Assembly (NCBI GenBank): GCA_025456145.1 | Contig: JALOLD010000003.1 | Span: 18,209 to 82,208 of the forward strand | Length of the DNA stretch: 64,000 bases | Direction of reading: 5' to 3' | DNA from: Thermoanaerobaculales bacterium | GTDB taxonomy: Bacteria; Acidobacteriota; Thermoanaerobaculia; Thermoanaerobaculales; Sulfomarinibacteraceae | Shown here: positions 1-64,000 of the stretch, in pieces | Layout: the number at the start of each line of letters is the position of its first letter | Numbering within the stretch: the first letter of the stretch is position 1 | Program-made: the position numbers and the translations under genes | Notes under the pieces: generated by a model | The model's database searches: none | What the model was told of the DNA's origin: nothing | The model's input: only the letters and a program-made list of their open reading frames with translations

Positions 1-1472
1 CGGTGGACCACTCCCGGCAGGGGCGGCGCCCAGCTCACGGCGATCCGGTTGGGGCCGTCGGGCGCCGCGGCGACCGAGGTCGGCTGGCCGGGGATCCGGG
101 CCAGCGGACCGGCGAGGTGGGCGAGGGTCGCGACATAGGTCCGGATCGCGGCGGTCTCGAAGGCGGGCGCCGCCGGTCCGCAGTTGGCGATGGTGTCGGA
201 GGACTGGTGATAGTAGGGGTAGTTCCCGCCCTCGCCGCAGAACCCCTCGTTGTCGGTGATCCCGCAGATCGCGGAGAAGCCGTTCGACCAGAAGGGCGCG
301 TGGTCGGAGTAGGTCATCGACGAGCAGAGGAAGGCGTTGACCGGCAGGCCGGTCGCATAGGCGGCGGCGGCGTCGACCATCGCCTGGGCGAGCCAGGCCG
401 AGCCGGTGTTGTAGTTGACGTCGAGATCCTCGGTCGCCGGCTGGCCGTCGCCCTGCCAGCCGATCATGTCGGCGTTGAGCACCGCCTGGATGTCCTCTCC
501 GCGGGCGGCGGCGTCGTCGGCATAGTGGTCGCTGCCGTACAGACCCTGCTCCTCACCGGTCACGGCGAGGAACTTCACGGTCCTGGCGAAGCAGTAGCCG
601 GACATCACCTCGGCCGCGGCGGTGACCATCGCCGTCCCGCTGGCGTTGTCGTCGGCGCCCGGGGCGGGCCCCGACGAGGGGAGATCGTCGAGGTGACCGA
701 TCGCGATGTGGACCTGGTCGGGATCGAGGACGCCGGCCAGGGTCCCGATCACGTTGTCGGCATAGCCGGAGGTGTGGTGCTGGTACTCGGCGTCGAGGCC
801 GAGGTCGGTGAACAGGCCGTGCACCCAGGCCGCCGCCGTCGCACAGCCTTGCGATGAGGAGTGCCGCGTCGTCCAGGTCGGCGACTGGCTGATCGCGGCC
901 CAGTGGGCCATCGCGAGGGGCGAGTCGACGAGATCGACGATCTCCTGGACCAGCGGGTCGGGGACGATGCTCGAGGTTCCTTCGGCCAGCCCGCGCCAGA
1001 GGGCCGGCGCCGGTCGGTGCGGCGAAAGGGGCTCGAGGTCGAGCCGCCGGATGAACCAGCCCTCAGCCTCCAGGCAGCCGGCGCCGAGCTCGGCGTCGCC
1101 CTCGATCAGATGCCAGCCCTCGCCGGCGGTCACAACCCGGCCGCACACCCCGAGATCGCCGGCATCCCAGCCCGGACGCAGTCCGACGAGGGCGAGGGGG
1201 CCGGCCGGCACGGGGTCGGCGACGGTGGTCGTGGCGAGCGAAAAGCCGGCCGCGGTCGCGGCGATCACCGCCGGGTCGCCGACCGCGATCCAGGCGTCCT
1301 CGGTCTCGAGGACGAGCTCGACTCCCGCGGCGATGATCGGGTTCCGGTCGGCGCCGGGCGGGCGCTCGATCCGGAGGAGGGCGTCGGGGGCGCCGGCCGT
1401 GCCGGCGGTCGCGAGGAGCATGATCGAGGCGACGACGGGGACGCGAACCGGGCAGGTGTGGCAACGGGGCAT
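1..1472 (-). CDS. M28 family metallopeptidase (aminopeptidase-like), 3'-truncated by the window edge; FN3-like segment at the last readable residues
   Basis: Absent from the ORF track because it runs off the left edge. The reverse-strand frame from ATG 1470-1472 stays open to position 1. My translation is MPRCHTCPVRVPVVASIMLLATAGTAGA (signal-like) ... HIAIGHLDD ... GADDNASGTAMV ... VKFLAVTGEEQGLYGSDHYA ... VLNADMIGW, which is the M28 metal-ligand motif set. It ends AAPDGPNRIAVSWAPP. Confidence 0.85.
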   Translation of the reverse strand, partial: MPRCHTCPVRVPVVASIMLLATAGTAGAPDALLRIERPPGADRNPIIAAGVELVLETEDAWIAVGDPAVIAATAAGFSLATTTVADPVPAGPLALVGLRPGWDAGDLGVCGRVVTAGEGWHLIEGDAELGAGCLEAEGWFIRRLDLEPLSPHRPAPALWRGLAEGTSSIVPDPLVQEIVDLVDSPLAMAHWAAISQSPTWTTRHSSSQGCATAAAWVHGLFTDLGLDAEYQHHTSGYADNVIGTLAGVLDPDQVHIAIGHLDDLPSSGPAPGADDNASGTAMVTAAAEVMSGYCFARTVKFLAVTGEEQGLYGSDHYADDAAARGEDIQAVLNADMIGWQGDGQPATEDLDVNYNTGSAWLAQAMVDAAAAYATGLPVNAFLCSSMTYSDHAPFWSNGFSAICGITDNEGFCGEGGNYPYYHQSSDTIANCGPAAPAFETAAIRTYVATLAHLAGPLARIPGQPTSVAAAPDGPNRIAVSWAPPLPGVVH

Positions 1473-1684
1473 GGGATCCTCCGCCGGCGAAGAGTAGCAG
1501 ATTTCCTGGGTAGCCCCGGTGTGCCAGCTCACCACCGTCGGCGCGCCGATCCGGGGATCCTCGGGGGGTGCCTGGCGATCGCCGCGTGCGGCGCCGGCGA
1601 GGCGGCAGGACGGACGGTCGGTGCTACCGTTGGGTGGCGTGGCGCGGCGGTAGGACCGGGCCCCGGGGAAGGTCGGCAGCCGAG

Positions 1685-3796
1685 ATGACGATCGGACGCA
1701 AGATCCTGCTCTCGACCGCGGTGACGGTCGGTTTCTTCGTGATGCTCGAAGGAGCGCTGAGGCTGCTCGGCATCGCGAAACAGACCTTCTCCGCCGATCC
1801 CTATGTCGGCTTCGCCTCGACCTCGCGGCTGTACGTCCCGACCACCGAGGCCGACGGGTCGAAGGTCTTCGCGACCGCCGACGGGAAGCTCACGTTGTTC
1901 AACCATCAGCGCTTCCCCGCGGACAAGGGCGATGCCTTCAGGATCTTCTGCGTCGGAGGCTCGACGACCTATGGTCGGCCATACGACGACACGACATCGT
2001 TCTGCGGCTGGTTGCGCTCGCTGCTGCCGGTCGCCGACCCGAGCCGGCGATGGGAGGTCGTCAACGCCGGCGGGGTGAGCTACGCGTCGTACCGGGTGGC
2101 GCTGCTCATGGAGGAGCTGATCGACTACGAGCCCGATCTCTTCGTCGTCTACACCGGCCACAACGAGTTCCTCGAGCGGCGCAGCTACCCGCAGATCATC
2201 GCCACGCCCCGCGCGGTTCGTGGCATCGGAGCGGTCGCCGCGCGGACCCGGGTGTGGAGCGTCGTCTCGGCCGCCGTCCACGCGGTCCAGGGCGGTCCGG
2301 CGGCGCCGGTGAGCAACCCCAACCTGCTCGACGCCGAGGTCAGGACCCTGCTCGACGACGCGGTCGGCCCGCGCGCCTACACCCGCGACGACGAGCTCGC
2401 AAGGAAGGCGCTCCAGCACCTCCGCTTCAACCTCGCGCGGATGGTCGAGATCGCCTCGTCGGTCGGAGCCGCGACGGTGCTCGTCACCCCGGCGTCGAAC
2501 CTCCGCGACAGCCGGCCCTTCAAGTCCGAGCACCGGGACGGGCTGACCGAGGGCGAGCTCGCCCGGTTCAACAGCCTGGTCGACGAAGGGCGGCGGCTGC
2601 GCGACGAGGGGCGGCTCGAGGACAGCCTCAGGTCGATCGAAGACGCCGCCGAGATCGACCCCCGGCACGCCCAGCTCGCCTACCTCGAGGGACGCCTCCT
2701 GTGGGAGGCCGAGCGGTGGCCAGAGGCGCGGGCGGCCTTCGAGCGTGCCCGCGACGAGGATATCTGCCCGCTGCGCGCCCTCGGGCCGACCGCCGGGATC
2801 GTGCGCGAGGTGGCGGCCGAGCGCGGCGTCCCGGTGGTCGACTTCGAGAGGCTCGCCGACGGCTGGGCCGAGCACGGGGTGCCCGGGGCGGATCTCTTCC
2901 TCGACCATGTCCACCCGACCATCGAGACCCACCGGCGGCTCGCCGCCGGGATCGTCGAGGCGCTCGCCACGGCGGGTGTGATCGAGCTCGACCCGGGGTG
3001 GAGCGAGGCGGCGGTTGCCCAGGTCGGCGCCCGGGTCGAGGCGGGGCTCGACCCGCACACCCACGCCAATGCCCTGATGAACCTGTCGAAGGTGCTGGGC
3101 TGGGCCGGCAAGCTGGACGAGTCGTACCGGCTCGCCCGCCAGGCGGTCGAGCTCTTCCCCGAGGACTCGATGATCCAGTACAACGCGGGGCTCACCGCCC
3201 ACCTGGTCGGGCAGAAGGACCTGGCGGTCGCCCACTACCGGCGATCGATCGAGCTCCAGCCCGACGCCGACGAGCCCCTCGGCAACCTCGGCGTGCTCGT
3301 CGAGGAGGCCGGTCAGCTCGACGAGGCCATCGACCTCTACCGGCGTGCCATCCGCTTTGCCCGGACCCCGGAGACCGCGAACCGCAACCGGACCAACCTG
3401 GCTCGGGCTCTCACGCTCGCCGGCTATCGCGACTACACCCAGGGGCGACGATCGGCGGCGCTCTCGAGCCTTACCGAGGCCGCCGAGCTCGCTCCGACCG
3501 ATCCCGAGATCCTCGGCCGGCTCGGCATCGCCCAGCTCGCTTCGGGCGCCTCCGGCGACGCGGCGTCCTCCTTCGAGCGGGCCCTGACGGCGCGGCCGGA
3601 CGACGCCGCGCTGATGAACCGTCTGGCCCTCGCCCTCGCCCTCGACGGGCAGGTCGAGCGGGCGGCCGCGACCTATGCCCGCGCGATCTCCCGCGACCCC
3701 TCGGTCGCCGATCTGCCGGACAACCTGTTCAGGGTGCTCGCGACGATGGGCCGGTCGGACCTGGCGGACCGGGTCCGACGGTCGATGGGGGGATAG
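1685..3796 (+). CDS. Membrane-anchored SGNH/GDSL-like hydrolase domain fused to C-terminal TPR repeats
   Basis: From ORF 1568..3796, with the start moved to ATG 1685 (MTIGRKILLSTAVTVGFFVML is a TM anchor). FRIFCVGGSTTYG is block-I-like and DHVHPT is the block-V DxxH of SGNH hydrolases. The C-terminal half has TPR-like repeats, e.g. AVAHYRRSIELQPDADEPLGNLG and AIDLYRRAIRFA. Confidence 0.8.
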   Translation: MTIGRKILLSTAVTVGFFVMLEGALRLLGIAKQTFSADPYVGFASTSRLYVPTTEADGSKVFATADGKLTLFNHQRFPADKGDAFRIFCVGGSTTYGRPYDDTTSFCGWLRSLLPVADPSRRWEVVNAGGVSYASYRVALLMEELIDYEPDLFVVYTGHNEFLERRSYPQIIATPRAVRGIGAVAARTRVWSVVSAAVHAVQGGPAAPVSNPNLLDAEVRTLLDDAVGPRAYTRDDELARKALQHLRFNLARMVEIASSVGAATVLVTPASNLRDSRPFKSEHRDGLTEGELARFNSLVDEGRRLRDEGRLEDSLRSIEDAAEIDPRHAQLAYLEGRLLWEAERWPEARAAFERARDEDICPLRALGPTAGIVREVAAERGVPVVDFERLADGWAEHGVPGADLFLDHVHPTIETHRRLAAGIVEALATAGVIELDPGWSEAAVAQVGARVEAGLDPHTHANALMNLSKVLGWAGKLDESYRLARQAVELFPEDSMIQYNAGLTAHLVGQKDLAVAHYRRSIELQPDADEPLGNLGVLVEEAGQLDEAIDLYRRAIRFARTPETANRNRTNLARALTLAGYRDYTQGRRSAALSSLTEAAELAPTDPEILGRLGIAQLASGASGDAASSFERALTARPDDAALMNRLALALALDGQVERAAATYARAISRDPSVADLPDNLFRVLATMGRSDLADRVRRSMGG

Positions 3797-3847
3797 GCGG
3801 GAGCGCGGACCCCGTCGGCGTCCGAACCCTCTGCCTCCCCTTGCCGA

Positions 3848-4259
3848 TTCCCGCGTCCGAGTCCGCGTCCGCGTCCGGAGCCCCGGCCTTCCGGGCCGTC
3901 CGGCCTGGACGGCCGCATGGCCCGGCGTCGCGTCGCCGGCGCGGTCGCTCGTGGCGAACCGGAGGGACTGCAACCGCGCCAGCGGCGCGAGCGGCGGCCT
4001 GCATCGGTGCTTCGGCACCTGCTCAGGGGCGCGCCTCCCGGGGGAGCCAGGCTGGACATTGTGCGTGAGGCGTCGCGGACGTGAGCGCGTTGCTGAGCAC
4101 AATGTCGAGCCTGGAACGCCGGGTGAGCAGCGGTGCTCAGGGAGGCGTGCGGGTGGCGCTCCGGGGAGGTCGGCGCGTCCGACGCGCCGCCGCAATTCGT
4201 TCGACGAATTGCTGCCGCTGCCGCTGCATCGGACGCGGACGCGGACTCGGACGCGGGAA
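3848..4259. repeat. 412-bp palindrome-dense non-coding element bounded by perfect 29-nt inverted repeats (MITE-like or structured RNA)
   Basis: TTCCCGCGTCCGAGTCCGCGTCCGCGTCC at 3848-3876 has its exact reverse complement at 4231-4259. An inner 18-nt inverted repeat with one mismatch lies at 4047-4064 / 4097-4114. Perfect local hairpins lie at 4171-4189 and 4192-4212. There is no credible ORF, and the element sits between convergent genes. Confidence 0.7.
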
Positions 4260-4280
4260 CTGCCGCTGGTGTCCAGACAC

Positions 4281-4310
4281 AAAAAACGGGCGGGGCCGAA
4301 GCCCCGCCCG
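4281..4310 (-). terminator. Rho-independent terminator of the 4330..7122 gene
   Basis: The minus strand reads CGGGCGGGGC-TTCG-GCCCCGCCCG followed by TTTTTT (10-bp perfect GC stem, tetraloop, U-tract). It starts about 20 nt after the stop codon at 4330-4332. Confidence 0.85.
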
Positions 4311-4329
4311 TGGATGCGATGGTTGGTGC

Positions 4330-7122
4330 TTACTGCGGCAGGATCGTCGTCGGATCGCTGCTGCCGTTGTCGAGCACGGAGCCGTAGCAGTAGATCGCCG
4401 CGCCGGCCTTGTTGGCGACGAAGTCGATGTAGCCGTCGGTCGGCGAGTACTCGTTGAGGATCTGGTTGAACTGGTTGTTCGACCAGGCCGGCAGGTCCAT
4501 GTTACGGGTCCCGAGCAGGGCCCCGGTGTCGTCGTACATCGAGATGTTGACGCGGACGCTGTCGTTGACCCCGTTGACGCAACCGAAGTTGGCGCGGAAG
4601 TCGTCGTTCTCGCTCATGAAGATGATCCGACCGGTCTCACCCTGCTGGATGAGCTGGTCGGCCGGAATGCCCGGGATGTCCTGACCGAAAGTGCCGGCCA
4701 CCTTGGCGGTGGGCAGGTTGTAGGTCCGGCTCATGATCCCGAGGCTCGCGCTGTCGGAGGTGATCGCCAGCGCGCCGGCGACGTCCGGAGCGGCGTCGAA
4801 GACCTCCTCGAGGACGTTCTCGTAGCGGACGGAGGCGCCCGCCGCGAGGGTGAAGCTCTCCGAGGTGGTCGGCGACGAGTTGTCGACGCCGCGGGGCAGC
4901 CACAGGAACTGGTAGGTCGCCATGGCGCTGCCGGCGTTGTTGACGTCGACGTCGGTCTGGAAGAACGAGCCCTCCTGACCGGCGGCGAGGGCCGCGGCCG
5001 GGATGAAGTAGGTGGTCGCGGTGCCGTACTCGGTCGGCAGGATCGACGTCGGGTCGTTGCTGCCGTTGTCGAGCACCGAACCGTAGCAGTAGTAGGCCGC
5101 GCCGGCCTTGGCGGCGGAGACGTCGACGTAGCCGTTGGTCGGGTCGTAGTCGGCGAAGATCTGGTTGAACTGGTTGTTCGACCAGGGGCCGAGGTCCATG
5201 TTGCGCGACTCGAGCATGGTGCCGTCGTCGCCGTAGAGGTCGATCTTGATCCGGACGCTGTCGTTGACGCCGTTGACGCAGCCGAGGTTGGCGCGCAGGT
5301 CGTCATTCTCGCTCATGAAGATGATCCGCTTGACCTCGTTCTGCATGATCAGGTCGTCGGCCGGGATGCCCGGGATCGACTGGCCGAAGGTCCCCGCCAC
5401 CTTGGCGGTGGACACGTTGTAGGTCCGGCTCATGATCTTGAGCTCGCCCGAGTTCGAGAGCACGGCGAGGGCGCCGGCGACGTCGGGCTCGGCGCTGAAC
5501 ACCTCGGCGAGGACGTTCTCGTAGCGGACGGATGCGCCCGCGGCGAGGGTGAAGGTCGCCGACTGGGTCGGGGTCGAGTTGTCCTGGCCGCGCGGCAGCC
5601 ACAGGAAGGCATAGCTCGCGTCGGTGGCGCCGGCGTTGTTGAGGTCGACGTCGGTCTGGAAGAAGGCGCCCTCGAGACCGGCGGCGAGGGCCGCTGCCGC
5701 GATGAAGTAGGCCTCGGTCAGATCGGCGCCGAGGGTGACGGTGACGTCCATCGACGCCTGCGAGCTGCCGCCGGCGTTGGAGGCGGTCAGGGTGACCGTG
5801 AAGGTCCCGGCGCTACCGTAGGTGTGGGTCGGGTTCTGCGCGGTGCTCGTGCCGCCGTCGCCGAAGCTCCAGGCCCAGGTGTCGGGCGCGCCACCGGTCG
5901 AAGCATCGGTGAACTGGACCGGCGAGCCGGTGATCGGGGCGGCGGGCGAGTAGGTGAAGGCCGCAACCGGCGCCGGCGGGACCGCGTTGACGCCGACGGT
6001 GACCGAGTCGGTCGAGTTGGTGTCGTCGGGATCGGTATCGGTGGCCTCCGCGAGGAACGCCGTGGCGTGGGCGGTCCAGGTGGTGGAGGTGCCGAAGGCG
6101 CCCATCACGGTCTGGCCGCCCTGGACGGCGGAGATGATCGGATCGCCGTCCGCGTTGGAGACCAGGACCATCGGGATGGTGACCAGGCCGCCGAGGTCGC
6201 CCGGACCCATGTTGAGCACGCACTGGTCGCTGTTCGGGAAGTCGGAGCAGCGCATGTCGTTGACCATGAAGACCGCGACCGCGCCCGCCTGCTCGGCGTT
6301 GAAGCCCTTGGCGCCGAACTCGCAGACGCCGCGCCGCATCAGGGCGATGTTGCCCGGGGTGAAGCCGACCAGGGCGCCGCAGCCGAGGGTCGGGTCGGCC
6401 GAGCCGTCGTCGACGAGCTCGAACTGCGCCTCGACCGGGGCGTCGAGCTGCGAGATCCGGGCGCCCCAGCAGTTGTCGGAGATGTACTGGCAGATGTCCT
6501 CTTCCTCGGTGCCGACGAGCTTCGAGCAGGTCGAGCTGGCGTACTTCTTGTAGGGCGTCGCCAGCCCGAGCTCGACCCAGAGGTTCGAGGGATCGGTGAG
6601 CGTCCAGGCCTCGGCGAGGCCGGCGGGCTCGGTGACCTCGACGGTGCCGGTGCTCAAGGCGTCCATCGGGAGCGCGAGCTCATAGGTGAAGCTGCCGCTG
6701 GCGCCCGAGGCGAGGGGCTGGATCGGCGTGGCGTCGGGGGTGTCGTCGCCCTGGAGCTGGAAGAACGCGTTCTCACAGTAGAAGTCGTCCCAGAAGAGCA
6801 GCGGCACGTTGCCGAGGGTGTCGGTCCCGGTCGCCGAGTCTTGGATCGCCGTGTAGATCGAGCCGTCGCCGTTGAAGTAGTTGTCAATGAAGACGTCGAG
6901 ACCCATCGGTGCGATGAAGTCGGCGTTGACGTAGGCGCTGACGGCGGTGTCCGGTCCGCCGTTGGCGTAGTTGACGGTGACCGTGACCGGCCCTCCGAGC
7001 GTGACCGGATCCGGAACGGTGGAGCTCACGGACAGGTCCGACTCCGCCGCTTGGAGCCCGGGCGCGATCGCCAGGCAGATGCCGAGCACGACTGCGGTCC
7101 AAAGAAAGCTGCGTCTCATCAT
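4330..7122 (-). CDS. Secreted multidomain protein: N-terminal Ig/CARDB-like region, PA domain, PKD domain, then two tandem copies of an unassigned ~225-aa domain
   Basis: From ORF 4330..7257, with the start moved to ATG 7120-7122, which is preceded by GGGAGGGGAAAGA. This gives the signal peptide MMRRSFLWTAVVLGICLAIAPGLQA. PA-domain motif: GNIALMRRGVCEFGAKGFNAEQAGAVAVFMVND. PKD motif: WSFGDGGTSTAQNPTHTYGSAGTFTVTLTASN. The tandem C-terminal repeats run YFI.AAALAAG.EG.FFQTDVD.NNAG ... YCYGSVLDNGS.DPT.ILP. Confidence 0.85.
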   Translation of the reverse strand: MMRRSFLWTAVVLGICLAIAPGLQAAESDLSVSSTVPDPVTLGGPVTVTVNYANGGPDTAVSAYVNADFIAPMGLDVFIDNYFNGDGSIYTAIQDSATGTDTLGNVPLLFWDDFYCENAFFQLQGDDTPDATPIQPLASGASGSFTYELALPMDALSTGTVEVTEPAGLAEAWTLTDPSNLWVELGLATPYKKYASSTCSKLVGTEEEDICQYISDNCWGARISQLDAPVEAQFELVDDGSADPTLGCGALVGFTPGNIALMRRGVCEFGAKGFNAEQAGAVAVFMVNDMRCSDFPNSDQCVLNMGPGDLGGLVTIPMVLVSNADGDPIISAVQGGQTVMGAFGTSTTWTAHATAFLAEATDTDPDDTNSTDSVTVGVNAVPPAPVAAFTYSPAAPITGSPVQFTDASTGGAPDTWAWSFGDGGTSTAQNPTHTYGSAGTFTVTLTASNAGGSSQASMDVTVTLGADLTEAYFIAAAALAAGLEGAFFQTDVDLNNAGATDASYAFLWLPRGQDNSTPTQSATFTLAAGASVRYENVLAEVFSAEPDVAGALAVLSNSGELKIMSRTYNVSTAKVAGTFGQSIPGIPADDLIMQNEVKRIIFMSENDDLRANLGCVNGVNDSVRIKIDLYGDDGTMLESRNMDLGPWSNNQFNQIFADYDPTNGYVDVSAAKAGAAYYCYGSVLDNGSNDPTSILPTEYGTATTYFIPAAALAAGQEGSFFQTDVDVNNAGSAMATYQFLWLPRGVDNSSPTTSESFTLAAGASVRYENVLEEVFDAAPDVAGALAITSDSASLGIMSRTYNLPTAKVAGTFGQDIPGIPADQLIQQGETGRIIFMSENDDFRANFGCVNGVNDSVRVNISMYDDTGALLGTRNMDLPAWSNNQFNQILNEYSPTDGYIDFVANKAGAAIYCYGSVLDNGSSDPTTILPQ

Positions 7123-7214
7123 TCTTTCCCCTCCCAAGGAATTCGTTGCCAGATCACCCCGCTGTGAGGCTGTCGCCCCCGCCGCGCGGTACTCCCGTGG
7201 TTGAACACCGGGAG

Positions 7215-7243
7215 ATTCTAGCACCGACGGCGGATTTTTCGAA
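7215..7243 (-). promoter_or_regulatory. Candidate extended -10 promoter for the 4330..7122 gene
   Basis: The minus strand reads TTCGAA (weak -35), a 17-nt spacer ending in TGC, then TAGAAT, i.e. TGcTAGAAT. It lies about 90 nt upstream of the start codon in a locally AT-richer stretch. Confidence 0.3.
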
Positions 7244-7337
7244 ACACCGGGGGTCAAACCTGCGTATTTACCAGGTTCTTTTCACATCTCGGCACATCGG
7301 GGGGCGCGACCGGACCGGTCGCCGGGGATCAGATCCG

Positions 7338-7556
7338 TCAACCGCCGCCGCCGCCGCAGGCCGGCGGGCCGCTCGCGCCGCTGCCGCAGGACCCGGAGCG
7401 TGGGGAGGAGGCGCCGGCGGCAAAGGTCGAGAGCAGCCGCTCGGTCTCCTCTCCGTGACACGACGGGCAGGGCATCGGACGGACCTCGGAGGAGAGCGAC
7501 TGGAGGCGGGCGAAGACCGCGCCGCAGCGTGAGCACCGGTACTCGTAGATCGGCAT
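7338..7556 (-). CDS. FmdB-family zinc-ribbon protein (putative regulatory protein)
   Basis: MPIYEYRCSRCG ... PCPSCHG carries the two CxxC pairs in the N-terminal signature of FmdB/CxxC_CxxC_SSSS zinc ribbons. The tail is Gly/Ser/Cys-rich. The gene starts 20 nt downstream of the ArsR gene. Confidence 0.8.
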   Translation of the reverse strand: MPIYEYRCSRCGAVFARLQSLSSEVRPMPCPSCHGEETERLLSTFAAGASSPRSGSCGSGASGPPACGGGGG

Positions 7557-7576
7557 CGTTCCCGCTCCCGCGAAGC

Positions 7577-7972
7577 TCAGCGCCGCGTCCTCGACGGGGC
7601 GCTCTCGATCTCCATCCGACCCTTGACGATCGCCTCGTGCTCGCGGTCGACGCGCAGCTCGAGCGAGTCGCAGACGTTTCGGCAGATTGTGAAGACGCCC
7701 TCGTCGATGATCCGGTAGTAGACGTTGAGGCCCTCGCGCCGGCAGTCGACGAGCCCGGCCCGCTTGAGGACCGAGAGATGCTTGGAGACGTTGGCCTGGC
7801 TGCCCCCGACGCTGCTCAGGATGTCCGAGACGCAGCGCTCGCCGTGGTGGAGGCTGTGCAGGATCTTCAACCGGGTCGGGTCGGCCATGGCCTTGAGGAC
7901 CTCGGCGATCCGACCCAGGAGCTCGTCAGATGCGATCACGGGCGCCTCCCTCCGGAGCGTCTTCGTCATCAC
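7577..7972 (-). CDS. ArsR/SmtB-family metalloregulatory transcription factor
   Basis: The wHTH core ADPTRLKILHSLHHGERCVSDILSSVGGSQANVSKHLSVLKRAGLV matches the family. The start is GTG 7972 or ATG 7969. Confidence 0.9.
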   Translation of the reverse strand: MMTKTLRREAPVIASDELLGRIAEVLKAMADPTRLKILHSLHHGERCVSDILSSVGGSQANVSKHLSVLKRAGLVDCRREGLNVYYRIIDEGVFTICRNVCDSLELRVDREHEAIVKGRMEIESAPSRTRR

Positions 7973-7980
7973 CTTTTAGG

Positions 7981-8009
7981 AATATACTCGTGGCCTCCGC
8001 TCCGGTCAA
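7981..8009 (-). promoter_or_regulatory. Near-consensus sigma70-type promoter giving a leaderless or near-leaderless arsR transcript
   Basis: The minus strand reads TTGACC (8004-8009), a 17-nt spacer, then TATATT (7981-7986). Only 8 nt (CCTAAAAG) separate the -10 from the GTG at 7972, and no SD is present. Confidence 0.5.
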
Positions 8010-8104
8010 TCCGGTCGCAGCTTCTCCCGGCGGACCGCGAGGGCTCGCATGTCGGGAGGTCGCAAGGTGCTACGCTGCACCTCACGACCATTGTTGGAGG
8101 CGAC

Positions 8105-8488
8105 ATGGGCACCATCTTCGACAGCATCGTCAGCGGCGAGATTCCCTGCCACAAGGTGTACGAGGACGATCACCACCTGGCCTTCCTCGACATCAACCCG
8201 CGCGTCGAGGGTCACACCCTGGTCATCCCGAAGAAGCCGTGGAGCGAGGTCTTTGCGATGCCGGCCGACGAGTACGAGGCGCTGTGGGCGACCGCGAGGT
8301 CGGTGGCCCACCACCTCCAGCGGCGCACGGGCTGCGCGAGGGTCGTCGTCGTCGTCCTCGGCTACGAGGTGCAGCACGTCCACATCCACCTCATGCCGAC
8401 CAACAGCCTGCACGAATTTCCCTTCCCGCCGGTCGATCAGGCGGCCAAGGCCAGGCTCGACGAGACCGCTAGGAAGCTCGGGATCTGA
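8105..8488 (+). CDS. HIT (histidine triad) family nucleotide hydrolase
   Basis: It carries the histidine-triad motif HVHIHLMP and FLDINPRVEGHTLVIPKK. ATG 8105 is preceded by GGAGG. The N-terminal 235 codons of ORF 7400..8488 are rejected as low-complexity. Confidence 0.9.
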   Translation: MGTIFDSIVSGEIPCHKVYEDDHHLAFLDINPRVEGHTLVIPKKPWSEVFAMPADEYEALWATARSVAHHLQRRTGCARVVVVVLGYEVQHVHIHLMPTNSLHEFPFPPVDQAAKARLDETARKLGI

Positions 8489-8490
8489 CC

Positions 8491-8550
8491 ACCCTCACTC
8501 GCTGGCCTGTCGGGTCGGAGGTGAGGTGCGAGGCTGGTGCCGGAGGAGGG
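8491..8550. repeat. 60-bp direct repeat, copy 1 (contains a stray copy of the last 16 nt of tRNA-Leu)
   Basis: ACCCTCACTCGCTGGCCTGTCGGGTCGGAGGTGAGGTGCGAGGCTGGTGCCGGAGGAGGG is identical to 8689-8748. It starts 2 nt after the HIT stop codon. Confidence 0.9.
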
Positions 8551-8688
8551 TTCGGCCGTGCGCGGGAGCGGCGGTAAATCGCCGTTGCCGGCCGACGGCG
8601 GGTCGGTTGAGCGCTGCGGGGGGAAGGGCTGCCGGCTTACGGCGATCCGCCGATCCGCGCACGGGGCCGCGGCCACCGGCCGCGGTCA

Positions 8689-8748
8689 ACCCTCACTCGC
8701 TGGCCTGTCGGGTCGGAGGTGAGGTGCGAGGCTGGTGCCGGAGGAGGG
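8689..8748. repeat. 60-bp direct repeat, copy 2 (overlaps the genuine 3' end of tRNA-Leu, 8733-8748)
   Basis: It is a perfect 60/60 match to 8491-8550, with a 198-bp period. The 138 bp between the copies form an imperfect long hairpin. Confidence 0.9.
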
Positions 8749-8818
8749 ATTCGAACCCTCACTGGGTTGCCCCAGGCGGATTTTGAGTCCGCTGCGTCTG
8801 CCATTCCGCCACTCCGGC
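8733..8818 (-). tRNA. tRNA-Leu (anticodon CAA), class II with a long variable arm, CCA encoded
   Basis: Reverse complement: GCCGGAGTGGCGGAATGGCAGACGCAGCGGACTCAAAATCCGCCTGGGGCAACCCAGTGAGGGTTCGAATCCCTCCTCCGGCACCA. The acceptor stem is 7 bp (GCCGGAG/CTCCGGC). The anticodon stem is GCGGA/TCCGC with loop CTCAAAA. The variable arm is CTGGG-GCAA-CCCAG. The T arm is GAGGG-TTCGAAT-CCCTC. Confidence 0.95.
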
Positions 8819-8827
8819 GTGCGGACC

Positions 8828-8857
8828 ATTCTCGCCCCCGGTCCGGCGGACGGTCAA
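8828..8857 (-). promoter_or_regulatory. Candidate promoter of tRNA-Leu
   Basis: The minus strand reads TTGACC (8852-8857), an 18-nt spacer, then GAGAAT (8828-8833). This is followed by 9 nt before the mature tRNA 5' end. Confidence 0.4.
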
Positions 8858-8953
8858 CCCCGCCCCGGTCGAGGGTCGCCGGTGGCGAGGTCGCGGCGCT
8901 CGTCTATCATGGCGCCGCGTCAGGGCCGCGTGAGGTCGCCAGGGAGGTCCGCG

Positions 8954-9634
8954 ATGGGATCGAATCACGAGAAGCTGCCCGCGGCGCCGGTGATCGTCGC
9001 CACGGCGCTCGCTCTGCTCGCCCTGCCCGCGATGTCGACGGCGATCGAGGCGGCGCCGTCCCCCGGTCAGCTCGACGTCCTCCAGGGCACCGTGGTCGCC
9101 CTCGACGGAACGCCGCCCCCCGACGGCCCGAGGCCCGACAGCTATCGGTGGGAGATCGTCGAGGGCGATGGCGGCCGGCTGTACGACGCCGACCGTGAGA
9201 ATGCGATGCTCCAGACCCCGGTGATCGAGGACGAGCTCGAGGTCCTCGTCGTCCGCCTGACCGTGACCTATCCGGATGGTCCGCCGGCGACCAGCACCGT
9301 CCACATCCTGGTCCATCGTGAGCCCCCGGAGCACCGGCCGGCGCCCGAGGAGAGATCGATCGAGCAGGTGATGAGCGACTTCTACCGCGAGGAGCGAGAG
9401 GCCCGGGACCGGAACCGCGAGCGCCTCGAGGCGAGCCGGCCGACCGTCGTCCAGCAGAGCATCTCCTATGGGTGGATCTCCCCGGGCTACGGGTGGGGCT
9501 GGGGCTGGCCGACCTTCGTCCCGGTCTCGACGACGATCGTCGCGCCGCCGCCCGGGGTCGACCTCGGGCCGGCGTCGACGAACTCCGGCGTCCCGCTGTT
9601 CGACTCGGAAGCCGTCCGCGACCCGGCGCCCTGA
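8954..9634 (+). CDS. Hypothetical secreted protein (Ig-like middle region, GYGWGWGWP motif)
   Basis: From ORF 8735..9634, with the start moved to ATG 8954, which is preceded by AGGGAGG. The signal-like N-terminus is MGSNHEKLPAAPVIVATALALLALPAMSTAIEA. I recognise no family motif. Confidence 0.6.
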   Translation: MGSNHEKLPAAPVIVATALALLALPAMSTAIEAAPSPGQLDVLQGTVVALDGTPPPDGPRPDSYRWEIVEGDGGRLYDADRENAMLQTPVIEDELEVLVVRLTVTYPDGPPATSTVHILVHREPPEHRPAPEERSIEQVMSDFYREEREARDRNRERLEASRPTVVQQSISYGWISPGYGWGWGWPTFVPVSTTIVAPPPGVDLGPASTNSGVPLFDSEAVRDPAP

Positions 9635-9713
9635 GCGGCGACGGCCGAGCTTCACACCGCCCTCACATCTGCCGGATACAATAGAGGGTCAGGGTGCGTT
9701 TGGGGGATGTGGC

Positions 9714-11825
9714 ATGGCGGCGAAGTCTGCGGCGAGCACCACGATCGAGGGCGAGACCTTCATCAACCGCGAGCTGAGCTGGCTCCAGTTCGCCCGCCGG
9801 GTGCTCGAGCTCGCCAGCGACCCGGGAGTGCCGCTTCTCGAGAAGGTCCGCTACGCCGGCATCCTCGGCATGCTCCACGACGAGTTCTTCATGAAGCGGA
9901 TGTCCGGGCTCAAGCGGCAGATCGAGAAGGGCGTCAAGAAGATCTCGATCGACGGCCGGACGCCCGAGCAGGAGCTCGCCGCGTGCCGCACCGAGATCAT
10001 CGCCCAGGTCGCCGATCTCGCGGCGCTGATGCGTGACCAGCTGCGTCCGGCGCTCGCCGAGGCCGGCTACCCGATCCTCGACCACGATTGCCTCTCCAAG
10101 AGCCAGCGGCGCGACCTCGAGGCCTACTATCGGCGCGCCGTTCTGCCGATCCTGACCCCACTCGCGGTCGACGCCGAGCACCCCTTTCCCTTCATCTCGA
10201 ACCTCGGCCTCAACCTCGCGGTGGTCATCAAGGAGGGCAAGCGGGAGCGCTTCATCCGTCTCAAGGTCCCGGCGAACCGCCAGCGCTGGGTTCCGGTCGG
10301 CGAGGACGGCGGCTGCGTGCCGCTCGAGCAGGTCATCGCGGCCAACCTCGACGCGCTCTTCCCGAAGGCCAAGATCGGCCCGGTCCACCTCTTCCGGCTG
10401 ACCCGCGGCGCCGAGGCCGACGAGGACCGCCAGCGCGACGTCGACGACCCGGGGGCCCTGACCGTACCCGGGAACATCGTCCAGCAGGTCGCCTCCGAGC
10501 TCAAGGCGCGGCGCTTCGCCGGCGAGGTCCGGCTGCAGGTGTCGTCGGACATGCCGAAAAGCACGCGCGACTGGCTGCGCGGCCAGCTCGGCTGCCGCGA
10601 GGACGAGGTCTACGAGACCGACAACCTGCTCGGCATCGCCGACCTGCTCCAGCTCAAGGTCCCCGGGCGGCCCGAGCTGCGCTACCCGCCGCACCACCCG
10701 GTGACCCACCCGCGGCTCCGCGGTCTCGACCCGGAGGACCCGGGGGCGATCTTCTGCGAGATCTGCCGCGGCGACATCCTCCTCCACCACCCCTACCAGA
10801 GCTTCGACGACTCGGTGCTCCGCTTCCTCGAGTCGGCCGCCATGGACGACCGGGTGCTCGCCATCAAGCTGACGATCTACCGCACCTCGAGCGAGTCGCC
10901 GATCATCGGCGCCCTGCTCGAGGCGGCGCGGCGCGGCAAGCAGGTGGCGGTGCTCGTCGAGATCACCGCCCGCTTCGACGAGGCGCCCAACATCGCCTGG
11001 GGGACGCTCCTCGAGGAGGAGGGGGTGCACGTCTCGTACGGCGTCGAGAAGCTCAAGACCCACGTCAAGCTGGCCATGGTGGTCCGCGAGGAGGCCGACG
11101 GCATCCGCCGCTACGTCCACGTCGGCACCGGCAACTACCACTCGGGCACCGCGAGAATCTACGAGGATCTCGGTCTGCTGAGCTGCGACCCCGAGCTCAG
11201 CGACGACGTCGCCGCGGTCTTCAACGAGCTCACCGGAGCCACGCCGTATGACGGATACCGCAAGCTCATGGTGGCGCCGCGTTTCATGCGCGAGCGGTTC
11301 CGCGAGCTCATCCGGCGCGAGGTCGCGCACGCCGAGGCTGGACGACCGTGCGGTATCGTCGCCAAGATGAACCAGCTCCAGGACCCGGACCTGGTCCGGG
11401 AGCTCTACGCCGCGAGCCGGGCCGGAGTGCCGATCACCCTCAACATCCGTGGTCTGTGCATCCTTCAGCCCGGCGTGCCGGGGTTGTCGGAGACGATCCG
11501 GGTGTACTCGGTCCTCGGCCGCTTTCTCGAGCACGGCAGGATCTACCGTTTCACCAACGGCGGCGACACCGAGATCTACATCGGCTCGGCGGACTGGATG
11601 AAGCGCAACCTCGACCGTCGGGTCGAGTCGATCGCGCCGATCTCGGACCCGGCATTGCGCGCCGAGATCGACGGGATCCTCGAGGTCTTCGAGCGCGACA
11701 ACGTGACCGCGTGGGATCTGCGGAGCGATGGCAGCCACCGACGGCGGCGCCCGGCCGACGGCGAGCCCGCCAGGGCCTCGCAGCAAGAGTTCATCAGGCT
11801 CGCCTCGGGCGACGAACTCTCGTGA
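9714..11825 (+). CDS. ppk1: Polyphosphate kinase 1
   Basis: The N-terminus FINRELSWLQFARRVLELA, HVGTGNYH, and the overall length and architecture of about 700 aa are typical of PPK1. The start is ATG 9714 within ORF 9468..11825. Confidence 0.93.
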   Translation: MAAKSAASTTIEGETFINRELSWLQFARRVLELASDPGVPLLEKVRYAGILGMLHDEFFMKRMSGLKRQIEKGVKKISIDGRTPEQELAACRTEIIAQVADLAALMRDQLRPALAEAGYPILDHDCLSKSQRRDLEAYYRRAVLPILTPLAVDAEHPFPFISNLGLNLAVVIKEGKRERFIRLKVPANRQRWVPVGEDGGCVPLEQVIAANLDALFPKAKIGPVHLFRLTRGAEADEDRQRDVDDPGALTVPGNIVQQVASELKARRFAGEVRLQVSSDMPKSTRDWLRGQLGCREDEVYETDNLLGIADLLQLKVPGRPELRYPPHHPVTHPRLRGLDPEDPGAIFCEICRGDILLHHPYQSFDDSVLRFLESAAMDDRVLAIKLTIYRTSSESPIIGALLEAARRGKQVAVLVEITARFDEAPNIAWGTLLEEEGVHVSYGVEKLKTHVKLAMVVREEADGIRRYVHVGTGNYHSGTARIYEDLGLLSCDPELSDDVAAVFNELTGATPYDGYRKLMVAPRFMRERFRELIRREVAHAEAGRPCGIVAKMNQLQDPDLVRELYAASRAGVPITLNIRGLCILQPGVPGLSETIRVYSVLGRFLEHGRIYRFTNGGDTEIYIGSADWMKRNLDRRVESIAPISDPALRAEIDGILEVFERDNVTAWDLRSDGSHRRRRPADGEPARASQQEFIRLASGDELS

Positions 11826-11900
11826 GCCGGCGAGCCGTCGCCGCGCGGAGCTGGATGCGCCTCGATCGCAACGGCCGGTCGTCCAGGGGCGAGGCCGCCT

Positions 11901-14567
11901 TCAGCTTCTCGGCTCGAGGGCCCCTTCTCCGAGCCAGTGCTCGAACAGCCGGAAGACGCGGTAGCCGTCGACCTTGGCGGTCCTCTCGATCTCGAGCGGC
12001 GAGGTCCCGCGGGTCGCCTGGACCCAGATCCCGTTGACGAAGGCCGCATCGCCCTCGTCGGGCAGACTGGTCGGCTGACTGCCGGTGGCGCCGAAACGGG
12101 CATCGTCCGCAACCACCGCCGCGGCGCGGTTGAACTCGTCGTACCTTCGCATGCCTTCCATGAGCAGGGACATCACCGAGTTGCCGCCGGCGGGAGAGCC
12201 GTCCGGCCGCCGGTCGAGCTGCCTGGTGACGAAGATGAACCGGCCGATCACCGGCCGCTCGAGGAGCTGGTAGACCGCGGTTTCGCCCGCGAGATCGCCA
12301 TAGGACGCGTCAACCATCAGACCGTCGCGCAACGCGATGTTGGCGACCGCGCTGCCGGTGTCGTCGAGCACGGTGAGCACGCCCTCGAGCCTCGAGTCGG
12401 CGAGGTTCTGCATGAGGTTGGGCAGACCGAACAGGGCGAGATCGCCGGACAGCGAGGTGAGGGTCTGCTCGTCGTCGGCGGAACGGTCGGTTGCGGGCCG
12501 GGCGCCGAGCTGGCTGAGACATTTCGCCGCGGCGTTGGCGAAGCGTTCGCCGGGGAAGTTGCGGACGATGCTGTCATAGACCTTGCGGACCTTCGGGGTG
12601 TCGGTTCCCGAGAGGCTCTCGAAGAGGTGTTGCAGGTTCTGGGCCTTCCTCGCCGACTTGACCGAGACGCCGAAGACCTTGACTGGGAGCTCGGCCTTGA
12701 TCGCGTCGATGATCCGGTTGACCGTGACCGGGTCGTCGCTCAGATCCGACGCGCCGAGCATCGCCAACCTGGCCAGGGTGGGGCCGAACTCCGAACGGCG
12801 GCTGAGGCCGTGGTTGACGATGCACTGCCGGGTTTCCTTCGAGTCGAACCTCATCATCGCCTTGAGCGCGGTGTCGAGGAGGGACTGGATCTCTTCGGGT
12901 TTGTGGGCCGCGTTCCCCTTCTGGAGAAGCACGTCCTCGAGGTCGCTCACTCTGGCCACCAGGGTCTTGGACGCCCTCGGGTGGTCGATCTGGCCGAGCC
13001 CGGTGAGGGCCTCGCGGATCAGCGGGAGCTCGCCTCCGGGCACCGAGGCCCGGATCAGGAGGTCGATCTCCTTCTCGATGTCGAGCTCGTCGCTGGGATC
13101 GATCGACCGCATGAGGTAGATCAGGTTGCGCTGGGCGTACCAGGGGTGGGCGACGTTGCCGGACAGCGAGTCGTCGAGGATCTTGATCGCCCGGCCGCGC
13201 GCCGCCTCGCCGTGGATCATGAGCAGCCTGAGGATCAGTCGGCGGCGATCACGCCGCTTCTCCTCGAAGAGGTCCTGGATCAGGTTGTCGATCTGGAGCC
13301 GGGGAAAGAAGTCGAGCACACGGCGAAGCAGCAGCCGCTTGTCGTCGTTTTCGGCGAAGCCGCGGAGCTGGGCCTCGTCGATCCGGCCGCCCGCCTGCTC
13401 GATGAAGGTGCGGGCGAAGGAGGGGTCGACCTCCTTTTGAGCGACCATCCTCTGGGCGAGGTCGATGACCGTCACCGCCCGGCCGAGCGAGCCGCCGTTG
13501 AACTCGTCGATCGCGGTCGAGATGAGCTCCTTGAACCGGTCGTTGAGCTCGGCCGGGCCCTTGGCGAGCTCGACCACCTTGCGCATGGTCTGGGCGGCGC
13601 CGCTGAGACCCGCCCCGCCCGTGTCCCCCGGGGCCGGCGCCTGCGCCGGCGCCCAGTCGGGCAGGGCGTTGCTCAGCACCCGGAAGACCCCGCTCCCGGT
13701 CGAGCCGACGCCGTACTGGTTGAGGTAGCGCAGCTGGTTGTCGAGGTCGGCGGTCGAGCGCGCCGAGGTCGCGACCTCGTCGATGATCCGCGACAGGAGC
13801 GCCCCCTGGGCCGCCGCGAGGGTGGCGTTGAGCTGCGACGGGGTCGACTGGGCGACGGGCGGGGCGGCCGCCACCCGCTCCCAGCGGTCGAGCAGCATGT
13901 TGAGGCGGTTGAGGTGGGCGGCGGTCTGCTCCTGCTCGGCCATCGCGGCGCTCTGGCCGGCTGCCTGGGTGGGAGGTGGGGTGGACCGCTCCGGGGCATC
14001 GGGGGGTCGTTCGAGCCGTTGGGCCGGGGCCGGGGGCGCGGTCGCGGATCTGCCGCTGCCGCCACCCCCGGCGGCCGGTGGGTAGGCGCCGCTCGCCGCG
14101 TGGTCGCCACCTCCCGTCGCTCCGCCCGGATCACCGCCGCGCATCGCCGGAACCCGGTCGACCGAGATCCGGGCCGCCACCGCCGGGTTGTCGGAGAGGA
14201 CGACGTCGAGATGGGCGAGGCTGACCGCGAGGTTGGACCGGTCGCCCTCGGGGCAGATGCTCAGCAGCATCGGACGGAGCCGGTCGAGGAAGACCTTGAG
14301 ATCCTCGCGCGGGATGAGCTCGAGCTCGCCGAGGTGGTGCACCTTACGCGCCGCGTGGAGGAGATAGTCGGCGATGGTCGAGGGCGCGGCGCCCTGGAGC
14401 TGGATCCCGACCCAACCGTGAATCGACCGGGCCATGATTTCGGGAGGCGAGTTGAGGAGGACCTCGGCCGAGCCTGCGAAGATCATCGGGGCGATCTCGT
14501 CCGACAAATACCTCGCGAGCTCGTTCTGCGCCTCGCCGATCAGTTGATCGTCGACCTCGATACCCAA
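11901..14567 (-). CDS. Large hypothetical protein with a C-terminal DUF4388/PATAN-type domain and helical-repeat body
   Basis: The 888-codon ORF starts at TTG 14567, preceded by GGGAGG. The C-terminal region SGDLALFGLPNLMQNLADSRLEGVLTVLDD ... GETAVYQLLERP fits the DUF4388 pattern. A Gly/Pro/Ala-rich disordered insert lies near the N-terminus. Confidence 0.7.
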   Translation of the reverse strand: MGIEVDDQLIGEAQNELARYLSDEIAPMIFAGSAEVLLNSPPEIMARSIHGWVGIQLQGAAPSTIADYLLHAARKVHHLGELELIPREDLKVFLDRLRPMLLSICPEGDRSNLAVSLAHLDVVLSDNPAVAARISVDRVPAMRGGDPGGATGGGDHAASGAYPPAAGGGGSGRSATAPPAPAQRLERPPDAPERSTPPPTQAAGQSAAMAEQEQTAAHLNRLNMLLDRWERVAAAPPVAQSTPSQLNATLAAAQGALLSRIIDEVATSARSTADLDNQLRYLNQYGVGSTGSGVFRVLSNALPDWAPAQAPAPGDTGGAGLSGAAQTMRKVVELAKGPAELNDRFKELISTAIDEFNGGSLGRAVTVIDLAQRMVAQKEVDPSFARTFIEQAGGRIDEAQLRGFAENDDKRLLLRRVLDFFPRLQIDNLIQDLFEEKRRDRRRLILRLLMIHGEAARGRAIKILDDSLSGNVAHPWYAQRNLIYLMRSIDPSDELDIEKEIDLLIRASVPGGELPLIREALTGLGQIDHPRASKTLVARVSDLEDVLLQKGNAAHKPEEIQSLLDTALKAMMRFDSKETRQCIVNHGLSRRSEFGPTLARLAMLGASDLSDDPVTVNRIIDAIKAELPVKVFGVSVKSARKAQNLQHLFESLSGTDTPKVRKVYDSIVRNFPGERFANAAAKCLSQLGARPATDRSADDEQTLTSLSGDLALFGLPNLMQNLADSRLEGVLTVLDDTGSAVANIALRDGLMVDASYGDLAGETAVYQLLERPVIGRFIFVTRQLDRRPDGSPAGGNSVMSLLMEGMRRYDEFNRAAAVVADDARFGATGSQPTSLPDEGDAAFVNGIWVQATRGTSPLEIERTAKVDGYRVFRLFEHWLGEGALEPRS

Positions 14568-14707
14568 CGCGCCTCCCAGTCAGCACCGAACCAACCTCGC
14601 CCGCGATCGTCGCCGGGCGGGGTACGGGGCCGGGAAAGCCCGACAGCCGTAGCGGATGCACCATGATTGCACCATTGGGCCGTTCTCGGCAAGTCGCCGG
14701 TCCGACG

Positions 14708-15421
14708 TCAATCCTCTTCGGGCACGGGTGGCGGCTGGAGGTCGGTCGGGCAGAGGCGGTCGCGCCGCTCGGTGAGGTCGGCGACCACCGCCGCCGAGAA
14801 GCCGAGCTCTGGCCGTGCCTCCACGACCTCGCGCTTGTACCGGGCGATGTCGATCATCTCGAAGCGGCAGAGGATCGGCTGGAAGAGGCGCGGCATGAGC
14901 TCTCCCGGGGACTGGATGTGGTGCAACCCACCCGAGTACACGGTGAGCATCCTGCCGTCGGGCAACGCCTCCAAGATGTCGGCGATACCCGTCCGGACGG
15001 TCATCGGACGACCCGAGGAGTCGAGCCCGGTGCGACGCTTCATCCGACCCTCGGGGAGGATCACGACGAGCGCACGGTCGTCGATGCTGGTGAGCACCTT
15101 CTCCCAGGTCGCATCGCGGTGCCGGGTGACGGTGACCGCGTGGCGGACTAGGAACCTGAAGAACATCCCGATCGGCCGCCGCATCGTCTTCTCCGCCACC
15201 GGCAGCACCCCGTGCCGGGCGAAGCGCCAGAGCAGCGCGGTCGAGGCATAGCCCGCGATCAACGGCTCATACAGGCTGGTGTGGTTGAGGATCGCCACCA
15301 CCCGGGTACGGTCGGCCATCTCGGCCGGCTTGGTCGGTATCCAGTCCTCGTGGAGCCTGAAGAAGAGCCGGGTCGCGGCCCTCACGCTCAGCAGCAGCAG
15401 GAAGACGAGGATCGATCGCAT
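14708..15421 (-). CDS. PlsC/LPLAT-family acyltransferase (lysophospholipid acyltransferase-like)
   Basis: AILNHTSLYEP is an HX4D/E-type block, ILPEGRMKR is an FPEG-type block, and there is an N-terminal TM helix. Confidence 0.75.
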   Translation of the reverse strand: MRSILVFLLLLSVRAATRLFFRLHEDWIPTKPAEMADRTRVVAILNHTSLYEPLIAGYASTALLWRFARHGVLPVAEKTMRRPIGMFFRFLVRHAVTVTRHRDATWEKVLTSIDDRALVVILPEGRMKRRTGLDSSGRPMTVRTGIADILEALPDGRMLTVYSGGLHHIQSPGELMPRLFQPILCRFEMIDIARYKREVVEARPELGFSAAVVADLTERRDRLCPTDLQPPPVPEED

Positions 15422-15538
15422 GGCTCATCGCCGGCGACCGCGCGGCCGCGGGCGTTGCCGGCAACCCTAGCCGATCCCGGCGCCCCCGGCACGTCGCAGT
15501 GCGGCATCGGGGGCCGGTCGAACGGGGGGCGTTCGCCC

Positions 15539-17992
15539 TCACCAGTCGACGACCAGCCCGGCGTAGGCGCTCCTGGTCGCGGCCGGAATCCACACCGGCT
15601 GCGAGCCGTCGAAGTAGCCGAAGGTCGTGAACAGCTCGTCGGTGAGGTTGTTGACCCTGAGCTGGATGCGCAGGCTCCTCGCCCTGACGACCTCGGCCGT
15701 CGACCGCCCGAGATCGACCTCGACCGCGAGGTCGACCGCCGTGAAGGCGTCGTTGACCCGGTGGATGTAAGACGGGTCGTCGCGGACCTCGGGGAAGTCG
15801 CGCATGTCCTCGGTGTTGTCGAGGTAGAAGTCGTCGACGTGGCGCAGGGTGAGGGATCCCAGGACCGGGCCGACGGAGCCATGGGCCTCGACGGAGACCA
15901 GCCACTCCGGGCTCACCGGCAGCGAGTTTCCCGACTGGTCGACGGCGTTGCCATCGAAGTCGTGCTCGACGAACTCGACGAAGCGGCTGCGCGCCCAGGC
16001 GAGGTCGAGGCGGCCGCCGAAGCGGGGCGTCGGGTTCCACTCGACCTCGAGCTCGGCGCCCCGGTGCTCGGTGACCGCTCCGTTGGCGGTCACCGGGTCG
16101 CCGTTGTTGTCGAGCCCGCCCGCCCAGACGATGGCGTTGTCGAAGTCGAGGTAGTAGAGGTTTGCGGCGACTCGGCCGGTCGACCAGCCGTAGCTGAGGC
16201 CGAGCTCGTAGTCGGTGAGCTCCTCGGGCTCGAGGTCTAGGGGCGGCGGCGACCAGATGCTCTGGGGATCATAGATGTCGCGGAAGGCGGGCTCGCGGCC
16301 GCCGCGCGAGACATTGGCGAACAGGCTGAGCCGCTCGGTCGGGCGATAGGTGACGCCGAGGCGGGGCAGGAGGTACGAGAAGCTCTCCTCGACCTCGACT
16401 CCGGCGACCCGGTCGTCGTGCATCTCGTAGCGGTGGTGGGTCCAGGTCAGGCCGGCCATGATGTGCCAGCGGTCTGCCACCGACCAGCTCTCCTGGAGAA
16501 AGGGCTGGACGGTCTGCTTGTCGAGACGGTAGTCGTAGTAGCGGTGGTCGGGAGGCAGGTCGGGCGGGTACAGCCGGGCCCACTGGACCTCGCCCCAGTG
16601 ACGGCCGCTGTGGAGTCGGAGCGCGAGCCCCGCCTGGAGGGCGCCGCGGCCGTCGGCGTGCCGCCACTCGAGGTTGGGGATCCAGCCGGCGTCCCACTCC
16701 TCGACCTCGCGCCGGGTCACCAGGTCGGTCGTGTCGACGACCGTGCCGTCGGGCAGCTCGACCGGGTTGAGACCGTACTCGGGCATCCAGGCGTCCTCGG
16801 CGAGCTGCTGGAAGTAGCCGTCGCCCTCGAAGAGGAACAGCGTGTTGCGAAGCGCGAGATCGGCACCGACCTGCCAGTCGTGGACGAGCTGGTAGTGGGG
16901 TTGGAAGAAGCTGTCGATCTCGCCGGGGTAGCTCAGGGGGTTGGCTCGCCGGTCGACCCGCCGGTCGCCCGTGATCTCCCCCTCGAGGTTGGCCCTGGGC
17001 ACTCCGACATAGGCGAGGTGGGTCTCCTCCGGCCCGCCGAACAGGTTGACCTGGAGGGTGGTGCGCTCTCCGTAGCGGACCACCGAGAGCGAGTAGCTCC
17101 ACATCTCGGCCCAGCTCTGGTCGCGGTAGCCGTCCGACGAGACCCGCGAGTACCGCGCCGTCGCCGCCCAGCGGTCGTCGAACAGCCCGCTGTCGTACTC
17201 GAGGGTGAGTCGGCCGGTGCCGAACGACCCGCCGAGGGCGGCGAGACGGAGCCGCGGCTCGGCCAGGGGTCGGCGGCTCTCGATGTTGACCGAGCCGCCG
17301 ATCGCGCTGCCGCCGTAGAGACTGGTTCCGACCCCGCGTTGGACCTGGATCGTCCCGGTCGTCGAGAGCAGGTCGGCGTGGTCGATGAAGAACACGCTGT
17401 GCGAGTGGGCGTCGTTGAGCGGCACGCCGTTGAGGCTCACCGCGGTGCGTCGCATGTCGAAGCCGCGTAGGTAGAAGTACGAGTAGCCGATGCCGTTGCC
17501 GCTGTCGTTGGTGGCCAGGAAGCCCGGGGTCTGCTCGAGGAAGATCGGGATGTCCTGGGCCCAGTAGCCCCGCTCGATCTCGGGCCGGCCGACCTCGGTC
17601 ACGGTGACCGGCGTCTCGCCGATGGTGGCGCCCAGGCCGGTGACCGAGACCTCGCCACGGAACACGACCGGGACGGCCTCGAGGTTCAACGGGGGTGTGT
17701 GGGGGAGGTCGGTGACGACGAGATTGAGGACCTCGTACCCGGTGGCCGTCACGACCAGGCGGGCGGAGGGTGGAGGCGGGTCGGGGAGCGGGATGGTGAA
17801 GCCGCCGTCGGCGCCGGTCGTTGCGGTGATCGAGCTTTCCCCCAGGGTGACCTCGACCGAGGCGCCGGCGATCGCGTCGCCGGTGCGCCGGTCGCTCAGC
17901 CGTCCCCTCAGCTCGGCGCCGGAAGCGCTTGCCGCGCCGACGAGCACGGCGACGGCGGCGATGGATGCAATGGTCATCGAAGCTGGCTTCAT
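15539..17992 (-). CDS. TonB-dependent outer-membrane receptor with N-terminal carboxypeptidase-regulatory-like domain; likely thiamine-related uptake given the upstream riboswitch
   Basis: From ORF 15539..18259, with the start moved to ATG 17990-17992, which is preceded by GGAAGGGAGAGG. The signal peptide is MKPASMTIASIAAVAVLVGAASASG. The CarbopepD_reg-like region is GRLSDRRTGDAIAGASVEV. Plug and barrel blocks include YLRGFDMRRTAVSLNGVPLND and VGTSLYGGSAIGGSVNI. The protein ends in a terminal aromatic, ...GLVVDW. Confidence 0.9.
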   Translation of the reverse strand: MKPASMTIASIAAVAVLVGAASASGAELRGRLSDRRTGDAIAGASVEVTLGESSITATTGADGGFTIPLPDPPPPSARLVVTATGYEVLNLVVTDLPHTPPLNLEAVPVVFRGEVSVTGLGATIGETPVTVTEVGRPEIERGYWAQDIPIFLEQTPGFLATNDSGNGIGYSYFYLRGFDMRRTAVSLNGVPLNDAHSHSVFFIDHADLLSTTGTIQVQRGVGTSLYGGSAIGGSVNIESRRPLAEPRLRLAALGGSFGTGRLTLEYDSGLFDDRWAATARYSRVSSDGYRDQSWAEMWSYSLSVVRYGERTTLQVNLFGGPEETHLAYVGVPRANLEGEITGDRRVDRRANPLSYPGEIDSFFQPHYQLVHDWQVGADLALRNTLFLFEGDGYFQQLAEDAWMPEYGLNPVELPDGTVVDTTDLVTRREVEEWDAGWIPNLEWRHADGRGALQAGLALRLHSGRHWGEVQWARLYPPDLPPDHRYYDYRLDKQTVQPFLQESWSVADRWHIMAGLTWTHHRYEMHDDRVAGVEVEESFSYLLPRLGVTYRPTERLSLFANVSRGGREPAFRDIYDPQSIWSPPPLDLEPEELTDYELGLSYGWSTGRVAANLYYLDFDNAIVWAGGLDNNGDPVTANGAVTEHRGAELEVEWNPTPRFGGRLDLAWARSRFVEFVEHDFDGNAVDQSGNSLPVSPEWLVSVEAHGSVGPVLGSLTLRHVDDFYLDNTEDMRDFPEVRDDPSYIHRVNDAFTAVDLAVEVDLGRSTAEVVRARSLRIQLRVNNLTDELFTTFGYFDGSQPVWIPAATRSAYAGLVVDW

Positions 17993-18044
17993 GACGCCTC
18001 TCCCTTCCGACCGGGCGGACACGGTCGGAGGAACGACGCCACGG

Positions 18045-18135
18045 ACATCGACTCCAGTTCCCTCCGCCGGCATGACCCGGATCAGGTTCAAGGGGTGTGA
18101 TCTCAGCCCGGACGGGCACCCCCATGGATTGACAG
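18045..18135 (-). promoter_or_regulatory. TPP (THI-box) riboswitch aptamer
   Basis: The minus strand reads CCAUGGGGGUGCCCGUCCGGGCUGAGAUCACACCCCUUGAACCUGAUCCGGGUCAUGCCGGCGGAGGGAACUGGA. This matches the TPP aptamer consensus GGGGUGC..GCUGAGA..ACCC..UGAACCUGAUC.GG.U.AU.CC.GCG.AGGGA almost position for position (compare the E. coli thiM leader). It lies 60-140 nt upstream of the receptor start codon. Confidence 0.85.
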
Positions 18136-18157
18136 AAGCTGTGAAAGAGCTGCGACC

Positions 18158-18186
18158 ACTATCGTCGTCGGACGTTGGTCTGTCAA
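18158..18186 (-). promoter_or_regulatory. Candidate promoter of the riboswitch-receptor transcript
   Basis: The minus strand reads TTGACA (18181-18186, perfect -35), a 17-nt spacer, then GATAGT (18158-18163). The predicted TSS is about 20 nt upstream of the aptamer. Confidence 0.45.
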
Positions 18187-18312
18187 GGCAGCCGCCCGGC
18201 GGGCCGCGGTAGGGGAGGGGATTCCGGCGACCCGACGGTACGGACGCCCGTCGGCGCAAGCCATCGCTGCCGTCCCTAGAAGGGGCCGGTTCTCCGTTAT
18301 CCTAGAAAGAGG

Positions 18313-20451
18313 ATGCGGGCCAATACGCTTGTGGACCGTTGGGTTGCCGAAGCCCTGGCGCGCCCGATCGAGATCCTCAGGGGATACCGGGCGGTGCGGC
18401 TGCGGCCCGACGCGGTGGCCGGGCTCACCGTGGCGGTGGTCGCGATCCCGCAGTCGATCGCCTACGCCTCGATCGCCGGGCTGCCGCCTTCGTACGGCCT
18501 GTACGCGGCCGCGGTGGCGGTGATCGTCGGCTCGCTGTGGGGCTCGTCGCGCTATCTGAGCACCGGACCGACCAACGCGATCTCGATCCTCGCGCTGTCG
18601 ATCCTCGCCCCGCTCGCGACGATCGGCTCGGCCGAGTACCTCATGGCGGCCTCGCTGATGGCGGTGATGGTCGGCGTGTTCTGCGTGGTCTTCGGCTTCG
18701 GGGGCCTCGGCGTGCTGATCAACTTCGCCTCGCGGGCGGTGCTGCTCGGCTTCACCGCCGGCGCCGGGGTGCTCATCGCCGGCGGTCAGCTCAAGAACCT
18801 GCTGCGCCTCGAGATCCCTCCGAGCCCGCACCTCTGGCACACGCTGAGCGAGGTCGTCGGCCGGATCGGGGAGAGCCACCCGCCGAGCCTGCTGCTCGGT
18901 CTCGGCACGATGACGGCGATGGTCGCCATCGGCCGCTGGCGGCCGCGGCTACCGGCGGCGCTGATCGCGCTATCCGGCGCTGGGCTGCTCGTGGCGGCGG
19001 TCGGCGTCGGCCGGCTCGGCGTCGCCGTGGTCGGCGAGATCCCCCGCGAGCTGCCCCAGCTCAGCTCGTTCTCGCTCGGCTGGATGTGGGAGAACGACCT
19101 GATCGGCGCCCTGGTCACCGGGTCGCTGGCGGTGGCGGCGATGGGTCTGGTGGAGGCGGTGTCGATCGCCCGCGAGATCTCCCGGCAGAGCGGCGAGCGG
19201 CTCGACGTCAACCAGGAGCTGGTCGGGCAGGGAATGGCCAACATCGCCGCCGGTCTGTTCTCGGGCTATGCCTGCTCGGGCTCGTTCACCCGTTCGGCGA
19301 TCAACTTCCAGTCGGGCGCTCGGAGCCAGATCTCCGGCGTCTTCTGCGGCGTCTTCGTGATCATCGGCGTGCTCGCCTTCGGGCCCGCCGCCGCCTTCCT
19401 GCCGAGGGCCGCGCTGGCCGGGATGATCATGGTGATCGCCTATCGGATGGTCGACTGGCACGGCGTCCGGCGGGTCGTCGCGACATCGCGCAGCGAGACC
19501 GGGATCATGGTCGCGACCTTCGGCGCGACCCTCGTCTTCCCCCTCGAGTTCGCGGTCCTCGCCGGCGTCATCCTGTCGCTCGGCATCTACATCTACAAGT
19601 CGAGCCTGCCGACCGTCCACACCGTCGTCCCGGACCCGACCTTCCGGCACTTCGTCGAGCGCGACGACGCCCCGTGCTGCCCCCAGCTCGGGGTCATCAA
19701 CATCCGGGGCGCCCTCTTCTTCGGGGCGGCCAGCCACGTCGAGGACGAGCTGCTCGCCAACTACGAGGCCAACCCGGGTCAGGGGCACCTGCTCCTGCGG
19801 ATGCACGGGGTCCACCAGTGCGACCTGTCGGGGATCGACGTCCTCGAGGGCCTGGTCAAGCTGTACCGCGACGGGGGCGGCGACGTGTTCCTCGTCCAGG
19901 TCCGCCCCGAGGTCCGGTGGGTGATGCGCGCCTCGGGCTTCGAGGACCTGCTCGGCGACGCGAACTTCCTGCTCCAGGAGGACGCCATCGAGTGGCTGTT
20001 CGAGCACCGAATCGACCCGGCGGTGTGCGTCTACGAGTGCGAGCACCGGGTCTTCGCCGAGTGCCAGCCCCTCGAGAAGCACCCCTACGACATCCGGCTG
20101 CCGGCCTTCCCGGCCCGCTTCCGCTACCCCGAGCGACAGCTCTCCGTGCCCGAGTTCGAGGATGCGCTCAAGCTCAACCGTCGCCGCGATGGGCTCGTCG
20201 TCGACGTCCGGGAGGAGAGGGAGTACCTGACCGGGCACATCCCGGGGGCCGAGCTGATGCCGTTGCGCCACGTCATCGAGGACGCCGAGCGGCTGCCCCG
20301 GGACCGGCCGATCCTGCTCGTCTGCCGCTCCGGCCGGCGCTCGACCCGGGCGATGCACTGGCTGATCGGTCTCGGCTTCTCGGAGGTCGCCAACCTCAAG
20401 GGCGGGCTGCTGAGCTGGAAGGCGATGGGCCGGCCGGTCGAGATCGAGTGA
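18313..20451 (+). CDS. SulP-family anion transporter with STAS domain fused to a C-terminal rhodanese domain
   Basis: SulP signature: GLTVAVVAIPQSIAYASIAGLPPSYGLYAA. STAS-like region: LGVINIRGALFFGAASHVEDEL. C-terminal rhodanese: VVDVREEREYLTGHIPGAELMP ... LLVCRSGRRSTRAMHWL, with the active-site loop CRSGRRS. Confidence 0.88.
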   Translation: MRANTLVDRWVAEALARPIEILRGYRAVRLRPDAVAGLTVAVVAIPQSIAYASIAGLPPSYGLYAAAVAVIVGSLWGSSRYLSTGPTNAISILALSILAPLATIGSAEYLMAASLMAVMVGVFCVVFGFGGLGVLINFASRAVLLGFTAGAGVLIAGGQLKNLLRLEIPPSPHLWHTLSEVVGRIGESHPPSLLLGLGTMTAMVAIGRWRPRLPAALIALSGAGLLVAAVGVGRLGVAVVGEIPRELPQLSSFSLGWMWENDLIGALVTGSLAVAAMGLVEAVSIAREISRQSGERLDVNQELVGQGMANIAAGLFSGYACSGSFTRSAINFQSGARSQISGVFCGVFVIIGVLAFGPAAAFLPRAALAGMIMVIAYRMVDWHGVRRVVATSRSETGIMVATFGATLVFPLEFAVLAGVILSLGIYIYKSSLPTVHTVVPDPTFRHFVERDDAPCCPQLGVINIRGALFFGAASHVEDELLANYEANPGQGHLLLRMHGVHQCDLSGIDVLEGLVKLYRDGGGDVFLVQVRPEVRWVMRASGFEDLLGDANFLLQEDAIEWLFEHRIDPAVCVYECEHRVFAECQPLEKHPYDIRLPAFPARFRYPERQLSVPEFEDALKLNRRRDGLVVDVREEREYLTGHIPGAELMPLRHVIEDAERLPRDRPILLVCRSGRRSTRAMHWLIGLGFSEVANLKGGLLSWKAMGRPVEIE

Positions 20452-20559
20452 GGGCGTGGGAACGATCAATGAAGAATGATGAATGATGAGAGGTGAATGG
20501 AGCGCCGCGCTGCCGCGGGCGGCGGATCCGGGGGAAGGGGATGTTGTCGAAGGCGAGCA

Positions 20560-22749
20560 TCACGGGCCGCCCCGTCCGATTGCGACGGGCGGCTCCAGGC
20601 GGCCGGCGACGCGGTCGGCGAGCAGGGTGAAGCGGCGCCGCTGGCTGGCGTTCGACACCGCCCGGTAAAGGGCCCGCCGGCTGCCGACCACGACGACCAG
20701 CTCGCGGCCCCGGGTCACGGCGGTGTAGAGCAGGTTGCGCTCGAGCATGAGGTGGTGCTGGTGGTGGAGGACGATGACCACCGCCCGGTACTCGCTGCCC
20801 TGCGACTTGTGGATCGTGCACGCGTAGGCCGGGACGAGGTCGTCGAGATCGCCGTGGGGCACCCGGACCGGCCGGTCGTCGAAGAGGACCACCAGCTCCT
20901 CCTCGTCGTGGTCGATCCCCTCGACCCGTCCGATGTCGCCGTTGAAGATCTCGAGGTCGTAGTTGTTGCGGACCTGCATCACCTTGTCGCCGACCCGGAA
21001 ACGGGCGTGGCCGTGGGCCAGCTCGGGCCCGGGCGGCGTCAGCTCGGCCTGGAGCCGCTGGTTGAGCCGGCGCACGCCGAGCTCGCCGCGGTGCATCGGC
21101 GACAGCACCTGGATCTCGGTCACCGGGTCGAGACGGTAGCGGCCGGGGATCCGCCGGCAGGCCAGGTCGACGGCGAGGTCGGCGGCCTCGGCGGGGTCGT
21201 CGCGGGCGACGAAGAAGAAGTCCGCCTCCGGATCGCCGCCGTCGCTGATCGGCATCAGGCCGGCGTTGACCCGATGGGCGTTGACGACGATCCGGCTCGC
21301 CTCGGCCTGCCGGAAGATCTGGTCGAGGCGGACCACCGGGACCGAGCCCGACGCGATGAGATCGCCGAGCACGTTGCCCGGGCCGACCGACGGCAGCTGG
21401 TCGGCATCGCCGACCAGGACGAGCCGGCAGTGCGGCGGCACCGCCTCGAAGAGATGGGCCGCCAGGGCGATGTCGAGCATCGACGCCTCGTCGACGACCA
21501 CCATGTCGGCCTCGACCGGCCGCTCGCGGGTGCGGGCAAAGACGCCTTCGCGGGGGTTGAACTCGAGCAGGCGGTGGATCGTCCGGGCGGGCGAGCCGGT
21601 CGCCTGCTCGAGCCGCTTGGCGGCCCTCCCGGTGGGAGCGGCAAGGGCGACCTCGGTCCCGCGCTCGCCGAGGATCCGGGTGAGGCCCCGCACCAGGGTC
21701 GTCTTGCCGGTGCCCGGGCCCCCGGTCACCACGACGAGGTGCTCGGCGAGGGCCGCCGCGAGGGCCTCGCGCTGGCGACGGCCGAGCTCGATCCCGGCGT
21801 CGACGCGGTACCACTCGAGGGCCCGGCCGATATCGACGGCAGGCTCGGAGGGGGCGCGGACCCGCTCACGGACGGCGGCGGCGACCGTCGCCTCGGCCAT
21901 CTCGAGCCGTTTCTCGAAGACCGCGGGCTCGTCGGCCGGGCGGGGGACGGAGACGACCAGGCCACGTTGCTCGACCGCGCCGAGGGCCGGCCCGAGGGCC
22001 TCGCGATCGACCTCGAGCAGCGCGGCGGCGTCGTCGAGCAGGCGAGACGCGGGGAGGAAGACGTGCCCCTGCCCGGTCGCCTCGGCGAGGACGAAGACGA
22101 GACCCGCCTGGAGCCGCTGCGGCGAGTCGGCGGGGATGCCGATCCGCGAGGCGATCCGGTCGGCGGTCCGGAAGCCGACGCCGAAGACCTCGTCGGCGAG
22201 CCGGTAGGGGTTGCCGCGGATCACGTCGACCGCCGCCGCGCCGTACTTCGCGAAGGCCTTGACCGCGACCCCGGGAGCGATGCCGTGGCCGGTGAGGAAG
22301 ACCATCACCTGCTGGATGCCGCGGTGGCGCCCCCAGGACGAGCGCACCTTGGCCAGCGTCGCCGGGCCGATGCCCCGGATCTCGAGCAGCCGCTCGGGGG
22401 CGTGGTCGAGGACATCGAGGGTGTCGAGACCGAAGGCCTCGACGATCCTCGCCGCGATCGCCGGACCGATGCCCTTGATCCGGCCGCCGCCGAGGAAGCG
22501 GCGGATGCCGTCGAGGGTCGAGGGCGCGACCTCGACCCACGACGCGACCTCGAGCTGCTCGCCGAACCGCGGGTGGTCGACCCAGCGGCCGCTGAGCCGC
22601 AGCACGTCGCCCTCGCGAATGCCGAGCAGGATCCCGGTGGCGGCGAACTCGCGGCGCTCGTCGTTGGTCATCCGGACGGCGCACCAGCCGCTTTGGTCGT
22701 CGGCGTAGAGGATCCGGCTGACGGTCGCCTCGATCTGGCTGGCGGTCAC
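20560..22749 (-). CDS. recD2: RecD2-type SF1 ATP-dependent DNA helicase
   Basis: The Walker A is VVTGGPGTGKTT, followed by VVVDEASMLD, LVGDADQLPSVGPGNVL and CTIHKSQGSEY. The N-terminal OB/HhH region is typical of RecD2 (729 aa). Confidence 0.9.
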   Translation of the reverse strand: MTASQIEATVSRILYADDQSGWCAVRMTNDERREFAATGILLGIREGDVLRLSGRWVDHPRFGEQLEVASWVEVAPSTLDGIRRFLGGGRIKGIGPAIAARIVEAFGLDTLDVLDHAPERLLEIRGIGPATLAKVRSSWGRHRGIQQVMVFLTGHGIAPGVAVKAFAKYGAAAVDVIRGNPYRLADEVFGVGFRTADRIASRIGIPADSPQRLQAGLVFVLAEATGQGHVFLPASRLLDDAAALLEVDREALGPALGAVEQRGLVVSVPRPADEPAVFEKRLEMAEATVAAAVRERVRAPSEPAVDIGRALEWYRVDAGIELGRRQREALAAALAEHLVVVTGGPGTGKTTLVRGLTRILGERGTEVALAAPTGRAAKRLEQATGSPARTIHRLLEFNPREGVFARTRERPVEADMVVVDEASMLDIALAAHLFEAVPPHCRLVLVGDADQLPSVGPGNVLGDLIASGSVPVVRLDQIFRQAEASRIVVNAHRVNAGLMPISDGGDPEADFFFVARDDPAEAADLAVDLACRRIPGRYRLDPVTEIQVLSPMHRGELGVRRLNQRLQAELTPPGPELAHGHARFRVGDKVMQVRNNYDLEIFNGDIGRVEGIDHDEEELVVLFDDRPVRVPHGDLDDLVPAYACTIHKSQGSEYRAVVIVLHHQHHLMLERNLLYTAVTRGRELVVVVGSRRALYRAVSNASQRRRFTLLADRVAGRLEPPVAIGRGGP

Positions 22750-22798
22750 CGGGCGATCATAGCCGACCGGTCGGACCGGCGGGCCGGTCGACCGGGAC

Positions 22799-24403
22799 TC
22801 AGCCGGCGCGCGGGAAGCGCGAGCAGATGTGCTCGGCGAGGGCGGTGATGGTCAGCGACGGGTTGACACCGAGGTTGGCGCCGATCACCGAGCCGTCCAT
22901 GACATAGAGCCCGGGGTGGCCGAAGACCTCGCCGTTACGGTCGATGACCCCGCTCTCGGGACCCGACGCGATCGCGCAGCCGCCGAGGATGTGGGCGGTC
23001 GAGCCGGTGTTGAGGAAGACCTCGTTGAGGCTGTTCTGGGGCACCGCGTCGAGCTCCGCGGCGACCTCGCGCGCGATCTGGTTGGCGATCGGGACGTAGG
23101 AGGGGATGCCGGGCTGGCTCGGGTCGGGCTGCGAGGTCAGGGCCCGGGTGAACGGCCACAGCCACTGCCGCTGGCGGACCAGCCGGGTGTGGTTGTCGGC
23201 GGTCTGCATCGCCATCAGCACGACCGAGTGCTCGGCCTTGCCCCAGGGCCTGGTGACCCGCCAGAAGTCGACCGGGTGGCGCAGGACGTTGCCGAGCCAG
23301 CGCAGAGGACGCGGGACGCCGTCGCCGCCGTCGGCGAGCATGGTGCCGAGCAGCAGCATGACGTCCGAGCCCTTGGGGAAGCGGACCGCTTCCATGTGGG
23401 TCTGGTCATCGACCTCGACCTTGGCCGCGATCGCGACGCCCTCCCAGAGGTCCCGGCGGCTCCGCGAGGTCACGCCGAGCAGCGCCTCGGAGTTGGTCCG
23501 GACAACATTACCGATCTGGTCGGACACCCGGGCCAGCCCGCCCCTTTCCCGACACTCCATGAGCAGCCTGACCGTACCGAGCACGCCCGCCGAGACGACG
23601 ACCCGCCGCGCGGTCATCGCCCCGCGCTCGCCGTGCAGGGTCGCGGTCGAGCGTCGCCACCTCAGCCGGTAGCCGCCGCCGGGGAGCTCCTCGACCAGGT
23701 CGACCCGGGTCTCGGGGACGACCCGGGCGCCGGCCCTCTCGGCGAGGAACAGGTAGTTCTTGTCGAGGGTGTTCTTCGCCCCGGGACGGCAGCCGACCAT
23801 GCAGCCGCCGCAGAACGTGCAGCCGGTGCGATCCGGCCCGTCACCGCCGAAGTAGGGGTCGGGGACGGTGACGTCGGGATCGCCGAAGTAGATGCTGAGC
23901 TCGGTCGGCTGGAAGGTGTGGCCGAGACCCCGCCGCTCGGCGGCCCGCCGGAGCGCGTGATCGGGCTCGCCGATTTTCGGGTTGGTCGCCGCGCCGAGCA
24001 TCCGCCGGGCGGTGGCATAGTGCCCCGGCATGACCGCCCGCCAGTCCTCGAGGCCCTTCCATTGGGGGTCGTCCCAGACGGTCGCCGGCGGCTCGAACAG
24101 GGTGTTGGCAAAGAGCAGGCTGCCGCCGCCGACCCCGACGCCGTGCAGGATCAGCGCCTCGCGCAGCAGGTGGAGGCCCCAGATCCCGTGGCACCCGACC
24201 CTCGGGAGCCAGAAGGCCTTGGGGATGTTCCAGTTGGTGGTCGGGAAGTCCTCGGGCCGCCAGCGCTTGCCCTGCTCGAGCACGGTGACCCGGTGGCCCT
24301 TTTCGGAGAGCCGCAACGCGGCAACCGAGCCGCCGAAGCCCGAGCCGACGATCGCGACATCTGTGTCGAAGTCGTAGGGATGATCGGGCATGCTCTGCAC
24401 CAT
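22799..24403 (-). CDS. GMC-family FAD oxidoreductase (cholesterol/alcohol oxidase-like)
   Basis: DVAIVGSGFGGSVAALRLSEKGHRVTVLEQG is the FAD Rossmann motif. The C-terminal region is HILGGCAI ... GLYVMDGSVIGANLGVNPSLTITALAE. The start is moved to ATG 24401-24403, preceded by GAGGTGG; an alternative ATG lies at 24391. Confidence 0.88.
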   Translation of the reverse strand: MVQSMPDHPYDFDTDVAIVGSGFGGSVAALRLSEKGHRVTVLEQGKRWRPEDFPTTNWNIPKAFWLPRVGCHGIWGLHLLREALILHGVGVGGGSLLFANTLFEPPATVWDDPQWKGLEDWRAVMPGHYATARRMLGAATNPKIGEPDHALRRAAERRGLGHTFQPTELSIYFGDPDVTVPDPYFGGDGPDRTGCTFCGGCMVGCRPGAKNTLDKNYLFLAERAGARVVPETRVDLVEELPGGGYRLRWRRSTATLHGERGAMTARRVVVSAGVLGTVRLLMECRERGGLARVSDQIGNVVRTNSEALLGVTSRSRRDLWEGVAIAAKVEVDDQTHMEAVRFPKGSDVMLLLGTMLADGGDGVPRPLRWLGNVLRHPVDFWRVTRPWGKAEHSVVLMAMQTADNHTRLVRQRQWLWPFTRALTSQPDPSQPGIPSYVPIANQIAREVAAELDAVPQNSLNEVFLNTGSTAHILGGCAIASGPESGVIDRNGEVFGHPGLYVMDGSVIGANLGVNPSLTITALAEHICSRFPRAG

Positions 24404-24510
24404 GGCCACCTCGCGGGGGAGTGTACCTCCGCTTGCCGCAGTTCGGCAAACGGCGACGATCCGGGGGCGTTGCGGGGGGCCTCCGGTCGGGGTCGGGCTA
24501 TACTCCACCC

Positions 24511-24975
24511 ATGAGGCGAGGGACCCTGCTCCGGGTGCTCGGGACGCTGGCGATCGCGGTGGCCGGCGGTGCCGCGCCCGCGGCTGCGGCCGACGAGGTC
24601 ACCGTGACGACCCCTTCGGGCGAGGCGGTCGGCTGGACGGGCTGGGTCGGCGATCGGGGACCGGTGGCGGCGCTGCTCTGGGCGTCCTGGATACCCGACG
24701 CCGGGGCGCAGCTCGAGGTGGTTCCGGCCATGGCCGCGGCCGCCAGGGCCAAAGGGCTCGAGCTGGTCTTGGTGACGGTGCAGGACGATCTCGAGGCGGC
24801 CGGTCGGGCGATCGGCGCGACCGAGGTTCCATGGCTCCACGACCGGCACGGCGAGCTGCTCAAGCACTACCGGGTGGTGCGGATCCCGGCGCTCCTCGTC
24901 ATCGGCCGGGACGGCCGGCTGATCGGCCGGCTCGAGCCCGACCCTCAGGCTCTCCGGGCCTGGAAGGGCGAGTGA
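24511..24975 (+). CDS. TlpA/thioredoxin-fold periplasmic protein lacking the CxxC active site
   Basis: The signal peptide is MRRGTLLRVLGTLAIAVAGGAAPAAAA. LLWASWIPDAGAQL aligns with the FWASWCxPC motif but has no Cys. VRIPALLVIGRDGRL is the typical C-terminal block. Confidence 0.7.
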   Translation: MRRGTLLRVLGTLAIAVAGGAAPAAAADEVTVTTPSGEAVGWTGWVGDRGPVAALLWASWIPDAGAQLEVVPAMAAAARAKGLELVLVTVQDDLEAAGRAIGATEVPWLHDRHGELLKHYRVVRIPALLVIGRDGRLIGRLEPDPQALRAWKGE

Positions 24976-24989
24976 GGGGGACCGCCCGG

Positions 24990-26219
24990 ATGCGGCCGTC
25001 CGGCCGGGCCGTTCTGGCCCTGGTCGCGCTGACCGCGGCCGGGGCGGCGGCGATCGGATGCGGGGGCGGCGCCGGCGAGAGCGAGGGCGCGACCGTCCCG
25101 GTCGAGGTCGCGCCGGTCGCCGCGTATCACCCGCCGGTGCGCGACATCGTCGGCCCGGGCGACACCATCGAGACGCTCAGCCGGCGTCTCGCGGGGGGCG
25201 ACTGGGTGGTCTGGCGGGATGCCCTGGCGGACGAGATGGACCCCCGCACGCTGCTCCCGGGGACGGTCTTCGACGGCGTTCGAGGTCCCGGAGGCCGGCT
25301 CGAGCGGCTGCGGATCGACCTCGACCGGAGGACCGAGCTCGAGCTCGAGACCGGCCCCGACGGAATCGTCAGCCGCCGGATCGAGCGCGAGATCACGAGC
25401 GAGGTTCTCAGGCTCGAGGGAGTCGTCACCTCCTCGCTGTTCGGCGCCGTGGCCGAGGCCGGCGGCCGACCGGCCCTGGCCGTCGCGCTCGCCGAGATCT
25501 TCCGCTGGGACGTCGACTTCCTGCGCGACCTCCGGAAGGGCGACCACTTCGTCGTGATCGTCGACGAGCAGCGGGTCGACGGCGAGTTCTTCCGCTACGG
25601 CACGGTCTTCGCCGCCCGCTTCGTCAACCGGGGCAGGGCGTTCAACGCGGTGATCTACCCCGACGCCAAGGGGCGGCTCGGCTACTACGACCTCGAGGGC
25701 ACGCCGCTGCGCAAGATGTTCCTCCGGTCGCCGCTCGCCTTCAGCCGGGTCACCTCGCGCTTCAGCATGAGCCGGATGCACCCGGTGCTGGGTCGTCGGA
25801 TGCCGCACTATGGCGTCGACTACGGGGCGCCGGTCGGCACTCCGGTCCAGGTCACGGCGGACGGCGTGGTCACCCTCGCCGGACGCAACGGCGGCGGCGG
25901 CAACACCGTCCGGGTCCGCCACGCCAACGGGTACGAGACCAACTACCTCCACCTCAGCCGGTACGGGCCGGGGATCCGCTCGGGGGTCAGGGTCAGCCAG
26001 GGGCAGGTCATCGGCTATGTCGGCTCGACCGGGCTGTCGACCGGTCCCCACCTCGACTACCGGGTGCGCCACAACGGCAGCTGGATCAACCCGCTGGCCA
26101 TCTCGTCGCCGCCGGTCGAGCCCCTCGAGGCGGACCGGCTCGAGCGCTTCCTCGGCCATGCGCTGGCGGTGACCGACCTGCTCGACGGCGGTGAGCCGCC
26201 GGTCGGGGCGCGCTGTTGA
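24990..26219 (+). CDS. M23-family metallopeptidase lipoprotein (peptidoglycan endopeptidase-like)
   Basis: The lipobox is LTAAGAAAIGC. M23 motifs are HYGVDYGAPVGTPV and GSTGLSTGPHLDYRV. Confidence 0.9.
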   Translation: MRPSGRAVLALVALTAAGAAAIGCGGGAGESEGATVPVEVAPVAAYHPPVRDIVGPGDTIETLSRRLAGGDWVVWRDALADEMDPRTLLPGTVFDGVRGPGGRLERLRIDLDRRTELELETGPDGIVSRRIEREITSEVLRLEGVVTSSLFGAVAEAGGRPALAVALAEIFRWDVDFLRDLRKGDHFVVIVDEQRVDGEFFRYGTVFAARFVNRGRAFNAVIYPDAKGRLGYYDLEGTPLRKMFLRSPLAFSRVTSRFSMSRMHPVLGRRMPHYGVDYGAPVGTPVQVTADGVVTLAGRNGGGGNTVRVRHANGYETNYLHLSRYGPGIRSGVRVSQGQVIGYVGSTGLSTGPHLDYRVRHNGSWINPLAISSPPVEPLEADRLERFLGHALAVTDLLDGGEPPVGARC

Positions 26220-27256
26220 GCGAACTGACCAGGACGGTCCGGGTGACGGCGCCGTGCCGTGCCGACCTCGCCGGCGGGACCCTCGACATCTGGCCGCTCG
26301 GCCAGCTCCACCCCGGCGCCCTCACCGTCAACATGGCGATCCCGGTCCTCGTCCGGCTCGAGATCGACGACGGCGCCGCGCTGCCCGTGGTCGAGCACAC
26401 GACCCCCGACGGAGTGGTTCGCCGCCTCGGTCCGGCCGATGCGGACGCCGATCTCACCGCGGCGATCGTGTTTGCCTTGGCTGCGAGCGGCGGGATCCGG
26501 GTCCGGGTCCTCGCCCAGGCGCCGCTGCGCTCGGGCCTCGGGGGATCGTCGGCCTACGGGGTTGCCCTGGCTCGGGGGATCGACCGCCTCCGAGGCGGCG
26601 CCGTCTCCGACGAGCGCCTCGTCGCGCTGGTGCGCGACCTCGAGGCACGGCTGCTCGGGGTACCGACCGGCGAGCAGGACCACTGGGCCGCGGTGCGGGG
26701 TGGCGTCCTCGCCGTCCACCTCGAGCCCGGGGGCAACCGGGTCGAGACGCTCACGGTCGATCCCGACTGGCTGCGCGACCGGGCGACCGTCGTCTTCACC
26801 GGGATTCGCCACCGCTCGGGCATGGTCAACTGGCGGGTCGTGCGGCGGCGGCTCGACGGCGACCGGGCGACCCGCGAGGCCTTCGGCGAGATCGCCGCGG
26901 CGGCGCGGGCCTGTCGAGACGGGCTGCTGGCGAGGGACGAGGCGGCGGTCGCCGCGGCGATCGCCGGCGACTGGCGGGCCCGGCGTCGGCTCGCTCCCGA
27001 GGTCAGCCCGCCGGAGATCGAAGGGCTCGTCGCGGTCGCCGGCGCCCACGGCGCGAGCGCGGTCAAGGCGTGCGGGGCGGGGGGCGGCGGCAGCCTGCTG
27101 ATCTGGCATCCCGCCGGCGGCCGCGAGGCGATCGCCGACGCGCTCGCCGCCGTCGCCCAGGGCGCGAGCGTGCTCTCGGTCGGCGCCGAGCTCGAGGGCT
27201 GCCGGACGTCGGAGGCTGACCCGGTCAGGGAATCCGGAGCTTCTGGCCGGGCTTGA
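26216..27256 (+). CDS. GHMP-family sugar kinase
   Basis: The GHMP motif II is PLRSGLGGSSAYGVA. The C-terminal region is KACGAGGGGSLLIW. The TTG start overlaps the M23 stop (TTGA). Confidence 0.8.
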   Translation: MSELTRTVRVTAPCRADLAGGTLDIWPLGQLHPGALTVNMAIPVLVRLEIDDGAALPVVEHTTPDGVVRRLGPADADADLTAAIVFALAASGGIRVRVLAQAPLRSGLGGSSAYGVALARGIDRLRGGAVSDERLVALVRDLEARLLGVPTGEQDHWAAVRGGVLAVHLEPGGNRVETLTVDPDWLRDRATVVFTGIRHRSGMVNWRVVRRRLDGDRATREAFGEIAAAARACRDGLLARDEAAVAAAIAGDWRARRRLAPEVSPPEIEGLVAVAGAHGASAVKACGAGGGGSLLIWHPAGGREAIADALAAVAQGASVLSVGAELEGCRTSEADPVRESGASGRA

Positions 27257-27671
27257 TGAGATCCGGGTTGTCGAGGATGTCGCGGTTGGCCTCGAAGATC
27301 TTCATGTACTGGTTGGCCTTGCCGTAGTACTTGGCGGAGATGTGGCTCAGGGTCTCGCCCTTGACGACCATGTGGTAGCGCTCGGTCGGCGACTCCTCGT
27401 CGGCCTCGGTCACGACCGGCGCCGCGGCGGGGGCGGGCGCCGGGGCCGGTTTGTCGATCTTGATCGCGTTGACGATGTTGTCCGGCTTGACCCGCTGGTC
27501 CATCTCCTCCATGACGCGGGTGGCGATCTGGCGGCTCGCCGCCTCGCCGCGCAGCGTCACCACCTCGCCCGCGACATCGGCGCTGAGGTTGCGGACTCCG
27601 AGGTTCATCTTCTTGATCTCGGCGACGGCCTCGGTCACCTTCTCGTTGAATGACTTTCCGAACAGGCCCAT
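27225..27671 (-). CDS. BON-LysM domain protein (Kbp/YgaU-like)
   Basis: It starts MGLFGKSF like E. coli Kbp. The BON region is VAGEVVTLRGEAAS. The LysM region is YHMVVKGETLSHISAKYYGKANQYMKIFEANRDILDNPDLIKPGQKLRIP. ATG 27669-27671 is preceded by AAGGAG. The rest of ORF 27225..28310 is rejected. Confidence 0.88.
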   Translation of the reverse strand: MGLFGKSFNEKVTEAVAEIKKMNLGVRNLSADVAGEVVTLRGEAASRQIATRVMEEMDQRVKPDNIVNAIKIDKPAPAPAPAAAPVVTEADEESPTERYHMVVKGETLSHISAKYYGKANQYMKIFEANRDILDNPDLIKPGQKLRIP

Positions 27672-27807
27672 GATCGTGCTCCTTGTTGCCTCGTGGCGAG
27701 CTGTGGATGTCTCGTGACAGACTATAGCAGGGATCGCCCGCACCACGCCGGGGGGCTCGGCGGCGGATCGAGCCCGGGCCCCGGGCCCGGAGGAGGGGAC
27801 GAGGACC

Positions 27808-30126
27808 ATGGACGATCGTACGCTCCATCTCGGCTCGGAGCCCGGCGGCGGCCCGGTCGTCGGGCTCGACGCCGACCATCTGACGACCCACGCCGTGTGC
27901 CTCGGGATGACCGGCTCGGGCAAGACCGGGCTCGGGATCGTCGCCCTCGAGGAGCTGGCGCGGCGCGGCGTGCCCTTGCTCGTCGTCGACCTCAAGGGCG
28001 ACATGGTCGATCTGCTGCTCAACTTCCCGGAGCTCGATGCGGCGTCGTTCGCGCCGTGGGTGCCCGCCGACGAGGTCGGCGACCGCGACCGCCTCGAGGT
28101 GGCGACCGAGGTCGCCGAGCGCTGGCGCCTGGGTCTTGCCGGGCACGGCCTCGGACCGGGCGACCTCGCGTCGGTGCGACACGGCGTCGAGTGGCGGCTG
28201 CTGACCCCCGGGGCGGCGACCCTCGCGCCCCTCGACATCGTCCCGGCTCTCGGCGCGCCCGCCGGGTGGGATCCCGATGCCGATCCGGATGCCGCCACCG
28301 ACCGGGTCAACGGGGTCGCCGGGGCGATCCTGTCGCTGGTCGGACGGGGCGGCGACCCGCTCGCCGACCGCGATCAGGTGCTCACCGCGTCGGTCATCCT
28401 GGAGCACTGGCGGCGCGGCGAGGCCCTCGACCTCGTCCGGCTCCTGACCAGCCTCGCCGACCCGCCGTTCGAGGCCCTCGGCGCGCTCCCGCTCGACGTG
28501 TTCTACCCGCGCGACGAGCGGCTGCGGCTGGTGATGGCCCTCAACACCCTGCTCGCCAGCCCGGCCTTTGCCGCCTGGACGACCGGGACGCCCCTGACGA
28601 TGGAGGAGCTGCTCGGTCTGCCGGGACGGCCGCGTGCGACGATCGTCACCGTCGCCCACCTCGACGAGGCGCAGCGGCTCTTCGTCATCGGTCTGCTGGT
28701 CTCCGAGCTCGTCGCGTGGATGCGGGGTCAGCCGGCCTCGTCCGGTCTGCGCGCCCTGCTCTACATGGACGAGGTGCACGGCATCCTGCCGCCCCACCCG
28801 GCGAGCCCGCCGACCAAGGGCCCGCTGTTGACCCTGCTCAAGCAGGGCCGGGCGTTCGGGGTCGGCGCCTGGCTCGCGACCCAGAACCCGGTCGACCTCG
28901 ACTACAAGGCCCTCGGCAACGCCGGGGTCAAGCTGATCGGCCGGCTGGTCACCGACCGCGATCGCGACCGCGCCCTCGAGGGGCTCGGGATGGGCGGCGT
29001 CTCCGGGGGTGAGGACCCGGCCGCACTCGTCGCTCGCCTCGGCAAGCGGGAGTTTCTGCTCGACGACGTCCGTCGGGCGCCGCGGGTCGTCCGTTTCGCC
29101 TCGCGGTGGGCGATGAGCTATCTGCGCGGGCCGGTGACCCTCTCCGAGATGAGGCCGCTCGTCGCGCCATGGAGCGGGGGTGGCGAGACCGGAAGGGCCG
29201 CCGTCGAGCCACCGGCCCGACCGGCAGCCGAGAACGGCGCCGCGTCGCCGCCGCTGCTCGAGCACGCGGTGGTGAGCCGGTTCGACCCGAGGGCGAGGGG
29301 ACCGGCCCGGCCGTGGCTGCTCGTCCGCTCGCGAACCCTGGTCAGCCGCGCCGGCCTCGGGCTTCACCGCGAGCTCGAGGAGATCTGGCGGATCCCGGTC
29401 GGCGAGGGCGGCGAGCTCGTCTGGGAGGGGTGCGAGCTCCTCGCCGATGTCCCCGAGCTCGCCGAGACCCCACCACCGGGCATGCTCTTCCCGAGGTCGG
29501 CCCCGCCGCGGCTCGGCGCCGCGCTCGAACGGATCGGACGGGACTTCGCCGGCTGGCGGTCGCGGCGTCCGTTCGAGGCGCTCGCCAACCCGGCGCTCGA
29601 CCTCGTCGCCGAGGCCGGCGAGAGCCGTGAGGCCTTCATCGAACGCTGCCGGATCGCCGCCGATCGGGCCGACGATGCCGACCAGGCCCGGGCAAGGGCC
29701 CGCTTCGAGAAGCGCGCCAACGCCCTCGAGACCCGGCTCGCGCGCGAGCGCGACGAGCTCGGGCGGGATCAGCGCTCGCTCGAGGCCCGTCGGGCCGAGG
29801 AGAAGCTCGGCCTGGTCGAGGGCCTGTTCTCGGTCCTGGTCGGGTCGGGGAGCCTGAGGACGGCGTCGAGGCGGGCGGCCGGCACCGCCCGGACGGCGGC
29901 CAGCAAGCGGCGGATGCGGCAGAGCGCCGAGGGCGCCGTCACCGAGTCGGTCAACGAGATCGAGCGGCTCGAGGCGGAGCTCGAGGAGCTCGCCGCCGAG
30001 CTCCAGGCCGAGGTCGACCGGATCGCCGACGAGTCGGAGCGGATAGCGGCGCGGCTCGAGACCGTCGCCGTCAGGCCGGTCCAGCGCGATGTCGAGATCG
30101 CCGAGCTCCGGGTCGTCTGGTCGTGA
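27808..30126 (+). CDS. HerA/FtsK-superfamily P-loop ATPase (DUF87-like) with a long C-terminal coiled-coil region
   Basis: The Walker A is GMTGSGKTG next to VPLLVVDLKGD. The Walker-B-like block is ALLYMDEVH. AWLATQNPVDLD is also present. The C-terminal ~250 aa are Glu/Arg/Ala-rich heptad-like (EIERLEAELEELAAELQAEVDRIA). Confidence 0.75.
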   Translation: MDDRTLHLGSEPGGGPVVGLDADHLTTHAVCLGMTGSGKTGLGIVALEELARRGVPLLVVDLKGDMVDLLLNFPELDAASFAPWVPADEVGDRDRLEVATEVAERWRLGLAGHGLGPGDLASVRHGVEWRLLTPGAATLAPLDIVPALGAPAGWDPDADPDAATDRVNGVAGAILSLVGRGGDPLADRDQVLTASVILEHWRRGEALDLVRLLTSLADPPFEALGALPLDVFYPRDERLRLVMALNTLLASPAFAAWTTGTPLTMEELLGLPGRPRATIVTVAHLDEAQRLFVIGLLVSELVAWMRGQPASSGLRALLYMDEVHGILPPHPASPPTKGPLLTLLKQGRAFGVGAWLATQNPVDLDYKALGNAGVKLIGRLVTDRDRDRALEGLGMGGVSGGEDPAALVARLGKREFLLDDVRRAPRVVRFASRWAMSYLRGPVTLSEMRPLVAPWSGGGETGRAAVEPPARPAAENGAASPPLLEHAVVSRFDPRARGPARPWLLVRSRTLVSRAGLGLHRELEEIWRIPVGEGGELVWEGCELLADVPELAETPPPGMLFPRSAPPRLGAALERIGRDFAGWRSRRPFEALANPALDLVAEAGESREAFIERCRIAADRADDADQARARARFEKRANALETRLARERDELGRDQRSLEARRAEEKLGLVEGLFSVLVGSGSLRTASRRAAGTARTAASKRRMRQSAEGAVTESVNEIERLEAELEELAAELQAEVDRIADESERIAARLETVAVRPVQRDVEIAELRVVWS

Positions 30127-30175
30127 TTCCCGGTCGCATCGCTGCTATCCTCGGCAGCGGGGAGGGGATCAGGGC

Positions 30176-30649
30176 ATGACCACTGCCACCACGGTCATCC
30201 TCGCCCGTCACGGCGAGGCGGCGAGCACCATCGACAACCCCGAGCGGCCGCTGACCATCGTCGGGCGGCAGCAGGCGGAACGGATCGCCGGCTGGCTCGC
30301 CGCTCGCGGCTTCCCGGTCGACGAGATCGGCCACTCGAGCAAGGCGAGGGCGCGGCAGACCGCGAAGATCCTCGGCCGCCGGCTCGGGCTCCCGCCCTCC
30401 CGGGTTCGCGAAAGGCCCGGGCTGACGCCCGACGCCGATCCGGCCCCGCTGGTCGTCGAGCTCGAGGCCGACGACCGCTCGCTCGCTCTGGTCGGCCACC
30501 TGCCGCTGCTCGCCCGGCTGGCGAGCACGATGCTGGTCGGCGACCCGGACCGGCTCGATCTCCGCTTCGACGAGGCCGGGGTCGTGGTGCTCTCGCGCTG
30601 CCGCGGCGGCTGGCGGATCGACGCTCTGGCCGGGCCGGATACCGTGTGA
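30176..30649 (+). CDS. sixA: Phosphohistidine phosphatase SixA-like (histidine phosphatase superfamily)
   Basis: VILARHGEA is the RHG motif, LVGHLP is also present, and the size of about 157 aa fits. ATG 30176 is preceded by GGAGGGG. Confidence 0.8.
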   Translation: MTTATTVILARHGEAASTIDNPERPLTIVGRQQAERIAGWLAARGFPVDEIGHSSKARARQTAKILGRRLGLPPSRVRERPGLTPDADPAPLVVELEADDRSLALVGHLPLLARLASTMLVGDPDRLDLRFDEAGVVVLSRCRGGWRIDALAGPDTV

Positions 30650-30671
30650 CGACGGACCGGGAGACCGCGGG

Positions 30672-31082
30672 ATGAACGACGCCGACGCCGCCGTGGTCCG
30701 CGTACGCGACGCCGCGAGCGGTCACGAGCTCTCGGCATGGGTGTGTCGGGCGGGCGGTGACGTGGTGATTGCCGTGTCCGGCGGCGACCGGCCCCACGTC
30801 GGCTGTGTCGTACTCGCGACGCCGAGCCCGAAGGGCCCCGATAGCTCGCCCTCGGTCTCGGTCCTGACGATCCCGCCGCACAAGGAGGAGCCGATCGCCC
30901 GGGCGGTGGCGGTCGAGGCCTGCCGGCGGCACCACGGCGTGGTCGTGGTCACCGCCGGGGTCCACGAGGACGGGCTCGACCGCGAGGGCATCGCGATCTA
31001 CCTGAGGCTCGGCGACGAGCTCGCCGCGGCGGTCGCCGATCGGCTCTGCGGTCCGCTCGCCGAGCCTCCCGGGGTAGAATGA
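30672..31082 (+). CDS. Small conserved hypothetical protein, translationally coupled to the downstream YYY membrane protein
   Basis: The 136-aa ORF has good composition. Motifs SGGDRPHVGCVVLA and IPPHKEEP weakly recall the LpdD/PAC2-like chaperone fold. The stop overlaps the next start (ATGA at 31079-31082). Confidence 0.6.
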   Translation: MNDADAAVVRVRDAASGHELSAWVCRAGGDVVIAVSGGDRPHVGCVVLATPSPKGPDSSPSVSVLTIPPHKEEPIARAVAVEACRRHHGVVVVTAGVHEDGLDREGIAIYLRLGDELAAAVADRLCGPLAEPPGVE

Positions 31083-33124
31083 CCGCAGGCATGAGCCTGC
31101 TGCTGCTCTACATCCTGATCACCCTTCCGGCCTTCGGCGGCCGGGCCATCGCCGTGCGGGCGCTCGGCTTCGACGACGCCGAGGGGTGGGCGCTCGGGCG
31201 GACCCTCGGCCTGGTCGTGACCGCCCTCCCGGCATGGTGGGCCGGCGCCCTCGGGCTCGCGGGGTGGCGCTGGCTCGGCGTCGCGCTCTGGGCGGCGTGC
31301 ACGGTCTGGGGCCTGGTCGACTGGCGCCGCCGGCGCCCGGAGTGGCGGGCCGTGGCCCGGGCCGAGGCGGTCTTCGTCGTCTGCGCGGTGGCGGTGATCT
31401 GGCTCCGGCTCGCGCGACCGGACATCGTCGGCCAGGAAAAGCTCATGGATCTCGGGATCTTCGCCACGCTGCTCCGCGCCGAGGCCTTCCCGCCGCCCGA
31501 CATGTGGCTCGCCGGCGAGACCCTGCCCTACTACTACTGGGGAGCGATGATCTGGACCATACCTCTGACCCTCGCCCGGGTCCCCCTCGACCTCGCCTAC
31601 AACCTGGTCGTCGCGGCGGTCGGAGGGCTCGCCGGCTGTCTCCTCTTCGCGCTCGGCGGGCGGGCGGCCGAGGGACGCTGGGCGGGCTGGCTGGCGGCCG
31701 GCGTCGGGCTGTTCGCCGGCACCGCCGACGGGCTTCGCCAGCTCGTCGCCGGCCGGGCCCTGGCCGGCCTCGACCTCTGGCACTCGTCGCGCCAGGTGGC
31801 CGATACGATCACCGAGTGGCCGCTCTTCACCCTGTGGCTCGGCGATCTCCACCCGCACCTGCTGTCGATGCCGCTGGCCCTCGCGGCCGTGCTGCTCGCC
31901 TGGCAGGCCGGGCGCGAGGGTCCTCGCGCGGCCACCGTCGCCGCGGTCGCCGTGCTCGTCGGGGTGACCTGGGCGGCCAACCCGTGGGCGATGCCGCCGA
32001 CCCTGGTCGGCGCGGCGCTGATGGTGCTGTGCGGCGACGGGATCTGGCACTGGCCGGGGCGCGAGGGCTGGCCGCGCTGGGCGGCGGTGATCGTGATCGC
32101 GGTCGGCTCGTGGCTCGCCGTCGCACCCTTCCACCTGAGCTTCCACCCGCCCTTCCAGGGGGTGGCGGCGGTCAGGGCGTGGACATCGCCGATCGAGCTC
32201 GCGCTGTGGGGCGGCCTCCTCCTCCTGCCGGCGTTCGCCGCGAGCTGGGCGCTGCTCGGCCGGATGGTCGGCGTCGACGGCCGCGGACGGGCGATCGCGG
32301 CGTCGGCAGCGGCGGTCGCCCTGGTGGTCGCTTCGCTGGTCGGACGGCCGGCACTGGTCCTCCTCGCGGCGCTGCTCGCCGTGCTCGTCCTCGCCGCGGT
32401 AACCGGGCCGGCGGGACGCGAACGGCCGGCGATCGCCCTCGCCGCCCTCGGCGTCTTCCTGCTCGCGGTCCCCGAGGTTCTCCACGTCGTCGACAGCTAT
32501 GGCGACCAGCTCCACCGGATGAACACCGTCTTCAAGTGCTACATCCAGGCGTGGCTCCTCCTCGCGATCGCCTTTCCGGCGCTGCTCGCGACAGGTCTGA
32601 CCCGACGGCCGGCTCGCATCGCGGTCGGCGCGCTGCTCGGGCTGCTCGCGCTGCCCCACCCGGTCGGGCTCGCCGTGCAGCCGTTCATCGCGGAGCGGCT
32701 CGGGATCGACGGTCTGGCATGGCTCGCCGACGGCGACCGTGCGATCGTCCGTCACCTGCGGACGCTGCCGCCGGGGACCCACCTGGTCGAGGCGGTGGGT
32801 GGTGCCTACACCGAGTACGCGAGGATCTCGTCGGCGAGCGGCGTCCCGGCGCTGCTCGGCTGGTCCAACCACGAGCTCGTCTGGCGGGGCCCCGGGGTGA
32901 CTCGGGAGACCGAGCGCCGGCGCGCCCTGGTCGACCGGATCTACCGCAGCGGCGATCCGGAGATGGTCGCAGCGGCGGTCCGCGAGGCCGGCGTCGAGGT
33001 CGTGGTGATCGGGGCGCTCGAGCGGCGCGACTTCGAGGCCGCTCACCTCGAGGCGGTCCGCCGCGCCGGCCGGACGGTCGTCCTCGCCGACGACGGCGAG
33101 GTCGTGCTGTTCGACGGCGGCTGA
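31079..33124 (+). CDS. DUF2298 / chlor_Arch_YYY-domain polytopic membrane protein (GT-C-like putative glycosyltransferase)
   Basis: There are many TM helices. The eponymous motif is ETLPYYYWGAMIW, and TEWPLFTLWLGDLHPHLLSMP is also present. A C-terminal soluble domain is present. Confidence 0.8.
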   Translation: MTAGMSLLLLYILITLPAFGGRAIAVRALGFDDAEGWALGRTLGLVVTALPAWWAGALGLAGWRWLGVALWAACTVWGLVDWRRRRPEWRAVARAEAVFVVCAVAVIWLRLARPDIVGQEKLMDLGIFATLLRAEAFPPPDMWLAGETLPYYYWGAMIWTIPLTLARVPLDLAYNLVVAAVGGLAGCLLFALGGRAAEGRWAGWLAAGVGLFAGTADGLRQLVAGRALAGLDLWHSSRQVADTITEWPLFTLWLGDLHPHLLSMPLALAAVLLAWQAGREGPRAATVAAVAVLVGVTWAANPWAMPPTLVGAALMVLCGDGIWHWPGREGWPRWAAVIVIAVGSWLAVAPFHLSFHPPFQGVAAVRAWTSPIELALWGGLLLLPAFAASWALLGRMVGVDGRGRAIAASAAAVALVVASLVGRPALVLLAALLAVLVLAAVTGPAGRERPAIALAALGVFLLAVPEVLHVVDSYGDQLHRMNTVFKCYIQAWLLLAIAFPALLATGLTRRPARIAVGALLGLLALPHPVGLAVQPFIAERLGIDGLAWLADGDRAIVRHLRTLPPGTHLVEAVGGAYTEYARISSASGVPALLGWSNHELVWRGPGVTRETERRRALVDRIYRSGDPEMVAAAVREAGVEVVVIGALERRDFEAAHLEAVRRAGRTVVLADDGEVVLFDGG

Positions 33125-33202
33125 GCCGCCGGGCGCTTGCGACGGGGGCGACGGCCGCTGTAGATTGAGCGCCGGTCGTGGTTCACAACCCGGGGAGGAT
33201 GG

Positions 33203-34180
33203 ATGCCCGAGGCGCCCGAGCTCAGCGTCGTGATCCCTGCCATGAACGAGCAGGACAACGTCCGCGAGATGTACGAGCGGCTCGTCGCCGCCGTCGGGCC
33301 GGTGGTCGACGGGCTCGAGATCGTCTGGGTCGACGACGGCTCGAGCGACCGGACCTGGGCCGAGATCGGCCGGCTCGCGGCCGAGGACCCGCGCGTCCGC
33401 GGCCTGAGCTTCTCGCGGAACTTCGGCCACCAGGCGGCGGTCACGGCGGGGGTCGACGCGGCGCGGGGCCGGGCGGTGGTCATCATCGACGCCGATCTCC
33501 AGGACCCTCCCGAGGTCATCCCGGAGATGATCGCCAGATGGCGCGAGGGCTTCGAGGTGGTGTACGGCCAGCGCGTCGCCCGCGAGGGCGAGACCTGGTT
33601 CAAGAGGCTCTCCGCGACGGCCTTCTACCGCGTGCTCCGCCGCTTCGCCCACATCGAGATCCCGCTCGACACCGGGGACTTCCGCCTCATGGGACCGAGG
33701 GCCCTCGCCGCCTACCGGGCCCTCCCCGAGCACAACCGCTTCGTCCGCGGCCTGGTGAGCTGGATCGGCTTCCCCCAGGCGCCGGTCCGTTTCCGGCGCC
33801 AGCCGAGGGTGCGCGGCGAGACCAAGTACCCGCTGTCGAAGATGGTCAAGCTCGCGATGAGCGGTTTCACGTCCTTCACCTTCGTTCCGCTGCGTACGGC
33901 GAGCTGGCTCGGGTTCACGGCGGTCGGCTTCGCCGTCCTCTACCTCGTTCTGCGAGCCGGCCTGGCGGTCGCCGGGTCGCTGAGCTTCGGCTCGGCCGGT
34001 CTGTTGGCCGCGATGTTCTTCCTGGGTGGCGTCCAGCTGATCGCCATCGGCGCCCTCGGCGAGTACATCGCACGGATCTTCGAGGAGTCCGTGCGACGGC
34101 CGCTCTACCTCATCAAGGAGCACACCGACGGCGCGGACTACGTGACGCCGCCCGTTCGACAGTCGACCGTCGACAGCTGA
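33203..34180 (+). CDS. GT2-family polyprenyl-phosphate glycosyltransferase (ArnC/DPM1-like)
   Basis: Motifs are LSVVIPAMNE, VWVDDGSSDRT, IIDADLQDPPE and GDFRLM, plus two C-terminal TM helices. ATG 33203 is preceded by GGGGAGG. Confidence 0.88.
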   Translation: MPEAPELSVVIPAMNEQDNVREMYERLVAAVGPVVDGLEIVWVDDGSSDRTWAEIGRLAAEDPRVRGLSFSRNFGHQAAVTAGVDAARGRAVVIIDADLQDPPEVIPEMIARWREGFEVVYGQRVAREGETWFKRLSATAFYRVLRRFAHIEIPLDTGDFRLMGPRALAAYRALPEHNRFVRGLVSWIGFPQAPVRFRRQPRVRGETKYPLSKMVKLAMSGFTSFTFVPLRTASWLGFTAVGFAVLYLVLRAGLAVAGSLSFGSAGLLAAMFFLGGVQLIAIGALGEYIARIFEESVRRPLYLIKEHTDGADYVTPPVRQSTVDS

Positions 34181-34357
34181 CAGCTTCGTCGCAGGATCTC
34201 TCCACTGCCGCGCATCGAGCCTCCGGTGTCGCGCGGCGTATTCTCGCGTCCGCAGCTGAAACACAGAAATCACGAGCACGGCAATGAAACGCGAAGACCT
34301 CGCGGAAGGGCGGCGATGAACTGTCGACTGTGAACGGTCGACTGTCGACCCGCCGCG

Positions 34358-35560
34358 TCACTCCCAGACCTTGAGGACCTCGATCTCGGAGAGCGGTACG
34401 CGGTCGACGTAGTACAACGCGCCGCCGCGCACCGTCGTGTCCTCGTCGAGCAGGAGCTCGAGACCGTCGACATCCTTGATGATCGAGGCCCGAGTCGACC
34501 CGTCCTTGAAGATGACCGTGACCCGGGCGCCGGCAGCCGCCCGGATGGCGGCGGTCTCCGACGGTCGGATGAAGCGGAACCGGTCCAACCGTGCGTGACG
34601 GGCCCTCGTCTCCTCGATATTCAGGGTCTCGAGCCCGAAGCGGATCGCCAGCCCCTCGGCGCGGCCGAGGGTGAGATCGGCGACCTCCCAGAGGCCGCTC
34701 TCGGCGGCGCTGTCGGCCCTCGCGACGAGGAGGTCGACGAGCTGTTGGGCGGTGCCGAGCACGGTCTGGTGGTCGGGGTCGACGAGGGCGGCCCGCGAGA
34801 GATGGTCGACGACCGCGTCGACGTCGCCCTCGACCAGGGCGAGCCGGGCCCGCCCGACCTCGGTGGCGAGCACCGCGCCGGGCGCGGGCGTCCGCTCGGC
34901 GTCTCGAGGGGCGGGGGTCGGAGTGGAAGGTTGCACGAGTGGGGGAGTCGGGCTCGGGATCGCGGGCGCCGCCAGGACCCGGGGCCGTCCGCCGAGCTCG
35001 TGACGGGCGATGATCGCCACGCACACCGCCAGGGCGGCGACGAAGACGACGATCACCCCGGCCAGCGGTCTCGGGATCGCCCAGCGCGAGGGCTCCTCCG
35101 GCCCGGCCTCGTCCTCCCGGCGATCGTCTTCGTCCCGGCCGGCGGTGCGGTCCCGGTCGCGCTCGACGGCGGCCTGCGCCTCGGGGCGCGGGACCCACGG
35201 TGCCGCCGTCTCGCCCGGCGCCGCGAGCTTCTCGAGCAGGCGCTCGACGTGCGCCACCTCCTTGGCGACCGAGAGAAAGCCGTTGCTCTCGAAGAACCGC
35301 TCGACCGCGAAGAGCTCGCGGGCGAGAGCGGCGAACGGCGGCGGCTCGGCGTCGGGCTCGTCGGCATCCCCGAGACGGTCGAGGATCGCGGTCAGCCGGC
35401 GGTCGACGTCGTCCGCCTCCCGGTTGCGGGCGCCGGCCGACCGACACTTTCTCTGGATGTCGGTGAGGCGGACGATCACCGGCCGCAGATCGCGGTCGGT
35501 GGCGGCGCCGTTCGTCGTTTCTCGGTCGTTCATGGCTCCCAGGGCCCCCGGCGCGATCAT
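34358..35560 (-). CDS. Hypothetical bitopic membrane protein (acidic cytoplasmic N-terminus, one TM helix, periplasmic C-terminal domain)
   Basis: The ORF has reasonable composition and the TM helix PLAGVIVVFVAALAVCVAIIA. I recognise no family. The start is uncertain (ATG 35560 or ATG 35533). Confidence 0.6.
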   Translation of the reverse strand: MIAPGALGAMNDRETTNGAATDRDLRPVIVRLTDIQRKCRSAGARNREADDVDRRLTAILDRLGDADEPDAEPPPFAALARELFAVERFFESNGFLSVAKEVAHVERLLEKLAAPGETAAPWVPRPEAQAAVERDRDRTAGRDEDDRREDEAGPEEPSRWAIPRPLAGVIVVFVAALAVCVAIIARHELGGRPRVLAAPAIPSPTPPLVQPSTPTPAPRDAERTPAPGAVLATEVGRARLALVEGDVDAVVDHLSRAALVDPDHQTVLGTAQQLVDLLVARADSAAESGLWEVADLTLGRAEGLAIRFGLETLNIEETRARHARLDRFRFIRPSETAAIRAAAGARVTVIFKDGSTRASIIKDVDGLELLLDEDTTVRGGALYYVDRVPLSEIEVLKVWE

Positions 35561-35629
35561 CCTACCATCGGACGGTCCGGCGGGGCGTGGCCGCGCCGAG
35601 GCGGTACAATCGGCGGCGGAACGGCTGCG

Positions 35630-37705
35630 ATGGCGACCCTAGCCCAGGTTTTTCACGAGCTGTCCGCTACGGCCGACGATGCCTCCGCGTCGGTCGCGCA
35701 GCCGCGGCGGACCGGCCGGGTCGCGCTCCTCGCGACGGCCGCCCTGGTCCTCGTCCTCGCCGTGGGTTGTGCCGAGCGAGACGTCGGCGACCTTCCGGCG
35801 ATTCGCGAGCGCGGCGAGCTCCGGGTGGCGGTCCGTCCCGGCTTCCGCTCGGCGCCCGCCGGCCGGGAGGTCCTGGTCGAGCAGCTCGCGGCCCGCCTCG
35901 GCGTCGGAGTCCGGTGGGTCGAGCCGGCCGGCCACGACCAGCTCGTCGAGTGGCTCGAGAAGGGCCGGGCCGACCTGGTGGTGTCGCGCCACTCTCCCGT
36001 CTCGCTGATCGGAACCTCCGCGGTGGCGTCGACGCCGGTCGAGTGGGTCGACGAGGTGGTGATCGTCAGCGGCTCGATGCCCGACCTCGACCTCGCCGAT
36101 CTCCGCGGGGGCGCGGTCCACCTGCCGCTCTCGGCGCTCACCCCGGCGCTCGAGGCGGGGCTGGCCGAGCGCGGCCTGTCGATCGTCGCGGCCCCCGAGG
36201 AGATGCCGCTCGAGGTCCTGGTCGCCGAGGTGGCGGCGGGTCGGGTTCCGGCGGCGGTGGTCGACAGCGGGGTGCTCGAGGCGTCGACCGAGGTCGACGC
36301 GGTCCAGACCGTCGGGCCGCCCCTGCTCAGGAGGCCCGTCGTCTGGTCGGTGCGGGGAGCCAACGGTCAGCTTCGACGCGCCGTCGACGACTTCCTGTTC
36401 GCCGAGGAGGTGCTGGCACGAAGCACACCGATCGCGGCCTGTCTCGATCTCGGGGGGATCCGGCGGGCTCGGGTGCTCCGGGTGGTGACCCGCAACTCGC
36501 CGACCACCTGCTTCGTATCGAGGGGCGGTCTCGAGGGCTTCGAGTACGAGCTCGCCGTGGCCTTCGCGCGCGAGCTCCGCCTGCGCCTCGAGCTGGCGAT
36601 CCCGCCCCCCGGGGTCGACCCGGTGGAGTGGTTGGAGCAGGGCTTCGGCGATCTGGCGGTGCTCCACGAGCCCGCGCCGCCGTCGGTCGAGCGGCGCTTC
36701 CTGGTCAGCCGACCCTATCGCGAGGTCGACCTGGTGAGCGTCGTCGCGGGTCGGGCGAACGCCGCGTTCTCGGTGGACGACCTCGCGGGGACCGCGGTCG
36801 CGGCGTCGCCGGGCGTCGCCGAGATGGTCGGGCTGATCCCGCTCGAACCCCAGATCGGACGTGTCCCTGCGGAGGGCGACCTCGAGGCCTTCGGCGCGCT
36901 GCAGCTGGTGGCCCGCGGCGCCGCCGCGGTCGCGGTGGTCGACAGCGACGCCGCGCGGCTCGGCGTCGAGGGCGACGGCGGTCTGCAGATCGGCCCGGTC
37001 GTGGTACCGGGTGCCGGTCTGGTGTGGCTGGTCAACGCCTCGTCGTCCGAGCTGGCCGCCGCGGTCGACGGCTTCCTCGATCGGGCGAGCTCCTCCGGGC
37101 TCATCGCACAGCTGGCCGCCAAGAACCTGGGGCGCTGGCTGCCCGAGGTGTCGCCGCGCCGGCCGGTCGTGCCGGATGGCGACCTCACACCCTACGACGA
37201 GTACCTGACCTGGGCGGCCCGGCGCAACGGCATCGACTGGAGGCTGCTGGCCTCGCTGATGTACGAGGAGTCGCGCTTCGACCCCGATGCGGTCGGCCCG
37301 GGTGGGTCGGCCGGTCTGTTCCAGCTCATGCCCTCGACCTGGCTCGAGCTCGGGGTCGAGGACCCGCACCATCCCGGCGAAGCGATCGAGGCCGGCGCGA
37401 GATACCTGCGATGGCTCATCGACCAGTTCCCGGGTCTCGACCTGGCCGATCAGGTGGCGATGGCGATCGCCTCGTACAACGTCGGGCCGCGACACGTCGC
37501 CGATGCCCGCCGGCTCGCCGTGCGGATGGGGCTCGATCCGGACCGCTGGGCCGGCAACGTCGAGACCGCGATGTACCTCCTCGACGATCCCGAGGTGGCC
37601 CGCGACTTCCCGGCGGGGGCCTGCCAGTGTCGCCGCGGGGCGGCCTACACCCGGCGCATCCTCCGCCGGTACGCCGCCTACGCCGAGCAGTTTCCCCCGG
37701 CCTGA
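35630..37705 (+). CDS. MltF-like lytic transglycosylase: two solute-binding-protein-like domains plus a C-terminal SLT domain
   Basis: The lipobox-like sequence is LVLAVGC. The SLT catalytic region is LMYEESRFDPDAVGPGGSAGLFQLMPSTW ... AIASYNVGPRHV. ATG 35630 lies within ORF 34595..37705. Confidence 0.85.
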   Translation: MATLAQVFHELSATADDASASVAQPRRTGRVALLATAALVLVLAVGCAERDVGDLPAIRERGELRVAVRPGFRSAPAGREVLVEQLAARLGVGVRWVEPAGHDQLVEWLEKGRADLVVSRHSPVSLIGTSAVASTPVEWVDEVVIVSGSMPDLDLADLRGGAVHLPLSALTPALEAGLAERGLSIVAAPEEMPLEVLVAEVAAGRVPAAVVDSGVLEASTEVDAVQTVGPPLLRRPVVWSVRGANGQLRRAVDDFLFAEEVLARSTPIAACLDLGGIRRARVLRVVTRNSPTTCFVSRGGLEGFEYELAVAFARELRLRLELAIPPPGVDPVEWLEQGFGDLAVLHEPAPPSVERRFLVSRPYREVDLVSVVAGRANAAFSVDDLAGTAVAASPGVAEMVGLIPLEPQIGRVPAEGDLEAFGALQLVARGAAAVAVVDSDAARLGVEGDGGLQIGPVVVPGAGLVWLVNASSSELAAAVDGFLDRASSSGLIAQLAAKNLGRWLPEVSPRRPVVPDGDLTPYDEYLTWAARRNGIDWRLLASLMYEESRFDPDAVGPGGSAGLFQLMPSTWLELGVEDPHHPGEAIEAGARYLRWLIDQFPGLDLADQVAMAIASYNVGPRHVADARRLAVRMGLDPDRWAGNVETAMYLLDDPEVARDFPAGACQCRRGAAYTRRILRRYAAYAEQFPPA

Positions 37706-37726
37706 CCGACGCCCGGCCAGCCCGGG

Positions 37727-38815
37727 CTAGATGTTGTTCCGCTGGAAGAGGTCGCGCAGCGCGAGCAGGATCGTGGCGAACTTCGAGCTGTTCAGAAAGC
37801 TCTGGATCTCCGACTTCGAGGCCCCGTCCTTGCGCTTCTGCCGGACCTGGGAGACCAGCTCGTAGAAATCGGACAGCGGTCGCAGCTCGAGCTTGGAGAA
37901 GTTCGACTCGTACCAGCGGTTGGTCGAGACCCGGTCCCAGACGGAGGTGGTCGGGATCTCGTTGGTGCTCCAGATCACCTCGGCGATCCCGGTCACCTCG
38001 CGGTAGATCTCCCGGAGCACCGCCTGGTGGTCGCCGCTCTCCATCGCCCGCTTGACGATCGCCGAGACCGCCTCGCGGGGCGACTCCTCCGGAGAGTCCG
38101 GCTCAGCCTCGGGGGCGAGCGTCTCGACGGCATCCGGAGGAGTGTCGGTGGTGACGCTGGCAACCGGGGCAGGGCCGTTCGTCTTTGCCGCAGCTGCTGA
38201 AGCGCGACGCATCGGCGGCCGTCCGGGGGCCTCGCGGCGGGGCGCTTCGGGGGGAGGGGTGTCACCGCTGTCCGGACGCGCCGCGTCTGTGGCGCCCGTC
38301 GCGGGGGCGCGGGGCGGTACGGCGGCGGCCGGGCGCGCCGGCCGGCTGCCCTCGGGGGGTGCGGTCGCCTCGCTTCCGGCGAGCTCCTGGACGGCCCGCC
38401 GGAACCGGAGGTGGAACGAGGTCAGGAAGTTGATCTCGGCTTCGCTGATCTCGCGGGCGCGGCCGATCTTGGCCCGCATGACCTCGAGCTCGAGGAAACG
38501 GGTGTTGAGCAGTGACTGGCCCGGTGCGAGCTTGAGGATGGGGTCGAAGAGACCCGGGTTGGCGATGATGATCTCGAAGAGATCCGGGAAGACCGCGTAC
38601 CCGATGACCTCCTGGTAGCGGTTCTCGTACCAGTCGATCGAAGCCTCCTGCTCCTTGTTCTGGATCAGGCGGTCGAAGACGTGCTCGGGAATCCCGTCAC
38701 GAAACCACTCCTTGCCGTGCCTCGTCTCGAGACGGTCGCGGACCAGGGGACGGAGGTCGGTGAGGATCTCGGCAATGACTCTGTAGGCGTCGAGGTTCTG
38801 GTCTATCCAGTCCAT
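37727..38815 (-). CDS. Hypothetical protein; the N-terminal domain resembles a Swt1-like HEPN domain with a degenerate R-x4-H motif; Pro/Ala-rich linker; unassigned C-terminal domain
   Basis: RHGKEWFRDGIPEHVFDRL ... FPDLFEIIIANPGLF ... LELEVMRAKIGRAREISEAEINFL follows the spacing pattern of Swt1-type HEPN domains, but RAKIGR replaces RNxxxH. The codon usage of both globular ends is visibly less GC-rich than the neighbours. Confidence 0.6.
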   Translation of the reverse strand: MDWIDQNLDAYRVIAEILTDLRPLVRDRLETRHGKEWFRDGIPEHVFDRLIQNKEQEASIDWYENRYQEVIGYAVFPDLFEIIIANPGLFDPILKLAPGQSLLNTRFLELEVMRAKIGRAREISEAEINFLTSFHLRFRRAVQELAGSEATAPPEGSRPARPAAAVPPRAPATGATDAARPDSGDTPPPEAPRREAPGRPPMRRASAAAAKTNGPAPVASVTTDTPPDAVETLAPEAEPDSPEESPREAVSAIVKRAMESGDHQAVLREIYREVTGIAEVIWSTNEIPTTSVWDRVSTNRWYESNFSKLELRPLSDFYELVSQVRQKRKDGASKSEIQSFLNSSKFATILLALRDLFQRNNI

Positions 38816-38919
38816 GCTTTCCTTCCCGTGGCCGAGTACTGTAGCATCGCGCGGGTGTCAGGGAAAGAGACAGGTGAGTTCAATCCGCCGTGTGGGCTCG
38901 CGGCGGTGGGGAGACCCCG

Positions 38920-39333
38920 ATGAGCGACGACGCCGGCATCACCCGCATCCTCGAACGGTCACGCACGATCGCCGTGGTCGGGTGCTCGCCCAAGCCCGAC
39001 CGCGACTCCCACAAGGTCGCAGCCTATCTCCAGCGCGCCGGTTACCGGGTGATCCCGGTCAACCCGGGGGTCTCGGAGATTCTCGGCGAGACCGCCTACC
39101 CGGACGTCGTGTCGATCCCCGAGGATGTCGAGATCGACATCGTCGACGTCTTCCGGCGGCCCGAGCACGTGCCGGCGGTCGTCGACGAGGTGCTCGCGCG
39201 GGGCGCGGGCGCGCTGTGGCTCCAGCTCGGTTGCGCCGAGCCGGAGTCCGAGCGGCGGGCTCGCGAGGCCGGTCTCGAGGTCGTGTCGGATCGCTGCATC
39301 AAGGTCGAGCACCGGGCCCGCTTCGGCGCTTGA
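38920..39333 (+). CDS. CoA-binding domain protein (YccU-like)
   Basis: RTIAVVGCSPKPDRDSHKVAAYLQRAGYRVIPVNP and DIVDVFRRPEHVP are typical of the CoA_binding_2 family. Confidence 0.85.
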   Translation: MSDDAGITRILERSRTIAVVGCSPKPDRDSHKVAAYLQRAGYRVIPVNPGVSEILGETAYPDVVSIPEDVEIDIVDVFRRPEHVPAVVDEVLARGAGALWLQLGCAEPESERRAREAGLEVVSDRCIKVEHRARFGA

Positions 39334-39346
39334 GCCCGGCCCTCGA

Positions 39347-40810
39347 TCACGAGCCGGCGACCAGCGCGGCGAGATCGGGCGGCTCGGGGGCGTCCTCGAC
39401 CAGGAAGACGTGGCAGTTCTCGCAGTCCATCGGGATGACGTGCTCGCCGTCGGCGGTCGCCATCTCGTCGTCATGGCAGCGCCAGCAGCCGGGGGACTGC
39501 TCGTGGCCGATGTGGTTGGGGTGGGTCTCCCAGTTGGTGTCCATCGCCGGGAACACCGTCCGGCCGTAGGTTTGAGCGGCGGCCGTCGCACCCGCCTCGA
39601 CCAGCGGTTGCCCGGTCGACCACAGGTCGGGGTAGGTGCCGCGGTAGAACTCGAGGATCGCCTGGCGGACCGCCTCGACCCCCTCGGCGTGGGACGGGTA
39701 GTCGCCGGAGATCGCGCGCACCGCCTCGCGCTTGAAGAAGGGCAGGGCACGCAGCTCGGGCTGGTGGTCGAGAATCGCGTCGAGGGCCCACGAGGGCTGC
39801 TGGAAGAGGTGGGTCGGCCGGTTGTGGCAGTCGATGCAGTCCATGATCCGTGCCTCGGCGTCGACGACCTCGGGGGGGAGCGGCTCGTCCCCCTCGCGGG
39901 TGTAGACCCGGACCTCGCCGGCGGGAGTGGTCAGCTCGACCCAGACGATCTCCTCGCGGCGGTCGTCGGCGGCCGCATAGCGGATCCGGTTGTCCGAGTA
40001 GATGTGCCACCAGTGGATGCCGCCGTGGGTTCCCAGGTCGAGGCTGCCGCCACCGGTCTTGAGCAGCATCGCGGTGTAGGCCGGGGTGTTGGCCTCGTCG
40101 GAGGCGAACCGCGCGAAGACCCGCAGCTTGTCGCCGTGGTGCTTGCCCGGCCAGTGGCACTGCTCGCAGGTCTCGCGGGCCGGGCGGAGGGTCTCGAGCG
40201 GGGTGGCGATCGGCCGGTGGTAGGTGTCGCGGACCGTGTGCCACACCTGACGGAGCCCGTCGAGCTTGGACCGGACGAACCACGAGGCGCCCGGACCGAT
40301 GTGGCACTCGACACAGGCGACCCGGGAGTGCGGCGAGTTGGCGTAGGCGGTGTACTCGGGCTGCATCACGGTGTGGCAGGTCTCGCCGCAGAAGGCGACG
40401 GTCTCGGAGTGCTCGACGGCGAGAAACGACACGCTGCCGAGGATGACCGCGTTGGCGGCGGTGAGAAGGAGGAAGATGGTGGCGGCGCGACGCAGCTTCG
40501 GTTCATTGAAATCGAGGGTCGGGTAGGCCCGGAGCTCGGCGGCGGTCGCCCCGGCGCGGGCCAGGCGGCGCCGGCGCAGGAGCATCCCTAGGGGGATCAG
40601 CGCCAGACCGACGACGAAGAACGCCGGGAGGATGACATAGGCGAACATCCCGATGTAGGGGCTCGCCTCGAGACCGCCGAAGAGGTGGACGATCACGAAG
40701 GTCACGATGCCGATGCCGGAGAGGGTGGTCAGAGCGACCCCGGCAAGGGTGATCGGGTTGTTGGCCAGATTGAACATCCGGGCGGTGGTGCCGCTTTGGT
40801 TACGCGCCAT
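39347..40810 (-). CDS. NapC/NirT-ImcH-like membrane multiheme cytochrome c (3 TM helices, 6 CxxCH motifs)
   Basis: Heme motifs are CGETCH, CVECH, CEQCH, CIDCH, CWRCH and CENCH. There are three N-terminal hydrophobic helices. ATG 40810 is preceded by a perfect AGGAGG. Confidence 0.85.
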   Translation of the reverse strand: MARNQSGTTARMFNLANNPITLAGVALTTLSGIGIVTFVIVHLFGGLEASPYIGMFAYVILPAFFVVGLALIPLGMLLRRRRLARAGATAAELRAYPTLDFNEPKLRRAATIFLLLTAANAVILGSVSFLAVEHSETVAFCGETCHTVMQPEYTAYANSPHSRVACVECHIGPGASWFVRSKLDGLRQVWHTVRDTYHRPIATPLETLRPARETCEQCHWPGKHHGDKLRVFARFASDEANTPAYTAMLLKTGGGSLDLGTHGGIHWWHIYSDNRIRYAAADDRREEIVWVELTTPAGEVRVYTREGDEPLPPEVVDAEARIMDCIDCHNRPTHLFQQPSWALDAILDHQPELRALPFFKREAVRAISGDYPSHAEGVEAVRQAILEFYRGTYPDLWSTGQPLVEAGATAAAQTYGRTVFPAMDTNWETHPNHIGHEQSPGCWRCHDDEMATADGEHVIPMDCENCHVFLVEDAPEPPDLAALVAGS

Positions 40811-40999
40811 CGCATCCTCCTGGTCGGGCTCGTCCGGGTGTTGTCCTGCGGTCGCTGTCAGCGTCGAGGGATACTGTAGCAGGGGCCAGCGGCATCGGGG
40901 CGAGTTGCCGGAGGCGACGGGTCGACCGAGGATTGGGCGACGGGTGGCGAGGTTTTGAAAAATCGAGCCTTTGTCTCAATTCATCGTCCGGGGCTGAGC

Positions 41000-41028
41000 T
41001 TGAGAAGTCGGCTATTTGCCGATAGAGT
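41000..41028 (+). promoter_or_regulatory. Candidate sigma70-type promoter of the 23-heme cytochrome gene
   Basis: TTGAGA (41000-41005), a 17-nt spacer, then TAGAGT (41023-41028). The predicted TSS near 41035 leaves an 18-nt leader containing GGGAGAGAG before GTG 41053. Confidence 0.4.
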
Positions 41029-41052
41029 TATGTCGTGAGAGGGAGAGAGCCG

Positions 41053-44000
41053 GTGAGACCTCGCCGTTTTCGTTTCATCCCGCACGAGCGGCAGTGGGCC
41101 CTTACGACCGCGCTGGCGCTCGCCATCATCATCCCCGGGCTCGGCCTCGGGCAGACCATCGAGGACTGCCTGACCTGCCACGAGGACCCGGAGCTGGTCG
41201 GCGAGATCGGCGGCGTCGAGGTGTCGATGCACGTCGACCCCGCCGGCTTCCGATCGTCGGTGCACGGCGAGTTCGGCTGCGTGGACTGCCACGCCGACCT
41301 CGACGGCGCCGAGCTTCCGCACGACGAGGAGCTCGAGCCGGTCGACTGCGGGACCTGTCACGACGACATGGCCGCCGATCTGGCGGCCGGGCCGCACGGG
41401 AAGTGGGCGGGAGACCCGACCTCGCCATCGGCAGCCTGCGTCGGGTGTCACGGAGCCCACGACGTGCTGTCGAGCAAGACGCCGGGCGCCCCGACCGGCC
41501 CGGCGCGGGTCGATGACCTCTGCGCCCGCTGCCACGGCGTTGTGCTCAAGGCGGTGTCGGCAAGCCCCCACGGACGGATGGTCGGCGACCGCCCGGCCGC
41601 GACCTGCGCCGACTGCCACCTCGGGCACGCGGTGATCGCCCCGACCGAGCCGCTCCTCCAGCTCGACGCCTGCGGAACCTGCCACGTCGAGCAGGCCGCG
41701 GAGAATCGCGGCTCGCTGCACGGTCGGGCGGCGGTCAAGGGCGACCCGGCGGCGCCGAACTGCATCATCTGCCACGATCACCACGCGATCCGCCCGAGCA
41801 GCGACCCGGCGGCGCCGACCGCGATCCAGAACATCCCGCTGCTGTGCGGCCGCTGTCACCGCGAGGGGACCGAGGTCTCGCTCCAGCACGACATCCCGCA
41901 GGACCGGATCCTCGAGAACTTCTCGATGTCGGTGCACGGCGACGCGCTCTTCCACAAGGGCCTCACGGTGACCGCGGTGTGCACCTCGTGCCACACCGCC
42001 CACAACATCCTCGACCACAACAACCCGGCCTCGAGCATCAGCCGAGGCAACGTGGCCAGGACCTGCATGAAGTGCCACGGCAGGATCGAGGAGGTCCACG
42101 TCAAGGTCGTCGAGGGCCGGCTCTGGGAGGAGGAGCCCCACAAGATCCCGTCATGCGTCGAGTGCCACCAACCCCACAAGATCCGGCGACGCGCGGTGAC
42201 CGCTCAGGAGGCGTCGAGCCAGAGCTGTCTGGCCTGCCATGGCGACCCGACGTTGAGCGTCGAGCGCGACGGCGAGAAGGTCTCGCTGTTCGTCGACCCC
42301 GATCGCTTCGCCCTGGGCTCGCACGCCCAGACCGCCTGTGCCCAGTGTCACACCGATGTCACCCCGGGGCACAAGGAGCGGCCCTGCGCCACGATCGCCT
42401 CGCCGGTCGACTGCGGCATCTGTCACGCCGCCCGGGTCGAGGAGCACGACCTGAGCCGCCACGGCGCGCTCGCGGCCGAGGGCGACCCCGATGCGCCGAC
42501 CTGCGTCACCTGCCACGACCACCCGCACACCGTCCTCGACCACCGGCTGCCGATGGCGCCGACCTACTCGCGCAACGTCCCCAATCTCTGCGGCGAGTGC
42601 CACGCTGCCGGGGGAGCCGCGGCCCTCCGCCTCGCCGACGACCGGGACATCGTCGGCAGCTATCTCGAGAGCGCCCACGGAAGGGGGCTGATGGGCAGCG
42701 GCCTGGTGGTGTCGGCGAGCTGTATCGACTGCCACACCGCGCACTCGGCGCTGCCCCAGGACGACCCCCGCTCGACCGTCAGCCGCGGCCGGATCCTCGA
42801 CACCTGCGGCGCCTGCCACAAGGGCATCGAGGAGGAGTTCAAACGAAGCGTCCACTTCCCGGCCAACGTGGTGACCAACCAGGAGCTGCCGACCTGCGAG
42901 AGCTGCCACACCTCGCACGAGATCACCCGGATCGACGCCCAGGGCTTCCGGATGATGATGATGAACCAGTGCGGGCGCTGCCACGAGGGCTTCGCCGAGA
43001 CCTTCTTCGACACCTACCACGGCAAGGTGACCCAGCTCGGCTCGGAGGGCGCCGCCAAGTGCTACGACTGCCACGGCACCCACAACATCCTGCCGTCGGA
43101 CAACCCCGACTCGAGGCTCAGCCGGAGGCACGTGGTCGAGACCTGCGGTCAGTGTCATCCGCGGGCCCACCTCGAGTTCGCGGGCTACCTCAGCCACGCG
43201 ACCCACCACGACAAGGACAAGTACCCCTTCCTGTTCTACTCCTACTGGTTCATGACCATCCTGCTCGTCGGGACCTTGACCTTCTTCCTCGTCCACACCC
43301 TGCTGTGGCTGTTCCGGCTGTGGCGGACCCGGGACGTCTGGCGACCGCTCAAGGAGAACGGCGAGGTCGAGCGGCGCTACTACATCCGCTTCACCTCGAA
43401 GCAGCGGATCATGCACTTCGTCATGCTGCTCTGCTTCTTCGCCCTCGCGCTGTCGGGGATGGCGCTGAAGTTCTCGTTCATGGGCTGGGCCCACGCCGTG
43501 TCCCGGATCCTCGGCGGCTACGAGAGCATGGGCACGCTCCACCGCTGGGCGGCGGTAGTGCTGATCGGGCTCTTCGTCTACCACCTGCGCGACGTGTTCA
43601 GGGCCAAGGCCGCGTCCGGCAAGGGCTGGTTCGCCTACATCTTCGGCCCCAACTCGCTGATGTTCAACCTCACCGACCTGACCCAGTTCTGGCAGAGCAC
43701 CAAGTGGTTCCTCGGCCGCGGCCCGCGGCCCCACTACGGCCGCTTCACCTACTGGGAGAAGTTCGACTACTTCGCGGTCTTCTGGGGCGTGTTCGTGATC
43801 GGCTCGACCGGGCTGGTGCTGTGGTTCCCCGAGCTCTTCACCCGTCTCCTGCCCGGCTGGTCGGTCAACGTGGCGACCATCATCCACTCGGACGAGGCGT
43901 TGCTCGCCGTCGGCTTCATCTTCACCATCCACTTCTTCAACACCCACTTCCGGCCCGACAAGTTCCCGATGGACCCGGTGATCTTCACCGGCCGGGTGCC

Positions 44001-44205
44001 CCTCGACGAGCTCCGGCACGACAAGCCGGGCGAGTACGAGGAGTTCGTCGAGGGCGCCGACGAGGCCGTCCTGGCCCAACGGGTCAAGGGTCCGGCCAAG
44101 CGGCGCATCGAGAAGGCGGCGCGGATCGTCGGCTTCACCGCCCTGGCGATCGGCCTGACGTTGATCTTCCTGATCGTCTACACGATGGTCTTCGGCTACC
44201 GGTAG
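41053..44205 (+). CDS. Fusion protein: 23-heme c-type cytochrome (periplasmic) plus a C-terminal FdnI/HydC-type di-heme b cytochrome membrane domain
   Basis: I counted 23 CxxCH motifs by eye, followed in the same frame by about 6 TM helices with conserved His (RIMHF, TLHRW, VYHL, IIHSDE, FTIHFF). The start is GTG 41053 (SD-supported) or GTG 41035 (ORF-track start). Confidence 0.88.
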   Translation: MRPRRFRFIPHERQWALTTALALAIIIPGLGLGQTIEDCLTCHEDPELVGEIGGVEVSMHVDPAGFRSSVHGEFGCVDCHADLDGAELPHDEELEPVDCGTCHDDMAADLAAGPHGKWAGDPTSPSAACVGCHGAHDVLSSKTPGAPTGPARVDDLCARCHGVVLKAVSASPHGRMVGDRPAATCADCHLGHAVIAPTEPLLQLDACGTCHVEQAAENRGSLHGRAAVKGDPAAPNCIICHDHHAIRPSSDPAAPTAIQNIPLLCGRCHREGTEVSLQHDIPQDRILENFSMSVHGDALFHKGLTVTAVCTSCHTAHNILDHNNPASSISRGNVARTCMKCHGRIEEVHVKVVEGRLWEEEPHKIPSCVECHQPHKIRRRAVTAQEASSQSCLACHGDPTLSVERDGEKVSLFVDPDRFALGSHAQTACAQCHTDVTPGHKERPCATIASPVDCGICHAARVEEHDLSRHGALAAEGDPDAPTCVTCHDHPHTVLDHRLPMAPTYSRNVPNLCGECHAAGGAAALRLADDRDIVGSYLESAHGRGLMGSGLVVSASCIDCHTAHSALPQDDPRSTVSRGRILDTCGACHKGIEEEFKRSVHFPANVVTNQELPTCESCHTSHEITRIDAQGFRMMMMNQCGRCHEGFAETFFDTYHGKVTQLGSEGAAKCYDCHGTHNILPSDNPDSRLSRRHVVETCGQCHPRAHLEFAGYLSHATHHDKDKYPFLFYSYWFMTILLVGTLTFFLVHTLLWLFRLWRTRDVWRPLKENGEVERRYYIRFTSKQRIMHFVMLLCFFALALSGMALKFSFMGWAHAVSRILGGYESMGTLHRWAAVVLIGLFVYHLRDVFRAKAASGKGWFAYIFGPNSLMFNLTDLTQFWQSTKWFLGRGPRPHYGRFTYWEKFDYFAVFWGVFVIGSTGLVLWFPELFTRLLPGWSVNVATIIHSDEALLAVGFIFTIHFFNTHFRPDKFPMDPVIFTGRVPLDELRHDKPGEYEEFVEGADEAVLAQRVKGPAKRRIEKAARIVGFTALAIGLTLIFLIVYTMVFGYR

Positions 44206-44223
44206 GGTACGCGAACACCGGTT

Positions 44224-44253
44224 CGACGAGCGCCCCGTCGCGGGCGCTCGTCG
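44224..44253. terminator. Bidirectional hairpin between convergent genes (no clear U-tract)
   Basis: CGACGAGCGCCC-CGTCGC-GGGCGCTCGTCG is a 12-bp perfect stem. It lies between the stop at 44205 (+) and the stop at 44260 (-). Confidence 0.45.
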
Positions 44254-44259
44254 TTCCGC

Positions 44260-45135
44260 TCACCCGATCGGGGTCACCGCTCGGTTGTAGACCCAGGTCA
44301 GGGCGACCGCGAAGACCGCGGCGGTGACGCCGAGACCGGCGTCGATGAACCGCGGGGCGGTCAGGGCGAGGCGGATGAGCACCGTCGCCACCGCGAAGCC
44401 GAAGTACCTGAAGACGACCGGGTAGGCGACGGTGGTGCGCAGCGAGATGAGCACGATGAGGACATCGGCGAAGATCAGCAGCGTGTAGAGGATCTCGAAG
44501 AAGTCGTGGGCCGGCGGCCGGGTCCCGGCGCCCGCCGCCGCTGCGGTCCAGCTCCAGACGACGACCGCTCCGGTGATCGCGAGCGAGGCCAGGAGGACCA
44601 GCGCGATGAGCTTCTTGGCGGCGATGAAGCTCGAGCGCTCTCCGTCGTTTCGGCCGATCGGGAGATGCCGCTGCTGCCTGACGAAGACCAGCAGCAGCGC
44701 GAAGATCGCGAGCGCTCCGAAGGCGTCGGAGAGGATGTAGAGCATCTGGTCGCGCACCCCGTGCGACCACTCGATGGGCTCGGGAAAGCTCGAGAGCTCC
44801 TTGAAGGACTGGCGGATGAGGATCAGCGACATGATCTCGAGCTGCTTGCCGACCGCGGTCGACACCGACTGGGCGAGGGCGAGGACGAGCGACACCACTT
44901 CGGCGACGAGCAACAGCGTAAACGCCCAGATGATGGCGTCGAAGTGCTTGACCGGAAAATGAGGGGCAAAGGCCGGGGGGAGCCAGCCGCGCCGGTTGAG
45001 CTCGATGACGAGGATCCCGATCAGGAAGACGAGGGTCAGGAAGGTCGCGATCCGTCGCTGGGTGGCGAGGGTCTCCCATCTCGACTCGACGCGGTCGAAG
45101 AGCTGCGATGAATGGGCGAGGATCGATCGGCCCAC
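44260..45135 (-). CDS. Hypothetical integral membrane protein (about 7 TM helices), tightly coupled to the upstream giant gene
   Basis: From ORF 44260..45306, with the start moved to GTG 45133-45135. This start is 1 nt after the upstream stop (45137-45139) and is preceded by GGAGGAG. The rejected N-terminal 57 codons are Ser/Arg/Pro-rich. TM helices include IATFLTLVFLIGILVIEL and FFEILYTLLIFADVLIVLISL. Confidence 0.7.
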   Translation of the reverse strand: MGRSILAHSSQLFDRVESRWETLATQRRIATFLTLVFLIGILVIELNRRGWLPPAFAPHFPVKHFDAIIWAFTLLLVAEVVSLVLALAQSVSTAVGKQLEIMSLILIRQSFKELSSFPEPIEWSHGVRDQMLYILSDAFGALAIFALLLVFVRQQRHLPIGRNDGERSSFIAAKKLIALVLLASLAITGAVVVWSWTAAAAGAGTRPPAHDFFEILYTLLIFADVLIVLISLRTTVAYPVVFRYFGFAVATVLIRLALTAPRFIDAGLGVTAAVFAVALTWVYNRAVTPIG

Positions 45136-45136
45136 G

Positions 45137-48100
45137 TCACTCCTCCGCCGCGGTCTGGAGCGGCCGCACCAGACCGGCGTACCGCCGCTCGACCGAGAAG
45201 CCGTGGCGGTAGAAGAACTGCGGTCGGAAGAAGCCGGTGGTGAGCCAGCGGAAGCTCTCGGCGCGCAGCCGGTTGGCGAGCTCGTCGAGCAGGCTGCCGG
45301 CGACACCGAGCCCGCGGGCGCCCTCGCTGACCACGATCTTGTCCATGTGGGCGGTGGCGGAGGCCTCGTCGACCTCGTAGAAAAGTCCGCCGAGCAGGTG
45401 TCCGCGGTCCGACACCGCGACCAAGAACCGGTGCTCGGGCCGGAACTGGACCGGGAGCTTGGCGGCGAGGAAGAGCCGGTGGAGGCGGGCGATCTCCTTC
45501 GGGCTGAGGGCGTGGCGGATCCGGTAGGGGCGTCCCTCGGAGTCGAGGCAGGTGACGACCATTTCGCTCTGGCGGACCCCGCTGGCCAGCGAGGCGACGT
45601 ACTCCGCGTCGTCCTCGGGGCGGAGGTGGGGGTAGGAGAGCCGGGCGAGGAAGAAGTCGAGCTCGGGCTCGAGGTCGAGGCGCGCCCGCAGGTCGGCGAC
45701 CGCGGCGCTCAGGTCGTCGGGGTCGATTGCGCCCGACCGGAGACCGGCGATGATCCGCTCGAGGCCCTCGGCGAGCGCCTCCGGCGCCTGGCGCAGGACG
45801 GTCTCGCGGAAGAAGCGCGCACGGCTCTCGGGATAGACCTCCCTGAGCTCGTCGAGGCGGTAGGTCTCGTAGAGCTCGAGCAAGGTCCTGGCGCGGACGG
45901 TGTGGGTGGCCTCGGGCGCGAGCCGGTCCCACTTCCGGAAGCGTTTGGCGGCGAAGTAGAGCCGGCGGGGGAGAAAGCCGCGGCGCTCGACGACCTCGAG
46001 GTAGCGCTCGAGCTCGCCGGTCCAGCCGCGCCCCGCGGCGCGGGCCTCGGCGAGCAGCCCGCCGAGCAGCGCGACGCCGTCGGCCTCGCCGACGATCTCG
46101 AGCACCGAGGAGAAGATCACCTCGCGCCCGACCACGCCCTCGAGGCGCGGGTTGAGCTGGGCGACCGGCGCCAGGAGGTCGGTCTCGAAGCTCTCCACCA
46201 GGTCGAGCAACGAGGTGAAGGGCTTGCGGGCGGCGATCGAGACGAGGCGGGCGCCGGTGTGGTAGTCGTGGGTCGGGACGATGACGTTGCCCGGCGTCGG
46301 CCGCTCGACCACCAGCCGTCGCCCGGTCCGGTCCCAGAAGTCGACATACGCCGACATCGCGCTCCACGCGGCGAACGGCCAGAGCGCCTCGAGACGCTCC
46401 CGGTCGAGCTCGCGGCGCGACAGCCGGGCGATCGCGCGGTCGAGGGTCTCGCCCGGGATGAACTCCTCGGTCCACAGTCCGTGCTCGGGCCAGCTGCCGC
46501 CGAAGTCCTCGACCAGCGGGCCGCGGTCGCGCTCCTCGGCGCAGACGACGAGCCAGTCGATCTCCTCGCGAACCTGATGGTCGTCGAGCTCGCGGTTGAG
46601 GTTGACCGCCAGGTCGAACTGGCCCTGGGCGCGGGTCTTGACCGCCATCCGGTAGACCGACTTGCCGTGGTCGGTGCCGAGGTGGCGGACCCACACCCCG
46701 TCGGGCAGGATGTCGTCGAGGCGGACCGTGGCGCCGCGCGAGAACAGGAAGATGCCCTCCTGGACCATGGTCGTGCTCTTGATCGCGGCGAGCAACCGGT
46801 GGCGCGCCTCCTCGTCGACGTCCTCGGCGAACTCGACGACGTCGTCCCAGCGGTACTCGAGCCCGGTCTCGGGGTCGACGGCGATCCGGGCCGGGCGGCC
46901 GAGCCAGCTCCGGAAGCCCTCCTCGAGCCGCGCCGCGGCCGCGCGAGCCGCCGCGCCGGCGTCGGCCGAGGAGGCGGTCACCGCGTGGCGGGTGAGGAAG
47001 CCGCGCAGCTGACGGAAGCGGGTCGGGTGGGCGGCGCCGTAGTCGGCGAGAAAGTCGAGAAGGGCCCGCGCCACGCCGGCCGCGGGATCGCCCTCGCCGG
47101 TCCGGAACCGCCGCCCGGTCTCGTCGACCAGCGCGCGGACCGTGTCGGGCGACAGCTCGTGCTCGTTGAGCGCCGCGGCGGTGGGCCGGTCGAGGAGATC
47201 GGGCACGGCGTCGAGAAAGGCGGCGAGGGTGCGGCGGAAGGTGGTCGGTCGCTCGGCGATGGCGAGGACGCGGAAGGCGCGACGGGCAACCGCCGGCCGC
47301 GAGTCGGTGGCCGAGCGGCGGAGCAGGCTCAGGGCGGTGTCGGTGAGCTCGCCGCCGCCACACTCGATGGCGTTGTCGAGAATCTCGACGGCGAGCTCGC
47401 CGGTCTCGTCGTCGGCCGCGTTGAGCAGGTGGGCGGCGAGGTGGAGGTCGTCGAGGCCCGGCTCGACCCGGGTCGCGGCCTCGGCCGCGGCGCGGCGTTG
47501 GTCCTCGCCGGCCTCGACCACGGTCGCCGAGCCGAGGCGCTCGAGATCCGCGTCCCGCCGGCGGCGGCGGTTGCGGTGCTCCGCCGAGAGCGGCGCGAAC
47601 TCGACGAGCTCGGCATTACCGAGCCAGAGCAAGGGGGTCGAGAGGAGCTGGCCGAGGTCGACCGCGGCGGAGGTCGCGAGGGTGTAGACCGCCCCCCCGA
47701 TCCGGACCTCGTCGTCCTCTCCGCGACGGATGGTCAGCGGTCTGCCGACGCTCCCCAGGCTCAGCCGGTCGCCCTCGACCGCGATCTCCTGGGTGGTGAT
47801 GCCGAGGGCCTGGAAGAGCCAGTTCGGGATGAGGATCTTGGTGCCGCCGACGCTCAGGGTGGTCCGGCGATAGAGCAGGGCGATCGTCTCGGAGAAGCTC
47901 CGCTCGATCGCCTTGCGGCGGTAGGTACCCTTGGGCGTCAGCTCGCCGCGGTCGGCGGAGAAGTCCCGGTCGATCACCGCGAAGTCGACGATCCGCTCGA
48001 AGGGGGCGAGGAAGGCGTTGGCGCTGACCACCAGCGAGCGGAAATGGGCCTTGCGTTCGGCGGCGTCGAGGGCGCCGAGATCGACCTCGCGGAAGGCGAA

Positions 48101-49888
48101 GTTGGGGTAGATGAGCGCGGTGTTGTAGGGCCGGTGGTCGCCGACCAGGAAGATCCGCCCGACCGACTCGAAGTCGCGGAACAGATTCTCGACCTTCTGC
48201 GGCGCGATGGTCTGGCCCTGGATGTTCTTGTAGATCTCCTTCTTGCGGTCGACCATGTGGAGCTCGCCGAAACGGTCGCGTTCCATGAGGTCGCCGGTGT
48301 GGAACCATCCCTGCGGGTCGAAAGACGGAGCGCCGTCGGGGTCGTCGAGATAGCCCATCATCACGTAGGGGCCGCGGATCACCAGCTCGCCGTCGGCCGC
48401 GAGCTCGGCCTCGATCCCGGGGAGCGGCCGGCCGAGGGAGTCGTCGACATAGGCGCCGGGGACGGTCATGGTGATCCCGCCGGTCGCCTCGGTCATCCCG
48501 AAGCCGCTCATCAGCTCGACGCCGTGGCGCTGGAAGAAGCGGAAGAGTTCGGGGGCGAGGTAGCCGGCGGCCGACAGGCCCCAGCGCAGCTCGCCGCCGG
48601 TGAGGAGCTCGACCGTCGCCGTGATCTCCGGGTCGGAGGCGGCCTCGACGTCGACCTCCTGACCGATCCGCTCGGCGAGCTGCATCCACTTCATCGGGAT
48701 GCTGATGAACACGGTCGGCCTGACCTCACCCATCTCGCGGACCAGCGAGTCGATCGACGGGCTCTCGGCGAAGTGGTAGGTGGCGCCCCAGAAGACGCAG
48801 CCGCACATCTCGAGGAAGCGGCCGAAGGTGTGGTAGAGCGGCAGATAGGCCAGGAAACGGTCGCCGTCGCCGATCGCGGGCAGCGCGAGGGCGCGGGCGA
48901 AGCGCTTGAAGACGATGTTGCGCTGCGAGAAGCGGATGCCCTTCGGTCGGCCGGTGGTGCCCGAGGTGTACATGATCGTCGCGAGGTCGTCGACGGCGAC
49001 CGAGCTGCGGCGCTCGCCGACCGTTTCGGACGAGACCTCGGCGGCCCTTTCGAGCAGCTGGTCGAAGGCGAGGACGTCGCGGGAGGCGGCCGCCGGGTCG
49101 AGCACGACGACGTGCTCGAGCCGGGCGAGGCGCTCACGGTTGGCGACGATCTTCCTGAGCTGCACCTCGTCCGACGCGACCACGAAGGTGGCGCCGCAGT
49201 GCTCGAGGATGTAGCCGACCTCGGCCTCGGTCGCGGTCGCCGGGATCATCACGTCGACGATGCCCGAGGTCAGACAGGCGAGATCGGTCAGGGCCATCTC
49301 GAGACGGTTGTCCGAGAGGATCGCGACCCGCCGGTCGGCGCCGCCGCCGTCGAGCGCGAGCAGGCTCCGGGCGATCAGCCCGACCCGTCCGGCAGCCTGG
49401 ATCCAGCTCACGGTGCCGCCGCCTCTGGGCAGGCCGAACAGCGGGCGCGAGCCATAGCCGGCGACCCGCTGCTCGAAGAGCGGGCCGAAGGTGAGGTTCG
49501 AGGCGTCGACCAGCCGGCGGATCAGGTCGGCCCACCGCGGCACCGCCTCGGCGCCGGCGATTCGGCCGAGCAACGCCGGCCGACGGACGACGTCGAGGTA
49601 GGACCAGGCCGCCCACCGGAGCTCGTCGTCGGGGGCCGGCGGGCCGGGACGCTGGCGGGCGACGAGGCGCTCGCCGAGGGCGAGCAGGGCGTCGAGATCG
49701 AGACGGTCGACGACCTGCTCGCCGGCGCTCCGGTTCTCGAGGAGCTGAATCGCCCGGGCGTCGGCGGCGGCCGTGTCGGGGCCGTCGGGGACGGCGAGCA
49801 GGCCCTCGACCTCCCGGACGGCATCCGTCGAGGCGACCTCGAGGAGGTCGTCGAAGGGGTCGGCGGCGCCGCTCTCGGGGTTCGTCAT
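45137..49888 (-). CDS. 1,583-aa multidomain enzyme: AMP-dependent synthetase/ligase (fatty-acyl-AMP/CoA-ligase-like), a large unassigned central region, and a C-terminal GNAT acyltransferase domain
   Basis: From ORF 45137..51061, with the start moved to ATG 49886-49888 (MTNPESGAADPFDD). The upstream 391 codons are antisense to the alpha/beta hydrolase gene and are Arg/Pro/Gly-rich. ANL motifs are MYTSGTTGRPKG, GFGMTEATG, WFHTGD and GELTPKGTYRRK. The GNAT core is VAVSDRGHLLGGLFYEV ... IVVSEGARGLGVAGSLLDELANRL. Confidence 0.85.
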   Translation of the reverse strand: MTNPESGAADPFDDLLEVASTDAVREVEGLLAVPDGPDTAAADARAIQLLENRSAGEQVVDRLDLDALLALGERLVARQRPGPPAPDDELRWAAWSYLDVVRRPALLGRIAGAEAVPRWADLIRRLVDASNLTFGPLFEQRVAGYGSRPLFGLPRGGGTVSWIQAAGRVGLIARSLLALDGGGADRRVAILSDNRLEMALTDLACLTSGIVDVMIPATATEAEVGYILEHCGATFVVASDEVQLRKIVANRERLARLEHVVVLDPAAASRDVLAFDQLLERAAEVSSETVGERRSSVAVDDLATIMYTSGTTGRPKGIRFSQRNIVFKRFARALALPAIGDGDRFLAYLPLYHTFGRFLEMCGCVFWGATYHFAESPSIDSLVREMGEVRPTVFISIPMKWMQLAERIGQEVDVEAASDPEITATVELLTGGELRWGLSAAGYLAPELFRFFQRHGVELMSGFGMTEATGGITMTVPGAYVDDSLGRPLPGIEAELAADGELVIRGPYVMMGYLDDPDGAPSFDPQGWFHTGDLMERDRFGELHMVDRKKEIYKNIQGQTIAPQKVENLFRDFESVGRIFLVGDHRPYNTALIYPNFAFREVDLGALDAAERKAHFRSLVVSANAFLAPFERIVDFAVIDRDFSADRGELTPKGTYRRKAIERSFSETIALLYRRTTLSVGGTKILIPNWLFQALGITTQEIAVEGDRLSLGSVGRPLTIRRGEDDEVRIGGAVYTLATSAAVDLGQLLSTPLLWLGNAELVEFAPLSAEHRNRRRRRDADLERLGSATVVEAGEDQRRAAAEAATRVEPGLDDLHLAAHLLNAADDETGELAVEILDNAIECGGGELTDTALSLLRRSATDSRPAVARRAFRVLAIAERPTTFRRTLAAFLDAVPDLLDRPTAAALNEHELSPDTVRALVDETGRRFRTGEGDPAAGVARALLDFLADYGAAHPTRFRQLRGFLTRHAVTASSADAGAAARAAAARLEEGFRSWLGRPARIAVDPETGLEYRWDDVVEFAEDVDEEARHRLLAAIKSTTMVQEGIFLFSRGATVRLDDILPDGVWVRHLGTDHGKSVYRMAVKTRAQGQFDLAVNLNRELDDHQVREEIDWLVVCAEERDRGPLVEDFGGSWPEHGLWTEEFIPGETLDRAIARLSRRELDRERLEALWPFAAWSAMSAYVDFWDRTGRRLVVERPTPGNVIVPTHDYHTGARLVSIAARKPFTSLLDLVESFETDLLAPVAQLNPRLEGVVGREVIFSSVLEIVGEADGVALLGGLLAEARAAGRGWTGELERYLEVVERRGFLPRRLYFAAKRFRKWDRLAPEATHTVRARTLLELYETYRLDELREVYPESRARFFRETVLRQAPEALAEGLERIIAGLRSGAIDPDDLSAAVADLRARLDLEPELDFFLARLSYPHLRPEDDAEYVASLASGVRQSEMVVTCLDSEGRPYRIRHALSPKEIARLHRLFLAAKLPVQFRPEHRFLVAVSDRGHLLGGLFYEVDEASATAHMDKIVVSEGARGLGVAGSLLDELANRLRAESFRWLTTGFFRPQFFYRHGFSVERRYAGLVRPLQTAAEE

Positions 49889-49993
49889 CGGCTCAACTCT
49901 ACTCGATTCGCGATCGCCCGCGCGCTCGACCCGACGGGAGAACCTGCCGCGCGGAGGGTTGCACGATCTCTGGGGTCGGTGTTCACTCGGCGT

Positions 49994-50887
49994 ATGAGCT
50001 TCCGGCTCGAGCGGCCGCAGCGGTCGTGGTGGCGTCGCGCGCTCGTCACCGCCGTCGTGCTCTGGGGTACGATCCTCGTCACGATGGTGCTCTTCGAGCG
50101 GTCGCTGATCTTCTTCCCGGACCGCTACCCGATCGGGAGCTGGGATGCCGGAGCGGTCGCGCGCGGCGCCGGGGTGACGATCGAGGACCGGACCTTCGCG
50201 GCCTCCGACGGGGTCACCCTCCACGCCTGGTGGTGCCGGCCGGAGATGGCCGCGGGTCCGACCTCCGACATGGTCGTGCTGTGGTTCCACGGCAACGCCG
50301 GCAACCTCGCCCAGCGGGCCGACGGGATGATCGCCCTGGCCCGGCTGCCCGCCCAGGTCCTGATCGTCGACTACCGGGGCTACGGGCGCAGCGCCGGCCG
50401 GCCGAGCGAGGAGGGGCTCTATCTCGACGGCCGGGCGGCCTGGCGCCATCTCACCGAGGACGCAGGCGTCGACCCGGGCCGTATCGTCCTGCTCGGCGTC
50501 AGCCTGGGCGGCGCGGTGGCGGTCGATCTGGCGACCGAGGTCGAGCCGGCCGGGCTGGTCCTCCAGTCGGCGTTCACCTCGGTGCCCGACATGGCCGCCC
50601 ACCACTACCCGTTCATCCCGAGCTGGCTGGTCAGGACGAGGATGGACTCGCTCGCCAAGATCGGCCGGGTTCGCTGCCCGATCCTGATCATCCACTCGTC
50701 GGACGACGAGGTCGTGCCCTTCGAGCACGGGCGGCGGCTGCACGAGGCAGCGGGCCCGGGCGCCCTTTTCGTCGCGGTCGAGGGGGCCGGGCACAACGAG
50801 ACCCGCGCGGTCGGCGGGCCGGTCGTCGACGACGCGCTGCGCCGGTTCCTGGTCGACTGCCGCGATCGCGGCGCGGGCGGGACGTGA
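49994..50887 (+). CDS. Alpha/beta hydrolase (BEM46/ABHD13-like), N-terminal TM anchor
   Basis: Only the last 297 codons of ORF 44996..50887 are credible. Motifs are WFHGNAGN, the nucleophile elbow GVSLGG, IIHSSDDEVVP and GAGHNE. Confidence 0.85.
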   Translation: MSFRLERPQRSWWRRALVTAVVLWGTILVTMVLFERSLIFFPDRYPIGSWDAGAVARGAGVTIEDRTFAASDGVTLHAWWCRPEMAAGPTSDMVVLWFHGNAGNLAQRADGMIALARLPAQVLIVDYRGYGRSAGRPSEEGLYLDGRAAWRHLTEDAGVDPGRIVLLGVSLGGAVAVDLATEVEPAGLVLQSAFTSVPDMAAHHYPFIPSWLVRTRMDSLAKIGRVRCPILIIHSSDDEVVPFEHGRRLHEAAGPGALFVAVEGAGHNETRAVGGPVVDDALRRFLVDCRDRGAGGT

Positions 50888-50951
50888 GCGGGTCGCCGAT
50901 CGCGTGGCTCCGGTCACCGGCCGCGGTGCGGGGACCGGTACAATGTTGGTC

Positions 50952-51359
50952 ATGAGATCCCTCACAGACACACAGGCGCGGTTCTTCGAAACAGTCGCCG
51001 AAACCGTGACGCCGGAGGTGGCCTCGCTCGACGCCGCCCGGCGAGCCCGGCTGCTCGCCATCGTCGACGACGCGCTGCTCGACCGGCAGCCGTCGGTGAG
51101 GAGGCAGCTCGGGACCTTCCTGTCGGTGATCCGGCTCGCCCCCCTGGTCCGCTACGGGAGGTCCTTCGACCGGCTCGACGGGGCCCGGAGGACCGCCGTC
51201 CTGCGCTGGTTCGAGAGCTGTCCGGTGGCGCTCCTGCGGAAGGGCTTCTGGGGTTTGAAGGCGCTGGTCTTCATGGGCTACTACGGCCAGCCCGAGCACT
51301 GGGCCGAGATCGGCTATGCGCCCGACTTCGACGGTCGGCCGGGGGTGCGACGTGCATGA
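50952..51359 (+). CDS. Small hypothetical protein, probable accessory subunit of the downstream GMC oxidoreductase
   Basis: The 135-aa ORF (MRSLTDTQARFFETVAETV...) overlaps the start of the GMC gene. It resembles the small subunits that precede membrane/periplasmic GMC dehydrogenases, but that assignment is not verified. Confidence 0.6.
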   Translation: MRSLTDTQARFFETVAETVTPEVASLDAARRARLLAIVDDALLDRQPSVRRQLGTFLSVIRLAPLVRYGRSFDRLDGARRTAVLRWFESCPVALLRKGFWGLKALVFMGYYGQPEHWAEIGYAPDFDGRPGVRRA

Positions 51360-52854
51360 GCACTCGTACGACATCGTGATCATCGGCTCGGGGGCGGGCG
51401 GCGGCGCGGTCGCCAAGGAGCTCGCGCCTCTCGCCGCCGCGGGCCGGCGGATCGCCGTCCTGGAGTGGGGCGCCAAGCTCGCCGACGACGCCTACACCGG
51501 CCGCGAGGTCGAGATGGCGCGCCAGCTCTACTTCGACTCCGGCGGCGTGCTGACCAAGGACCGGACGCTGACCATGGCCTACGGCCGCGCCTACGGGGGC
51601 TCGACCGTGGTCTACACCGGCACCTCGCTGACCATCCCCGAGGAGGTCGTCCGGCGCTGGGACGTGCCCGGGATCGAGGCCGAGGACCTCGCTCGCCGGT
51701 CGGCGAAGTACCTCGCCGAGAACAACGTCCACCTGCTCGACGAGGAGGAGCTCAACGACAACAACCGGCTGTTCCGCGACGGCTGCGCGGCGCTCGGCTA
51801 CCGGGTGCAGCAGTTCCCGATCAACGTCAAAGGCTGCCGCTCGTCGAGCCTGTGCAACCTCGGCTGCCCGAACAGCGCCAAGCAGGGAACCCACCGGGTC
51901 CAGCTCCCGGCGGCCGAGGCGGCCGGGGTCGAGGTGATCACCAACTGCCGGGTGACCCGGGTGGGGGAGGGAAGCTGCGAGGCGGTGGTCGCCGACCCCG
52001 GCTTCGGTCTGCCGACGACCTGGGAGGCCGGCGAGCACCGGGTCCGCGCCAAGGTCGTGGTCGTCTGCGGCGGCGCGGTCAACTCGTCGGCGCTGCTGCT
52101 GCGCTCGGGCTTCGGCTCGGCGCTGCCGAACCTCGGGCGCTATCTGACCCTCCACCCGGCGCTGATCCTGGTCGGCGAGCACCCGCATCCGATCTCGAAC
52201 TTCCACGGCCACCCCAAGAGCTTCTACTGCGACCACTTCTGGGAGTCCGAACGGTTCCTCCTCGAGACCTGCATGTACTTCCCCTTCACCACCTCGAAGA
52301 ACCTCATCGGCTTCGGCGCCGAGCACTCGGAGCTGATGCGGGCCTTCCCCAGGCTGCAGATGATCCTGGTGCTGGCGATCGACCCGGCGCTGCCCGCCAA
52401 CCGGGTCGTGCTCGACCGCGACGGCGAGCCGGTGGTCGACTACACGATGGGCCCCGAGGTCCTCGACTCGCTCCACCGGAGCATGGTCGCGAGCGCCCGG
52501 ATCTTCTTCGCCGCCGGGGCGGCGCGGGTCCACGCTCCGGCCGGCGCGACCTTCTTCATCGACCGTCGCGACGCCGATCGGGTCGAGGAGCTAATCCCGC
52601 GCTCGCGCGTCGTCCCCGGGAAGATCTCGGTGGCGAGCGCGCACCTCATGGGGGGGTGCCGGATGGGACGGAGCGCCGCCGACTCGGTGACCGACGGCTG
52701 GGGGCGGGTCCACGGCGCACGGGGCCTCTACGTCGCCGACTCGGCGCTCTTCCCCCGGGCCTCGGAGATCAACCCCTACGTGACGGTGATGGCGCTTGCC
52801 GACCGGGCCGCCGAGCACATTCGGACCAACGCCGGGGAGCTGCTGGCGTCATGA
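51352..52854 (+). CDS. GMC-family FAD oxidoreductase
   Basis: YDIVIIGSGAGGGAVAKELA is the FAD motif. The C-terminal region is AHLMGGCRMG ... GLYVADSALFPRASEINPYVTVMALA. The start is GTG 51352 (8-nt overlap with the upstream stop) or ATG 51316. Confidence 0.85.
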   Translation: MHEHSYDIVIIGSGAGGGAVAKELAPLAAAGRRIAVLEWGAKLADDAYTGREVEMARQLYFDSGGVLTKDRTLTMAYGRAYGGSTVVYTGTSLTIPEEVVRRWDVPGIEAEDLARRSAKYLAENNVHLLDEEELNDNNRLFRDGCAALGYRVQQFPINVKGCRSSSLCNLGCPNSAKQGTHRVQLPAAEAAGVEVITNCRVTRVGEGSCEAVVADPGFGLPTTWEAGEHRVRAKVVVVCGGAVNSSALLLRSGFGSALPNLGRYLTLHPALILVGEHPHPISNFHGHPKSFYCDHFWESERFLLETCMYFPFTTSKNLIGFGAEHSELMRAFPRLQMILVLAIDPALPANRVVLDRDGEPVVDYTMGPEVLDSLHRSMVASARIFFAAGAARVHAPAGATFFIDRRDADRVEELIPRSRVVPGKISVASAHLMGGCRMGRSAADSVTDGWGRVHGARGLYVADSALFPRASEINPYVTVMALADRAAEHIRTNAGELLAS

Positions 52855-54572
52855 AGCTCCGCGGCTCCCGGCTGGTCGTCCGCGCCCTGGTCGACGAAGG
52901 GGTGCGCTTCACCTTCGGCATCCCGGGCACCCACAACATCGAGCTCTATGACGCCCTCGAGGAGGCGCCCGGGATCGAGGCGGTGCTCGTCACCTCGGAG
53001 GTGGCCGGGGCCTTCATGGGCGACGGCGTGTCGCGGACCTCGGATCAGATCGGGGTGCTCAACGTGGTGCCCGGCGCCGGGGTGACCCACAGCCTGTCGG
53101 GGATCGCCGAGGCCTTCATGGACCAGGTGCCGCTGGTGGTCCTCGCCTGCGGCATCCGGCGCGACACCGGGACGGCCTTCCAGCTCCACGACATCGATCA
53201 GCTCGCGGTGCTGCGACCGGTGACCAAGGCCGCGTTCGCCATCGCGGAAGCGGCGGAGATCTACCCGACGATCCGGCGCGCCTTCGAGATCGCCCGGACC
53301 CCGCCGGCCGGCCCGGTCGCGGTCGAGATCCCGGCCAACCTCATGATGCTGACCCAGGAGGTCGACGAGCCGCGCTGGGCGGCGTCCCCTCCGCCCGAGC
53401 GGCTGCTCGACCGCGAGCTCGTCGAGCGGGCGGCCCGGATGCTCGGGGAGGCCCACCATCCGGCGATCTACGCGGGCGTGGGGGCGGTCGCCGGCCGGCA
53501 CCAGCTCATCCAGCTCGCCGAGCAGCTCGGCGCGCCGGTCATGACGACCTTCCAGGGCAAGGGGGTGTTCCCCGAGTCGCACCCGCTGTGGCTGTGGACC
53601 GGCATCGGCCGGTCGGCGCCGCCTTTCGTCCGCGCCGTCGTCGACCGCTGCGACTGCCTGCTCGCGGTCGGCTGCCGATTCGGCGAGGTCGCGACCGGTT
53701 CCTATGGCCTGGCCCCGCCGCGCCGGCTGATCCACGTCGACATCGACCCCGAGGTTCCCGGCCGGAACTTCCCCACCGAGCTCGCGGTGACCGCGGATGC
53801 GGCGACCTTCCTCGGCGCCCTGGGAGCGCTCATCGAGGGCCGGCGCCCGGCCGACGAGCTGGTCCGCGAGATCGCCGACGGGCACGAGCGGGTCCGCCGA
53901 AGCTGGCGCGGCGCCTCGTCGCCGAGCCGGGTGACGCCGGAACGCTTCTTCGCCGTGCTCCAGCGCCACTGCGGCGACGACACGGTGTACGCCACCGACA
54001 GCGGCAACGGAACCTTCCTCGCCGCCGAGCACCTCCGGCTCGACCACCCGCGCTGCTTCATCGGACCGGTCGACTTCTCGTGCATGGGCTACTCGGTGCC
54101 GGCGTCGATCGGCGCCGCCTTCGCCAACCCGCACCGCGACGTCGTCACCCTGGCCGGCGACGGCGCCTTTTTGATGACCGGGCTCGAAGCGCTGACCGCC
54201 GCGACCTATGGGGCGGCGCCGCTGATCTGCGTGCTGCGCGACGGCAAGCACGGGCTGATCGCCGAGTTCCAGAAGGTCCCGCTCAACCGCCAGACCTGCA
54301 GCGTCCTCCCCGACTACAGCGTGCAGGCCGTCGCCGAGGCGGTCGGCTGCCGCTACTTCCGGATCCTCCGCGACTCGGAGCTCGAGGCGGTCATCCCGGC
54401 CGCTCTCGAGCTGGTTCGCGCGAGGACCCCGGCGATCGTCGAGGTCGCGATCGACTACTCGAACCGGACCTTCTTCAGCCGCGGCGTGGTGGCGACCAAC
54501 TTCTGGCGCTTCCCGTGGCGCGAGCGGCTGCGGATGCTCGGGCGGGCGCTGCTGCGGAGGATGGGTGGCTGA
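52851..54572 (+). CDS. Thiamine-diphosphate-dependent enzyme (acetolactate synthase / benzoylformate decarboxylase-like)
   Basis: The N-terminal region is LVDEGVRFTFGIPGTHNIELYDAL. The TPP-binding motif is LAGDGAFLMTGLEALTA. The ATGA overlap links it to the GMC stop codon. Confidence 0.85.
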   Translation: MKLRGSRLVVRALVDEGVRFTFGIPGTHNIELYDALEEAPGIEAVLVTSEVAGAFMGDGVSRTSDQIGVLNVVPGAGVTHSLSGIAEAFMDQVPLVVLACGIRRDTGTAFQLHDIDQLAVLRPVTKAAFAIAEAAEIYPTIRRAFEIARTPPAGPVAVEIPANLMMLTQEVDEPRWAASPPPERLLDRELVERAARMLGEAHHPAIYAGVGAVAGRHQLIQLAEQLGAPVMTTFQGKGVFPESHPLWLWTGIGRSAPPFVRAVVDRCDCLLAVGCRFGEVATGSYGLAPPRRLIHVDIDPEVPGRNFPTELAVTADAATFLGALGALIEGRRPADELVREIADGHERVRRSWRGASSPSRVTPERFFAVLQRHCGDDTVYATDSGNGTFLAAEHLRLDHPRCFIGPVDFSCMGYSVPASIGAAFANPHRDVVTLAGDGAFLMTGLEALTAATYGAAPLICVLRDGKHGLIAEFQKVPLNRQTCSVLPDYSVQAVAEAVGCRYFRILRDSELEAVIPAALELVRARTPAIVEVAIDYSNRTFFSRGVVATNFWRFPWRERLRMLGRALLRRMGG

Positions 54573-57500
54573 GACCGGCCAGCGGGAGGGGAGCGGATCC
54601 GGCGGCGATCGGACGCTGACCAATGCCGGTCCGGTGAGCCCGGGAGGCCCGGGCGCCTCGAGCGCGGTCAAGGCCACCTTCGCTCCCGGCCAGCTGGTCG
54701 CCGGTCGCTACGAGGTCGAGCACTTCCTGGCCCGCGGCGGGATGGGTGAGGTCTACCGGGTGCACGACCGCGAGCTCGGCGAGAGCGTCGCCCTCAAGAC
54801 GATTCTCCCGAGGTCGGCGGGCGACCCGGTGTCCCTCGACCGTTTCCGGCGCGAGATCCAGATCGCCCGCAAGGTCAGCCACCGCAACGTCTGCCGGATC
54901 TTCGACCTCGGCCGCCACGTCGCCGACGACGGCGGAGAGGTCGTGTTCCTGACCATGGAGCTGCTCGCCGGCGTGTCGTTGCGGGCGCGGCTGCGCGAGT
55001 CCGTGCTGACGCCCGCCGAGGCGGTCGACGTCGTCACCCAGCTCGCGGCGGGGCTCGGCGCCGCCCACCGCAGCGGAATCGTCCACCGCGACCTCAAGCC
55101 GTCGAACGTCTTCCTGGTACCCGAGGGCGAGGGGACCCGGGTGGTCATCGCCGACTTCGGTCTCGCCCGGACCCAGCTCAAGGAGGACGGTCAGCTCACC
55201 GTCACCGGGACCGGCGAGATCCTCGGCACCCCGGCCTACATGGCGCCCGAGCAGCTCGAGGGCAAGCCGGCGACCACCGCCTCGGACATCTACGCCTTCG
55301 GTCTGGTGATGTACGAGATGCTCACCGGCGCCCAGCCCTTCGAGGGCGACAGCGCCTTCCAGATCGCCCTCAACAAGCTGCGCGACGAGCCGACCAGCCC
55401 GAGCACCCGGGTCCGCGGGCTGCCGGCGCTGTGGGACCGGATCATCCTGCGCTGCCTCGAGAAGGACCCCGCCGACCGCTTCGCGAAAGTCGACGAGATC
55501 TCCGAGGTGCTGTCGGGGGAGCGCCGGCTACGCGGGCCGAGCCGGCGCTCGAGCCGGCGGCGGATCGCGCTGGGCGCGGCGGTGGTGGTCGCCCTGGTCG
55601 GTCTCGCCATCGGCCTGAGGTGGTGGGATCGCGGCCCCGGGGCGGGGCGCGGCGACGCGGTCGAGCTGCGGCGTTCGGTCGCCGTGCTCGGCTTCGAGAA
55701 CATCACCGGTGACCCCGAGACCGCGTGGCTGTCGGTCGCCCTCGGCGACTTCCTGACCACCGAGCTGGGGCTCGGCGGGGCGGTCCGCGCGGTGCCCAGC
55801 GAGAGCGTCGCCCAGGCCCGCGCCGAGCTCGGGATCGACCAGGTCGCGACCCTCGGTCCGGAGACCCTGGGCCGGCTGCGTGAGCTCCTCGCGGTCGACC
55901 TCGTGGTGCTCGGTTCCTACGCCGTGCTCGGCGCCGGCCCCGACGCCCGCGTCCGCCTCGACACCCGGGTTCAGGAAAGCGTGGCCGGTGAGATCACCAT
56001 CCTGCCGCCGGTCAGCGGACGGCCCGACGAGCTCGGTGAGATCGCGCTCGGCGCCGCCACCGAGATCCGCCGCCGCTTCGGCATCGACGTGGCCGGCGAG
56101 GCGCAGGCGAGCGGCGTGCTGCCGACCGACCCCGAGGCGGCGCGGCTCTACGCCGAGGGCGTGGCCGCGCTGCGCTCCTACGATCCCCAGGAGGCACGGC
56201 TCAAGCTCGAGCGGGCGGCCGCGGCGGCGCCGGGCTCGGCCCTGGTCTGGCACGAGCTCGCCGACGCCCTCGCCCGCACCGGACGCGGGATCGAGGCGAT
56301 CGCGGCGGCCAAGCGGGCGCGCGAGCTCAGCGGCGATCTCGATCGCGAGCTGCGGCTGCGCATCGAGGGTCAGTACCAGAGCCTCGCCGGGAGCTACGAC
56401 GAGGCGATCGACACCTACCGGTCGCTCTGGCTGGTCTACCCGGACAGCCTGGAGTACGGCCTGAGGCTCGCCGAGACCCAGGCGATCGCCGGGATGGCGG
56501 ATGACGCCCTGGCCACGATCGGCGAGCTCCGGGCGCTGCCAGCGCCGATCAGCGACGACCCCCGGATCGATCTCGCGGAGGCCTATGCCGCCGGTGCGAT
56601 CGGCGACCCGCAGCGCCAGGCCGAGGTCGCCGGGCGGGTCGTCGAGAGCAGCCGGCGGCTCGGCTCGGGTCAGCTCGAGGCCGAGGCGCGGCTCGCCCTG
56701 GGCAGCGCGCTTCGCGAGCTCGGCGAGCTCGACCGGTCGCTCGCCGAGCTGCAGGCCGCGCGCTCGATCGAGGTCGAGGCCGGCAACCCGGCCGGCGAGG
56801 CGCGGGCCGCCTACTCGCTCGCCCGGACCCTACTCGCCATGGGCGACGTCGAGGCCGGGATGCGCGAGGCCGAGGCCGCGCTGGCCCTGGCGCGGCCGGT
56901 CGAGGCGAGACCGACCGAAGGCGACGCGCTCAACCTGATCGGGAGCATACGGGTCCACCAGGGCGACTTTCCGGGGGCGGTGGCGGCGCTCGAGGAGGCG
57001 CTCGCGCTGCAGCGCGCGATCAGGAACGCGAGCGGGGTCGCCGACGCCCTCAACAACCTCGCGCTGGTCCAGATGTGGGCCGGTGACTTCTCGGGCTCGG
57101 TCGACCACTTCGGCGAGGCGCTCGCCCTCTTCCGCGAGCTCGGCAAGCCGGCCAGCGAGGCGGCGGTGCTGATGAACCTGGCGCGGATCGACGGCGCCCG
57201 GGGCGATCTCGACGGTGCGCGAAGCCGGTTCGAGGAGGCTGCGGGTCTCTACCGCGCCCAGTCGGAGCCGGTGGCCCTCGCCGAGGCGCTGTTCGGGCTG
57301 GCCGAGGTGCTGCTCACCCGCGGCGATCTCCAGGGGGCGCGGACCCGCCACGAGGAGGCGTTGCGGCTGCGCCGCGAGCGCGGCCTCGACAGCGCGGTCG
57401 AGAGCGAGTTCGCCCTCGCCGGCCTGACCCTCGCCGAGGCGAGCCTCGGCCGGGCGCGGTATGCCGACGCCGTCGCGGCCCTCGACCGCTCGGTCGCCGC

Positions 57501-57921
57501 CTTCGCCCAGGCGAACCGGCCGGCCCTCGAGGCCGACGCGCTTAACTACCTGGTGGAGGCCCTGCTCGGTGCGGGCGAGGTCGAGCGGGCCGAGGCCGCC
57601 CTCGGCCGGCTCGAGGCTCTCGACCCAGCGGCGAATTCGGTGACCCGGATGGTCAGCCGGATCAGCGGCGCCCGGGTCGCCGCGGCGCGCGGGCAGGTCG
57701 AGACCGCGGAGCGGGCCCTGGACCGGGTCGTCGACGACGCCCGCGTGGAGGCGAGCCTGGGCGTCGAGCTCGAGGCGAAGCTGGCGATGGCCGAGGTGCT
57801 GGCCGGCTCGGGCCGCCCGGAGGAGGCCCGCCGGCGGCTCGACGAGATCCGCCGCGAGGCGGTCGCCCGGGGCTGGATGCTGGTGGCGGACAAGGCCGAG
57901 GTGCGGGCCCGGGAGCTCTGA
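54565..57921 (+). CDS. Ser/Thr protein kinase with one TM helix and a large extracytoplasmic TolB-like plus TPR region
   Basis: Kinase motifs are GGMGEVYRV, VALK, HRDLKPSNVFL, DFGLAR and APE. The TM helix is IALGAAVVVALVGLAIGL. This is followed by VAVLGFENITGD and many TPR-like repeats. GTG 54565 is preceded by GGAGG and overlaps the upstream stop. Confidence 0.88.
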   Translation: MAETGQREGSGSGGDRTLTNAGPVSPGGPGASSAVKATFAPGQLVAGRYEVEHFLARGGMGEVYRVHDRELGESVALKTILPRSAGDPVSLDRFRREIQIARKVSHRNVCRIFDLGRHVADDGGEVVFLTMELLAGVSLRARLRESVLTPAEAVDVVTQLAAGLGAAHRSGIVHRDLKPSNVFLVPEGEGTRVVIADFGLARTQLKEDGQLTVTGTGEILGTPAYMAPEQLEGKPATTASDIYAFGLVMYEMLTGAQPFEGDSAFQIALNKLRDEPTSPSTRVRGLPALWDRIILRCLEKDPADRFAKVDEISEVLSGERRLRGPSRRSSRRRIALGAAVVVALVGLAIGLRWWDRGPGAGRGDAVELRRSVAVLGFENITGDPETAWLSVALGDFLTTELGLGGAVRAVPSESVAQARAELGIDQVATLGPETLGRLRELLAVDLVVLGSYAVLGAGPDARVRLDTRVQESVAGEITILPPVSGRPDELGEIALGAATEIRRRFGIDVAGEAQASGVLPTDPEAARLYAEGVAALRSYDPQEARLKLERAAAAAPGSALVWHELADALARTGRGIEAIAAAKRARELSGDLDRELRLRIEGQYQSLAGSYDEAIDTYRSLWLVYPDSLEYGLRLAETQAIAGMADDALATIGELRALPAPISDDPRIDLAEAYAAGAIGDPQRQAEVAGRVVESSRRLGSGQLEAEARLALGSALRELGELDRSLAELQAARSIEVEAGNPAGEARAAYSLARTLLAMGDVEAGMREAEAALALARPVEARPTEGDALNLIGSIRVHQGDFPGAVAALEEALALQRAIRNASGVADALNNLALVQMWAGDFSGSVDHFGEALALFRELGKPASEAAVLMNLARIDGARGDLDGARSRFEEAAGLYRAQSEPVALAEALFGLAEVLLTRGDLQGARTRHEEALRLRRERGLDSAVESEFALAGLTLAEASLGRARYADAVAALDRSVAAFAQANRPALEADALNYLVEALLGAGEVERAEAALGRLEALDPAANSVTRMVSRISGARVAAARGQVETAERALDRVVDDARVEASLGVELEAKLAMAEVLAGSGRPEEARRRLDEIRREAVARGWMLVADKAEVRAREL

Positions 57922-57997
57922 GACCCCCACCGTGTCGGTGTGGTATTATGGATCTCTGCCGGGATCGGTGACCGGCCTCTCCTGAGGGAGCACCACA

Positions 57998-60067
57998 GTG
58001 CGGAGTTGGCTGCAGACTGGTCGGCGGAGGGCGCCGTTGGCGGCCGGGGCCTGCCTGCTCCTCGTCTCCGGCATCGCGAGCGCCGACGACGACTGTACCA
58101 AGTTCTTCCAGCCGCCCCTCATCGTCAGCCAACCAAGCTGGCACGACCCCGCGAACTGGAGCCCGGTCGGGGTTCCCGATCCCACGGACGTCGCCTGTCT
58201 CTACGAGGCCGGAATCTACGAGGTCCAAGTGACCCAGCCGGTGACCATCGCCGGTCTGCGCTTCGACGTCATCGGCATGGCCAACCCGAAGCTCAAGATC
58301 ATCGCGACCGACTTCACCCTCAACGGACCCGGCTACCTGGCCGGCGACACCAAGCTCAAGGTCAACGACGGCGCGGTGCTCGGGACGAGCGGCGGCGGCG
58401 CCCTCGAGGTCCACTCCAAGCTGGTCATCGAGGGCGGGACGGTGGCCGTCGACGTCGACCTCTGGGGCCACCTCAACTGGTGGGGACCGAGCTCGCTGAC
58501 CGGTGCGCTCACCACCCATCCGGGCAGCGTCATCGAGGTCGAGGAACCGATGATGGAGGCCCACCTCTCGGTGGCCCAGGGCTTCACCAACCACGGCGCG
58601 ATCGTCCTCAACGACATCGTCACCCAGTCGCTCACCGTGACCGGCGGCGGGCTGGTCAACGCGGCCGGCGCGACGATCTCGACCTCGGTGGTGTCGGGGC
58701 TGGCGGTTCCGGCGCCCGAGCTCCGGGGGGCCATCGACAACAACGGTCTGGTCGCGGTCGCCGGGCTCGACCTCCGCCTCCAGGCCGACGGCGTCAGCCA
58801 CCTCAACGGCGAGAAGGGGACCATCGAGGTCGCGGACGCCGAGCTCGAGCTCGACCTCGGCGGGGTCCTCGACGTGCCGTCGAACTTCACCAACTACGGG
58901 ACGACGACGGCCGCCGGCGGCGGGACGATCCGGGTGATCGGCTCGGCCGGCGCCACCGACGTGCCGTCGAACTTCACCAACTACGGGACGACGACGGTGG
59001 CGAACGGCGGCACCATCCGGGTCATCGGCTCGGCCGGCGCCACCGACTCGACACCGATGACCTTCCTCAACGCCGGCGACATCGACATCGCCGGGGGCGG
59101 CGCCTTCGAGCTGGTGAACGCGATCCTCGACAACCCGGTCTCCGGCCGGGTCCTCGGCGACGGAACCCTCGACCTGACCCTCGCCGCGGGGGCGACCTTC
59201 GACGGCACCTTGAGCCCCGGCCACTCGCCGGGCGTGCTCACCGTGGCCGGGGAGATCGCGGTCGGCCCGGGCTCGCGGGTGGCGATCGAGGTCGGCGGCG
59301 AGCAGCCGGGGGTCGACCTCGACCGGCTCGACGTGACCGGCGTCTTCGGGGCCGGCGGCACCCTCGACGTGAGCCTCGCGGGTCTGTATCAGCCGGCCGG
59401 GGGCGAGCGCTACCAGGTGCTGACCTTCGGCGGGCTCAGCGGGTGGTTCGACGACCTGTCGCTGCCGCCCCTCGGCAACCTGCTCGGCTGGGCGGTCGAC
59501 GTCGGCGCCACCGAGCTCGCCCTCGACGTCGTCTGCCAGGGCACCGAGCTCGGTCTCGCGCTCACTCCGGACCGCGATCCGGTGTCGGTCGGGCACGAGG
59601 TCGTGCTCCGGGCGCGGGTCGACAACGGGTCAGCGGTGCCGGCGACCGGCGTGGTGGTCAGCGCGGTGCTTCCCTCCGAGCTCGTCTTCCGACCGGACCT
59701 GTCCTCGCCGGGCTGCGTCCTGACCGGCGCCACCGTCGACTGCACGATCGCGGGGGTCGTCCCGGGCGGCGCCGTCGAGCTCGCGATCGGGCTCGAGCCG
59801 GTGGTCGTCGGAGATCTCGCGGCCGACGGTAGCGTCGGCTCGTGGGAGTGCGACACCGAGCCCGCCGACAACCAGGCGACTGGCCTCGTCCGTGTCGTCG
59901 CGGCCGAGCCGTGCGACGCCGACGGGAGCTTCTCGATCGACGGTGGCGATCTGGCGCCCGCCGCGGGCCACATCTTCGGCGCCGTGGCGCCGGGCAACCC
60001 GGACTGCAGGGTGGGAAACGGCGTCACCGCCGACGATCTCGCCGCGATCATCGACGCGGCCCAATAA
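57998..60067 (+). CDS. Secreted beta-helix/adhesin-like repeat protein with a DUF11-like domain and a dockerin/EF-hand-like C-terminus
   Basis: The signal peptide is MRSWLQTGRRRAPLAAGACLLLVSGIASA. There are repeated G/T/N-rich beta-solenoid-like segments, including an exact 29-aa tandem repeat. The DUF11-like region is PVSVGHEVVLRARVDNGSAV. The C-terminal region is DADGSFSIDGGDL ... GNGVTADDLAAII. Confidence 0.75.
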   Translation: MRSWLQTGRRRAPLAAGACLLLVSGIASADDDCTKFFQPPLIVSQPSWHDPANWSPVGVPDPTDVACLYEAGIYEVQVTQPVTIAGLRFDVIGMANPKLKIIATDFTLNGPGYLAGDTKLKVNDGAVLGTSGGGALEVHSKLVIEGGTVAVDVDLWGHLNWWGPSSLTGALTTHPGSVIEVEEPMMEAHLSVAQGFTNHGAIVLNDIVTQSLTVTGGGLVNAAGATISTSVVSGLAVPAPELRGAIDNNGLVAVAGLDLRLQADGVSHLNGEKGTIEVADAELELDLGGVLDVPSNFTNYGTTTAAGGGTIRVIGSAGATDVPSNFTNYGTTTVANGGTIRVIGSAGATDSTPMTFLNAGDIDIAGGGAFELVNAILDNPVSGRVLGDGTLDLTLAAGATFDGTLSPGHSPGVLTVAGEIAVGPGSRVAIEVGGEQPGVDLDRLDVTGVFGAGGTLDVSLAGLYQPAGGERYQVLTFGGLSGWFDDLSLPPLGNLLGWAVDVGATELALDVVCQGTELGLALTPDRDPVSVGHEVVLRARVDNGSAVPATGVVVSAVLPSELVFRPDLSSPGCVLTGATVDCTIAGVVPGGAVELAIGLEPVVVGDLAADGSVGSWECDTEPADNQATGLVRVVAAEPCDADGSFSIDGGDLAPAAGHIFGAVAPGNPDCRVGNGVTADDLAAIIDAAQ
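58871..59044 (+). repeat. Two tandem 87-bp near-identical coding repeats
   Basis: GACGTGCCGTCGAACTTCACCAACTACGGGACGACGACGG... occurs at 58871 and again at 58958. It encodes DVPSNFTNYGTTT...GGTIRVIGSAGAT twice. Confidence 0.9.
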
Positions 60068-60174
60068 CCCGAGCAGGCGGACCCCATCGTCGCACCGAAA
60101 CCTCGTCGGGACGGCGGGCAAGGATGCCGGCCGCTCCAACAGGTCTGCGCACCTCTCCTTGTAGTTGCAGGCTT

Positions 60175-60963
60175 CTAGCCTGGGCGAGGGGCCTTCCGGT
60201 AGCAGGTCAGATGACCGTCGCTGGACAAGCGCTCGAAGACCGGCGGCAGGAACTCCTCGAGGCAGTCGGCGATCGAGAAGACGACGACCGCTCCGGGCTC
60301 GGCGGCGAGGGCCTCGGAGAGCCGTTCGTAAAACCTCCGACCGATCCCCTCGGGACGGACCGGGCGGTAGAGGTAGACGAAGTCCCAGCCGCCGAGGGCG
60401 GTCGTCAGGACGTCCTCGGTGCGCCACTCGACCCGGTCGTCGGGGATGGCGAGCCAGCGCTGGAGGGCCCTCCCGATCTCGACCATCCGGCTCGAGATCT
60501 CGATCTGGCAGCACCGCGCGTGCGGCGACAGGCGCTGGAGCAGCAGGCCCTGGAGGCCGTTGCCGGCCCCCAGGTCGACGCTCCGGCTCGCCGGATGGAG
60601 GAACCGCCCGGACCGGAGGATCGGGCTGAGGCCCCCGGCATGGGCCCAGTAGCCGCCGCTCGCGTCGACCCGGCGCCGCTCGTCGGCGGTGTAGGGCGCC
60701 TCGTGCATGTGGAGGTGGGCGTAGAGCTCGAGGAACGCCTCCTCGAGGGCCTCGGGATCGTCGCCGCGGCAGGCCTCGGCGACGCCCGCCGACAGTTCGG
60801 TCCAGCGTGGAAAGAGGCTCTCCGCGTCGGGAGGCGGCTCGGGCCGTGTCGTGAGCACCCTCATGAGCTCGACTAGCCGCCGGCGCTCGGTCCGGTCGGA
60901 CATCGCGCCGGCGAGCAGCCAGTCCGCCGCCTCGAGGTCGGGTGGCCCCGCCCGCCGGCTCAC
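60175..60963 (-). CDS. Class I SAM-dependent methyltransferase
   Basis: Motif I is VDLGAGNGLQGLLL and the fold-typical spacing is present. GTG 60963 overlaps the upstream stop (GTGA); an alternative ATG lies at 60903. Confidence 0.75.
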   Translation of the reverse strand: MSRRAGPPDLEAADWLLAGAMSDRTERRRLVELMRVLTTRPEPPPDAESLFPRWTELSAGVAEACRGDDPEALEEAFLELYAHLHMHEAPYTADERRRVDASGGYWAHAGGLSPILRSGRFLHPASRSVDLGAGNGLQGLLLQRLSPHARCCQIEISSRMVEIGRALQRWLAIPDDRVEWRTEDVLTTALGGWDFVYLYRPVRPEGIGRRFYERLSEALAAEPGAVVVFSIADCLEEFLPPVFERLSSDGHLTCYRKAPRPG

Positions 60964-62087
60964 GGCCCGTCGTCGGTCGCCGGGGGTGAGAGCAGGATCG
61001 CGAGGCGGCGACCGACCTGGTTGAGCGCCACGACCGCGGCGTCGGGGCGCGCGAGCTGGACGACCAGGTGGAGCTCGCCCGCCTCGGCCTCCCCGTCGTG
61101 GACGACCCGGACCCTCGCCACGACCGGGTCTTCGATCTCGATCGTCCTCGGCAGGTCGGGAGCGCTCAGGCCGCGGATCGAGACGACGATCCGGGGGGGC
61201 TCGCCGGCCATCTCGAGGGTCCGGGCGCAGCCCTGGGGGAGGCGCCCGTCGGCGGTGAGCAGGAGGACGGTCCCACCGTCGCCGCGCGGCGAGGTGGCGA
61301 GCTCGACGATGGCGGTCGCCGGTCGGTCGTCGGAGGCCGGCGTCGCGACGGGACCGCCGACCTCTCGTGCCTCAGCGTCCGGCGCCGGGTCGGCGGCCGG
61401 TCTCGTCGGCATTGGCGTCGCCACGGGTGTCGCGGTCGGGGTCGCCGTCGGCGTCGGCGTGGCGGTAACCGTCGGTGTCGGCGTCTCCGTGGGTGTTTGG
61501 GTCGGGGTGGGGGTCGGGGTCGCGGTCGCCGTGGCGGCCGGCGTCGCCGTCGCGATCGGCATGGCCGGCCCGGTCGGTGTCGCTGTCGCGGTCCCTGTCT
61601 CTGCCGCTGTCCCTGACGCTGCCGCTGTCCCTGTCCCTGACGCTGGCGCTGCCGCAGCTCCCTCCGGCGCACCGCCGATGACGAGGGTGAGCCGAAGGCC
61701 CTCGGGTCGTACACCGACGACCCGCGCCTCGGGGTCGGCGAGATCGACCACGACTAGCAGCTCGGGGGCGGCCGCCGACCCGCTGGGAACGAGCCGGACC
61801 CCCGCGACATAGCGGTCGCCGACCGTGAGGCCCGAGTCGCGAAGGGCGGAGACGAACCCCGGGAGGACGGCGACGGTGCGGGGCGGGTCGTCGAGGGGGT
61901 AGAGCCTGACCCCCGCCGCCCCGGCGGGCGCCGTGAGGTTGACCACCACCAGCGTGTGCCCGGCGGCGTCGTGGGCCCAGGTCAGTCCGTCGACCTCGGC
62001 GCCGCGGACCGGCAGGGGGGCGGCGAGGAGGAGCAGGGCGGCCCAGCCCACGGCCGGCCACCCCCGACGGAGTCGGAGATCGGGCAT
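60960..62087 (-). CDS. Secreted protein with two AMIN-like domains separated by a Thr/Pro/Ala-rich linker
   Basis: The signal peptide is GWPAVGWAALLLLAAPLPVRGA. The N- and C-terminal beta-rich segments (VVVNLTAP...VRLVPSG and RIVVSIRGL...VRVVHDG...LHLVVQL) fit the AMIN pattern. The linker is ATPTPTPTQTPTETPTPTVTATPTPTATPTATP. Confidence 0.65.
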   Translation of the reverse strand: MPDLRLRRGWPAVGWAALLLLAAPLPVRGAEVDGLTWAHDAAGHTLVVVNLTAPAGAAGVRLYPLDDPPRTVAVLPGFVSALRDSGLTVGDRYVAGVRLVPSGSAAAPELLVVVDLADPEARVVGVRPEGLRLTLVIGGAPEGAAAAPASGTGTAAASGTAAETGTATATPTGPAMPIATATPAATATATPTPTPTQTPTETPTPTVTATPTPTATPTATPVATPMPTRPAADPAPDAEAREVGGPVATPASDDRPATAIVELATSPRGDGGTVLLLTADGRLPQGCARTLEMAGEPPRIVVSIRGLSAPDLPRTIEIEDPVVARVRVVHDGEAEAGELHLVVQLARPDAAVVALNQVGRRLAILLSPPATDDGP

Positions 62088-62146
62088 GGCGAATGATACC
62101 CCGGCGCGGGATCGTCGGATGACAGGCTCGCGTAGAATGGCCGACG

Positions 62147-63553
62147 ATGTCCGGAATCGCGGATCGCCTGGCCCCCGAGGCCGTCGCCTCGCTCGAGGAG
62201 GGGTCGTTCAGTGACGACGAGCTGCTCGCCGGCGAAAGCACGTCCCTCAACGCCTTCTTCGATCTCGCCAACGCCCGTCGGCTCACCCAGACTTTGTGGT
62301 TCTTCGTCTGCACCCTCGGGATCTACGCCCTGGTCGGCTTCGTCGACGGCAGCCCGGTGCGGGGCGCGGTGGCCGGGCTCGCCCTGGTCGTCGACCTGCT
62401 CCTGCTGCGCCATCGCCACCGCCCGGCGGTCTCGCGCAACATCCGGCAGGTCTCGGCGGCGGTGCTGATCGGCCACCTCGTCGCGCTCCAGCTCTTCCAC
62501 GGCGCCGCGGCGGGAGGGATCGGCGGGTGGTTCGCGCTGCTGCCCCTGATCGCCACGCGGTTCCGTCTCGCCTCGGGGGAGACCGCGGCGCTCTTCGCCT
62601 CGCTCTACGCCGTGATCGCGGTGCGGCTGGTCGGCGAGAGCCTGCTCACCCGCCAGTCGCAGCCCTTTCTCAGCCTCGCCCTGTACGCGCTGCTCTTCAT
62701 CGCCTGCTTCGCCGGGTCCTGGGGCGCGAGCCGACGTCTGGAGGGCCGCTTCGTGACGCGCTGGCGCTCCGAGGCGGCCCGTCACCGGGACCGCCTGCGG
62801 ATGAAGCGCGAGCTCGAGTACGCCCGGGAGATCCAGCTCGGCATGCTGCCGCGCGATGCCCCGCGGCTGCCCTGGCTCGACGTCGCGGCGCTGTCGCTGC
62901 CGGCCACCGAGGTCGGGGGCGACTACTACGACTACTTCCTCCTCGCCCCCGACCGGTTGGCGATCGTGGTCGGCGACGTGACCGGTCACGGGGTGGCGAG
63001 CGGGCTCGTGCTGTCGGGCGTCCGGTCGAGCCTCAACCTGCTCCGCGACGAGCTCGACGCGCCGGCGGCGGTCCTCGGCCGGGTCAACCTCATGCTCAAG
63101 CGGACCTCGGCGCCGCGGATGAACATGACCCTGGCGGTGGTGGTGCTCGACGGCGCGCGGGGGAGGGGAGTCGTCGCGGCCGCGGGTCACCCGCCGCCGC
63201 TGCTGCGGCGAGCCGGCGGTGGGGTCCTCGAGGTCGGCGCCGGTTCGTTCCCCCTGGGTGCGATCGCCGACGCGGCCTATACCGAGGAGCGCATCGGGCT
63301 CGCCGCCGGCGACCTGCTCGTGCTGTTCAGCGACGGTGTGGTCGAGACGATCGACCCGGAGGGCCGGCAGTTCGGGTGGGAGCGCCTCATCCGGCTGCTC
63401 GAGGGGCTGGAGGGCGAGCCGACGGCGAAGGAGGTCCGCGATCTGGTGCTCCGCGAGGTCTGGGACTTCAAGGCCAGCGCCGACCAGGTCGACGACGTGA
63501 CCATCGTGGTCGCCCGGTGGACCGCGGCGTCGTCGGGCGGTCGCGCGGGGTGA
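62147..63553 (+). CDS. Membrane-associated PP2C/SpoIIE-family serine phosphatase (RsbU-like)
   Basis: There are N-terminal TM helices. Further motifs are REIQLGMLP, GGDYYDYF, VVGDVTGHGVASGL, LFSDGVVE and DDVTIVV. Confidence 0.88.
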   Translation: MSGIADRLAPEAVASLEEGSFSDDELLAGESTSLNAFFDLANARRLTQTLWFFVCTLGIYALVGFVDGSPVRGAVAGLALVVDLLLLRHRHRPAVSRNIRQVSAAVLIGHLVALQLFHGAAAGGIGGWFALLPLIATRFRLASGETAALFASLYAVIAVRLVGESLLTRQSQPFLSLALYALLFIACFAGSWGASRRLEGRFVTRWRSEAARHRDRLRMKRELEYAREIQLGMLPRDAPRLPWLDVAALSLPATEVGGDYYDYFLLAPDRLAIVVGDVTGHGVASGLVLSGVRSSLNLLRDELDAPAAVLGRVNLMLKRTSAPRMNMTLAVVVLDGARGRGVVAAAGHPPPLLRRAGGGVLEVGAGSFPLGAIADAAYTEERIGLAAGDLLVLFSDGVVETIDPEGRQFGWERLIRLLEGLEGEPTAKEVRDLVLREVWDFKASADQVDDVTIVVARWTAASSGGRAG

Positions 63554-63559
63554 GCGGGC

Positions 63560-63705
63560 AGGCCTGTTCAAGCCCGTGGAAGGTGGGTTGCAAGGTGGGT
63601 TGGTTGTCAGGCGGGATTGTTAATGGTGGGTCGAGTTGGTAGGTTTTTGACACGGGCCGCTTGAACAGATCCGATGAGCCGTGACCGAGGTCCTTAGCTC
63701 ATCCT
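63560..63705 (-). ncRNA. Candidate small RNA (C/A-rich, two hairpins) expressed from the orphan promoter at 63712-63740
   Basis: The predicted transcript starts AGGAUGAGC-(17 nt)-GCUCAUC. A long stem follows, CUGUUCAAGCGGCCCGUG ... CACGGGCUUGAACAG, enclosing about 70 nt of C/A-rich sequence with two tandem CAACCCACCUU units. There is no canonical terminator, so the 3' end is uncertain. Confidence 0.3.
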
Positions 63706-63711
63706 GAATTG

Positions 63712-63740
63712 AATATATAAGCAATAAGTTAATTTGTCAA
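63712..63740 (-). promoter_or_regulatory. Near-consensus sigma70 promoter with no downstream ORF (orphan)
   Basis: The minus strand reads TTGACA (63735-63740), a 17-nt spacer (AATTAACTTATTGCTTA), then TATATT (63712-63717). It lies in the most AT-rich patch of the window, between two convergent 3' ends. Confidence 0.55.
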
Positions 63741-63801
63741 GCCCCGGCCGGTGGCCATTCGCTCCAGGGCCCGGCCGACCTCCGGCACGACCGATCGAGG
63801 A

Positions 63802-64000
63802 TCAGGGTCGTACCCGGCCGCCGGCTGGACGCGGACCGGACGCGGTGGCGACGAGCCGGATGTTGTCGATGTACCAGCCGACCGCGCCGTTGCAGCCGTC
63901 GACCCCGAGGTCGAAGCGCAGGGCGATCCGGTCGCCCGGGGCGACCAGGGCGGCGAGGTCGACCTGGCTCTGCCCCCAGCTGCCGCTGAAGGTGCCCTGG
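63802..64000 (-). CDS. C-terminal fragment of a secreted protein (5'-truncated by the window edge)
   Basis: Absent from the ORF track. The reverse frame reads ...QGTFSGSWGQSQVDLAALVAPGDRIALRFDLGVDGCNGAVGWYIDNIRLVATASGPRPAGGRVRP, with the stop at 63802-63804. GWYIDNIRL is typical of the last strand of jelly-roll/MAM-like C-terminal domains. Confidence 0.6.
   Translation of the reverse strand, partial: QGTFSGSWGQSQVDLAALVAPGDRIALRFDLGVDGCNGAVGWYIDNIRLVATASGPRPAGGRVRP

Follow-up and report, generated by a model that had tools for sequence, protein, structure and literature searches.

The 64-kb stretch of Thermoanaerobaculales DNA analysed here, referred to as the window, encodes on its minus strand a TonB-dependent receptor preceded by a structured leader. 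The locus raises the question of what this receptor imports and how the leader controls its synthesis. The original prediction was that the leader carries an unannotated TPP riboswitch acting by occlusion of the SD of the receptor gene. The entire window was scanned with the complete set of 4227 Rfam families, each at its curated threshold, and only two matches were obtained, a tRNA (8736-8818) and the TPP riboswitch RF00059. The latter scores 71.0 bits (gathering score 54.3; E 5.6e-12), and its Infernal alignment is full length (model positions 1-105 of 105). A whole-genome RF00059 search gave the same 71.0-bit result, and this TPP riboswitch is the only one counted in the genome. All the sequence elements put forward in the original prediction were found at their minus-strand places, and the RF00059 search it had proposed as a check returned a significant match with the conserved blocks in register. 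Table 1 lists the coordinates of the features discussed below.

The aptamer blocks CUGAGA, ACCCC, UUGAACCUGAUCC, and GGCGGAGGGAA are in register with RF00059 in the Infernal alignment, where the consensus blocks, namely the CUGAGA joint, the ACCC closing P2, GAACCUGAUC, and GCGGAGGGA, are all aligned with posteriors that are mostly '*'. The helices P2 (5 bp), P3 (4 bp), and P5 (4 bp) are canonical, P4 consists of 3 bp plus one G-G, and a script confirmed 20 standard pairs over P1-P5. The P3a arm, which is optional in the RF00059 model, is missing. In the Infernal register P1 includes two non-standard pairs; the short P1 originally read, UCCA (18128-18125) with UGGA (18056-18053), forms as an alternative helix of 4 clean bp. 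As regards aptamer identity, the RNA upstream of the receptor is a genuine TPP riboswitch, and the 18133-18042 RNA would be expected to bind TPP. Its 3' end lies 50 nt from the receptor ATG.

Table 1. Coordinates of the riboswitch, its expression platform, and the associated gene and leader elements
Feature	Position	Strand	Basis and details
TPP riboswitch aptamer	18042..18133	-	RF00059 match; P1-to-P1 core 18128-18053
Aptamer 3' strand GCCGGCGGAGGGA, anti-antiSD (antisequestor partner)	18059..18071	-	Partner of 18033-18019 in the best SD-open structure; same pairing in the MFE of 108-138-nt transcripts
Sequestering hairpin, 5' strand	18022..18043	-	Anti-SD UUCCUCCGACCG (18033-18022), anti-AUG CGUGGCGUC (18043-18035); downstream-only MFE, constrained folds
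Sequestering hairpin, 3' strand	17990..18013	-	CGGUCGGA, SD GGAAGGGAGAGG (18008-17997), spacer, AUG (17992-17990)
TonB-dependent receptor, 817 aa	15539..17992	-	Translation; Pfam; orthologues in 56/61 related genomes
Sigma-70-like promoter	18158..18186	-	TTGACA (18186-18181), 17-nt spacer, GATAGT (18163-18158)
Leader motif CTCTTTC	18143..18149	-	8 nt past the -10 box; order-wide consensus nTCTTTG

The open reading frame behind the aptamer was borne out as originally claimed, with its ATG at 17992; it encodes the Plug and beta-barrel domains of a TonB-dependent receptor. Its N-terminus resembles a signal peptide, being hydrophobic and ending in ASASGAE in the translation. The protein harbors a CarboxypepD_reg domain (residues 28-89, PF13620, 35.2 bits), a Plug domain (126-233, PF07715, 51 bits), and, C-terminal to Plug as TonB-dependent transporters require, a beta-barrel (345-783, PF00593, 144 bits). 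No NCBIfam equivalog reaches its cut-off for this receptor, the top match being a generic siderophore-receptor subfamily (132.8 bits, with a cut-off of 223.5). Sequence comparison with solved structures gave weak plug-domain matches to CirA and FhuA (E about 1e-5), which provide no clue to the substrate. It is the riboswitch that assigns a function to this otherwise anonymous receptor.

The leader appears to have its own promoter. The site TTGACA-17-GATAGT is the sole promoter-like site in the interval 15000-19500 (shuffle mean 0.2), and its -35/-10 layout is shared by related leaders. No terminator-like site was found on the minus strand within the same interval. The promoter had been predicted correctly, but not its spacing of about 20 nt to the aptamer, as the end of the -10 box is separated by 24 nt from the Rfam match and by 29 nt from P1. 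Among public RNA runs, one library alone matched part of the stretch, as contigs. A 187-nt contig of library X1 corresponds to 17902-18088 with zero differences and joins the 3' half of the aptamer to the platform and to the initial 90 nt of the ORF. This single assembled contig, for which DNA carry-over is possible, hints weakly that leader and gene share a transcript. Most short RNA pieces at 18058-18097 show one to three differences as well as loose ends, and they probably derive from the aptamers of other organisms.

How, then, could this aptamer control the receptor gene? Downstream of it, GUUCCUCCGACCG (18034-18022) has two possible partners, the aptamer 3' strand and CGGUCGGAAGGGA, and both of these alternative pairings, which were part of the original prediction, were recovered on folding. 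Folded alone, the segment after P1 forms a hairpin of -33.9 kcal/mol that extends from 18043 to 17990 and covers both SD and AUG, with CGUGGCGUC paired to GGCGUCAUG and UUCCUCCGACCG to CGGUCGGA..GGAG. SD sequestration is supported in silico, with an SD-pairing strand kept in related leaders, but its extent had been set too small: the helix is longer than proposed and buries the AUG as well.

The 153-nt leader was folded under constraints with a nearest-neighbour energy model. With the aptamer locked and the hairpin formed, the predicted energy is -58.3 kcal/mol, and the unconstrained MFE structure (-63.1 kcal/mol) has the same architecture of aptamer plus hairpin. The best structure with the segment from SD to AUG single-stranded reaches -52.9 kcal/mol; in it, 18071-18059 pairs with 18033-18019, and 18080-18075 with 18016-18011. 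If the aptamer is locked and the SD open, the value is -37.1 kcal/mol. Opening of the SD is thus predicted to cost 21.2 kcal/mol with the aptamer locked and 10.2 kcal/mol with the aptamer free, the alternative pairing offsetting about 11 kcal/mol of this cost. Even without ligand, the OFF fold lies 10.2 kcal/mol below the best ON fold and is the predicted ground state. Because of this, the switch would act during transcription, and its ON state would rest on a putative kinetic trap.

Folding of growing transcripts gives a corresponding series of predicted states. An aptamer-like fold is the MFE of transcripts of up to 100 nt (82-100 nt). Between 108 and 138 nt, when the anti-SD strand is out and the 3' strand of the hairpin is still incomplete, the antisequestor is the MFE and is favoured over the locked aptamer by 10.8-17.9 kcal/mol. 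Transcripts of 144 nt and longer have aptamer plus hairpin as their MFE. In this energy model, the layout points to a kinetically controlled switch rather than one at equilibrium, and TPP would have to bind while the leader is still being synthesized in order to have an effect. A thermodynamic ON state was also considered and rejected, as the probability of the SD being unpaired is nearly the same in the full leader and in its downstream part (0.28 versus 0.26 for the leader studied here). The corresponding means over 40 leaders are 0.26 and 0.18.

These leaders come from a set of 45 related ones, in 40 of which a start was chosen, 41-76 nt past the aptamer match and mostly behind a GGAG-type SD. 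The mean probability of an unpaired SD is 0.18, compared with 0.30 when the upstream part is mononucleotide-shuffled, and 36 of the 40 leaders lie under their own shuffle mean. Taken alone, the present leader has an SD pairing that is indistinguishable from its shuffles (0.26 versus 0.29, with 16 of 40 shuffles as low or lower), and the z-score of its whole-leader fold is -0.76. The SD core (-11 to -6) pairs with an upstream strand in 28-36 of the 40 leaders and the start codon bases do so in 25-29, these counts, indexed by distance from the AUG, coming from MFE predictions made for each sequence separately and hence being no independent covariation test. A MAFFT alignment of nine same-genus platforms was set aside, since it placed the 5' strand of the present leader two columns out of register. 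The competing pairing is also found among relatives: when the transcript is cut before the SD, half or more of the anti-SD bases pair with the 3' 45 nt of the aptamer in 26 of the 39 evaluable leaders, and none do so in 9 of 39. The mean fraction of anti-SD bases paired with this part of the aptamer is 0.58, versus 0.25 when it is shuffled (39 leaders). Four compact leaders (G012, G017, G023, and G024) are organized differently. Their start codon is located inside the aptamer match, 9-11 nt from its end, so that the aptamer's own GGAGGGA would serve as SD.

The association between riboswitch and receptor was followed in 61 genomes of Thermoanaerobaculales, which cover two families and 31 genera and include the genome studied here (G000). 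As these genomes are kin, the counts across them are non-independent: a receptor orthologue (E <= 1e-30) is found in 56 of the 61, an RF00059 match at E <= 0.001 likewise in 56 (above the cut-off in 50 of them), and exactly one TPP match in 52. The riboswitch lies on the contig and strand of the receptor in 53 of the 56 receptor-bearing genomes, and its match ends -4 to 120 nt before the extrapolated receptor start. Three receptor-bearing genomes have no riboswitch in view. The receptor gene runs off the contig in one of them (G057), the receptor match begins at residue 78 in another (G055), and no aptamer is found in the 248 nt upstream of the receptor in the third (G026), even at E <= 0.01. 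Three further genomes have a riboswitch without a receptor, and ORF translations read by eye place it before thiM-thiE-thiL-like genes (G013), thiC-thiM-thiE-like genes (G042), or AIR-synthase-like and TenA-like genes (G025). In an even sample of 151 Acidobacteriota genomes, receptor homologues outside the order were found in 8 genomes of other Acidobacteriota families (33-41% identity), and none at E <= 1e-60 in the 10 sampled genomes that belong to the same class but to other orders. An RF00059 match above the cut-off lies just upstream of all 8 distant homologues, on the strand of the receptor. Being kept in 53 of 56 related genomes and at 8 of 8 distant homologues, the adjacency of riboswitch and receptor is not due to chance.

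The gene content of the genome bears on the substrate. Thiamine genes were sought by six-frame family searches of this genome (4.56 Mb in 142 contigs), which is 91.75% complete, so that absences are not proof. In these searches ThiC and ThiN had no match; ThiE (20.5 bits), ThiD (24.7 bits), and ThiL (83.7 versus 184 bits) remained below cut-off; and ThiG gave partial matches of 50-60 residues alone. Among transporters, PnuC/PnuT (PF04973), ThiB, and ThiT had no match. By contrast, a thiamine pyrophosphokinase (TPK, 80.4 bits) is encoded on contig C94, unlinked to the receptor. The survey of thi genes and inner-membrane transporters suggested with the original prediction thus recovered TPK and none of the other proteins named here. 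The genome also encodes TPP-dependent enzymes, represented by two Transket_pyr matches. In the neighbourhood of the TPK gene, inspected by eye, ABC-2-type permease-like and PhoH-like ORFs were noted but no thiamine-specific transporter candidate. Across the 61 related, and hence non-independent, genomes, ThiC is found in 2, a strong ThiE match in 6, and TPK in 53. A close orthologue of the receptor is present in 53 of the 55 genomes lacking ThiE, compared with 1 of the 6 bearing it, and the receptor-less ThiE-bearing genomes are spread over at least four genera. Judged from its gene content, the organism, a sediment bacterium, is apparently a thiamine auxotroph. Since ThiC, ThiD, ThiE, ThiG, and ThiN were not found and TPK is present, intact thiamine would be the substrate of the receptor. 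The proposal of a thiamine-family importer is in this way supported by the riboswitch linkage and narrowed by gene content to intact thiamine.

An outer-membrane importer calls attention to the next step of uptake. Because no known thiamine transporter was found in the genome, the region 3' of the distant receptors was searched for a partner. Seven of the eight distant Acidobacteriota loci have, on the same strand, a gene for a membrane protein of 457-493 aa 3' of the receptor, and in two of them (L118 and L119) a TPK gene stands between the two. Pfam assigned one such membrane protein to SSF (PF00474) and the intervening ORF to TPK. All seven distant SSF proteins match the same place in the genome studied here, contig C84:54048-55520 (-), with 43-50% identity, the next-best place reaching 27-30%. 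The product of this C84 gene is itself an SSF protein (PF00474, 80.7 bits), and no riboswitch was found near it. An SSF orthologue occurs in 53 of the 61 kindred genomes, where its presence or absence matches that of the receptor in 58; receptor, SSF, and TPK are found together in 49, and two receptor-bearing genomes (G014 and G036) have no SSF orthologue. In the genome studied here, each of the three genes is on a contig of its own and the receptor alone has a riboswitch. Operon context elsewhere and co-occurrence among kin make the ThiV-like C84 protein a candidate inner-membrane thiamine carrier, with the odds leaning slightly in its favour. The literature search found no experimental characterisation of this family, and the present data point to an SSF-family protein for this role in Acidobacteriota.

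The reading that best accounts for these observations, to which we assign a probability of about 0.7, is that a TPP riboswitch, transcribed from a promoter of its own, governs the start of translation of an outer-membrane receptor importing intact thiamine. During transcription of the leader, the anti-SD strand would emerge ahead of the SD. In the absence of TPP, it would invade the weak P1, P4, and P5 helices and pair with the aptamer 3' strand, leaving SD and AUG unpaired as they appear, and the receptor would be synthesized. A TPP-bound aptamer would keep its own 3' strand, and the anti-SD would close a hairpin of about 25 bp over SD and AUG, blocking translation. The receptor would carry thiamine over the outer membrane, and the C84 SSF protein probably over the inner membrane; TPK would turn the imported thiamine into TPP. 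Riboswitch control would be limited to the outer-membrane step.

A rather unlikely alternative accepts the riboswitch but has it work chiefly at the transcript level, by way of Rho-dependent termination or of accelerated mRNA decay once ribosomes are excluded, and not on translation initiation alone. The receptor start 50 nt past the aptamer and the C-rich leader would suit it, and hairpins followed by U runs were seen by eye in two distant leaders (L110 and L111). For E. coli, translational repression by the TPP and lysC riboswitches is described as coupled to Rho or to RNase E (10.1101/867226). Against this stand the lack of an intrinsic-terminator-like site on the minus strand between 15000 and 19500 and the pairing of both SD and AUG that related leaders conserve. 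Such a transcript-level effect is in any case compatible with translational control and complements it. Much farther from likely is a chance or decayed aptamer beside an unrelated receptor, for example one for siderophores. The best NCBIfam match, a siderophore-receptor subfamily that remains far under its cut-off, and the short P1 could be read in this sense, but such an origin is scarcely credible given the E-value of 5.6e-12 obtained against all Rfam families and an aptamer-receptor pairing seen in 53 of 56 genomes and at 8 of 8 distant homologues.

A further question is whether the receptor would carry thiamine itself or only a precursor (HMP or the thiazole moiety) or phosphorylated thiamine. 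The receptor matches no characterised equivalog above cut-off, and the comparative study of Rodionov in 2002 reportedly found that TPP riboswitches control precursor transporters in other bacteria too, both of which leave room for such a substrate. A precursor would be useless to a cell in which ThiD, ThiE, ThiN, ThiC, and ThiG are not found. TPK, whose substrate is thiamine, was found here as well as in 53 of the 61 relatives, and at two distant loci it lies inside the riboswitch-receptor-SSF operon. An exclusive use of precursors or phosphorylated forms is improbable, and more so as a reading than control at the transcript level; phosphorylated thiamine may be an additional substrate next to the intact thiamine favoured here.

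The riboswitch itself is ordinary, and both its type of mechanism and its pairing with a receptor are already published for Bacteroides. Rodionov and colleagues are said to have made, in 2002, the original comparative prediction of TonB-dependent receptors behind TPP riboswitches. TPP riboswitches of the E. coli thiM type act on translation by SD sequestration. The present leader resembles them in having an anti-SD strand after the aptamer that pairs with either the SD or the 3' part of the aptamer, and in having no intrinsic terminator. It differs in that the helix covers the AUG too, in that the predicted OFF fold is the ligand-free ground state, and in that the controlled gene encodes a transporter, whereas the thiM-type gene encodes a biosynthetic kinase. 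SD sequestration of the thiM type is also described in the introduction of a study of B. thetaiotaomicron (10.1101/867226), which reports that riboswitches before transport operons in that species act on translation and not on mRNA level.

The closest known arrangement is OMthi (BT2390) of B. thetaiotaomicron, for which there is genetic evidence of a role in thiamine uptake (PMC5613172). Compared by arrangement, each of the two is a TonB-dependent receptor gene that stands alone and directly follows a TPP riboswitch. In B. thetaiotaomicron the partners of the receptor are an inner-membrane transporter, PnuT, and a thiamine pyrophosphokinase, Tnr3/TPK (PMC5613172; 10.1101/867226). The locus described here belongs to Acidobacteriota (Thermoanaerobaculales), PnuT was not found, SSF is the likely partner, and TPK is unlinked. 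The lack of a PnuT match and the unlinked TPK, with an SSF protein as the candidate partner instead, make it less likely that this is the same system as in Bacteroides, but not that it works like it. B. thetaiotaomicron also makes thiamine, whereas ThiE was not found in the genome studied here or in 55 of 61 relatives, and here the TPP riboswitch is the only one in the genome. In Variovorax, a TPP-riboswitch operon contains a gene resembling those of TonB-dependent receptors, whose predicted role, as here, is thiamine transport (PMC10409787). That gene lies inside the biosynthetic operon of a prototroph, whereas the present one stands alone in an apparent auxotroph. The operons of other Acidobacteriota (L118 and L119) have the same three components, receptor, TPK, and an SSF protein 43-50% identical to the one on C84, but there they are joined, while here they are dispersed over three contigs with the riboswitch at the receptor alone.

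What the present analysis adds is an order-wide picture, with a single riboswitch, a receptor, TPK, and no synthesis, together with a putative kinetic mechanism acting on SD plus AUG and an SSF candidate for the inner-membrane step. Extended to the order, this picture becomes more tentative. It falls a little short of an even chance that nearly all Thermoanaerobaculales are thiamine auxotrophs, with a salvage line made of the riboswitch-gated receptor, SSF, and TPK, in which the sole TPP sensor gates the outer-membrane step and a leader motif may add a TPP-independent input. If true, the organism and most of its order would depend on external vitamin B1, which would make a case for thiamine in enrichment media and is a testable prediction for a group resisting cultivation. 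The main text of the paper naming Ca. Sulfomarinibacter (PMC8528874) does not mention thiamin, vitamin, TonB, auxotroph, or riboswitch. A phylum-wide preprint reports an enrichment of thiamine biosynthesis in Holophagae and Aminicenantia when compared with four classes, Thermoanaerobaculia among them, and describes auxotrophies as generally lacking (PMC11245096); the literature search on the clade and thiamine yielded nothing more specific.

The leader motif just mentioned, nTCTTTG, was found in 39 of the 45 related leaders, and its arrangement with the promoter has a single occurrence in the genome studied here. It was rejected as a strict transcription-start element, since the -10 box lies exactly 8 nt upstream in just 24 of 40 motif-bearing leaders; rows read by eye show a gap of 16 nt in genus g27, and in the thiS leader of G032 a -10-like box sits farther upstream of the motif. 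A hand-built pairing with the invariant CGGAGGG was likewise discarded, as variants of the motif give it no support. Base-pair probabilities over 39 leaders predict no consistent RNA partner, the predicted partners being SD/AUG in 13, the linker in 7, the leader in 7, the 3' part of the aptamer in 5, and its 5' part in 4, with 3 unpaired. The motif may provide the receptor leader with an input that is independent of TPP.

Four of the receptor loci carry compact variants of the riboswitch, in which the receptor start codon lies 9–11 nt upstream of the end of the Rfam match. With such a spacing, the invariant GGAGGGA of the aptamer would, judging from its position, double as the Shine-Dalgarno sequence of the receptor gene, and if so, a separate expression platform would be unnecessary. 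An additional hairpin is present 3' of P2 in three of these four aptamers (those of genomes G012, G023 and G024, not that of G017), and the same three score 40.7–46.5 bits, below the Rfam cut-off. For two loci of distant receptor homologues from other Acidobacteriota (L110 from G078 and L111 from G139), transcription termination in place of Shine-Dalgarno sequestration is suggested by a GC hairpin followed by a U run, read by eye after the aptamer. Both loci have the operon order receptor-TPK-SSF, TPK being thiamine pyrophosphokinase and SSF the transporter family proposed for the inner-membrane step. In two genomes from the window genome's own family (G011 and G031), neither a close receptor orthologue nor an SSF orthologue was found, and each harbors a TPP riboswitch upstream of another TonB-dependent receptor that is 35–37% identical.

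The related leaders of the order also share a short motif, nTCTTTG: of 45 receptor leaders from loci L010–L064, 39 contain it in the segment that separates the -10 box from the aptamer. The distance from the end of the -10-like box to the motif is exactly 8 nt in 24 of the 40 leaders with the motif, and 16 nt in genus g27 (rows read by eye). Among the 45 related leaders, the motif was not found in the four compact ones, nor in those of G029 and G054; it was likewise not found in the leaders of receptor homologues from outside the order. A search for a consistent RNA partner in the related leaders found none. The layout of promoter plus motif occurs only once in the window's own genome, at the receptor leader, and in G032 one copy of the motif is found ahead of the riboswitch of a thiS operon.

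A candidate inner-membrane thiamine carrier is encoded elsewhere in the genome, on contig C84. This SSF-family transporter shares 43–50% identity with the product of the orthologous gene located 3' of the riboswitch-controlled receptor gene in 7 of the 8 loci from other Acidobacteriota. No riboswitch was found at the C84 gene, which is flanked by genes for a PilT/T2SSE-like ATPase and a TsaE-domain protein.

Features of the compact variants, the receptor leader, the SSF locus and the receptor neighborhood
Feature	Location	Strand	Remarks
Compact riboswitch variants	L025 (G012), L036 (G017), L019 (G023), L030 (G024)
Leader motif nTCTTTG, here CTCTTTC	window 18143-18149	-	between -10 box and aptamer
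SSF-family transporter	C84:54048-55520 (L120 2546-4021)	-	outside window
PlsC-like acyltransferase	window 14708-15421	-	237 aa, membrane-anchored; PF01553, 27 bits
888-aa ORF	window 11901-14567	-	sole domain match DUF4388, C-terminal
SulP-family permease fused to STAS and C-terminal rhodanese domain	window 18313-20451	+	domain matches

Within the window, the PlsC-like acyltransferase gene lies on the same strand as the receptor gene, 117 nt past its stop codon, and the intervening gap yielded no terminator-like site. The acyltransferase motif reads NHTSLYE, HX4E thus replacing HX4D. A homologue is found directly 3' of the receptor gene in 14 of 29 related loci, across several genera, and the N-terminal part of the 888-aa ORF is conserved downstream of the acyltransferase-like gene in 6 of the 29. 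On the other side, the SulP-STAS-rhodanese gene is divergent from the receptor gene, and a 320-nt intergenic region is common to this gene and the riboswitch leader.

Follow-up and report, generated by a model that had tools for sequence, protein, structure and literature searches.

The divergent gene pair and its spacer

The window analysed here is a 64-kb stretch of DNA from the genome of an uncultured Acidobacteriota (Thermoanaerobaculales), a metagenome-assembled genome (MAG). Two divergently transcribed ORFs are present (Table 1): one encodes an ImcH-family protein and the other a CbcL-family protein, here called the long CbcL, in which a multiheme c domain is fused to a cytochrome b. In the whole window no other ORF with two or more CxxCH motifs was found.

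The long cbcL frame is open from 41026 to 44205 and is a single frame throughout, with a GC3 of 0.95. GTG 41053 is its best start: six orthologous loci have an aligned ATG here, and the product from this codon is 100% identical to the deposited protein P0001. The preliminary description, made from the DNA letters, had reported a single 1,050-aa protein with 23 CxxCH motifs at this position, and the ORF, the motif count and the identity with P0001 bear this out. Other details needed correction. Measured to GTG 41053, the spacer between the genes is 242 bp; the 224 bp given before runs to GTG 41035 instead. The spacer, previously called AT-rich, is so in relative terms only, as its GC content is 61.6% against about 70% in the flanks. 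Promoter hexamers had been proposed for both genes, but the promoter scan of the spacer found one sigma-70-like site, TTGAGA-17-TAGAGT (41000-41028; 0.3 expected), for long cbcL and none for the minus-strand gene. Alignment of orthologous spacers (L001, L003, L008, L009, L018, L023) showed that the arrangement CTCAAT...CTTGA(A/G)...17 nt...TA(C/G)AGT is kept.

Table 1 Features of the locus, in window positions; residue numbers of heme-b ligands refer to the 1,050-aa product
Feature	Position	Strand	Basis
imcH-family gene, 487-aa inner-membrane multiheme quinol dehydrogenase, six-heme subclass	39347..40810	-	
Periplasmic heme domain, ImcH-like protein: CX3CH aa 141; CxxCH aa 166, 215, 325, 442, 463	39410..40390	-	
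ImcH signature residues E136, K182, Q188, Y197	40403-40405, 40265-40267, 40247-40249, 40220-40222	-	
Atypical CX3CH heme-1 motif CGETCH, aa 141-146, adjoining TM3	40373..40390	-	
Three N-terminal TM helices, ImcH-like protein, aa 23-41, 59-77, 112-130	40421..40744	-	hydropathy scan
Conserved promoter region, long cbcL	40973..41028	+	scan and orthologous-spacer alignment
Upstream box GTCTCAAT	40973-40980	+	
-35 TTGAGA	41000-41005	+	
-10 TAGAGT	41023-41028	+	
Shine-Dalgarno GGGAGAG (41041-41047) and GTG start 41053, long cbcL	41041..41055	+	sequence, ortholog alignment
Long cbcL-family gene, 23 c-type hemes fused to di-heme cytochrome b, 1,050 aa	41053..44205	+	
Predicted Sec signal peptide, long CbcL (VRPRRFRFIPHERQWALTTALALAIIIPGLGLGQ)	41053..41160	+	read from sequence; AlphaFold helix residues 11-30
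Periplasmic 23-heme domain, repeated four-heme modules	41167..43158	+	motif positions
Extra type-A four-heme module (h6-9, or equivalently h2-5), distinguishing 23- from 19-/21-heme forms	41590..41877	+	gap patterns
Six-helix membrane domain: linker TM0, FdnI/HydC-type four-helix core TM1-4, extra C-terminal TM5	43237..44202	+	
Heme-b ligands H788 (43414-16), H830 (43540-42), H945 (43885-87), H960 (43930-32)	43414..43932	+	

The ImcH-like protein and the domains of the long CbcL

The minus-strand product matched Pfam Cytochrom_NNT (30.8 bits, cut-off 24.1), while its NrfH matches were weak (NCBIfam 41.7 bits, below the cut-off; PDB 2j7a_C). Its three TM helices had been recognised before; the six CxxCH motifs reported with them are in fact five CxxCH and one CxxxCH (CGETCH). 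Among the ImcH homologues of Zhong & Shi 2018 (PMC6295460) all but two have 3 TM helices, and the motif and TM positions found here equal those of the six-heme ImcH entries in their Table S3 apart from a shift of about 2; entries with matching spacing come from Geothrix, Anaeromyxobacter and Acidobacteria. The motif spacing is 24, 49, 110, 117, 21, compared with 24, 49, 106, 117, 20 in GSU3259. E136, the CX3CH His, K182, Q188 and Y197 match E127, H137, K173, Q179 and Y188 of GSU3259 (residues taken from the Pimenta et al. preprint) with a constant offset of +9. A 41-sequence ImcH alignment shows no variation at K182, Q188 or the C..CH residues; position 136 is E in 37 and D in 4, and position 197 is Y in 39 and F in 2. 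Judged by sequence, the protein is a textbook six-heme ImcH with every signature residue present, and its CX3CH heme 1 beside TM3 is presumed to be the P-side menaquinol site.

The long CbcL has exactly 23 CxxCH motifs, and a motif count over the whole protein gave no CxxCK or CxnCH motif. Composition-preserving shuffles (n=2,000) contained a mean of 0.14 CxxCH and a maximum of 3. The N-terminus, RPRRFRF followed by a hydrophobic stretch and GLGLG-Q, looks like a Sec signal peptide. The modules of the 23-heme domain follow the order h1, A(h2-5), A'(h6-9), B(h10-13), A(h14-17), B(h18-21), h22-23, with Smith-Waterman z-scores of 15-35 between modules of the same type and 8-17 across types. Pfam Cytochrome_C7, Cytochrom_c3_2 and Paired_CXXCH_1 all exceed their cut-offs in this domain, as does NCBIfam nanowire_3heme (48.4 bits, cut-off 40). 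The protein offers 37 non-motif His as distal ligands for the 23 hemes, all of which are probably bis-His ligated. Comparison of gap patterns at 87 loci showed that the family is modular, with 19, 21 or 23 hemes: the 19-heme pattern is MsssLsssMsssLsssss, which turns into the 21-heme pattern with 'ss' inserted after heme 5 and into the 23-heme pattern with 'ssss'.

The b domain is of the FdnI/HydC type. Its Pfam match is Ni_hydr_CYTB PF01292 (38.6 bits, cut-off 30.1), the AlphaFold model has six helices in the C-terminal part, and the best PDB match (Foldseek) is FdnI 1kqf_C, with a TM-score of 0.79 on target, rmsd 3.7 Å and E 3e-4. FdnI H18, H57, H155 and H169 correspond to H788, H830, H945 and H960 in a phmmer alignment, and these four are invariant across 52 homologues. 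The six or so TM helices with an FdnI/HydC His pattern noted previously were thus confirmed, and the HMM checks then proposed (Ni_hydr_CYTB, Paired_CXXCH_1, Cytochrom_NNT) all scored above cut-off. The loops after TM0, TM2 and TM4 are R/K-rich and therefore should face the cytoplasm. At the cytoplasmic end of TM4, after the heme-b ligands, lies an invariant HFFNTHFRPDKFP stretch which, from the FdnI-HQNO structure, we take to be the N-side quinone site.

Relatives and gene neighbourhoods

The CbcL/MtrH/MtoC homologues of Zhong & Shi 2018 (PMC6295460) carry 3-23 motifs in 416-1,034 aa. By motif pattern and homology, both proteins of the pair belong to already catalogued inner-membrane quinol-oxidising cytochrome families, ImcH and CbcL; the likeness seen in the preliminary description was real, but 'analogous' was too weak a word for family members. 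The assignment relative to GSU0274 and GSU3259 was made via published motif tables and intermediate homologues. The long CbcL is 34% identical (E 6e-103) to the 9-heme CbcL-like P0408, whose motif spacing resembles the Geobacter type. Two further claims had to be given up. The domain order is not opposite to that of G. sulfurreducens CbcL, whose nine CX2CH likewise lie in the N-terminal half and whose six TM helices lie in the C-terminal half (PMC6295460), and the implied novelty of 23 hemes is contradicted by GBD91784.1 (1,034 aa, 23 motifs) in Table S2 of the same paper. The 23-heme protein is the longest known CbcL form, common in metagenomes and catalogued in 2018 from sequence alone.

Among GTDB species-representative genomes, relatives were found in at least 599 stretches. 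The suggested search for the same fusion elsewhere returned 23-heme proteins of about 1,050 aa in 92 of the 120 closest protein clusters (at least 92 clusters in all), and over 100 independent homologues of full length, spread over different samples and phyla, share an identical co-linear c-b architecture. A search with the b domain gave 396 representatives at E<=1e-30, and in every full-length one this domain is C-terminal.

In 21 of 80 loci imcH lies within 10 kb of long cbcL, directly adjoining it in 18 of these 21. Tandem pairs with 1-nt spacing or overlapping open frames occur in several phyla (L052, L067, L076), which fits co-expression better than alternative use; adjacency of cbcL and imcH could already be inferred from consecutive locus tags in the tables of Zhong & Shi 2018 (PMC6295460). 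Further multiheme genes were present within 10 kb at 41 of 80 loci, and small ones (150-280 aa) adjoin long cbcL in, for example, L006/L013, L022 and L031. L006 also has a NiFe hydrogenase operon, with its own cytochrome b, 1.7 kb away. At a Woeseiaceae locus (L027), mtrC-mtrA-mtrB, all exceeding NCBIfam cut-offs, lie directly upstream of long cbcL, short cbcL and imcH, so that linkage of long cbcL was seen to imcH, cbcL paralogues and mtrCAB; long cbcL adjoins mtrCAB in some of the loci. Separate genes or ORFs encode the c and b parts in Melioribacter (L083, L086) and apparently likewise in L078; since the Melioribacter split has several stop codons and an own ATG, it is a distinct natural gene arrangement and no sign of an error in the present gene. 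Thermoanaerobaculum aquaticum, of the same class as the source organism, reduces Fe(III) and carries MtrA and MtrC genes (PMC9671151).

Proposed function and comparison with known systems

The analysis shows the families to which the two proteins belong, their domain order, cofactor ligands and topology signals, their conservation and the linkage of the genes, and it is probable, if well short of certain, that the locus encodes two alternative menaquinol:cytochrome c oxidoreductases that feed extracellular electron transfer. In the NrfH/NapC-like enzyme of the ImcH family, menaquinol would be oxidised on the periplasmic face at heme 1 (CX3CH, His/Gln ligation), with protons released into the periplasm and electrons passed through six c-hemes to periplasmic acceptors; this enzyme would be electroneutral and suit higher-potential acceptors. 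In the long CbcL, menaquinol oxidation would take place at an FdnI-like site close to the b heme on the cytoplasmic side, the electrons crossing the membrane via two b hemes and passing through the 23 c-hemes to periplasmic or outer-membrane cytochromes. As these electrons would move outward with the membrane potential, this route could reach lower-potential acceptors at a cost in energy yield. ImcH has been described as electroneutral and an N-side quinol site suggested for CbcL (preprint 10.1101/2023.05.03.539133), and the periplasmic domain of CbcL, with its nine bis-His hemes, reduces PpcA (PMC9129911). That the two enzymes share the work according to redox potential would carry over from Geobacter genetics by analogy. 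The pair would feed an extracellular electron-transfer chain to metals, minerals or humics, and the outer-membrane section of this chain would be encoded elsewhere in the genome; neither an outer-membrane conduit nor a small periplasmic cytochrome is present in the 64-kb window, which counts against this proposal. So does the canonical direction of FdnI/HydC-type cytochromes b, which is quinone reduction. For this reason, and because the CbcL/MtrH/MtoC family includes MtoC of Fe(II) oxidisers (PMC6295460), we only infer the direction of electron flow here; the quinone-site positions and the identity of the acceptors at this locus are likewise put forward as proposals.

It is conceivable, though unlikely, that the 23-heme chain is an extended membrane-anchored wire crossing the periplasm without a soluble shuttle, as the preliminary description suggested; hand-over would then be direct, to an outer-membrane conduit such as MtrA. 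Such a wire would refine the oxidoreductase proposal rather than replace it. The heme density, about 30 aa per heme, is similar to that of the extended GSU1996 (12 hemes, ~12 nm) and MtrA (10 hemes, ~8 nm), so a linear 23-heme chain would measure ~18-23 nm, of the order of the periplasm. The nanowire_3heme match favours this, as do the 19-, 21- and 23-heme forms, which arise by insertion at one fixed point and look like length tuning, and locus L027, where long cbcL adjoins mtrCAB and no cytochrome gene with three or more hemes is found beyond mtrA, mtrC, the cbcL genes and imcH. However, the AlphaFold model has a pTM of 0.42 and inter-module linkers with pLDDT <50, and compact packing is possible for four-heme c3-like modules, as HmcA illustrates. 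Small multiheme genes beside long cbcL at other related loci also speak against a wire, as does the use of the shuttle PpcA by Geobacter CbcL (PMC9129911).

A less probable alternative is that the long CbcL works as a quinone reductase like FdnI, HydC and MtoC. The heme chain would gather periplasmic or extracellular electrons, menaquinone would be reduced at the cytoplasmic face to give proton-motive force, and ImcH would re-oxidise menaquinol at the periplasmic face, forming a redox loop from a low-potential donor to a higher-potential acceptor, both outside the cytoplasm. In favour of this, characterised FdnI-/HydC-type cytochromes b are quinone reductases and NrfH-type proteins quinol oxidases, and Wolinella pairs the two kinds of module in a formate/H2-to-nitrite loop. 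The CbcL/MtrH/MtoC family is bidirectional according to Zhong & Shi 2018 (PMC6295460), the adjacent and often tandem imcH genes suggest co-expression, and a hydrogenase lies close by in L006. That hydrogenase, however, owns a cytochrome b; moreover, ImcH is linked at only 21 of the 80 loci, no donor-side enzyme is encoded within the 64-kb window, and genetic work in Geobacter assigns CbcL to the reductive route, on which quinol is oxidised.

A catalytic heme domain, such as a nitrite, hydroxylamine, sulfite or tetrathionate reductase on a quinol-oxidising b subunit, is very unlikely. Hydroxylamine oxidoreductases were the next-best PDB matches (Foldseek, E 0.09-0.5, TM-score 0.25-0.27 on target), but these fall short of significance, atypical motifs such as CxxCK are absent from the long CbcL, the His supply exceeds the need for bis-His ligation of 23 hemes, the repetitive c3/c7 module architecture is typical of an electron-transfer chain, and Pfam and NCBIfam searches returned no catalytic family. 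An assembly or frameshift artefact, to which the MAG source and the separate c and b parts in Melioribacter might point, can be dismissed in practice given the homologue architecture, the single-frame GC3 and the natural character of the Melioribacter split: the c-b fusion is genuine.

Geobacter sulfurreducens CbcL (GSU0274; Zacharoff 2016; PMC6295460) shares with the long CbcL, in the same order, a signal peptide, a periplasmic multiheme c domain and a six-helix HydC/FdnI-type di-heme b domain with conserved b-heme histidines. The last six hemes of the long CbcL have gaps of ~44, 28, 30, 25, 30 and 28, common to 11-heme members, and Geobacter CbcL also ends in an L-s gap pair (43, 28); the b domain has ~40% identity with its counterparts in 9-heme proteins whose motif spacing is of the Geobacter type. 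The long CbcL differs in its 23 hemes and ~1,050 aa (9 hemes and 619 aa in GSU0274), in its repeated four-heme A and B modules, in its host (Acidobacteriota rather than Desulfuromonadia) and in the divergent pairing with imcH, the two genes being unlinked in G. sulfurreducens (GSU0274 vs GSU3259). GBD91784.1 ('bacterium BMS3Abin04 fdoI', Zhong & Shi 2018 Table S2), from a different organism and bin, is probably an orthologue: known as a table entry only and compared by motif positions, it has 23 CX2CH with spacing equal to that of the long CbcL, motifs 16-18 residues before those of the ORF starting at 41035, and six TM helices at corresponding positions.

ImcH GSU3259 (Levar 2014; Pimenta et al. 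preprint 2023) resembles the ImcH-like protein in its three N-terminal TM helices, the CX3CH heme 1 directly after TM3, the Gln distal ligand, the proposed quinol-site E, K and Y, and the spacing of hemes 1-6. The seventh, C-terminal heme of GSU3259, the proposed partner-docking heme in Geobacter, is absent, and the protein therefore falls into the six-heme subclass, which also occurs in Geothrix, in Anaeromyxobacter and in numerous Acidobacteria.

FdnI (E. coli formate dehydrogenase-N gamma subunit, 1kqf chain C) and HyaC/HydC have the four-helix di-heme b fold of the b domain, and FdnI also shares the 'ALSG' motif in TM1 and all four aligned heme ligands. Identity to FdnI is only 17%, however, and TM0 and TM5 are extra, one on each side; the b domain is fused to a cytochrome c domain whereas FdnI docks to an Fe-S subunit, and FdnI is a quinone reductase, whereas CbcL probably oxidises quinol. 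GSU1996 ('nanowire' cytochrome) and HmcA (16 hemes) are, like the long CbcL, built from tandem three-/four-heme modules, but both are soluble in the periplasm and have no quinol-oxidising membrane domain fused to them, and Foldseek gave no significant structural match of the long CbcL to either. In the split versions (Melioribacter L083, L086; MBNT15 'cluster 1', PMC9386147) a multiheme c subunit, the same c part with 19 hemes and the TM0 anchor, and a separate four-TM cytochrome b, the same b part, are two polypeptides from neighbouring genes. This shows that one conserved complex is fused in some lineages and split in others.

The 23-heme cytochrome and its family

The large ORF is an uninterrupted single frame from 41026 to 44205 (GC3 0.95, in a window of ~70% GC), and its product is 100% identical to P0001, which was deposited with a metagenome-assembled genome of Thermoanaerobaculales (Acidobacteriota). 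The best start is the GTG at 41053, as it is preceded by a GGGAGAG Shine-Dalgarno sequence, is aligned with an ATG in six orthologous loci and yields the deposited 1,050-residue product. Behind a signal-peptide-like N-terminus the protein contains exactly 23 CxxCH motifs (aa 39 to 702); composition-preserving shuffles gave a mean of 0.14 and a maximum of 3. No CxxCK or longer-spaced heme motif was found in the protein, and a scan of the whole 64 kb revealed no further ORF with two or more CxxCH.

The C-terminal region scored 38.6 bits against the Pfam model Ni_hydr_CYTB (PF01292, cut-off 30.1). An AlphaFold2 model, generated with 52 homologues as input (mean pLDDT 73, pTM 0.42), showed six long helices beyond residue 725. 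The top Foldseek match in the PDB was FdnI of E. coli formate dehydrogenase-N (1kqf_C; TM-score 0.79 on the target, rmsd 3.7 Å, E 3e-4), with HyaC ranked below it; viral structures gave no match, as expected. The membrane domain of the long-form CbcL is very strongly conserved. The heme ligands H18, H57, H155 and H169 of FdnI correspond in a phmmer alignment to H788, H830, H945 and H960, and these histidines and the ensuing HFFNTHFRPDKFP stretch are invariant in the 52-sequence alignment. The R/K-rich loops behind TM0, TM2 and TM4 are in keeping with a periplasmic location of the heme-c domain. Between that domain and the four-helix, FdnI-like core lies an extra linker helix (TM0), and one more helix, the sixth, comes after the core. 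The preliminary description of one polypeptide joining 23 CxxCH motifs to a b cytochrome was thus borne out by the exact count, the single frame, the PF01292 score and the six helices, and its question of whether the C-terminal domain would match b-type cytochromes is answered by the Pfam model and the FdnI fold.

The large protein belongs to the CbcL/MtrH/MtoC family of bc-type inner-membrane cytochromes. It has the N-terminal periplasmic domain with multiple CX2CH motifs behind a signal peptide, the C-terminal HydC/FdnI-type membrane domain, usually of six TM helices, and the conserved b-heme histidines that characterise this family, whose members have 3 to 23 motifs and 416 to 1,034 residues (PMC6295460). 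At E<=1e-3 the b domain matched 2,401 representatives at 50% clustering, and at E<=1e-30 it still matched 396, including nine-heme proteins of ~615 residues with Geobacter-type motif spacing (39-43% identity). Indirect evidence of homology to CbcL of Geobacter sulfurreducens (GSU0274) comes from BLASTP to P0408, a nine-heme CbcL-like protein whose spacing resembles the Geobacter type, which gave 34% identity over 650 columns (E 6e-103). Relatives that came from representatives at 50% identity, from members of the clusters and from a third search for homologues were metagenomic or from Syntrophales and Deltaproteobacteria.

The 23 hemes had been presented as if new. A 2018 survey (Zhong & Shi, PMC6295460) had, however, already reached an equivalent 23-heme protein from CbcL by BLAST. 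Its sole 23-heme entry is GBD91784.1 (1,034 aa), the motif positions of which precede those of the ORF read from the alternative GTG at 41035 by 16-18 residues; the six TM helices correspond. The domain order, described earlier as opposite to that of CbcL, is in fact the same, as Table S2 of the survey places the hemes of Geobacter CbcL at 34-257 and its TM helices at 285-611.

Some databases name the large protein formate dehydrogenase gamma subunit (FdnI). This name was rejected, as the score for TIGR01583 was 41.2 bits against a cut-off of 115.85 and the domain is fused to 23 c-hemes, whereas FdnI is a stand-alone subunit of ~210 residues encoded beside fdnG and fdnH. Among the genes examined near the large ORF, none encodes a molybdopterin or Fe-S subunit.

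Distribution and modular growth

Over 120 relatives of full length, with 49-81% identity, were recovered by homology search. Among the matches listed, at least 92 have 23 hemes, at least 18 have 21 and none has more than 23. At least 599 stretches encoding relatives were found in GTDB species representatives; they come from Acidobacteriota, Gemmatimonadota, Woeseiaceae, Zixibacteria, Eisenbacteria, Krumholzibacteriia, Ignavibacteria, Calditrichota, Phycisphaerae, Verrucomicrobiota, Bacteroidota and others. The long CbcL, with 19-23 hemes, is among the most widespread inner-membrane multiheme proteins of uncultured sediment and soil bacteria. A frameshift or stop separating the c and b parts, which had been named as grounds for abandoning the fusion, is absent from the frame between 41026 and 44205; the single frame, its GC3 and the full-length relatives also dismiss the idea that the fusion is a frameshift artefact.

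Self-BLAST of the heme domain gave the identity match only, and module likeness was instead scored by Smith-Waterman alignment against shuffles. This showed four-heme units of two types, A (hemes 2-5, 6-9 and 14-17) and B (hemes 10-13 and 18-21). Published 11-heme members resemble h1-A-B-(2) (PMC6295460). The gap pattern of the 19-heme form across loci is MsssLsssMsssLsssss; the 21- and 23-heme forms differ from it by two and four extra hemes, respectively, inserted at the same single position behind heme 5.

Two Melioribacter species encode the b part apart from the 19-heme part, which keeps TM0, in neighbouring genes divided by several stop codons and a new ATG. The protein also exists naturally in divided form, and the fusion is therefore one state of a conserved complex. 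Broken genes of another kind were seen in one Sulfomarinibacteraceae locus (L010 in the table); these are probably frameshifts or assembly errors of a long-read MAG, or possibly pseudogenes.

The ImcH partner and the gene neighbourhood

The small protein is an ImcH. ImcH homologues have, with two exceptions, three TM helices, and beside the TM domain an atypical CX3CH, followed by 5-9 CX2CH (PMC6295460). The small protein likewise has three TM helices (aa 23-41, 59-77 and 112-130), in agreement with the positions in Table S3 of that survey. Six CxxCH motifs had been reported alongside these helices; the helices stand, but the motifs are five CxxCH and one CX3CH (CGETCH, aa 141-146). Their positions (142, 166, 215, 325, 442 and 463) may be compared with 144, 168, 217, 327, 444 and 465 in the six-heme entry OFV85478.1 of Table S3, and GSU3259, the ImcH of Geobacter sulfurreducens, shares this spacing but has a seventh heme as well. 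Heme 1 of ImcH has His/Gln ligation, and E (in TM3), K and Y are conserved around the quinol site. In GSU3259, Pimenta et al. (preprint 10.1101/2023.05.03.539133) assign to this site E127, H137, K173, Q179 as the Gln ligand and Y188; the equivalents here, at a constant offset of +9, are E136, H146, K182, Q188 and Y197. Across 41 aligned relatives K, Q and H never vary, E is present in 37 and Y in 39. The seventh, solvent-exposed C-terminal heme of Geobacter-type ImcH is absent, as only 24 residues follow the sixth motif. This is compatible with membership of the family, which ranges from 6 to 10 motifs, and the protein is in the recognised six-heme subclass, listed in Table S3 for Acidobacteria, Geothrix and Anaeromyxobacter (PMC6295460).

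The NapC/NirT/NrfH/CymA family proper, whose members have one TM helix at the N-terminus and four (or five) hemes, was rejected: the small protein has three helices and six hemes, the Pfam match covers the N-terminal region of the model only, and the NCBIfam scores were 41.7 bits for NrfH (cut-off 134) and 22.6 for TorC (cut-off 478). Motif layout, signature residues and the b domain thus confirm both assignments in the suggested ImcH-like/CbcL-like pair.

The spacer between the two genes has 61.6% GC, against ~70% in its flanks. It contains a sigma-70-like site reading towards cbcL and, ~20 nt upstream of this, the box GTCTCAAT. Both are conserved in orthologous spacers, which supports a real promoter of long cbcL; the element is common to loci whose proteins share only 64-81% identity. 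The box could be a regulator binding site. Promoter-like hexamers had been claimed for both genes, but no signal comparable to that of cbcL was found for imcH in the spacer.

The neighbours of the pair encode an SLT transglycosylase, a CoA-binding protein, a 1,974-residue AMP-binding/GNAT protein, GMC oxidoreductases and a Ser/Thr kinase, and appear unrelated to respiration. Relatives with 64-81% protein identity repeat the divergent imcH/cbcL arrangement and have the SLT and CoA-binding genes beside it as well. Farther along the window, a kinase-TPR protein and a SpoIIE/PP2C-type phosphatase may form a signalling pair, with no apparent link to the cytochromes.

Linkage was counted at 80 species-representative loci. 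An ImcH-like gene lay within 10 kb at 21 of these (13 of the 44 with at least 5 kb on both sides) and was immediately adjacent in 18 of the 21, in all four orientations; tandem imcH/long cbcL pairs occur with 1-nt spacing or overlapping open frames. A shorter CbcL paralogue (9-17 hemes, mostly 11-13) was adjacent at 32 of the 80 loci, and further multiheme genes were present at 41. In a Woeseiaceae locus (L027) the genes immediately upstream of long cbcL, short cbcL and imcH are mtrC, mtrA and mtrB, each of which scores above its NCBIfam cut-off, and in an acidobacterial one (L057) MtrC and MtrA are encoded near long cbcL. The pairing of cbcL with imcH is not new, as the 2018 tables contain consecutive locus tags, for example A2X96_02390 and A2X96_02395; the accompanying text consulted carries no comment on this adjacency (PMC6295460).

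Features of the window and of homologous loci (L numbers) in GTDB species-representative genomes
Location	Strand	Feature	Description
39347-40810	-	imcH	487 aa
41053-44205	+	long cbcL	1,050 aa
41000-41028	+	promoter-like site	sigma-70-like TTGAGA-17-TAGAGT (-35 TTGAGA, -10 TAGAGT)
40973-41028	+	whole promoter-like element	upstream box plus sigma-70-like site
34358-35560	-	ORF	good coding statistics, no Pfam or NCBIfam match; syntenic beside the cytochrome pair in L001-L003
37727-38815	-	ORF	as for 34358-35560
44260-45306	-	ORF	good coding statistics, no Pfam or NCBIfam match; directly downstream of cbcL on the opposite strand; reads as multi-pass membrane protein
45137-51061	-	1,974-aa ORF	central AMP-binding (acyl-CoA synthetase-like) domain, C-terminal GNAT acetyltransferase; long N-terminal and central regions without Pfam match; syntenic 1,584-aa counterpart in L003
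54565-57921	+	Ser/Thr protein kinase	fused to long TPR array
62147-63553	+	phosphatase	SpoIIE/PP2C-type
L001:12600-19162		Alternative Complex III-like cluster	downstream of orthologous pair in a related genome, absent from the matching position in the window; c7-type cytochrome, 1,021-aa Fe-S protein, NrfD, ActD, mono-heme cytochrome c
L006/L013:3849-11012		putative quinol-oxidase genes (FCB group bacterium)	tandem 655-aa NapC/NirT-like protein (17 CxxCH), 11-heme CbcL-like, 23-heme CbcL; three small multiheme genes upstream; NiFe hydrogenase operon with own cytochrome b 1.7 kb downstream
L010:8196-9667		broken genes (Sulfomarinibacteraceae MAG)	imcH orthologue in three overlapping ORF fragments; cbcL with 20 motifs and shortened N-terminus
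L027:3256-16143		candidate compact, complete extracellular electron-transfer pathway (uncultured Woeseiaceae)	mtrB, mtrA, mtrC, then 19-heme cbcL, 11-heme cbcL paralogue, imcH
L078:9812-12844		split ORFs	19-heme c part and b part separate; stop codons and ATG checked in Melioribacter only
L083:9968-12889		split ORFs	Melioribacter sp.
L086:9920-12868		split ORFs	Melioribacter sp.

Proposed function and comparison with Geobacter

Direct observations are the cofactor sites, the signals of topology, the membership of both families and the linkage to extracellular electron-transfer genes. On the pattern of the Geobacter prototypes, the long CbcL would probably oxidise menaquinol for low-potential extracellular acceptors; gene neighbourhoods across the homologous loci, with mtrCAB, imcH and further multiheme genes, support this. 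A quinone site close to the heme on the cytoplasmic side is suggested by the FdnI-like b domain. Electrons given up by quinol at this site would travel outward with the membrane potential, which, on the argument of Pimenta et al. (10.1101/2023.05.03.539133), would favour low-potential acceptors and lower the energy yield. The periplasmic domain of Geobacter CbcL has nine bis-His hemes and reduces PpcA (PMC9129911). Geobacter ImcH is electroneutral and oxidises menaquinol at the periplasmic face (preprint 10.1101/2023.05.03.539133), and by this prototype the ImcH described here would do the same.

Less probably, electrons may flow the other way, with the long CbcL as a quinone reductase: quinone reduction is the activity of FdnI and HydC, and MtoC relatives operate in bacteria that oxidise Fe(II). 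The tight tandem linkage of imcH to long cbcL in other phyla would also suit a redox loop of the two enzymes.

It is possible, though not probable, that the heme chain is itself a wire spanning the periplasm. The heme density and graded module number are suggestive of this, but the global geometry of the AlphaFold model is unreliable (pTM 0.42) and small multiheme genes accompany long cbcL in some loci. A wider scheme is similarly doubtful: rather than a CbcL that merely has more hemes, the 19-23-heme form would be a membrane-anchored wire carrying electrons from the menaquinone pool directly to MtrAB-type conduits, replacing soluble shuttles, its length tuned to the envelope of each lineage in four- (or two-) heme steps, and, through its frequent coupling at operon level to ImcH and the shorter CbcL, would form with them a conserved three-enzyme quinol-oxidase island. 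If true, many uncultured phyla of sediment and soil would use this island (Acidobacteriota, Gemmatimonadota, Woeseiaceae, Zixibacteria, Ignavibacteria and others). A catalytic heme enzyme can be dismissed: there is no atypical motif and the 37 non-motif histidines of the c domain are ample for bis-His ligation, which argues for a pure bis-His electron-transfer chain.

The preliminary description is thus confirmed as an observation, with minor corrections, and partly supported as an interpretation. The locus itself is of modest interest. The long-CbcL subfamily is more so, as an experimental target: it is widespread, conserves its membrane domain, grows by modular insertion and is repeatedly linked to imcH and a shorter cbcL, and sometimes to mtrCAB. 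The only literature found on the function or structure of 19-23-heme homologues was the 2018 catalogue, which makes them a well-defined target on how electrons cross the periplasm outside model organisms.

If menaquinol oxidation for extracellular acceptors is the right reading, nothing at the locus is new in kind. In Geobacter, acceptors at or below about -0.1 V are the domain of CbcL, and those above it of ImcH. Thermoanaerobaculum aquaticum, of the same class, reduces Fe(III) and has MtrA and MtrC genes (PMC9671151). Thermoanaerobaculales would then possess both quinol-oxidase families with which Geobacter begins extracellular electron transfer, in agreement with the reduction of Fe(III) and Mn(IV) known from their class.

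What the first reader, a model, noticed from the sequence alone, without database searches (positions are those of the whole stretch)
44260..50887. Giant acyl-AMP-ligase / unknown / GNAT fusion tightly coupled to a 7-TM protein, divergent from a membrane-anchored lipase-like hydrolase
Seen: 45137..49888 encodes 1,583 aa. It has a complete ANL adenylation domain (MYTSGTTGRPKG, GFGMTEATG, WFHTGD, GELTPKGTYRRK) in the first ~700 aa and a GNAT core in the last ~150 aa (GARGLGVAGSLLDEL). About 700 aa in between I cannot assign. One stretch in that region (EEFIPGETLD ... ERPTPGNVIVP...ARLVSI) is faintly protein-kinase-fold-like but lacks the catalytic His/Asp. The stop codon TGA (45137-45139) is 1 nt from the GTG start of a 291-aa 7-TM protein, whose SD (GGAGGAG) lies inside the giant gene. 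An N-terminally anchored BEM46-type alpha/beta hydrolase is transcribed divergently 105 bp upstream. Known: ANL enzymes activate carboxylates as acyl-AMP. GNAT folds include N-acyl amino acid synthases, OlsB-type lipid N-acyltransferases and Pat-type protein acetyltransferases. Pat fuses an NDP-forming, not AMP-forming, synthetase-like domain to GNAT. Aas fuses an acyl-ACP synthetase to an acyltransferase. Inference: this is a self-contained activate-and-transfer machine, making either an N-acyl amino acid or aminolipid that is handed to the coupled membrane protein, or an acyl-AMP-sensing protein acylase. I know of no characterised protein with this architecture.
Basis: partly seen in the sequence, partly recalled or inferred. 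Interest (0 to 1): 0.7.

Follow-up and report, generated by a model that had tools for sequence, protein, structure and literature searches.

The report
Acyl-CoA synthetase fused to GCN5-like acyltransferase
A real, widely conserved but unstudied 1,583-residue bacterial protein joins a fatty-acid-activating enzyme to a histone-acetyltransferase-like domain through a dead kinase-like scaffold, probably forming a self-contained acyl-CoA-making and protein-acylating control unit; the membrane protein next to it is only a local add-on.

Summary
The gene at 45137-49888 (-) encodes a 1,583-aa protein. It has an intact ACSL/FadD-type AMP-forming ligase (residues 138-675) and a C-terminal GNAT (about 1428-1583). 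The 291-aa 7-TM gene starts 1 nt after its stop, and an anchored alpha/beta hydrolase lies 105 bp upstream, divergent.

It is not an assembly artefact. Hundreds of full-length homologues of about 1,500-1,640 aa occur in Acidobacteriota, Gemmatimonadota, Eisenbacteria, Calditrichota, KSB1, Ignavibacteria and Marinimicrobia.

An AlphaFold model (pLDDT 86.8) resolves the unassigned middle. It holds a small conserved beta domain, a HEAT-like solenoid and a protein-kinase-like fold that lacks conserved catalytic residues. There is no carrier domain. The GNAT profile matches GCN5 histone acetyltransferase best (E 6e-13).

The 7-TM gene and the hydrolase accompany the giant gene only in a Thermoanaerobaculia subclade. 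The most widespread neighbour is citrate synthase, in 35 of 84 loci across several phyla.

Best reading (moderate confidence): this is an acyl-CoA synthetase fused to its own Pat-like protein acyltransferase. It gives feedback control at the acyl-/acetyl-CoA node, rather than making an aminolipid for export. No member has been characterised. It is a new variant of known kinds.

The parts
45137..49888 (-). Giant gene, 1,583 aa plus TGA stop (45137-45139); soluble, with no convincing TM segment
   Evidence: identical protein P0001 and more than 100 full-length homologues
49478..49888 (-). N-terminal extension, residues 1-137; poorly conserved and unassigned
47864..49477 (-). ANL adenylation / acyl-CoA ligase domain, residues 138-675 (AMP-binding + AMP-binding_C_3; ACSL/FadD11/CAR-A-like)
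   Evidence: T308, K316, E467, D533, R548 and K653 are conserved in 57-58 of 58 representatives
47594..47827 (-). Small beta-rich domain directly after the ligase, residues about 688-765. It is the most conserved part outside the ANL (P688, G731, Y735, N758 invariant). It is not a carrier domain
46901..47506 (-). Helical (HEAT/ARM-like) solenoid, residues about 795-996; variable in sequence
   Evidence: AF2 model; weak HEAT_2/ARM hits in 3 of 31 members; VPS34 helical+kinase match
45632..46885 (-). Protein-kinase-like fold with helical C-lobe extension, residues about 1002-1419; catalytically degenerate (pseudokinase-like)
   Evidence: Foldseek probability 1.0 to EGFR, EphA3 and PRPK kinase domains, and VPS34 at E 1e-4. 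No beta3 Lys; HRD-Asp position is D in 18/58 and R in the query; Ser at the DFG-Asp position in 51/58. No kinase Pfam hit in 31 members
45140..45607 (-). GNAT acyltransferase domain, residues about 1428-1583; GCN5-like core
   Evidence: R/Q1525 in 45/58, G1528 in 52/58, S/G/A1530 in 56/58, D/E1516 in 53/58
44260..45135 (-). 291-aa polytopic membrane protein (7 hydrophobic segments). GTG start lies 1 nt after the giant gene's stop. Orphan family restricted to Acidobacteriota
49889..49993 (.). 105-bp divergent intergenic region; no sigma-70-like promoter match and no Rfam match
49994..50887 (+). 297-aa N-terminally anchored alpha/beta hydrolase. It is the first gene of a co-directional run (Gluconate_2-dh3-like, GMC oxidoreductase, TPP enzyme, Ser/Thr kinase-TPR)

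Best explanation
What is shown. The ORF is a genuine, soluble multidomain enzyme. Its order is: N-terminal extension, a catalytically intact AMP-forming medium/long-chain-type acyl-CoA ligase, a conserved beta domain, a HEAT-like solenoid, a degenerate protein-kinase-like domain, and a GCN5-like GNAT with an intact CoA-binding motif. It has no carrier domain. It belongs to a family with this fixed architecture in at least seven bacterial phylum-level lineages.

What is inferred. It works as an acyl-CoA synthetase fused to its own Pat-like protein acyltransferase. The ligase converts a carboxylate (probably a fatty acid) plus ATP and CoA into acyl-CoA. The GNAT uses an acyl-CoA to N-acylate a protein lysine. 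That acyl-CoA could be the ligase's own product, or acetyl-CoA as a read-out of the downstream pool. The most likely target is the ligase's own catalytic A10 lysine (K653), in cis or between protomers. This would shut the ligase off when acyl-/acetyl-CoA accumulates.

The roughly 750-aa solenoid plus pseudokinase would play the part of the large regulatory domain of type I acetyltransferases: scaffold, oligomerisation, or nucleotide/metabolite sensing.

The 7-TM protein (translationally coupled in this clade) and the hydrolase are lineage-specific neighbours. They are not part of the core mechanism.
For: 1. Both catalytic ends are under selection. ANL residues T308, K316, E467, D533, R548 and K653 are conserved in 57-58 of 58 representatives. 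GNAT motif A (R/Q-x-x-G-x-S/G/A) and an acidic residue on beta4 are conserved in 45-56 of 58.
2. No carrier domain or conserved Ser follows the ligase. Any hand-over must therefore go through free acyl-CoA, which is the GNAT donor.
3. The GNAT profile matches Tetrahymena GCN5 far better than anything else in the PDB (E 6e-13, 52 bits; next best 1e-6). KAT2A and PCAF also match. This suggests a protein-lysine type of GNAT.
4. AMP-forming acyl-CoA synthetases are the canonical substrates of bacterial GNAT lysine acetyltransferases. AcuA forms a stable inhibitory complex with AcsA (PMC11255334). Type I/II KATs have about 700-900 aa of regulatory domain plus about 200 aa of GNAT (PMC8556138). The C-terminal roughly 900 aa here has the same size and order.
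5. There is no conserved acceptor-supplying or lipid gene nearby, and the gene is often monocistronic.
6. The most widespread neighbour is housekeeping citrate (Si)-synthase: 35 of 84 loci, in at least four different arrangements across Gemmatimonadota, Acidobacteriota, Eisenbacteria, Ignavibacteria and KSB1/Cytophagia. This ties the family to the acetyl-CoA node.
Against: No experiment exists, and the acyl acceptor was not identified by any test here. The A10 region (TPKGTxxRK) does not match the PX4GK context that I recall for Pat substrates (own knowledge, not tested here). A regulatory appendage of about 900 aa is large for simple feedback. The putative general-acid Tyr of the GNAT (Y1560) is kept in only 23 of 58 representatives. 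Similarity to GCN5 covers only the core and does not prove a protein substrate. Citrate synthase is not near the gene in the window or in its 7-TM-bearing clade.
Confidence: 0.35

Rival explanations
1. Tandem catalysis on a separate protein target. The ligase supplies acyl-CoA locally, and the GNAT acylates another protein. The solenoid and pseudokinase act as the substrate-recruiting platform, much as large helical auxiliary subunits present substrates to GNATs in N-terminal acetyltransferase complexes. Citrate synthase or other central-metabolic enzymes are candidate targets.
For: The GNAT core is GCN5-like. HEAT-like solenoid and pseudokinase folds are typical protein-interaction scaffolds. 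Citrate synthase adjacency occurs in 35 of 84 loci across phyla. Both catalytic ends are conserved.
Against: No target is identified. Adjacency to citrate synthase may reflect co-regulation rather than enzyme-substrate pairing. The window's own clade lacks that adjacency.
Confidence: 0.25
2. It is an activate-and-transfer enzyme that N-acylates a small amine to make an N-acyl amino acid or aminolipid. In this clade the product would be passed to the coupled 7-TM protein. The unfused analogue is the ACSM ligase plus GLYAT (a GNAT) glycine-conjugation pair (own knowledge).
For: An intact ligase and an intact GNAT sit on one chain. In the Thermoanaerobaculia subclade the 7-TM gene is translationally coupled: a 1-nt gap here and 4-bp overlaps in L003 and L004. 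It co-occurs on at least 14 further contigs, judged from shared contig lengths. Unrelated esterase or alpha/beta-hydrolase genes sit next to the gene here and in 8 Ignavibacteria loci.
Against: The 7-TM gene is absent from 75 of 82 non-redundant loci and from every phylum other than Acidobacteriota. It has no recognisable fold or family. No OlsB/NAS-type family hit appears in 31 members. No conserved lipid-synthesis neighbours are found. About 750 aa of solenoid and pseudokinase is unexplained by a small-molecule conjugase.
Confidence: 0.15
3. It is essentially a long acyl-CoA synthetase. The pseudokinase and GNAT are non-catalytic ligand-binding or scaffold modules, for example sensing acyl-CoA or nucleotides, or serving localisation or oligomerisation. 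This would parallel the catalytically dead synthetase-like domain of Pat.
For: Conservation is strongest in the ANL and the adjacent beta domain, and weaker in the kinase-like and GNAT parts. Kinase catalytic residues are not conserved. The GNAT Tyr is kept in only 23 of 58.
Against: GNAT motif A and the beta4 acidic residue are well conserved. All 31 diverse members still score as GNATs.
Confidence: 0.12
4. Artefact: the long ORF results from a mis-assembly, or from a frameshift that joins separate genes.
For: None beyond its unusual length.
Against: An identical protein is found on 7 contigs from independent sources. More than 100 homologues of 1,570-1,609 aa carry the same domains. At least 551 species-level genomes encode relatives, and the 80 best all match the query along most or all of its length, apart from a few cut by contig ends.
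Confidence: 0.01

Closest known systems
Type I/II bacterial protein acetyltransferases (Salmonella Pat / E. coli PatZ; Streptomyces PatA)
   Same: They are large multidomain proteins in which about 700-900 aa of regulatory, synthetase-related sequence is joined to a GNAT of about 200 aa. They control AMP-forming acyl-CoA synthetases by lysine acylation (PMC8556138).
   Different: In Pat the big domain is an NDP-forming, catalytically dead synthetase homologue. Here the synthetase is AMP-forming, with all catalytic motifs intact. The spacer is a solenoid plus pseudokinase. No NDP-forming-type Pfam domains are present.
Bacillus AcsA-AcuA complex (AMP-forming acetyl-CoA synthetase plus GNAT)
   Same: A GNAT is physically bound to an AMP-forming synthetase. 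It inhibits the synthetase and acetylates its catalytic lysine (PMC11255334). The giant protein could be a covalent version of such a pair.
   Different: AcsA and AcuA are separate small proteins. Their ligase is acetate-specific, whereas this one is ACSL/FadD-like. No pseudokinase or solenoid is involved.
GCN5/PCAF histone acetyltransferase catalytic core
   Same: This is the best sequence-profile match of the GNAT domain (tGCN5 E 6e-13; KAT2A/PCAF about 2e-5). Motif A is shared.
   Different: His1514 aligns with the GCN5 catalytic Glu, and an Asp/Glu two residues on (D1516) is the conserved acidic residue. There are no flanking substrate-binding segments or bromodomain. The context is bacterial.
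Long-chain acyl-CoA synthetases (ACSL / FadD11 / FadD5) and the A domain of carboxylic acid reductase
   Same: These are the best matches for residues 138-675: NCBIfam FadD11 E 1.7e-63, CAR 5mso E 6e-25 over 144-674, FadD5 E 1e-24. The AMP-binding_C_3 C-terminal subdomain is shared.
   Different: The match is far below every equivalog cut-off (215 vs 950 bits for FadD11). No carrier or reductase domain follows, unlike CAR. About 900 extra residues are present.
Class III PI3-kinase VPS34 (helical domain + kinase domain) and minimal or pseudo-kinases (PRPK, JAK1 JH2)
   Same: This is the top Foldseek match for the central region. The helical solenoid is followed by a kinase fold in the same order (E 1e-4). 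Kinase domains match with probability 1.0 and TM(target) 0.4-0.56.
   Different: TM-scores over the whole model are low (about 0.2). Sequence identity is 10-15%. The catalytic Lys, Asp and DFG are not conserved. No kinase Pfam family is detected.
Ebony-type and related ANL-carrier-GNAT amide synthases; AAC(6')-APH(2'') (GNAT + kinase-like fusion); mammalian ACSM + GLYAT glycine conjugation (all from own knowledge)
   Same: Each combines two of the three folds seen here, to activate a carboxylate and/or N-acylate an amine.
   Different: Ebony needs a phosphopantetheinyl carrier, which is absent here. AAC-APH has an active kinase and no ligase. ACSM and GLYAT are unfused, and neither has a scaffold.

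Membership tests
ANL superfamily, AMP-forming acyl-CoA ligase | Core motifs A3 (T/S-G-T-T-G-x-P-K-G), A5 (G-x-T-E), A7 (T-G-D), A8 (D-R-x-K) and the A10 lysine | tested here: met
   All are present in the query. T308, K316, E467, D533, R548 and K653 are conserved in 57-58 of 58 representatives. Pfam AMP-binding E 1.5e-65.
ANL superfamily, AMP-forming acyl-CoA ligase | Membership of a named equivalog (FadD11, FadD3, FadD5, MenE, CAR, Aas...) | tested here: not met
   Every NCBIfam hit is far below its curated cut-off, e.g. FadD11 215 vs 950 bits and Aas-type PRK06814 94 vs 1349.
GNAT superfamily | Pfam GNAT model above its gathering score, and CoA-pyrophosphate motif A (Q/R-x-x-G-x-G/A) | tested here: met
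   Acetyltransf_1 scores 29.3 bits against a cut-off of 20.7. All 31 diverse members hit GNAT models. R/Q1525 in 45/58, G1528 in 52/58, S/G/A1530 in 56/58.
GNAT superfamily | Identifiable general base or acid for catalysis | tested here: inconclusive
   His1514 aligns to the GCN5 catalytic Glu. D/E1516 on the same strand is conserved in 53/58. Tyr1560 is kept in only 23/58.
Pat/PatZ-type (type I/II) protein lysine acetyltransferases | Regulatory domain homologous to NDP-forming acyl-CoA synthetase | tested here: not met
   Only AMP-binding, AMP-binding_C_3 and GNAT models are detected in 31 members. No NDP-forming-type domains are found.
Pat/PatZ-type (type I/II) protein lysine acetylransferases | Acylates a protein lysine, classically the A10 lysine of an AMP-forming synthetase | not testable with these tools
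   This needs biochemistry. The only indirect support is the GCN5-like GNAT profile and the literature precedent.
Protein-kinase-like superfamily | Bilobal kinase fold | tested here: met
   AF2 model with pLDDT 86.8 and pTM 0.79. Foldseek probability 1.0 to many kinase domains.
Protein-kinase-like superfamily | Catalytic residues: beta3 Lys, HRD Asp, catalytic-loop Asn, DFG Asp | tested here: not met
   No beta3 Lys. The HRD position is D in 18/58 and R1196 in the query. Asn1201 is present in 45/58. Ser stands at the DFG-Asp position in 51/58. No kinase Pfam family is hit.
N-acyl amino acid synthase / OlsB-type aminolipid N-acyltransferases | Match to the corresponding acyltransferase families, and association with lipid or second-acyltransferase genes | tested here: not met
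   Only general GNAT models are hit in 31 members at E<=1. No conserved lipid-gene neighbours are found in 82 loci.
NRPS-like ANL-carrier-transferase enzymes (Ebony, CAR) | Phosphopantetheinyl carrier domain with a conserved Ser after the A domain | tested here: not met
   The region after residue 675 is modelled as a beta domain followed by a solenoid. No conserved Ser lies in 676-1000. No PP-binding Pfam hit is found.
Two-gene unit 'giant gene + 7-TM gene' | The 7-TM gene is conserved next to homologues | tested here: not met
   It is present directly downstream in only 7 of 82 non-redundant loci, all Acidobacteriota. The 7-TM family is restricted to Acidobacteriota. Within that subclade the pairing is conserved.

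The most novel reading that the evidence does not exclude
The family is a new class of self-contained metabolic controller. A fatty-acid/carboxylate-CoA ligase generates the acyl donor, and its built-in GCN5-like acyltransferase then writes it onto itself or onto enzymes at the entry to the TCA cycle, such as the frequently adjacent citrate synthase. A pseudokinase domain would act as the nucleotide or metabolite sensor. This would be a bacterial 'writer with its own acyl-CoA supply', operating in many uncultured phyla.
Probability: 0.3. Interest if true: 0.75.

Novelty: new variant of a known kind. Interest (0 to 1): 0.6.

Why it matters
Reversible lysine acylation of AMP-forming acyl-CoA synthetases is a central control point of carbon metabolism. 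So far it has been described as separate writer and target proteins.

A natural fusion of an active synthetase with a GCN5-like writer would give three things. First, an independent argument that synthetase and GNAT work as one unit. Second, a new regulatory-domain type for bacterial acetyltransferases (solenoid plus pseudokinase). Third, a one-protein system for studying how acyl-CoA production is coupled to protein acylation.

The fusion is conserved at about 1,550 aa across at least seven mostly uncultured lineages and is often placed beside citrate synthase.

The work also assigns a fold to a roughly 750-aa region that no Pfam or NCBIfam model covers. Current annotations call these proteins either 'AMP-binding protein' or 'GNAT family N-acetyltransferase', and so miss the architecture.

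Tried and rejected
- Assembly join: rejected, given hundreds of independent full-length homologues.
- 7-TM protein as obligate partner: rejected family-wide. Its AF2 model (pLDDT 75.7) has no significant PDB neighbour, with best E 0.53. It has no Pfam, NCBIfam, PHROG, PADLOC or PDB-sequence match.
- Hydrolase as partner: weak. A homologue lies near the giant gene in only 3 loci, and in the window it heads another gene run.
- Defence-system or phage origin: no PADLOC or PHROG hits.
- Riboswitch or leader in the divergent region: no Rfam match, and no promoter or terminator consensus of note.
- Methylcitrate-cycle (PrpE/PrpC/AcnD-like) reading of the citrate-synthase/aconitase neighbours: rejected. 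The synthase is citrate (Si)-synthase PRK09569 (738 bits, above cut-off), not PrpC. The aconitase-family gene is homoaconitase and occurs in only 2 loci.
- Stand-alone versions of the central+GNAT part: the shorter hits that I checked (two clusters) are fragments of clusters that also hold about 1,500-aa members.
- Sequence-level kinase assignment: none in 31 members.
- Literature: no paper on an AMP-forming synthetase-GNAT fusion.

Full report
**Observation**

The window is about 70% G+C. On the minus strand a mechanical ORF runs 45137..51061. The real gene starts at the ATG at 49888 (MTNPESG...) and encodes 1,583 aa.

- the 1,583-aa gene;
- a 291-aa gene starting one base after its stop;
- a 297-aa alpha/beta hydrolase, divergent and 105 bp upstream.

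The junction reads GGAGGAG-TGA-C-GTG. The + strand ORF 44996..50887 is a shadow frame of the GC-rich gene that runs into the true hydrolase frame.

Pfam places AMP-binding at 138-514 (E 1.5e-65), AMP-binding_C_3 at 556-675 and GNAT at 1481-1565, with nothing between. NCBIfam's best hits are FadD11 and other long-chain ligases, all far below their cut-offs.

A Kyte-Doolittle scan gives seven hydrophobic segments in the 291-aa protein and one N-terminal anchor in the hydrolase. It gives only one borderline hydrophobic segment (1257-1275) in the giant protein, inside the helical region, so I take that protein to be soluble.

**Is it real?**

Yes. An identical protein is on record from NCBI and JGI. 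More than 100 homologues at 54-89% identity are 1,570-1,609 aa long with the same Pfam set.

I searched 1.84 billion representatives with only the unassigned middle (residues 690-1470). This found 333 clusters. The full-length ones are 1,473-1,710 aa, with the middle in the same position, down to about 20% identity. The two short-hit clusters I checked also contain members of about 1,500 aa, so those short hits are fragments.

Named sources and a scan of one genome per species place the family in Acidobacteriota (Thermoanaerobaculia, Holophagae, Vicinamibacterales, Polarisedimenticolaceae), Gemmatimonadota, Eisenbacteria, Calditrichota, KSB1, Ignavibacteria/Melioribacteraceae, Cytophagia-labelled MAGs and Marinimicrobia. 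At least 551 genomes carry it. Nearly all are MAGs. One assembly, labelled Caldithrix abyssi, is not flagged as a MAG.

**Anatomy**

*Ligase.* In 58 non-redundant representatives the ligase catalytic residues are essentially invariant: T308, K316, E467, D533, R548 and the A10 lysine K653. The ligase is closest to carboxylic-acid-reductase A domains, FadD5 and other fatty-acid ligases among solved structures. By my own reading, its A5 region (GFGMTEATGG) resembles ACSL-type enzymes and has Gly where acetate-specific Acs has Trp. That points to larger substrates.

*Central region.* An AlphaFold2 model of residues 690-1470 is confident (pLDDT 86.8, pTM 0.79). In order it contains:
- a small beta domain;
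- a helical solenoid;
- a bilobal kinase-like fold with a helical extension;
- the first GNAT strands.

Foldseek against the PDB returns VPS34 (helical plus kinase domains, E 1e-4). It also returns many protein-kinase domains with probability 1.0, among them EGFR, EphA3, PRPK and the JAK1 pseudokinase.

No member hits a kinase Pfam family. The canonical catalytic set is not conserved:
- there is no beta3 lysine;
- the HRD-Asp position is Asp in 18 of 58 and Arg in this protein;
- Ser occupies the DFG-Asp position in 51 of 58.

Other residues are conserved: R1080, N1201, D1208 and G1212.

*Beta domain and carrier question.* The beta domain just after the ligase carries the only invariant residues outside the ANL apart from three isolated positions (W1320, T1363, G1501). 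These are P688, G731, Y735 and N758. No carrier domain or conserved serine follows the ligase.

*GNAT.* The GNAT keeps motif A (R/Q1525, G1528, S/G/A1530) and an acidic residue on beta4 (D/E1516). A profile of 28 family GNAT domains hits Tetrahymena GCN5 at E 6e-13. That is six orders of magnitude ahead of the next structures, and KAT2A and PCAF also match.

**Neighbourhood**

I compared 82 non-redundant loci.

*7-TM gene.* A homologue lies directly downstream in seven loci only, all Thermoanaerobaculia, Holophagae or Sulfomarinibacteraceae. In two of them it overlaps the giant gene by 4 bp. Elsewhere the next gene is a response regulator, homoaconitase, CTP synthase, an esterase, a TetR regulator or a convergent gene.

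The 7-TM family has 457 detectable members. All are 'hypothetical', without Pfam domains, and nearly all those with a name are labelled Acidobacteriota (one is labelled Methylomirabilota). Many lie on contigs whose lengths match those of giant-gene contigs. Its model finds no structural neighbour.

*Hydrolase.* A homologue is near the giant gene in three loci. In the window it is the first of five tightly spaced co-directional genes: Gluconate_2-dh3-like, GMC oxidoreductase, TPP enzyme and Ser/Thr kinase-TPR follow it. So it probably belongs to that run.

*Citrate synthase.* Clustering all flanking ORFs shows one neighbour shared widely: citrate (Si)-synthase (Pfam E 1e-99; NCBIfam PRK09569 738 bits against a cut-off of 344). 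It lies beside the giant gene in 35 of 84 loci, usually within 12-700 bp. The arrangements differ by lineage:
- upstream on the same strand in Ignavibacteria and Eisenbacteria;
- downstream on either strand in Gemmatimonadota;
- downstream and convergent in Polarisedimenticolaceae, KSB1 and Cytophagia.

It is absent from the window.

**Mechanism**

Shown: an intact AMP-forming ligase and an intact-looking acyl-CoA-dependent GNAT sit on one soluble chain. They are separated by a solenoid and pseudokinase scaffold. There is no carrier and no family-wide partner gene.

Inferred: acyl-CoA is the only plausible link between the two ends, being the product of one and the donor of the other. Three lines of evidence bear on how the ends are connected:
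- AMP-forming synthetases are the classical targets of bacterial GNAT acetyltransferases, and AcuA forms a stable inhibitory complex with AcsA (PMC11255334).
- Type I acetyltransferases are about 700 aa of regulatory domain plus a GNAT (PMC8556138), and the C-terminal roughly 900 aa here has the same order and size.
- The GNAT is GCN5-like.

I therefore favour a synthetase fused to its own Pat-like writer, giving feedback at the acyl-/acetyl-CoA node. The citrate-synthase linkage is consistent with this. My confidence is about 0.35.

**Comparison and novelty**

The protein is a member of the ANL and GNAT superfamilies. At fold level only, it also belongs to the kinase-like superfamily. It fails the defining tests for Pat-type enzymes (no NDP-forming domain), Ebony/CAR-type enzymes (no carrier), OlsB/NAS enzymes and any named ligase equivalog.

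I found no paper on this architecture. I rate it a new variant of known kinds, with interest of about 0.6.

**Limits**

Noticed in passing
Loci L012, L014, L019-L027, L030, L031, L034, L035, L037, L038, L041, L049-L051, L053, L056, L062, L063, L066, L067, L069-L073, L077, L079, L083: Housekeeping citrate (Si)-synthase sits next to the giant-gene homologue in 35 of 84 loci. It appears in several different arrangements across at least five phylum-level lineages. It is not present in the 64-kb window.
   Followed up: yes
window 49994-57921 (+): The hydrolase heads a run of five co-directional genes with short gaps or overlaps: alpha/beta hydrolase, Gluconate_2-dh3-like (50943-51359), GMC oxidoreductase (51316-52854), TPP-dependent enzyme (52851-54572) and a 1,118-aa Ser/Thr kinase with TPR repeats (54565-57921).
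   Followed up: partly
window 39347-44205: A 1,050-aa multihaem cytochrome with a cytochrome-b-like part (41053-44205, +) converges on the 7-TM gene. Beyond it lies an NNT/NrfH-type cytochrome (39347-40810, -). This pair is syntenic with the giant gene in 11 acidobacterial loci. A small CoA_binding_2 protein (38920-39333, +) follows.
   Followed up: partly
window 44996-50887 (+): A 1,963-aa antisense 'ORF' covers the whole giant gene and merges in frame with the real hydrolase gene. It is a GC-rich shadow frame that a naive ORF caller could mistake for a gene.
   Followed up: yes
L008 (about 5077 onward) and L012 10759-12741: A fused homoaconitase (TIGR00139, 797 bits) starts 2-43 nt after the giant gene's stop in two acidobacterial MAGs. 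In L012 citrate synthase follows it.
   Followed up: partly
L085 5122-5712 and L086 12772-13383: In Calditrichota a convergent TetR-family regulator abuts or overlaps the 3' end of the giant gene. TetR regulators often sense acyl-CoAs (own knowledge).
   Followed up: no
L004 6302-7630: In one Holophagae MAG, malonyl-CoA decarboxylase (which forms acetyl-CoA) lies between the hydrolase homologue and the giant gene.
   Followed up: no
L052, L056, L061, L066, L074, L078, L082, L083 (downstream of the giant gene): Eight Ignavibacteria loci carry a PF00756 'putative esterase' 67-114 nt after the giant gene, followed by a PAP2-family membrane phosphatase. This is a second, unrelated hydrolase association, in a different phylum from the window.
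   Followed up: partly
window 46300-46302 (codon for residue R1196): This protein has Glu-Arg (E1195-R1196) where most close relatives have Ala-Asp at the kinase HRD-Asp position. The position is Asp in only 18 of 58 family representatives.
   Followed up: yes
L087/L088 (Marinimicrobia): The homologue looks monocistronic. It lies between a divergent GAF-HD protein with a CitMHS/SLC13-type transporter on one side and a cytochrome c oxidase cluster on the other. The same 1,519-aa protein is seen on more than 200 contigs, so it is abundant in marine metagenomes.
   Followed up: no
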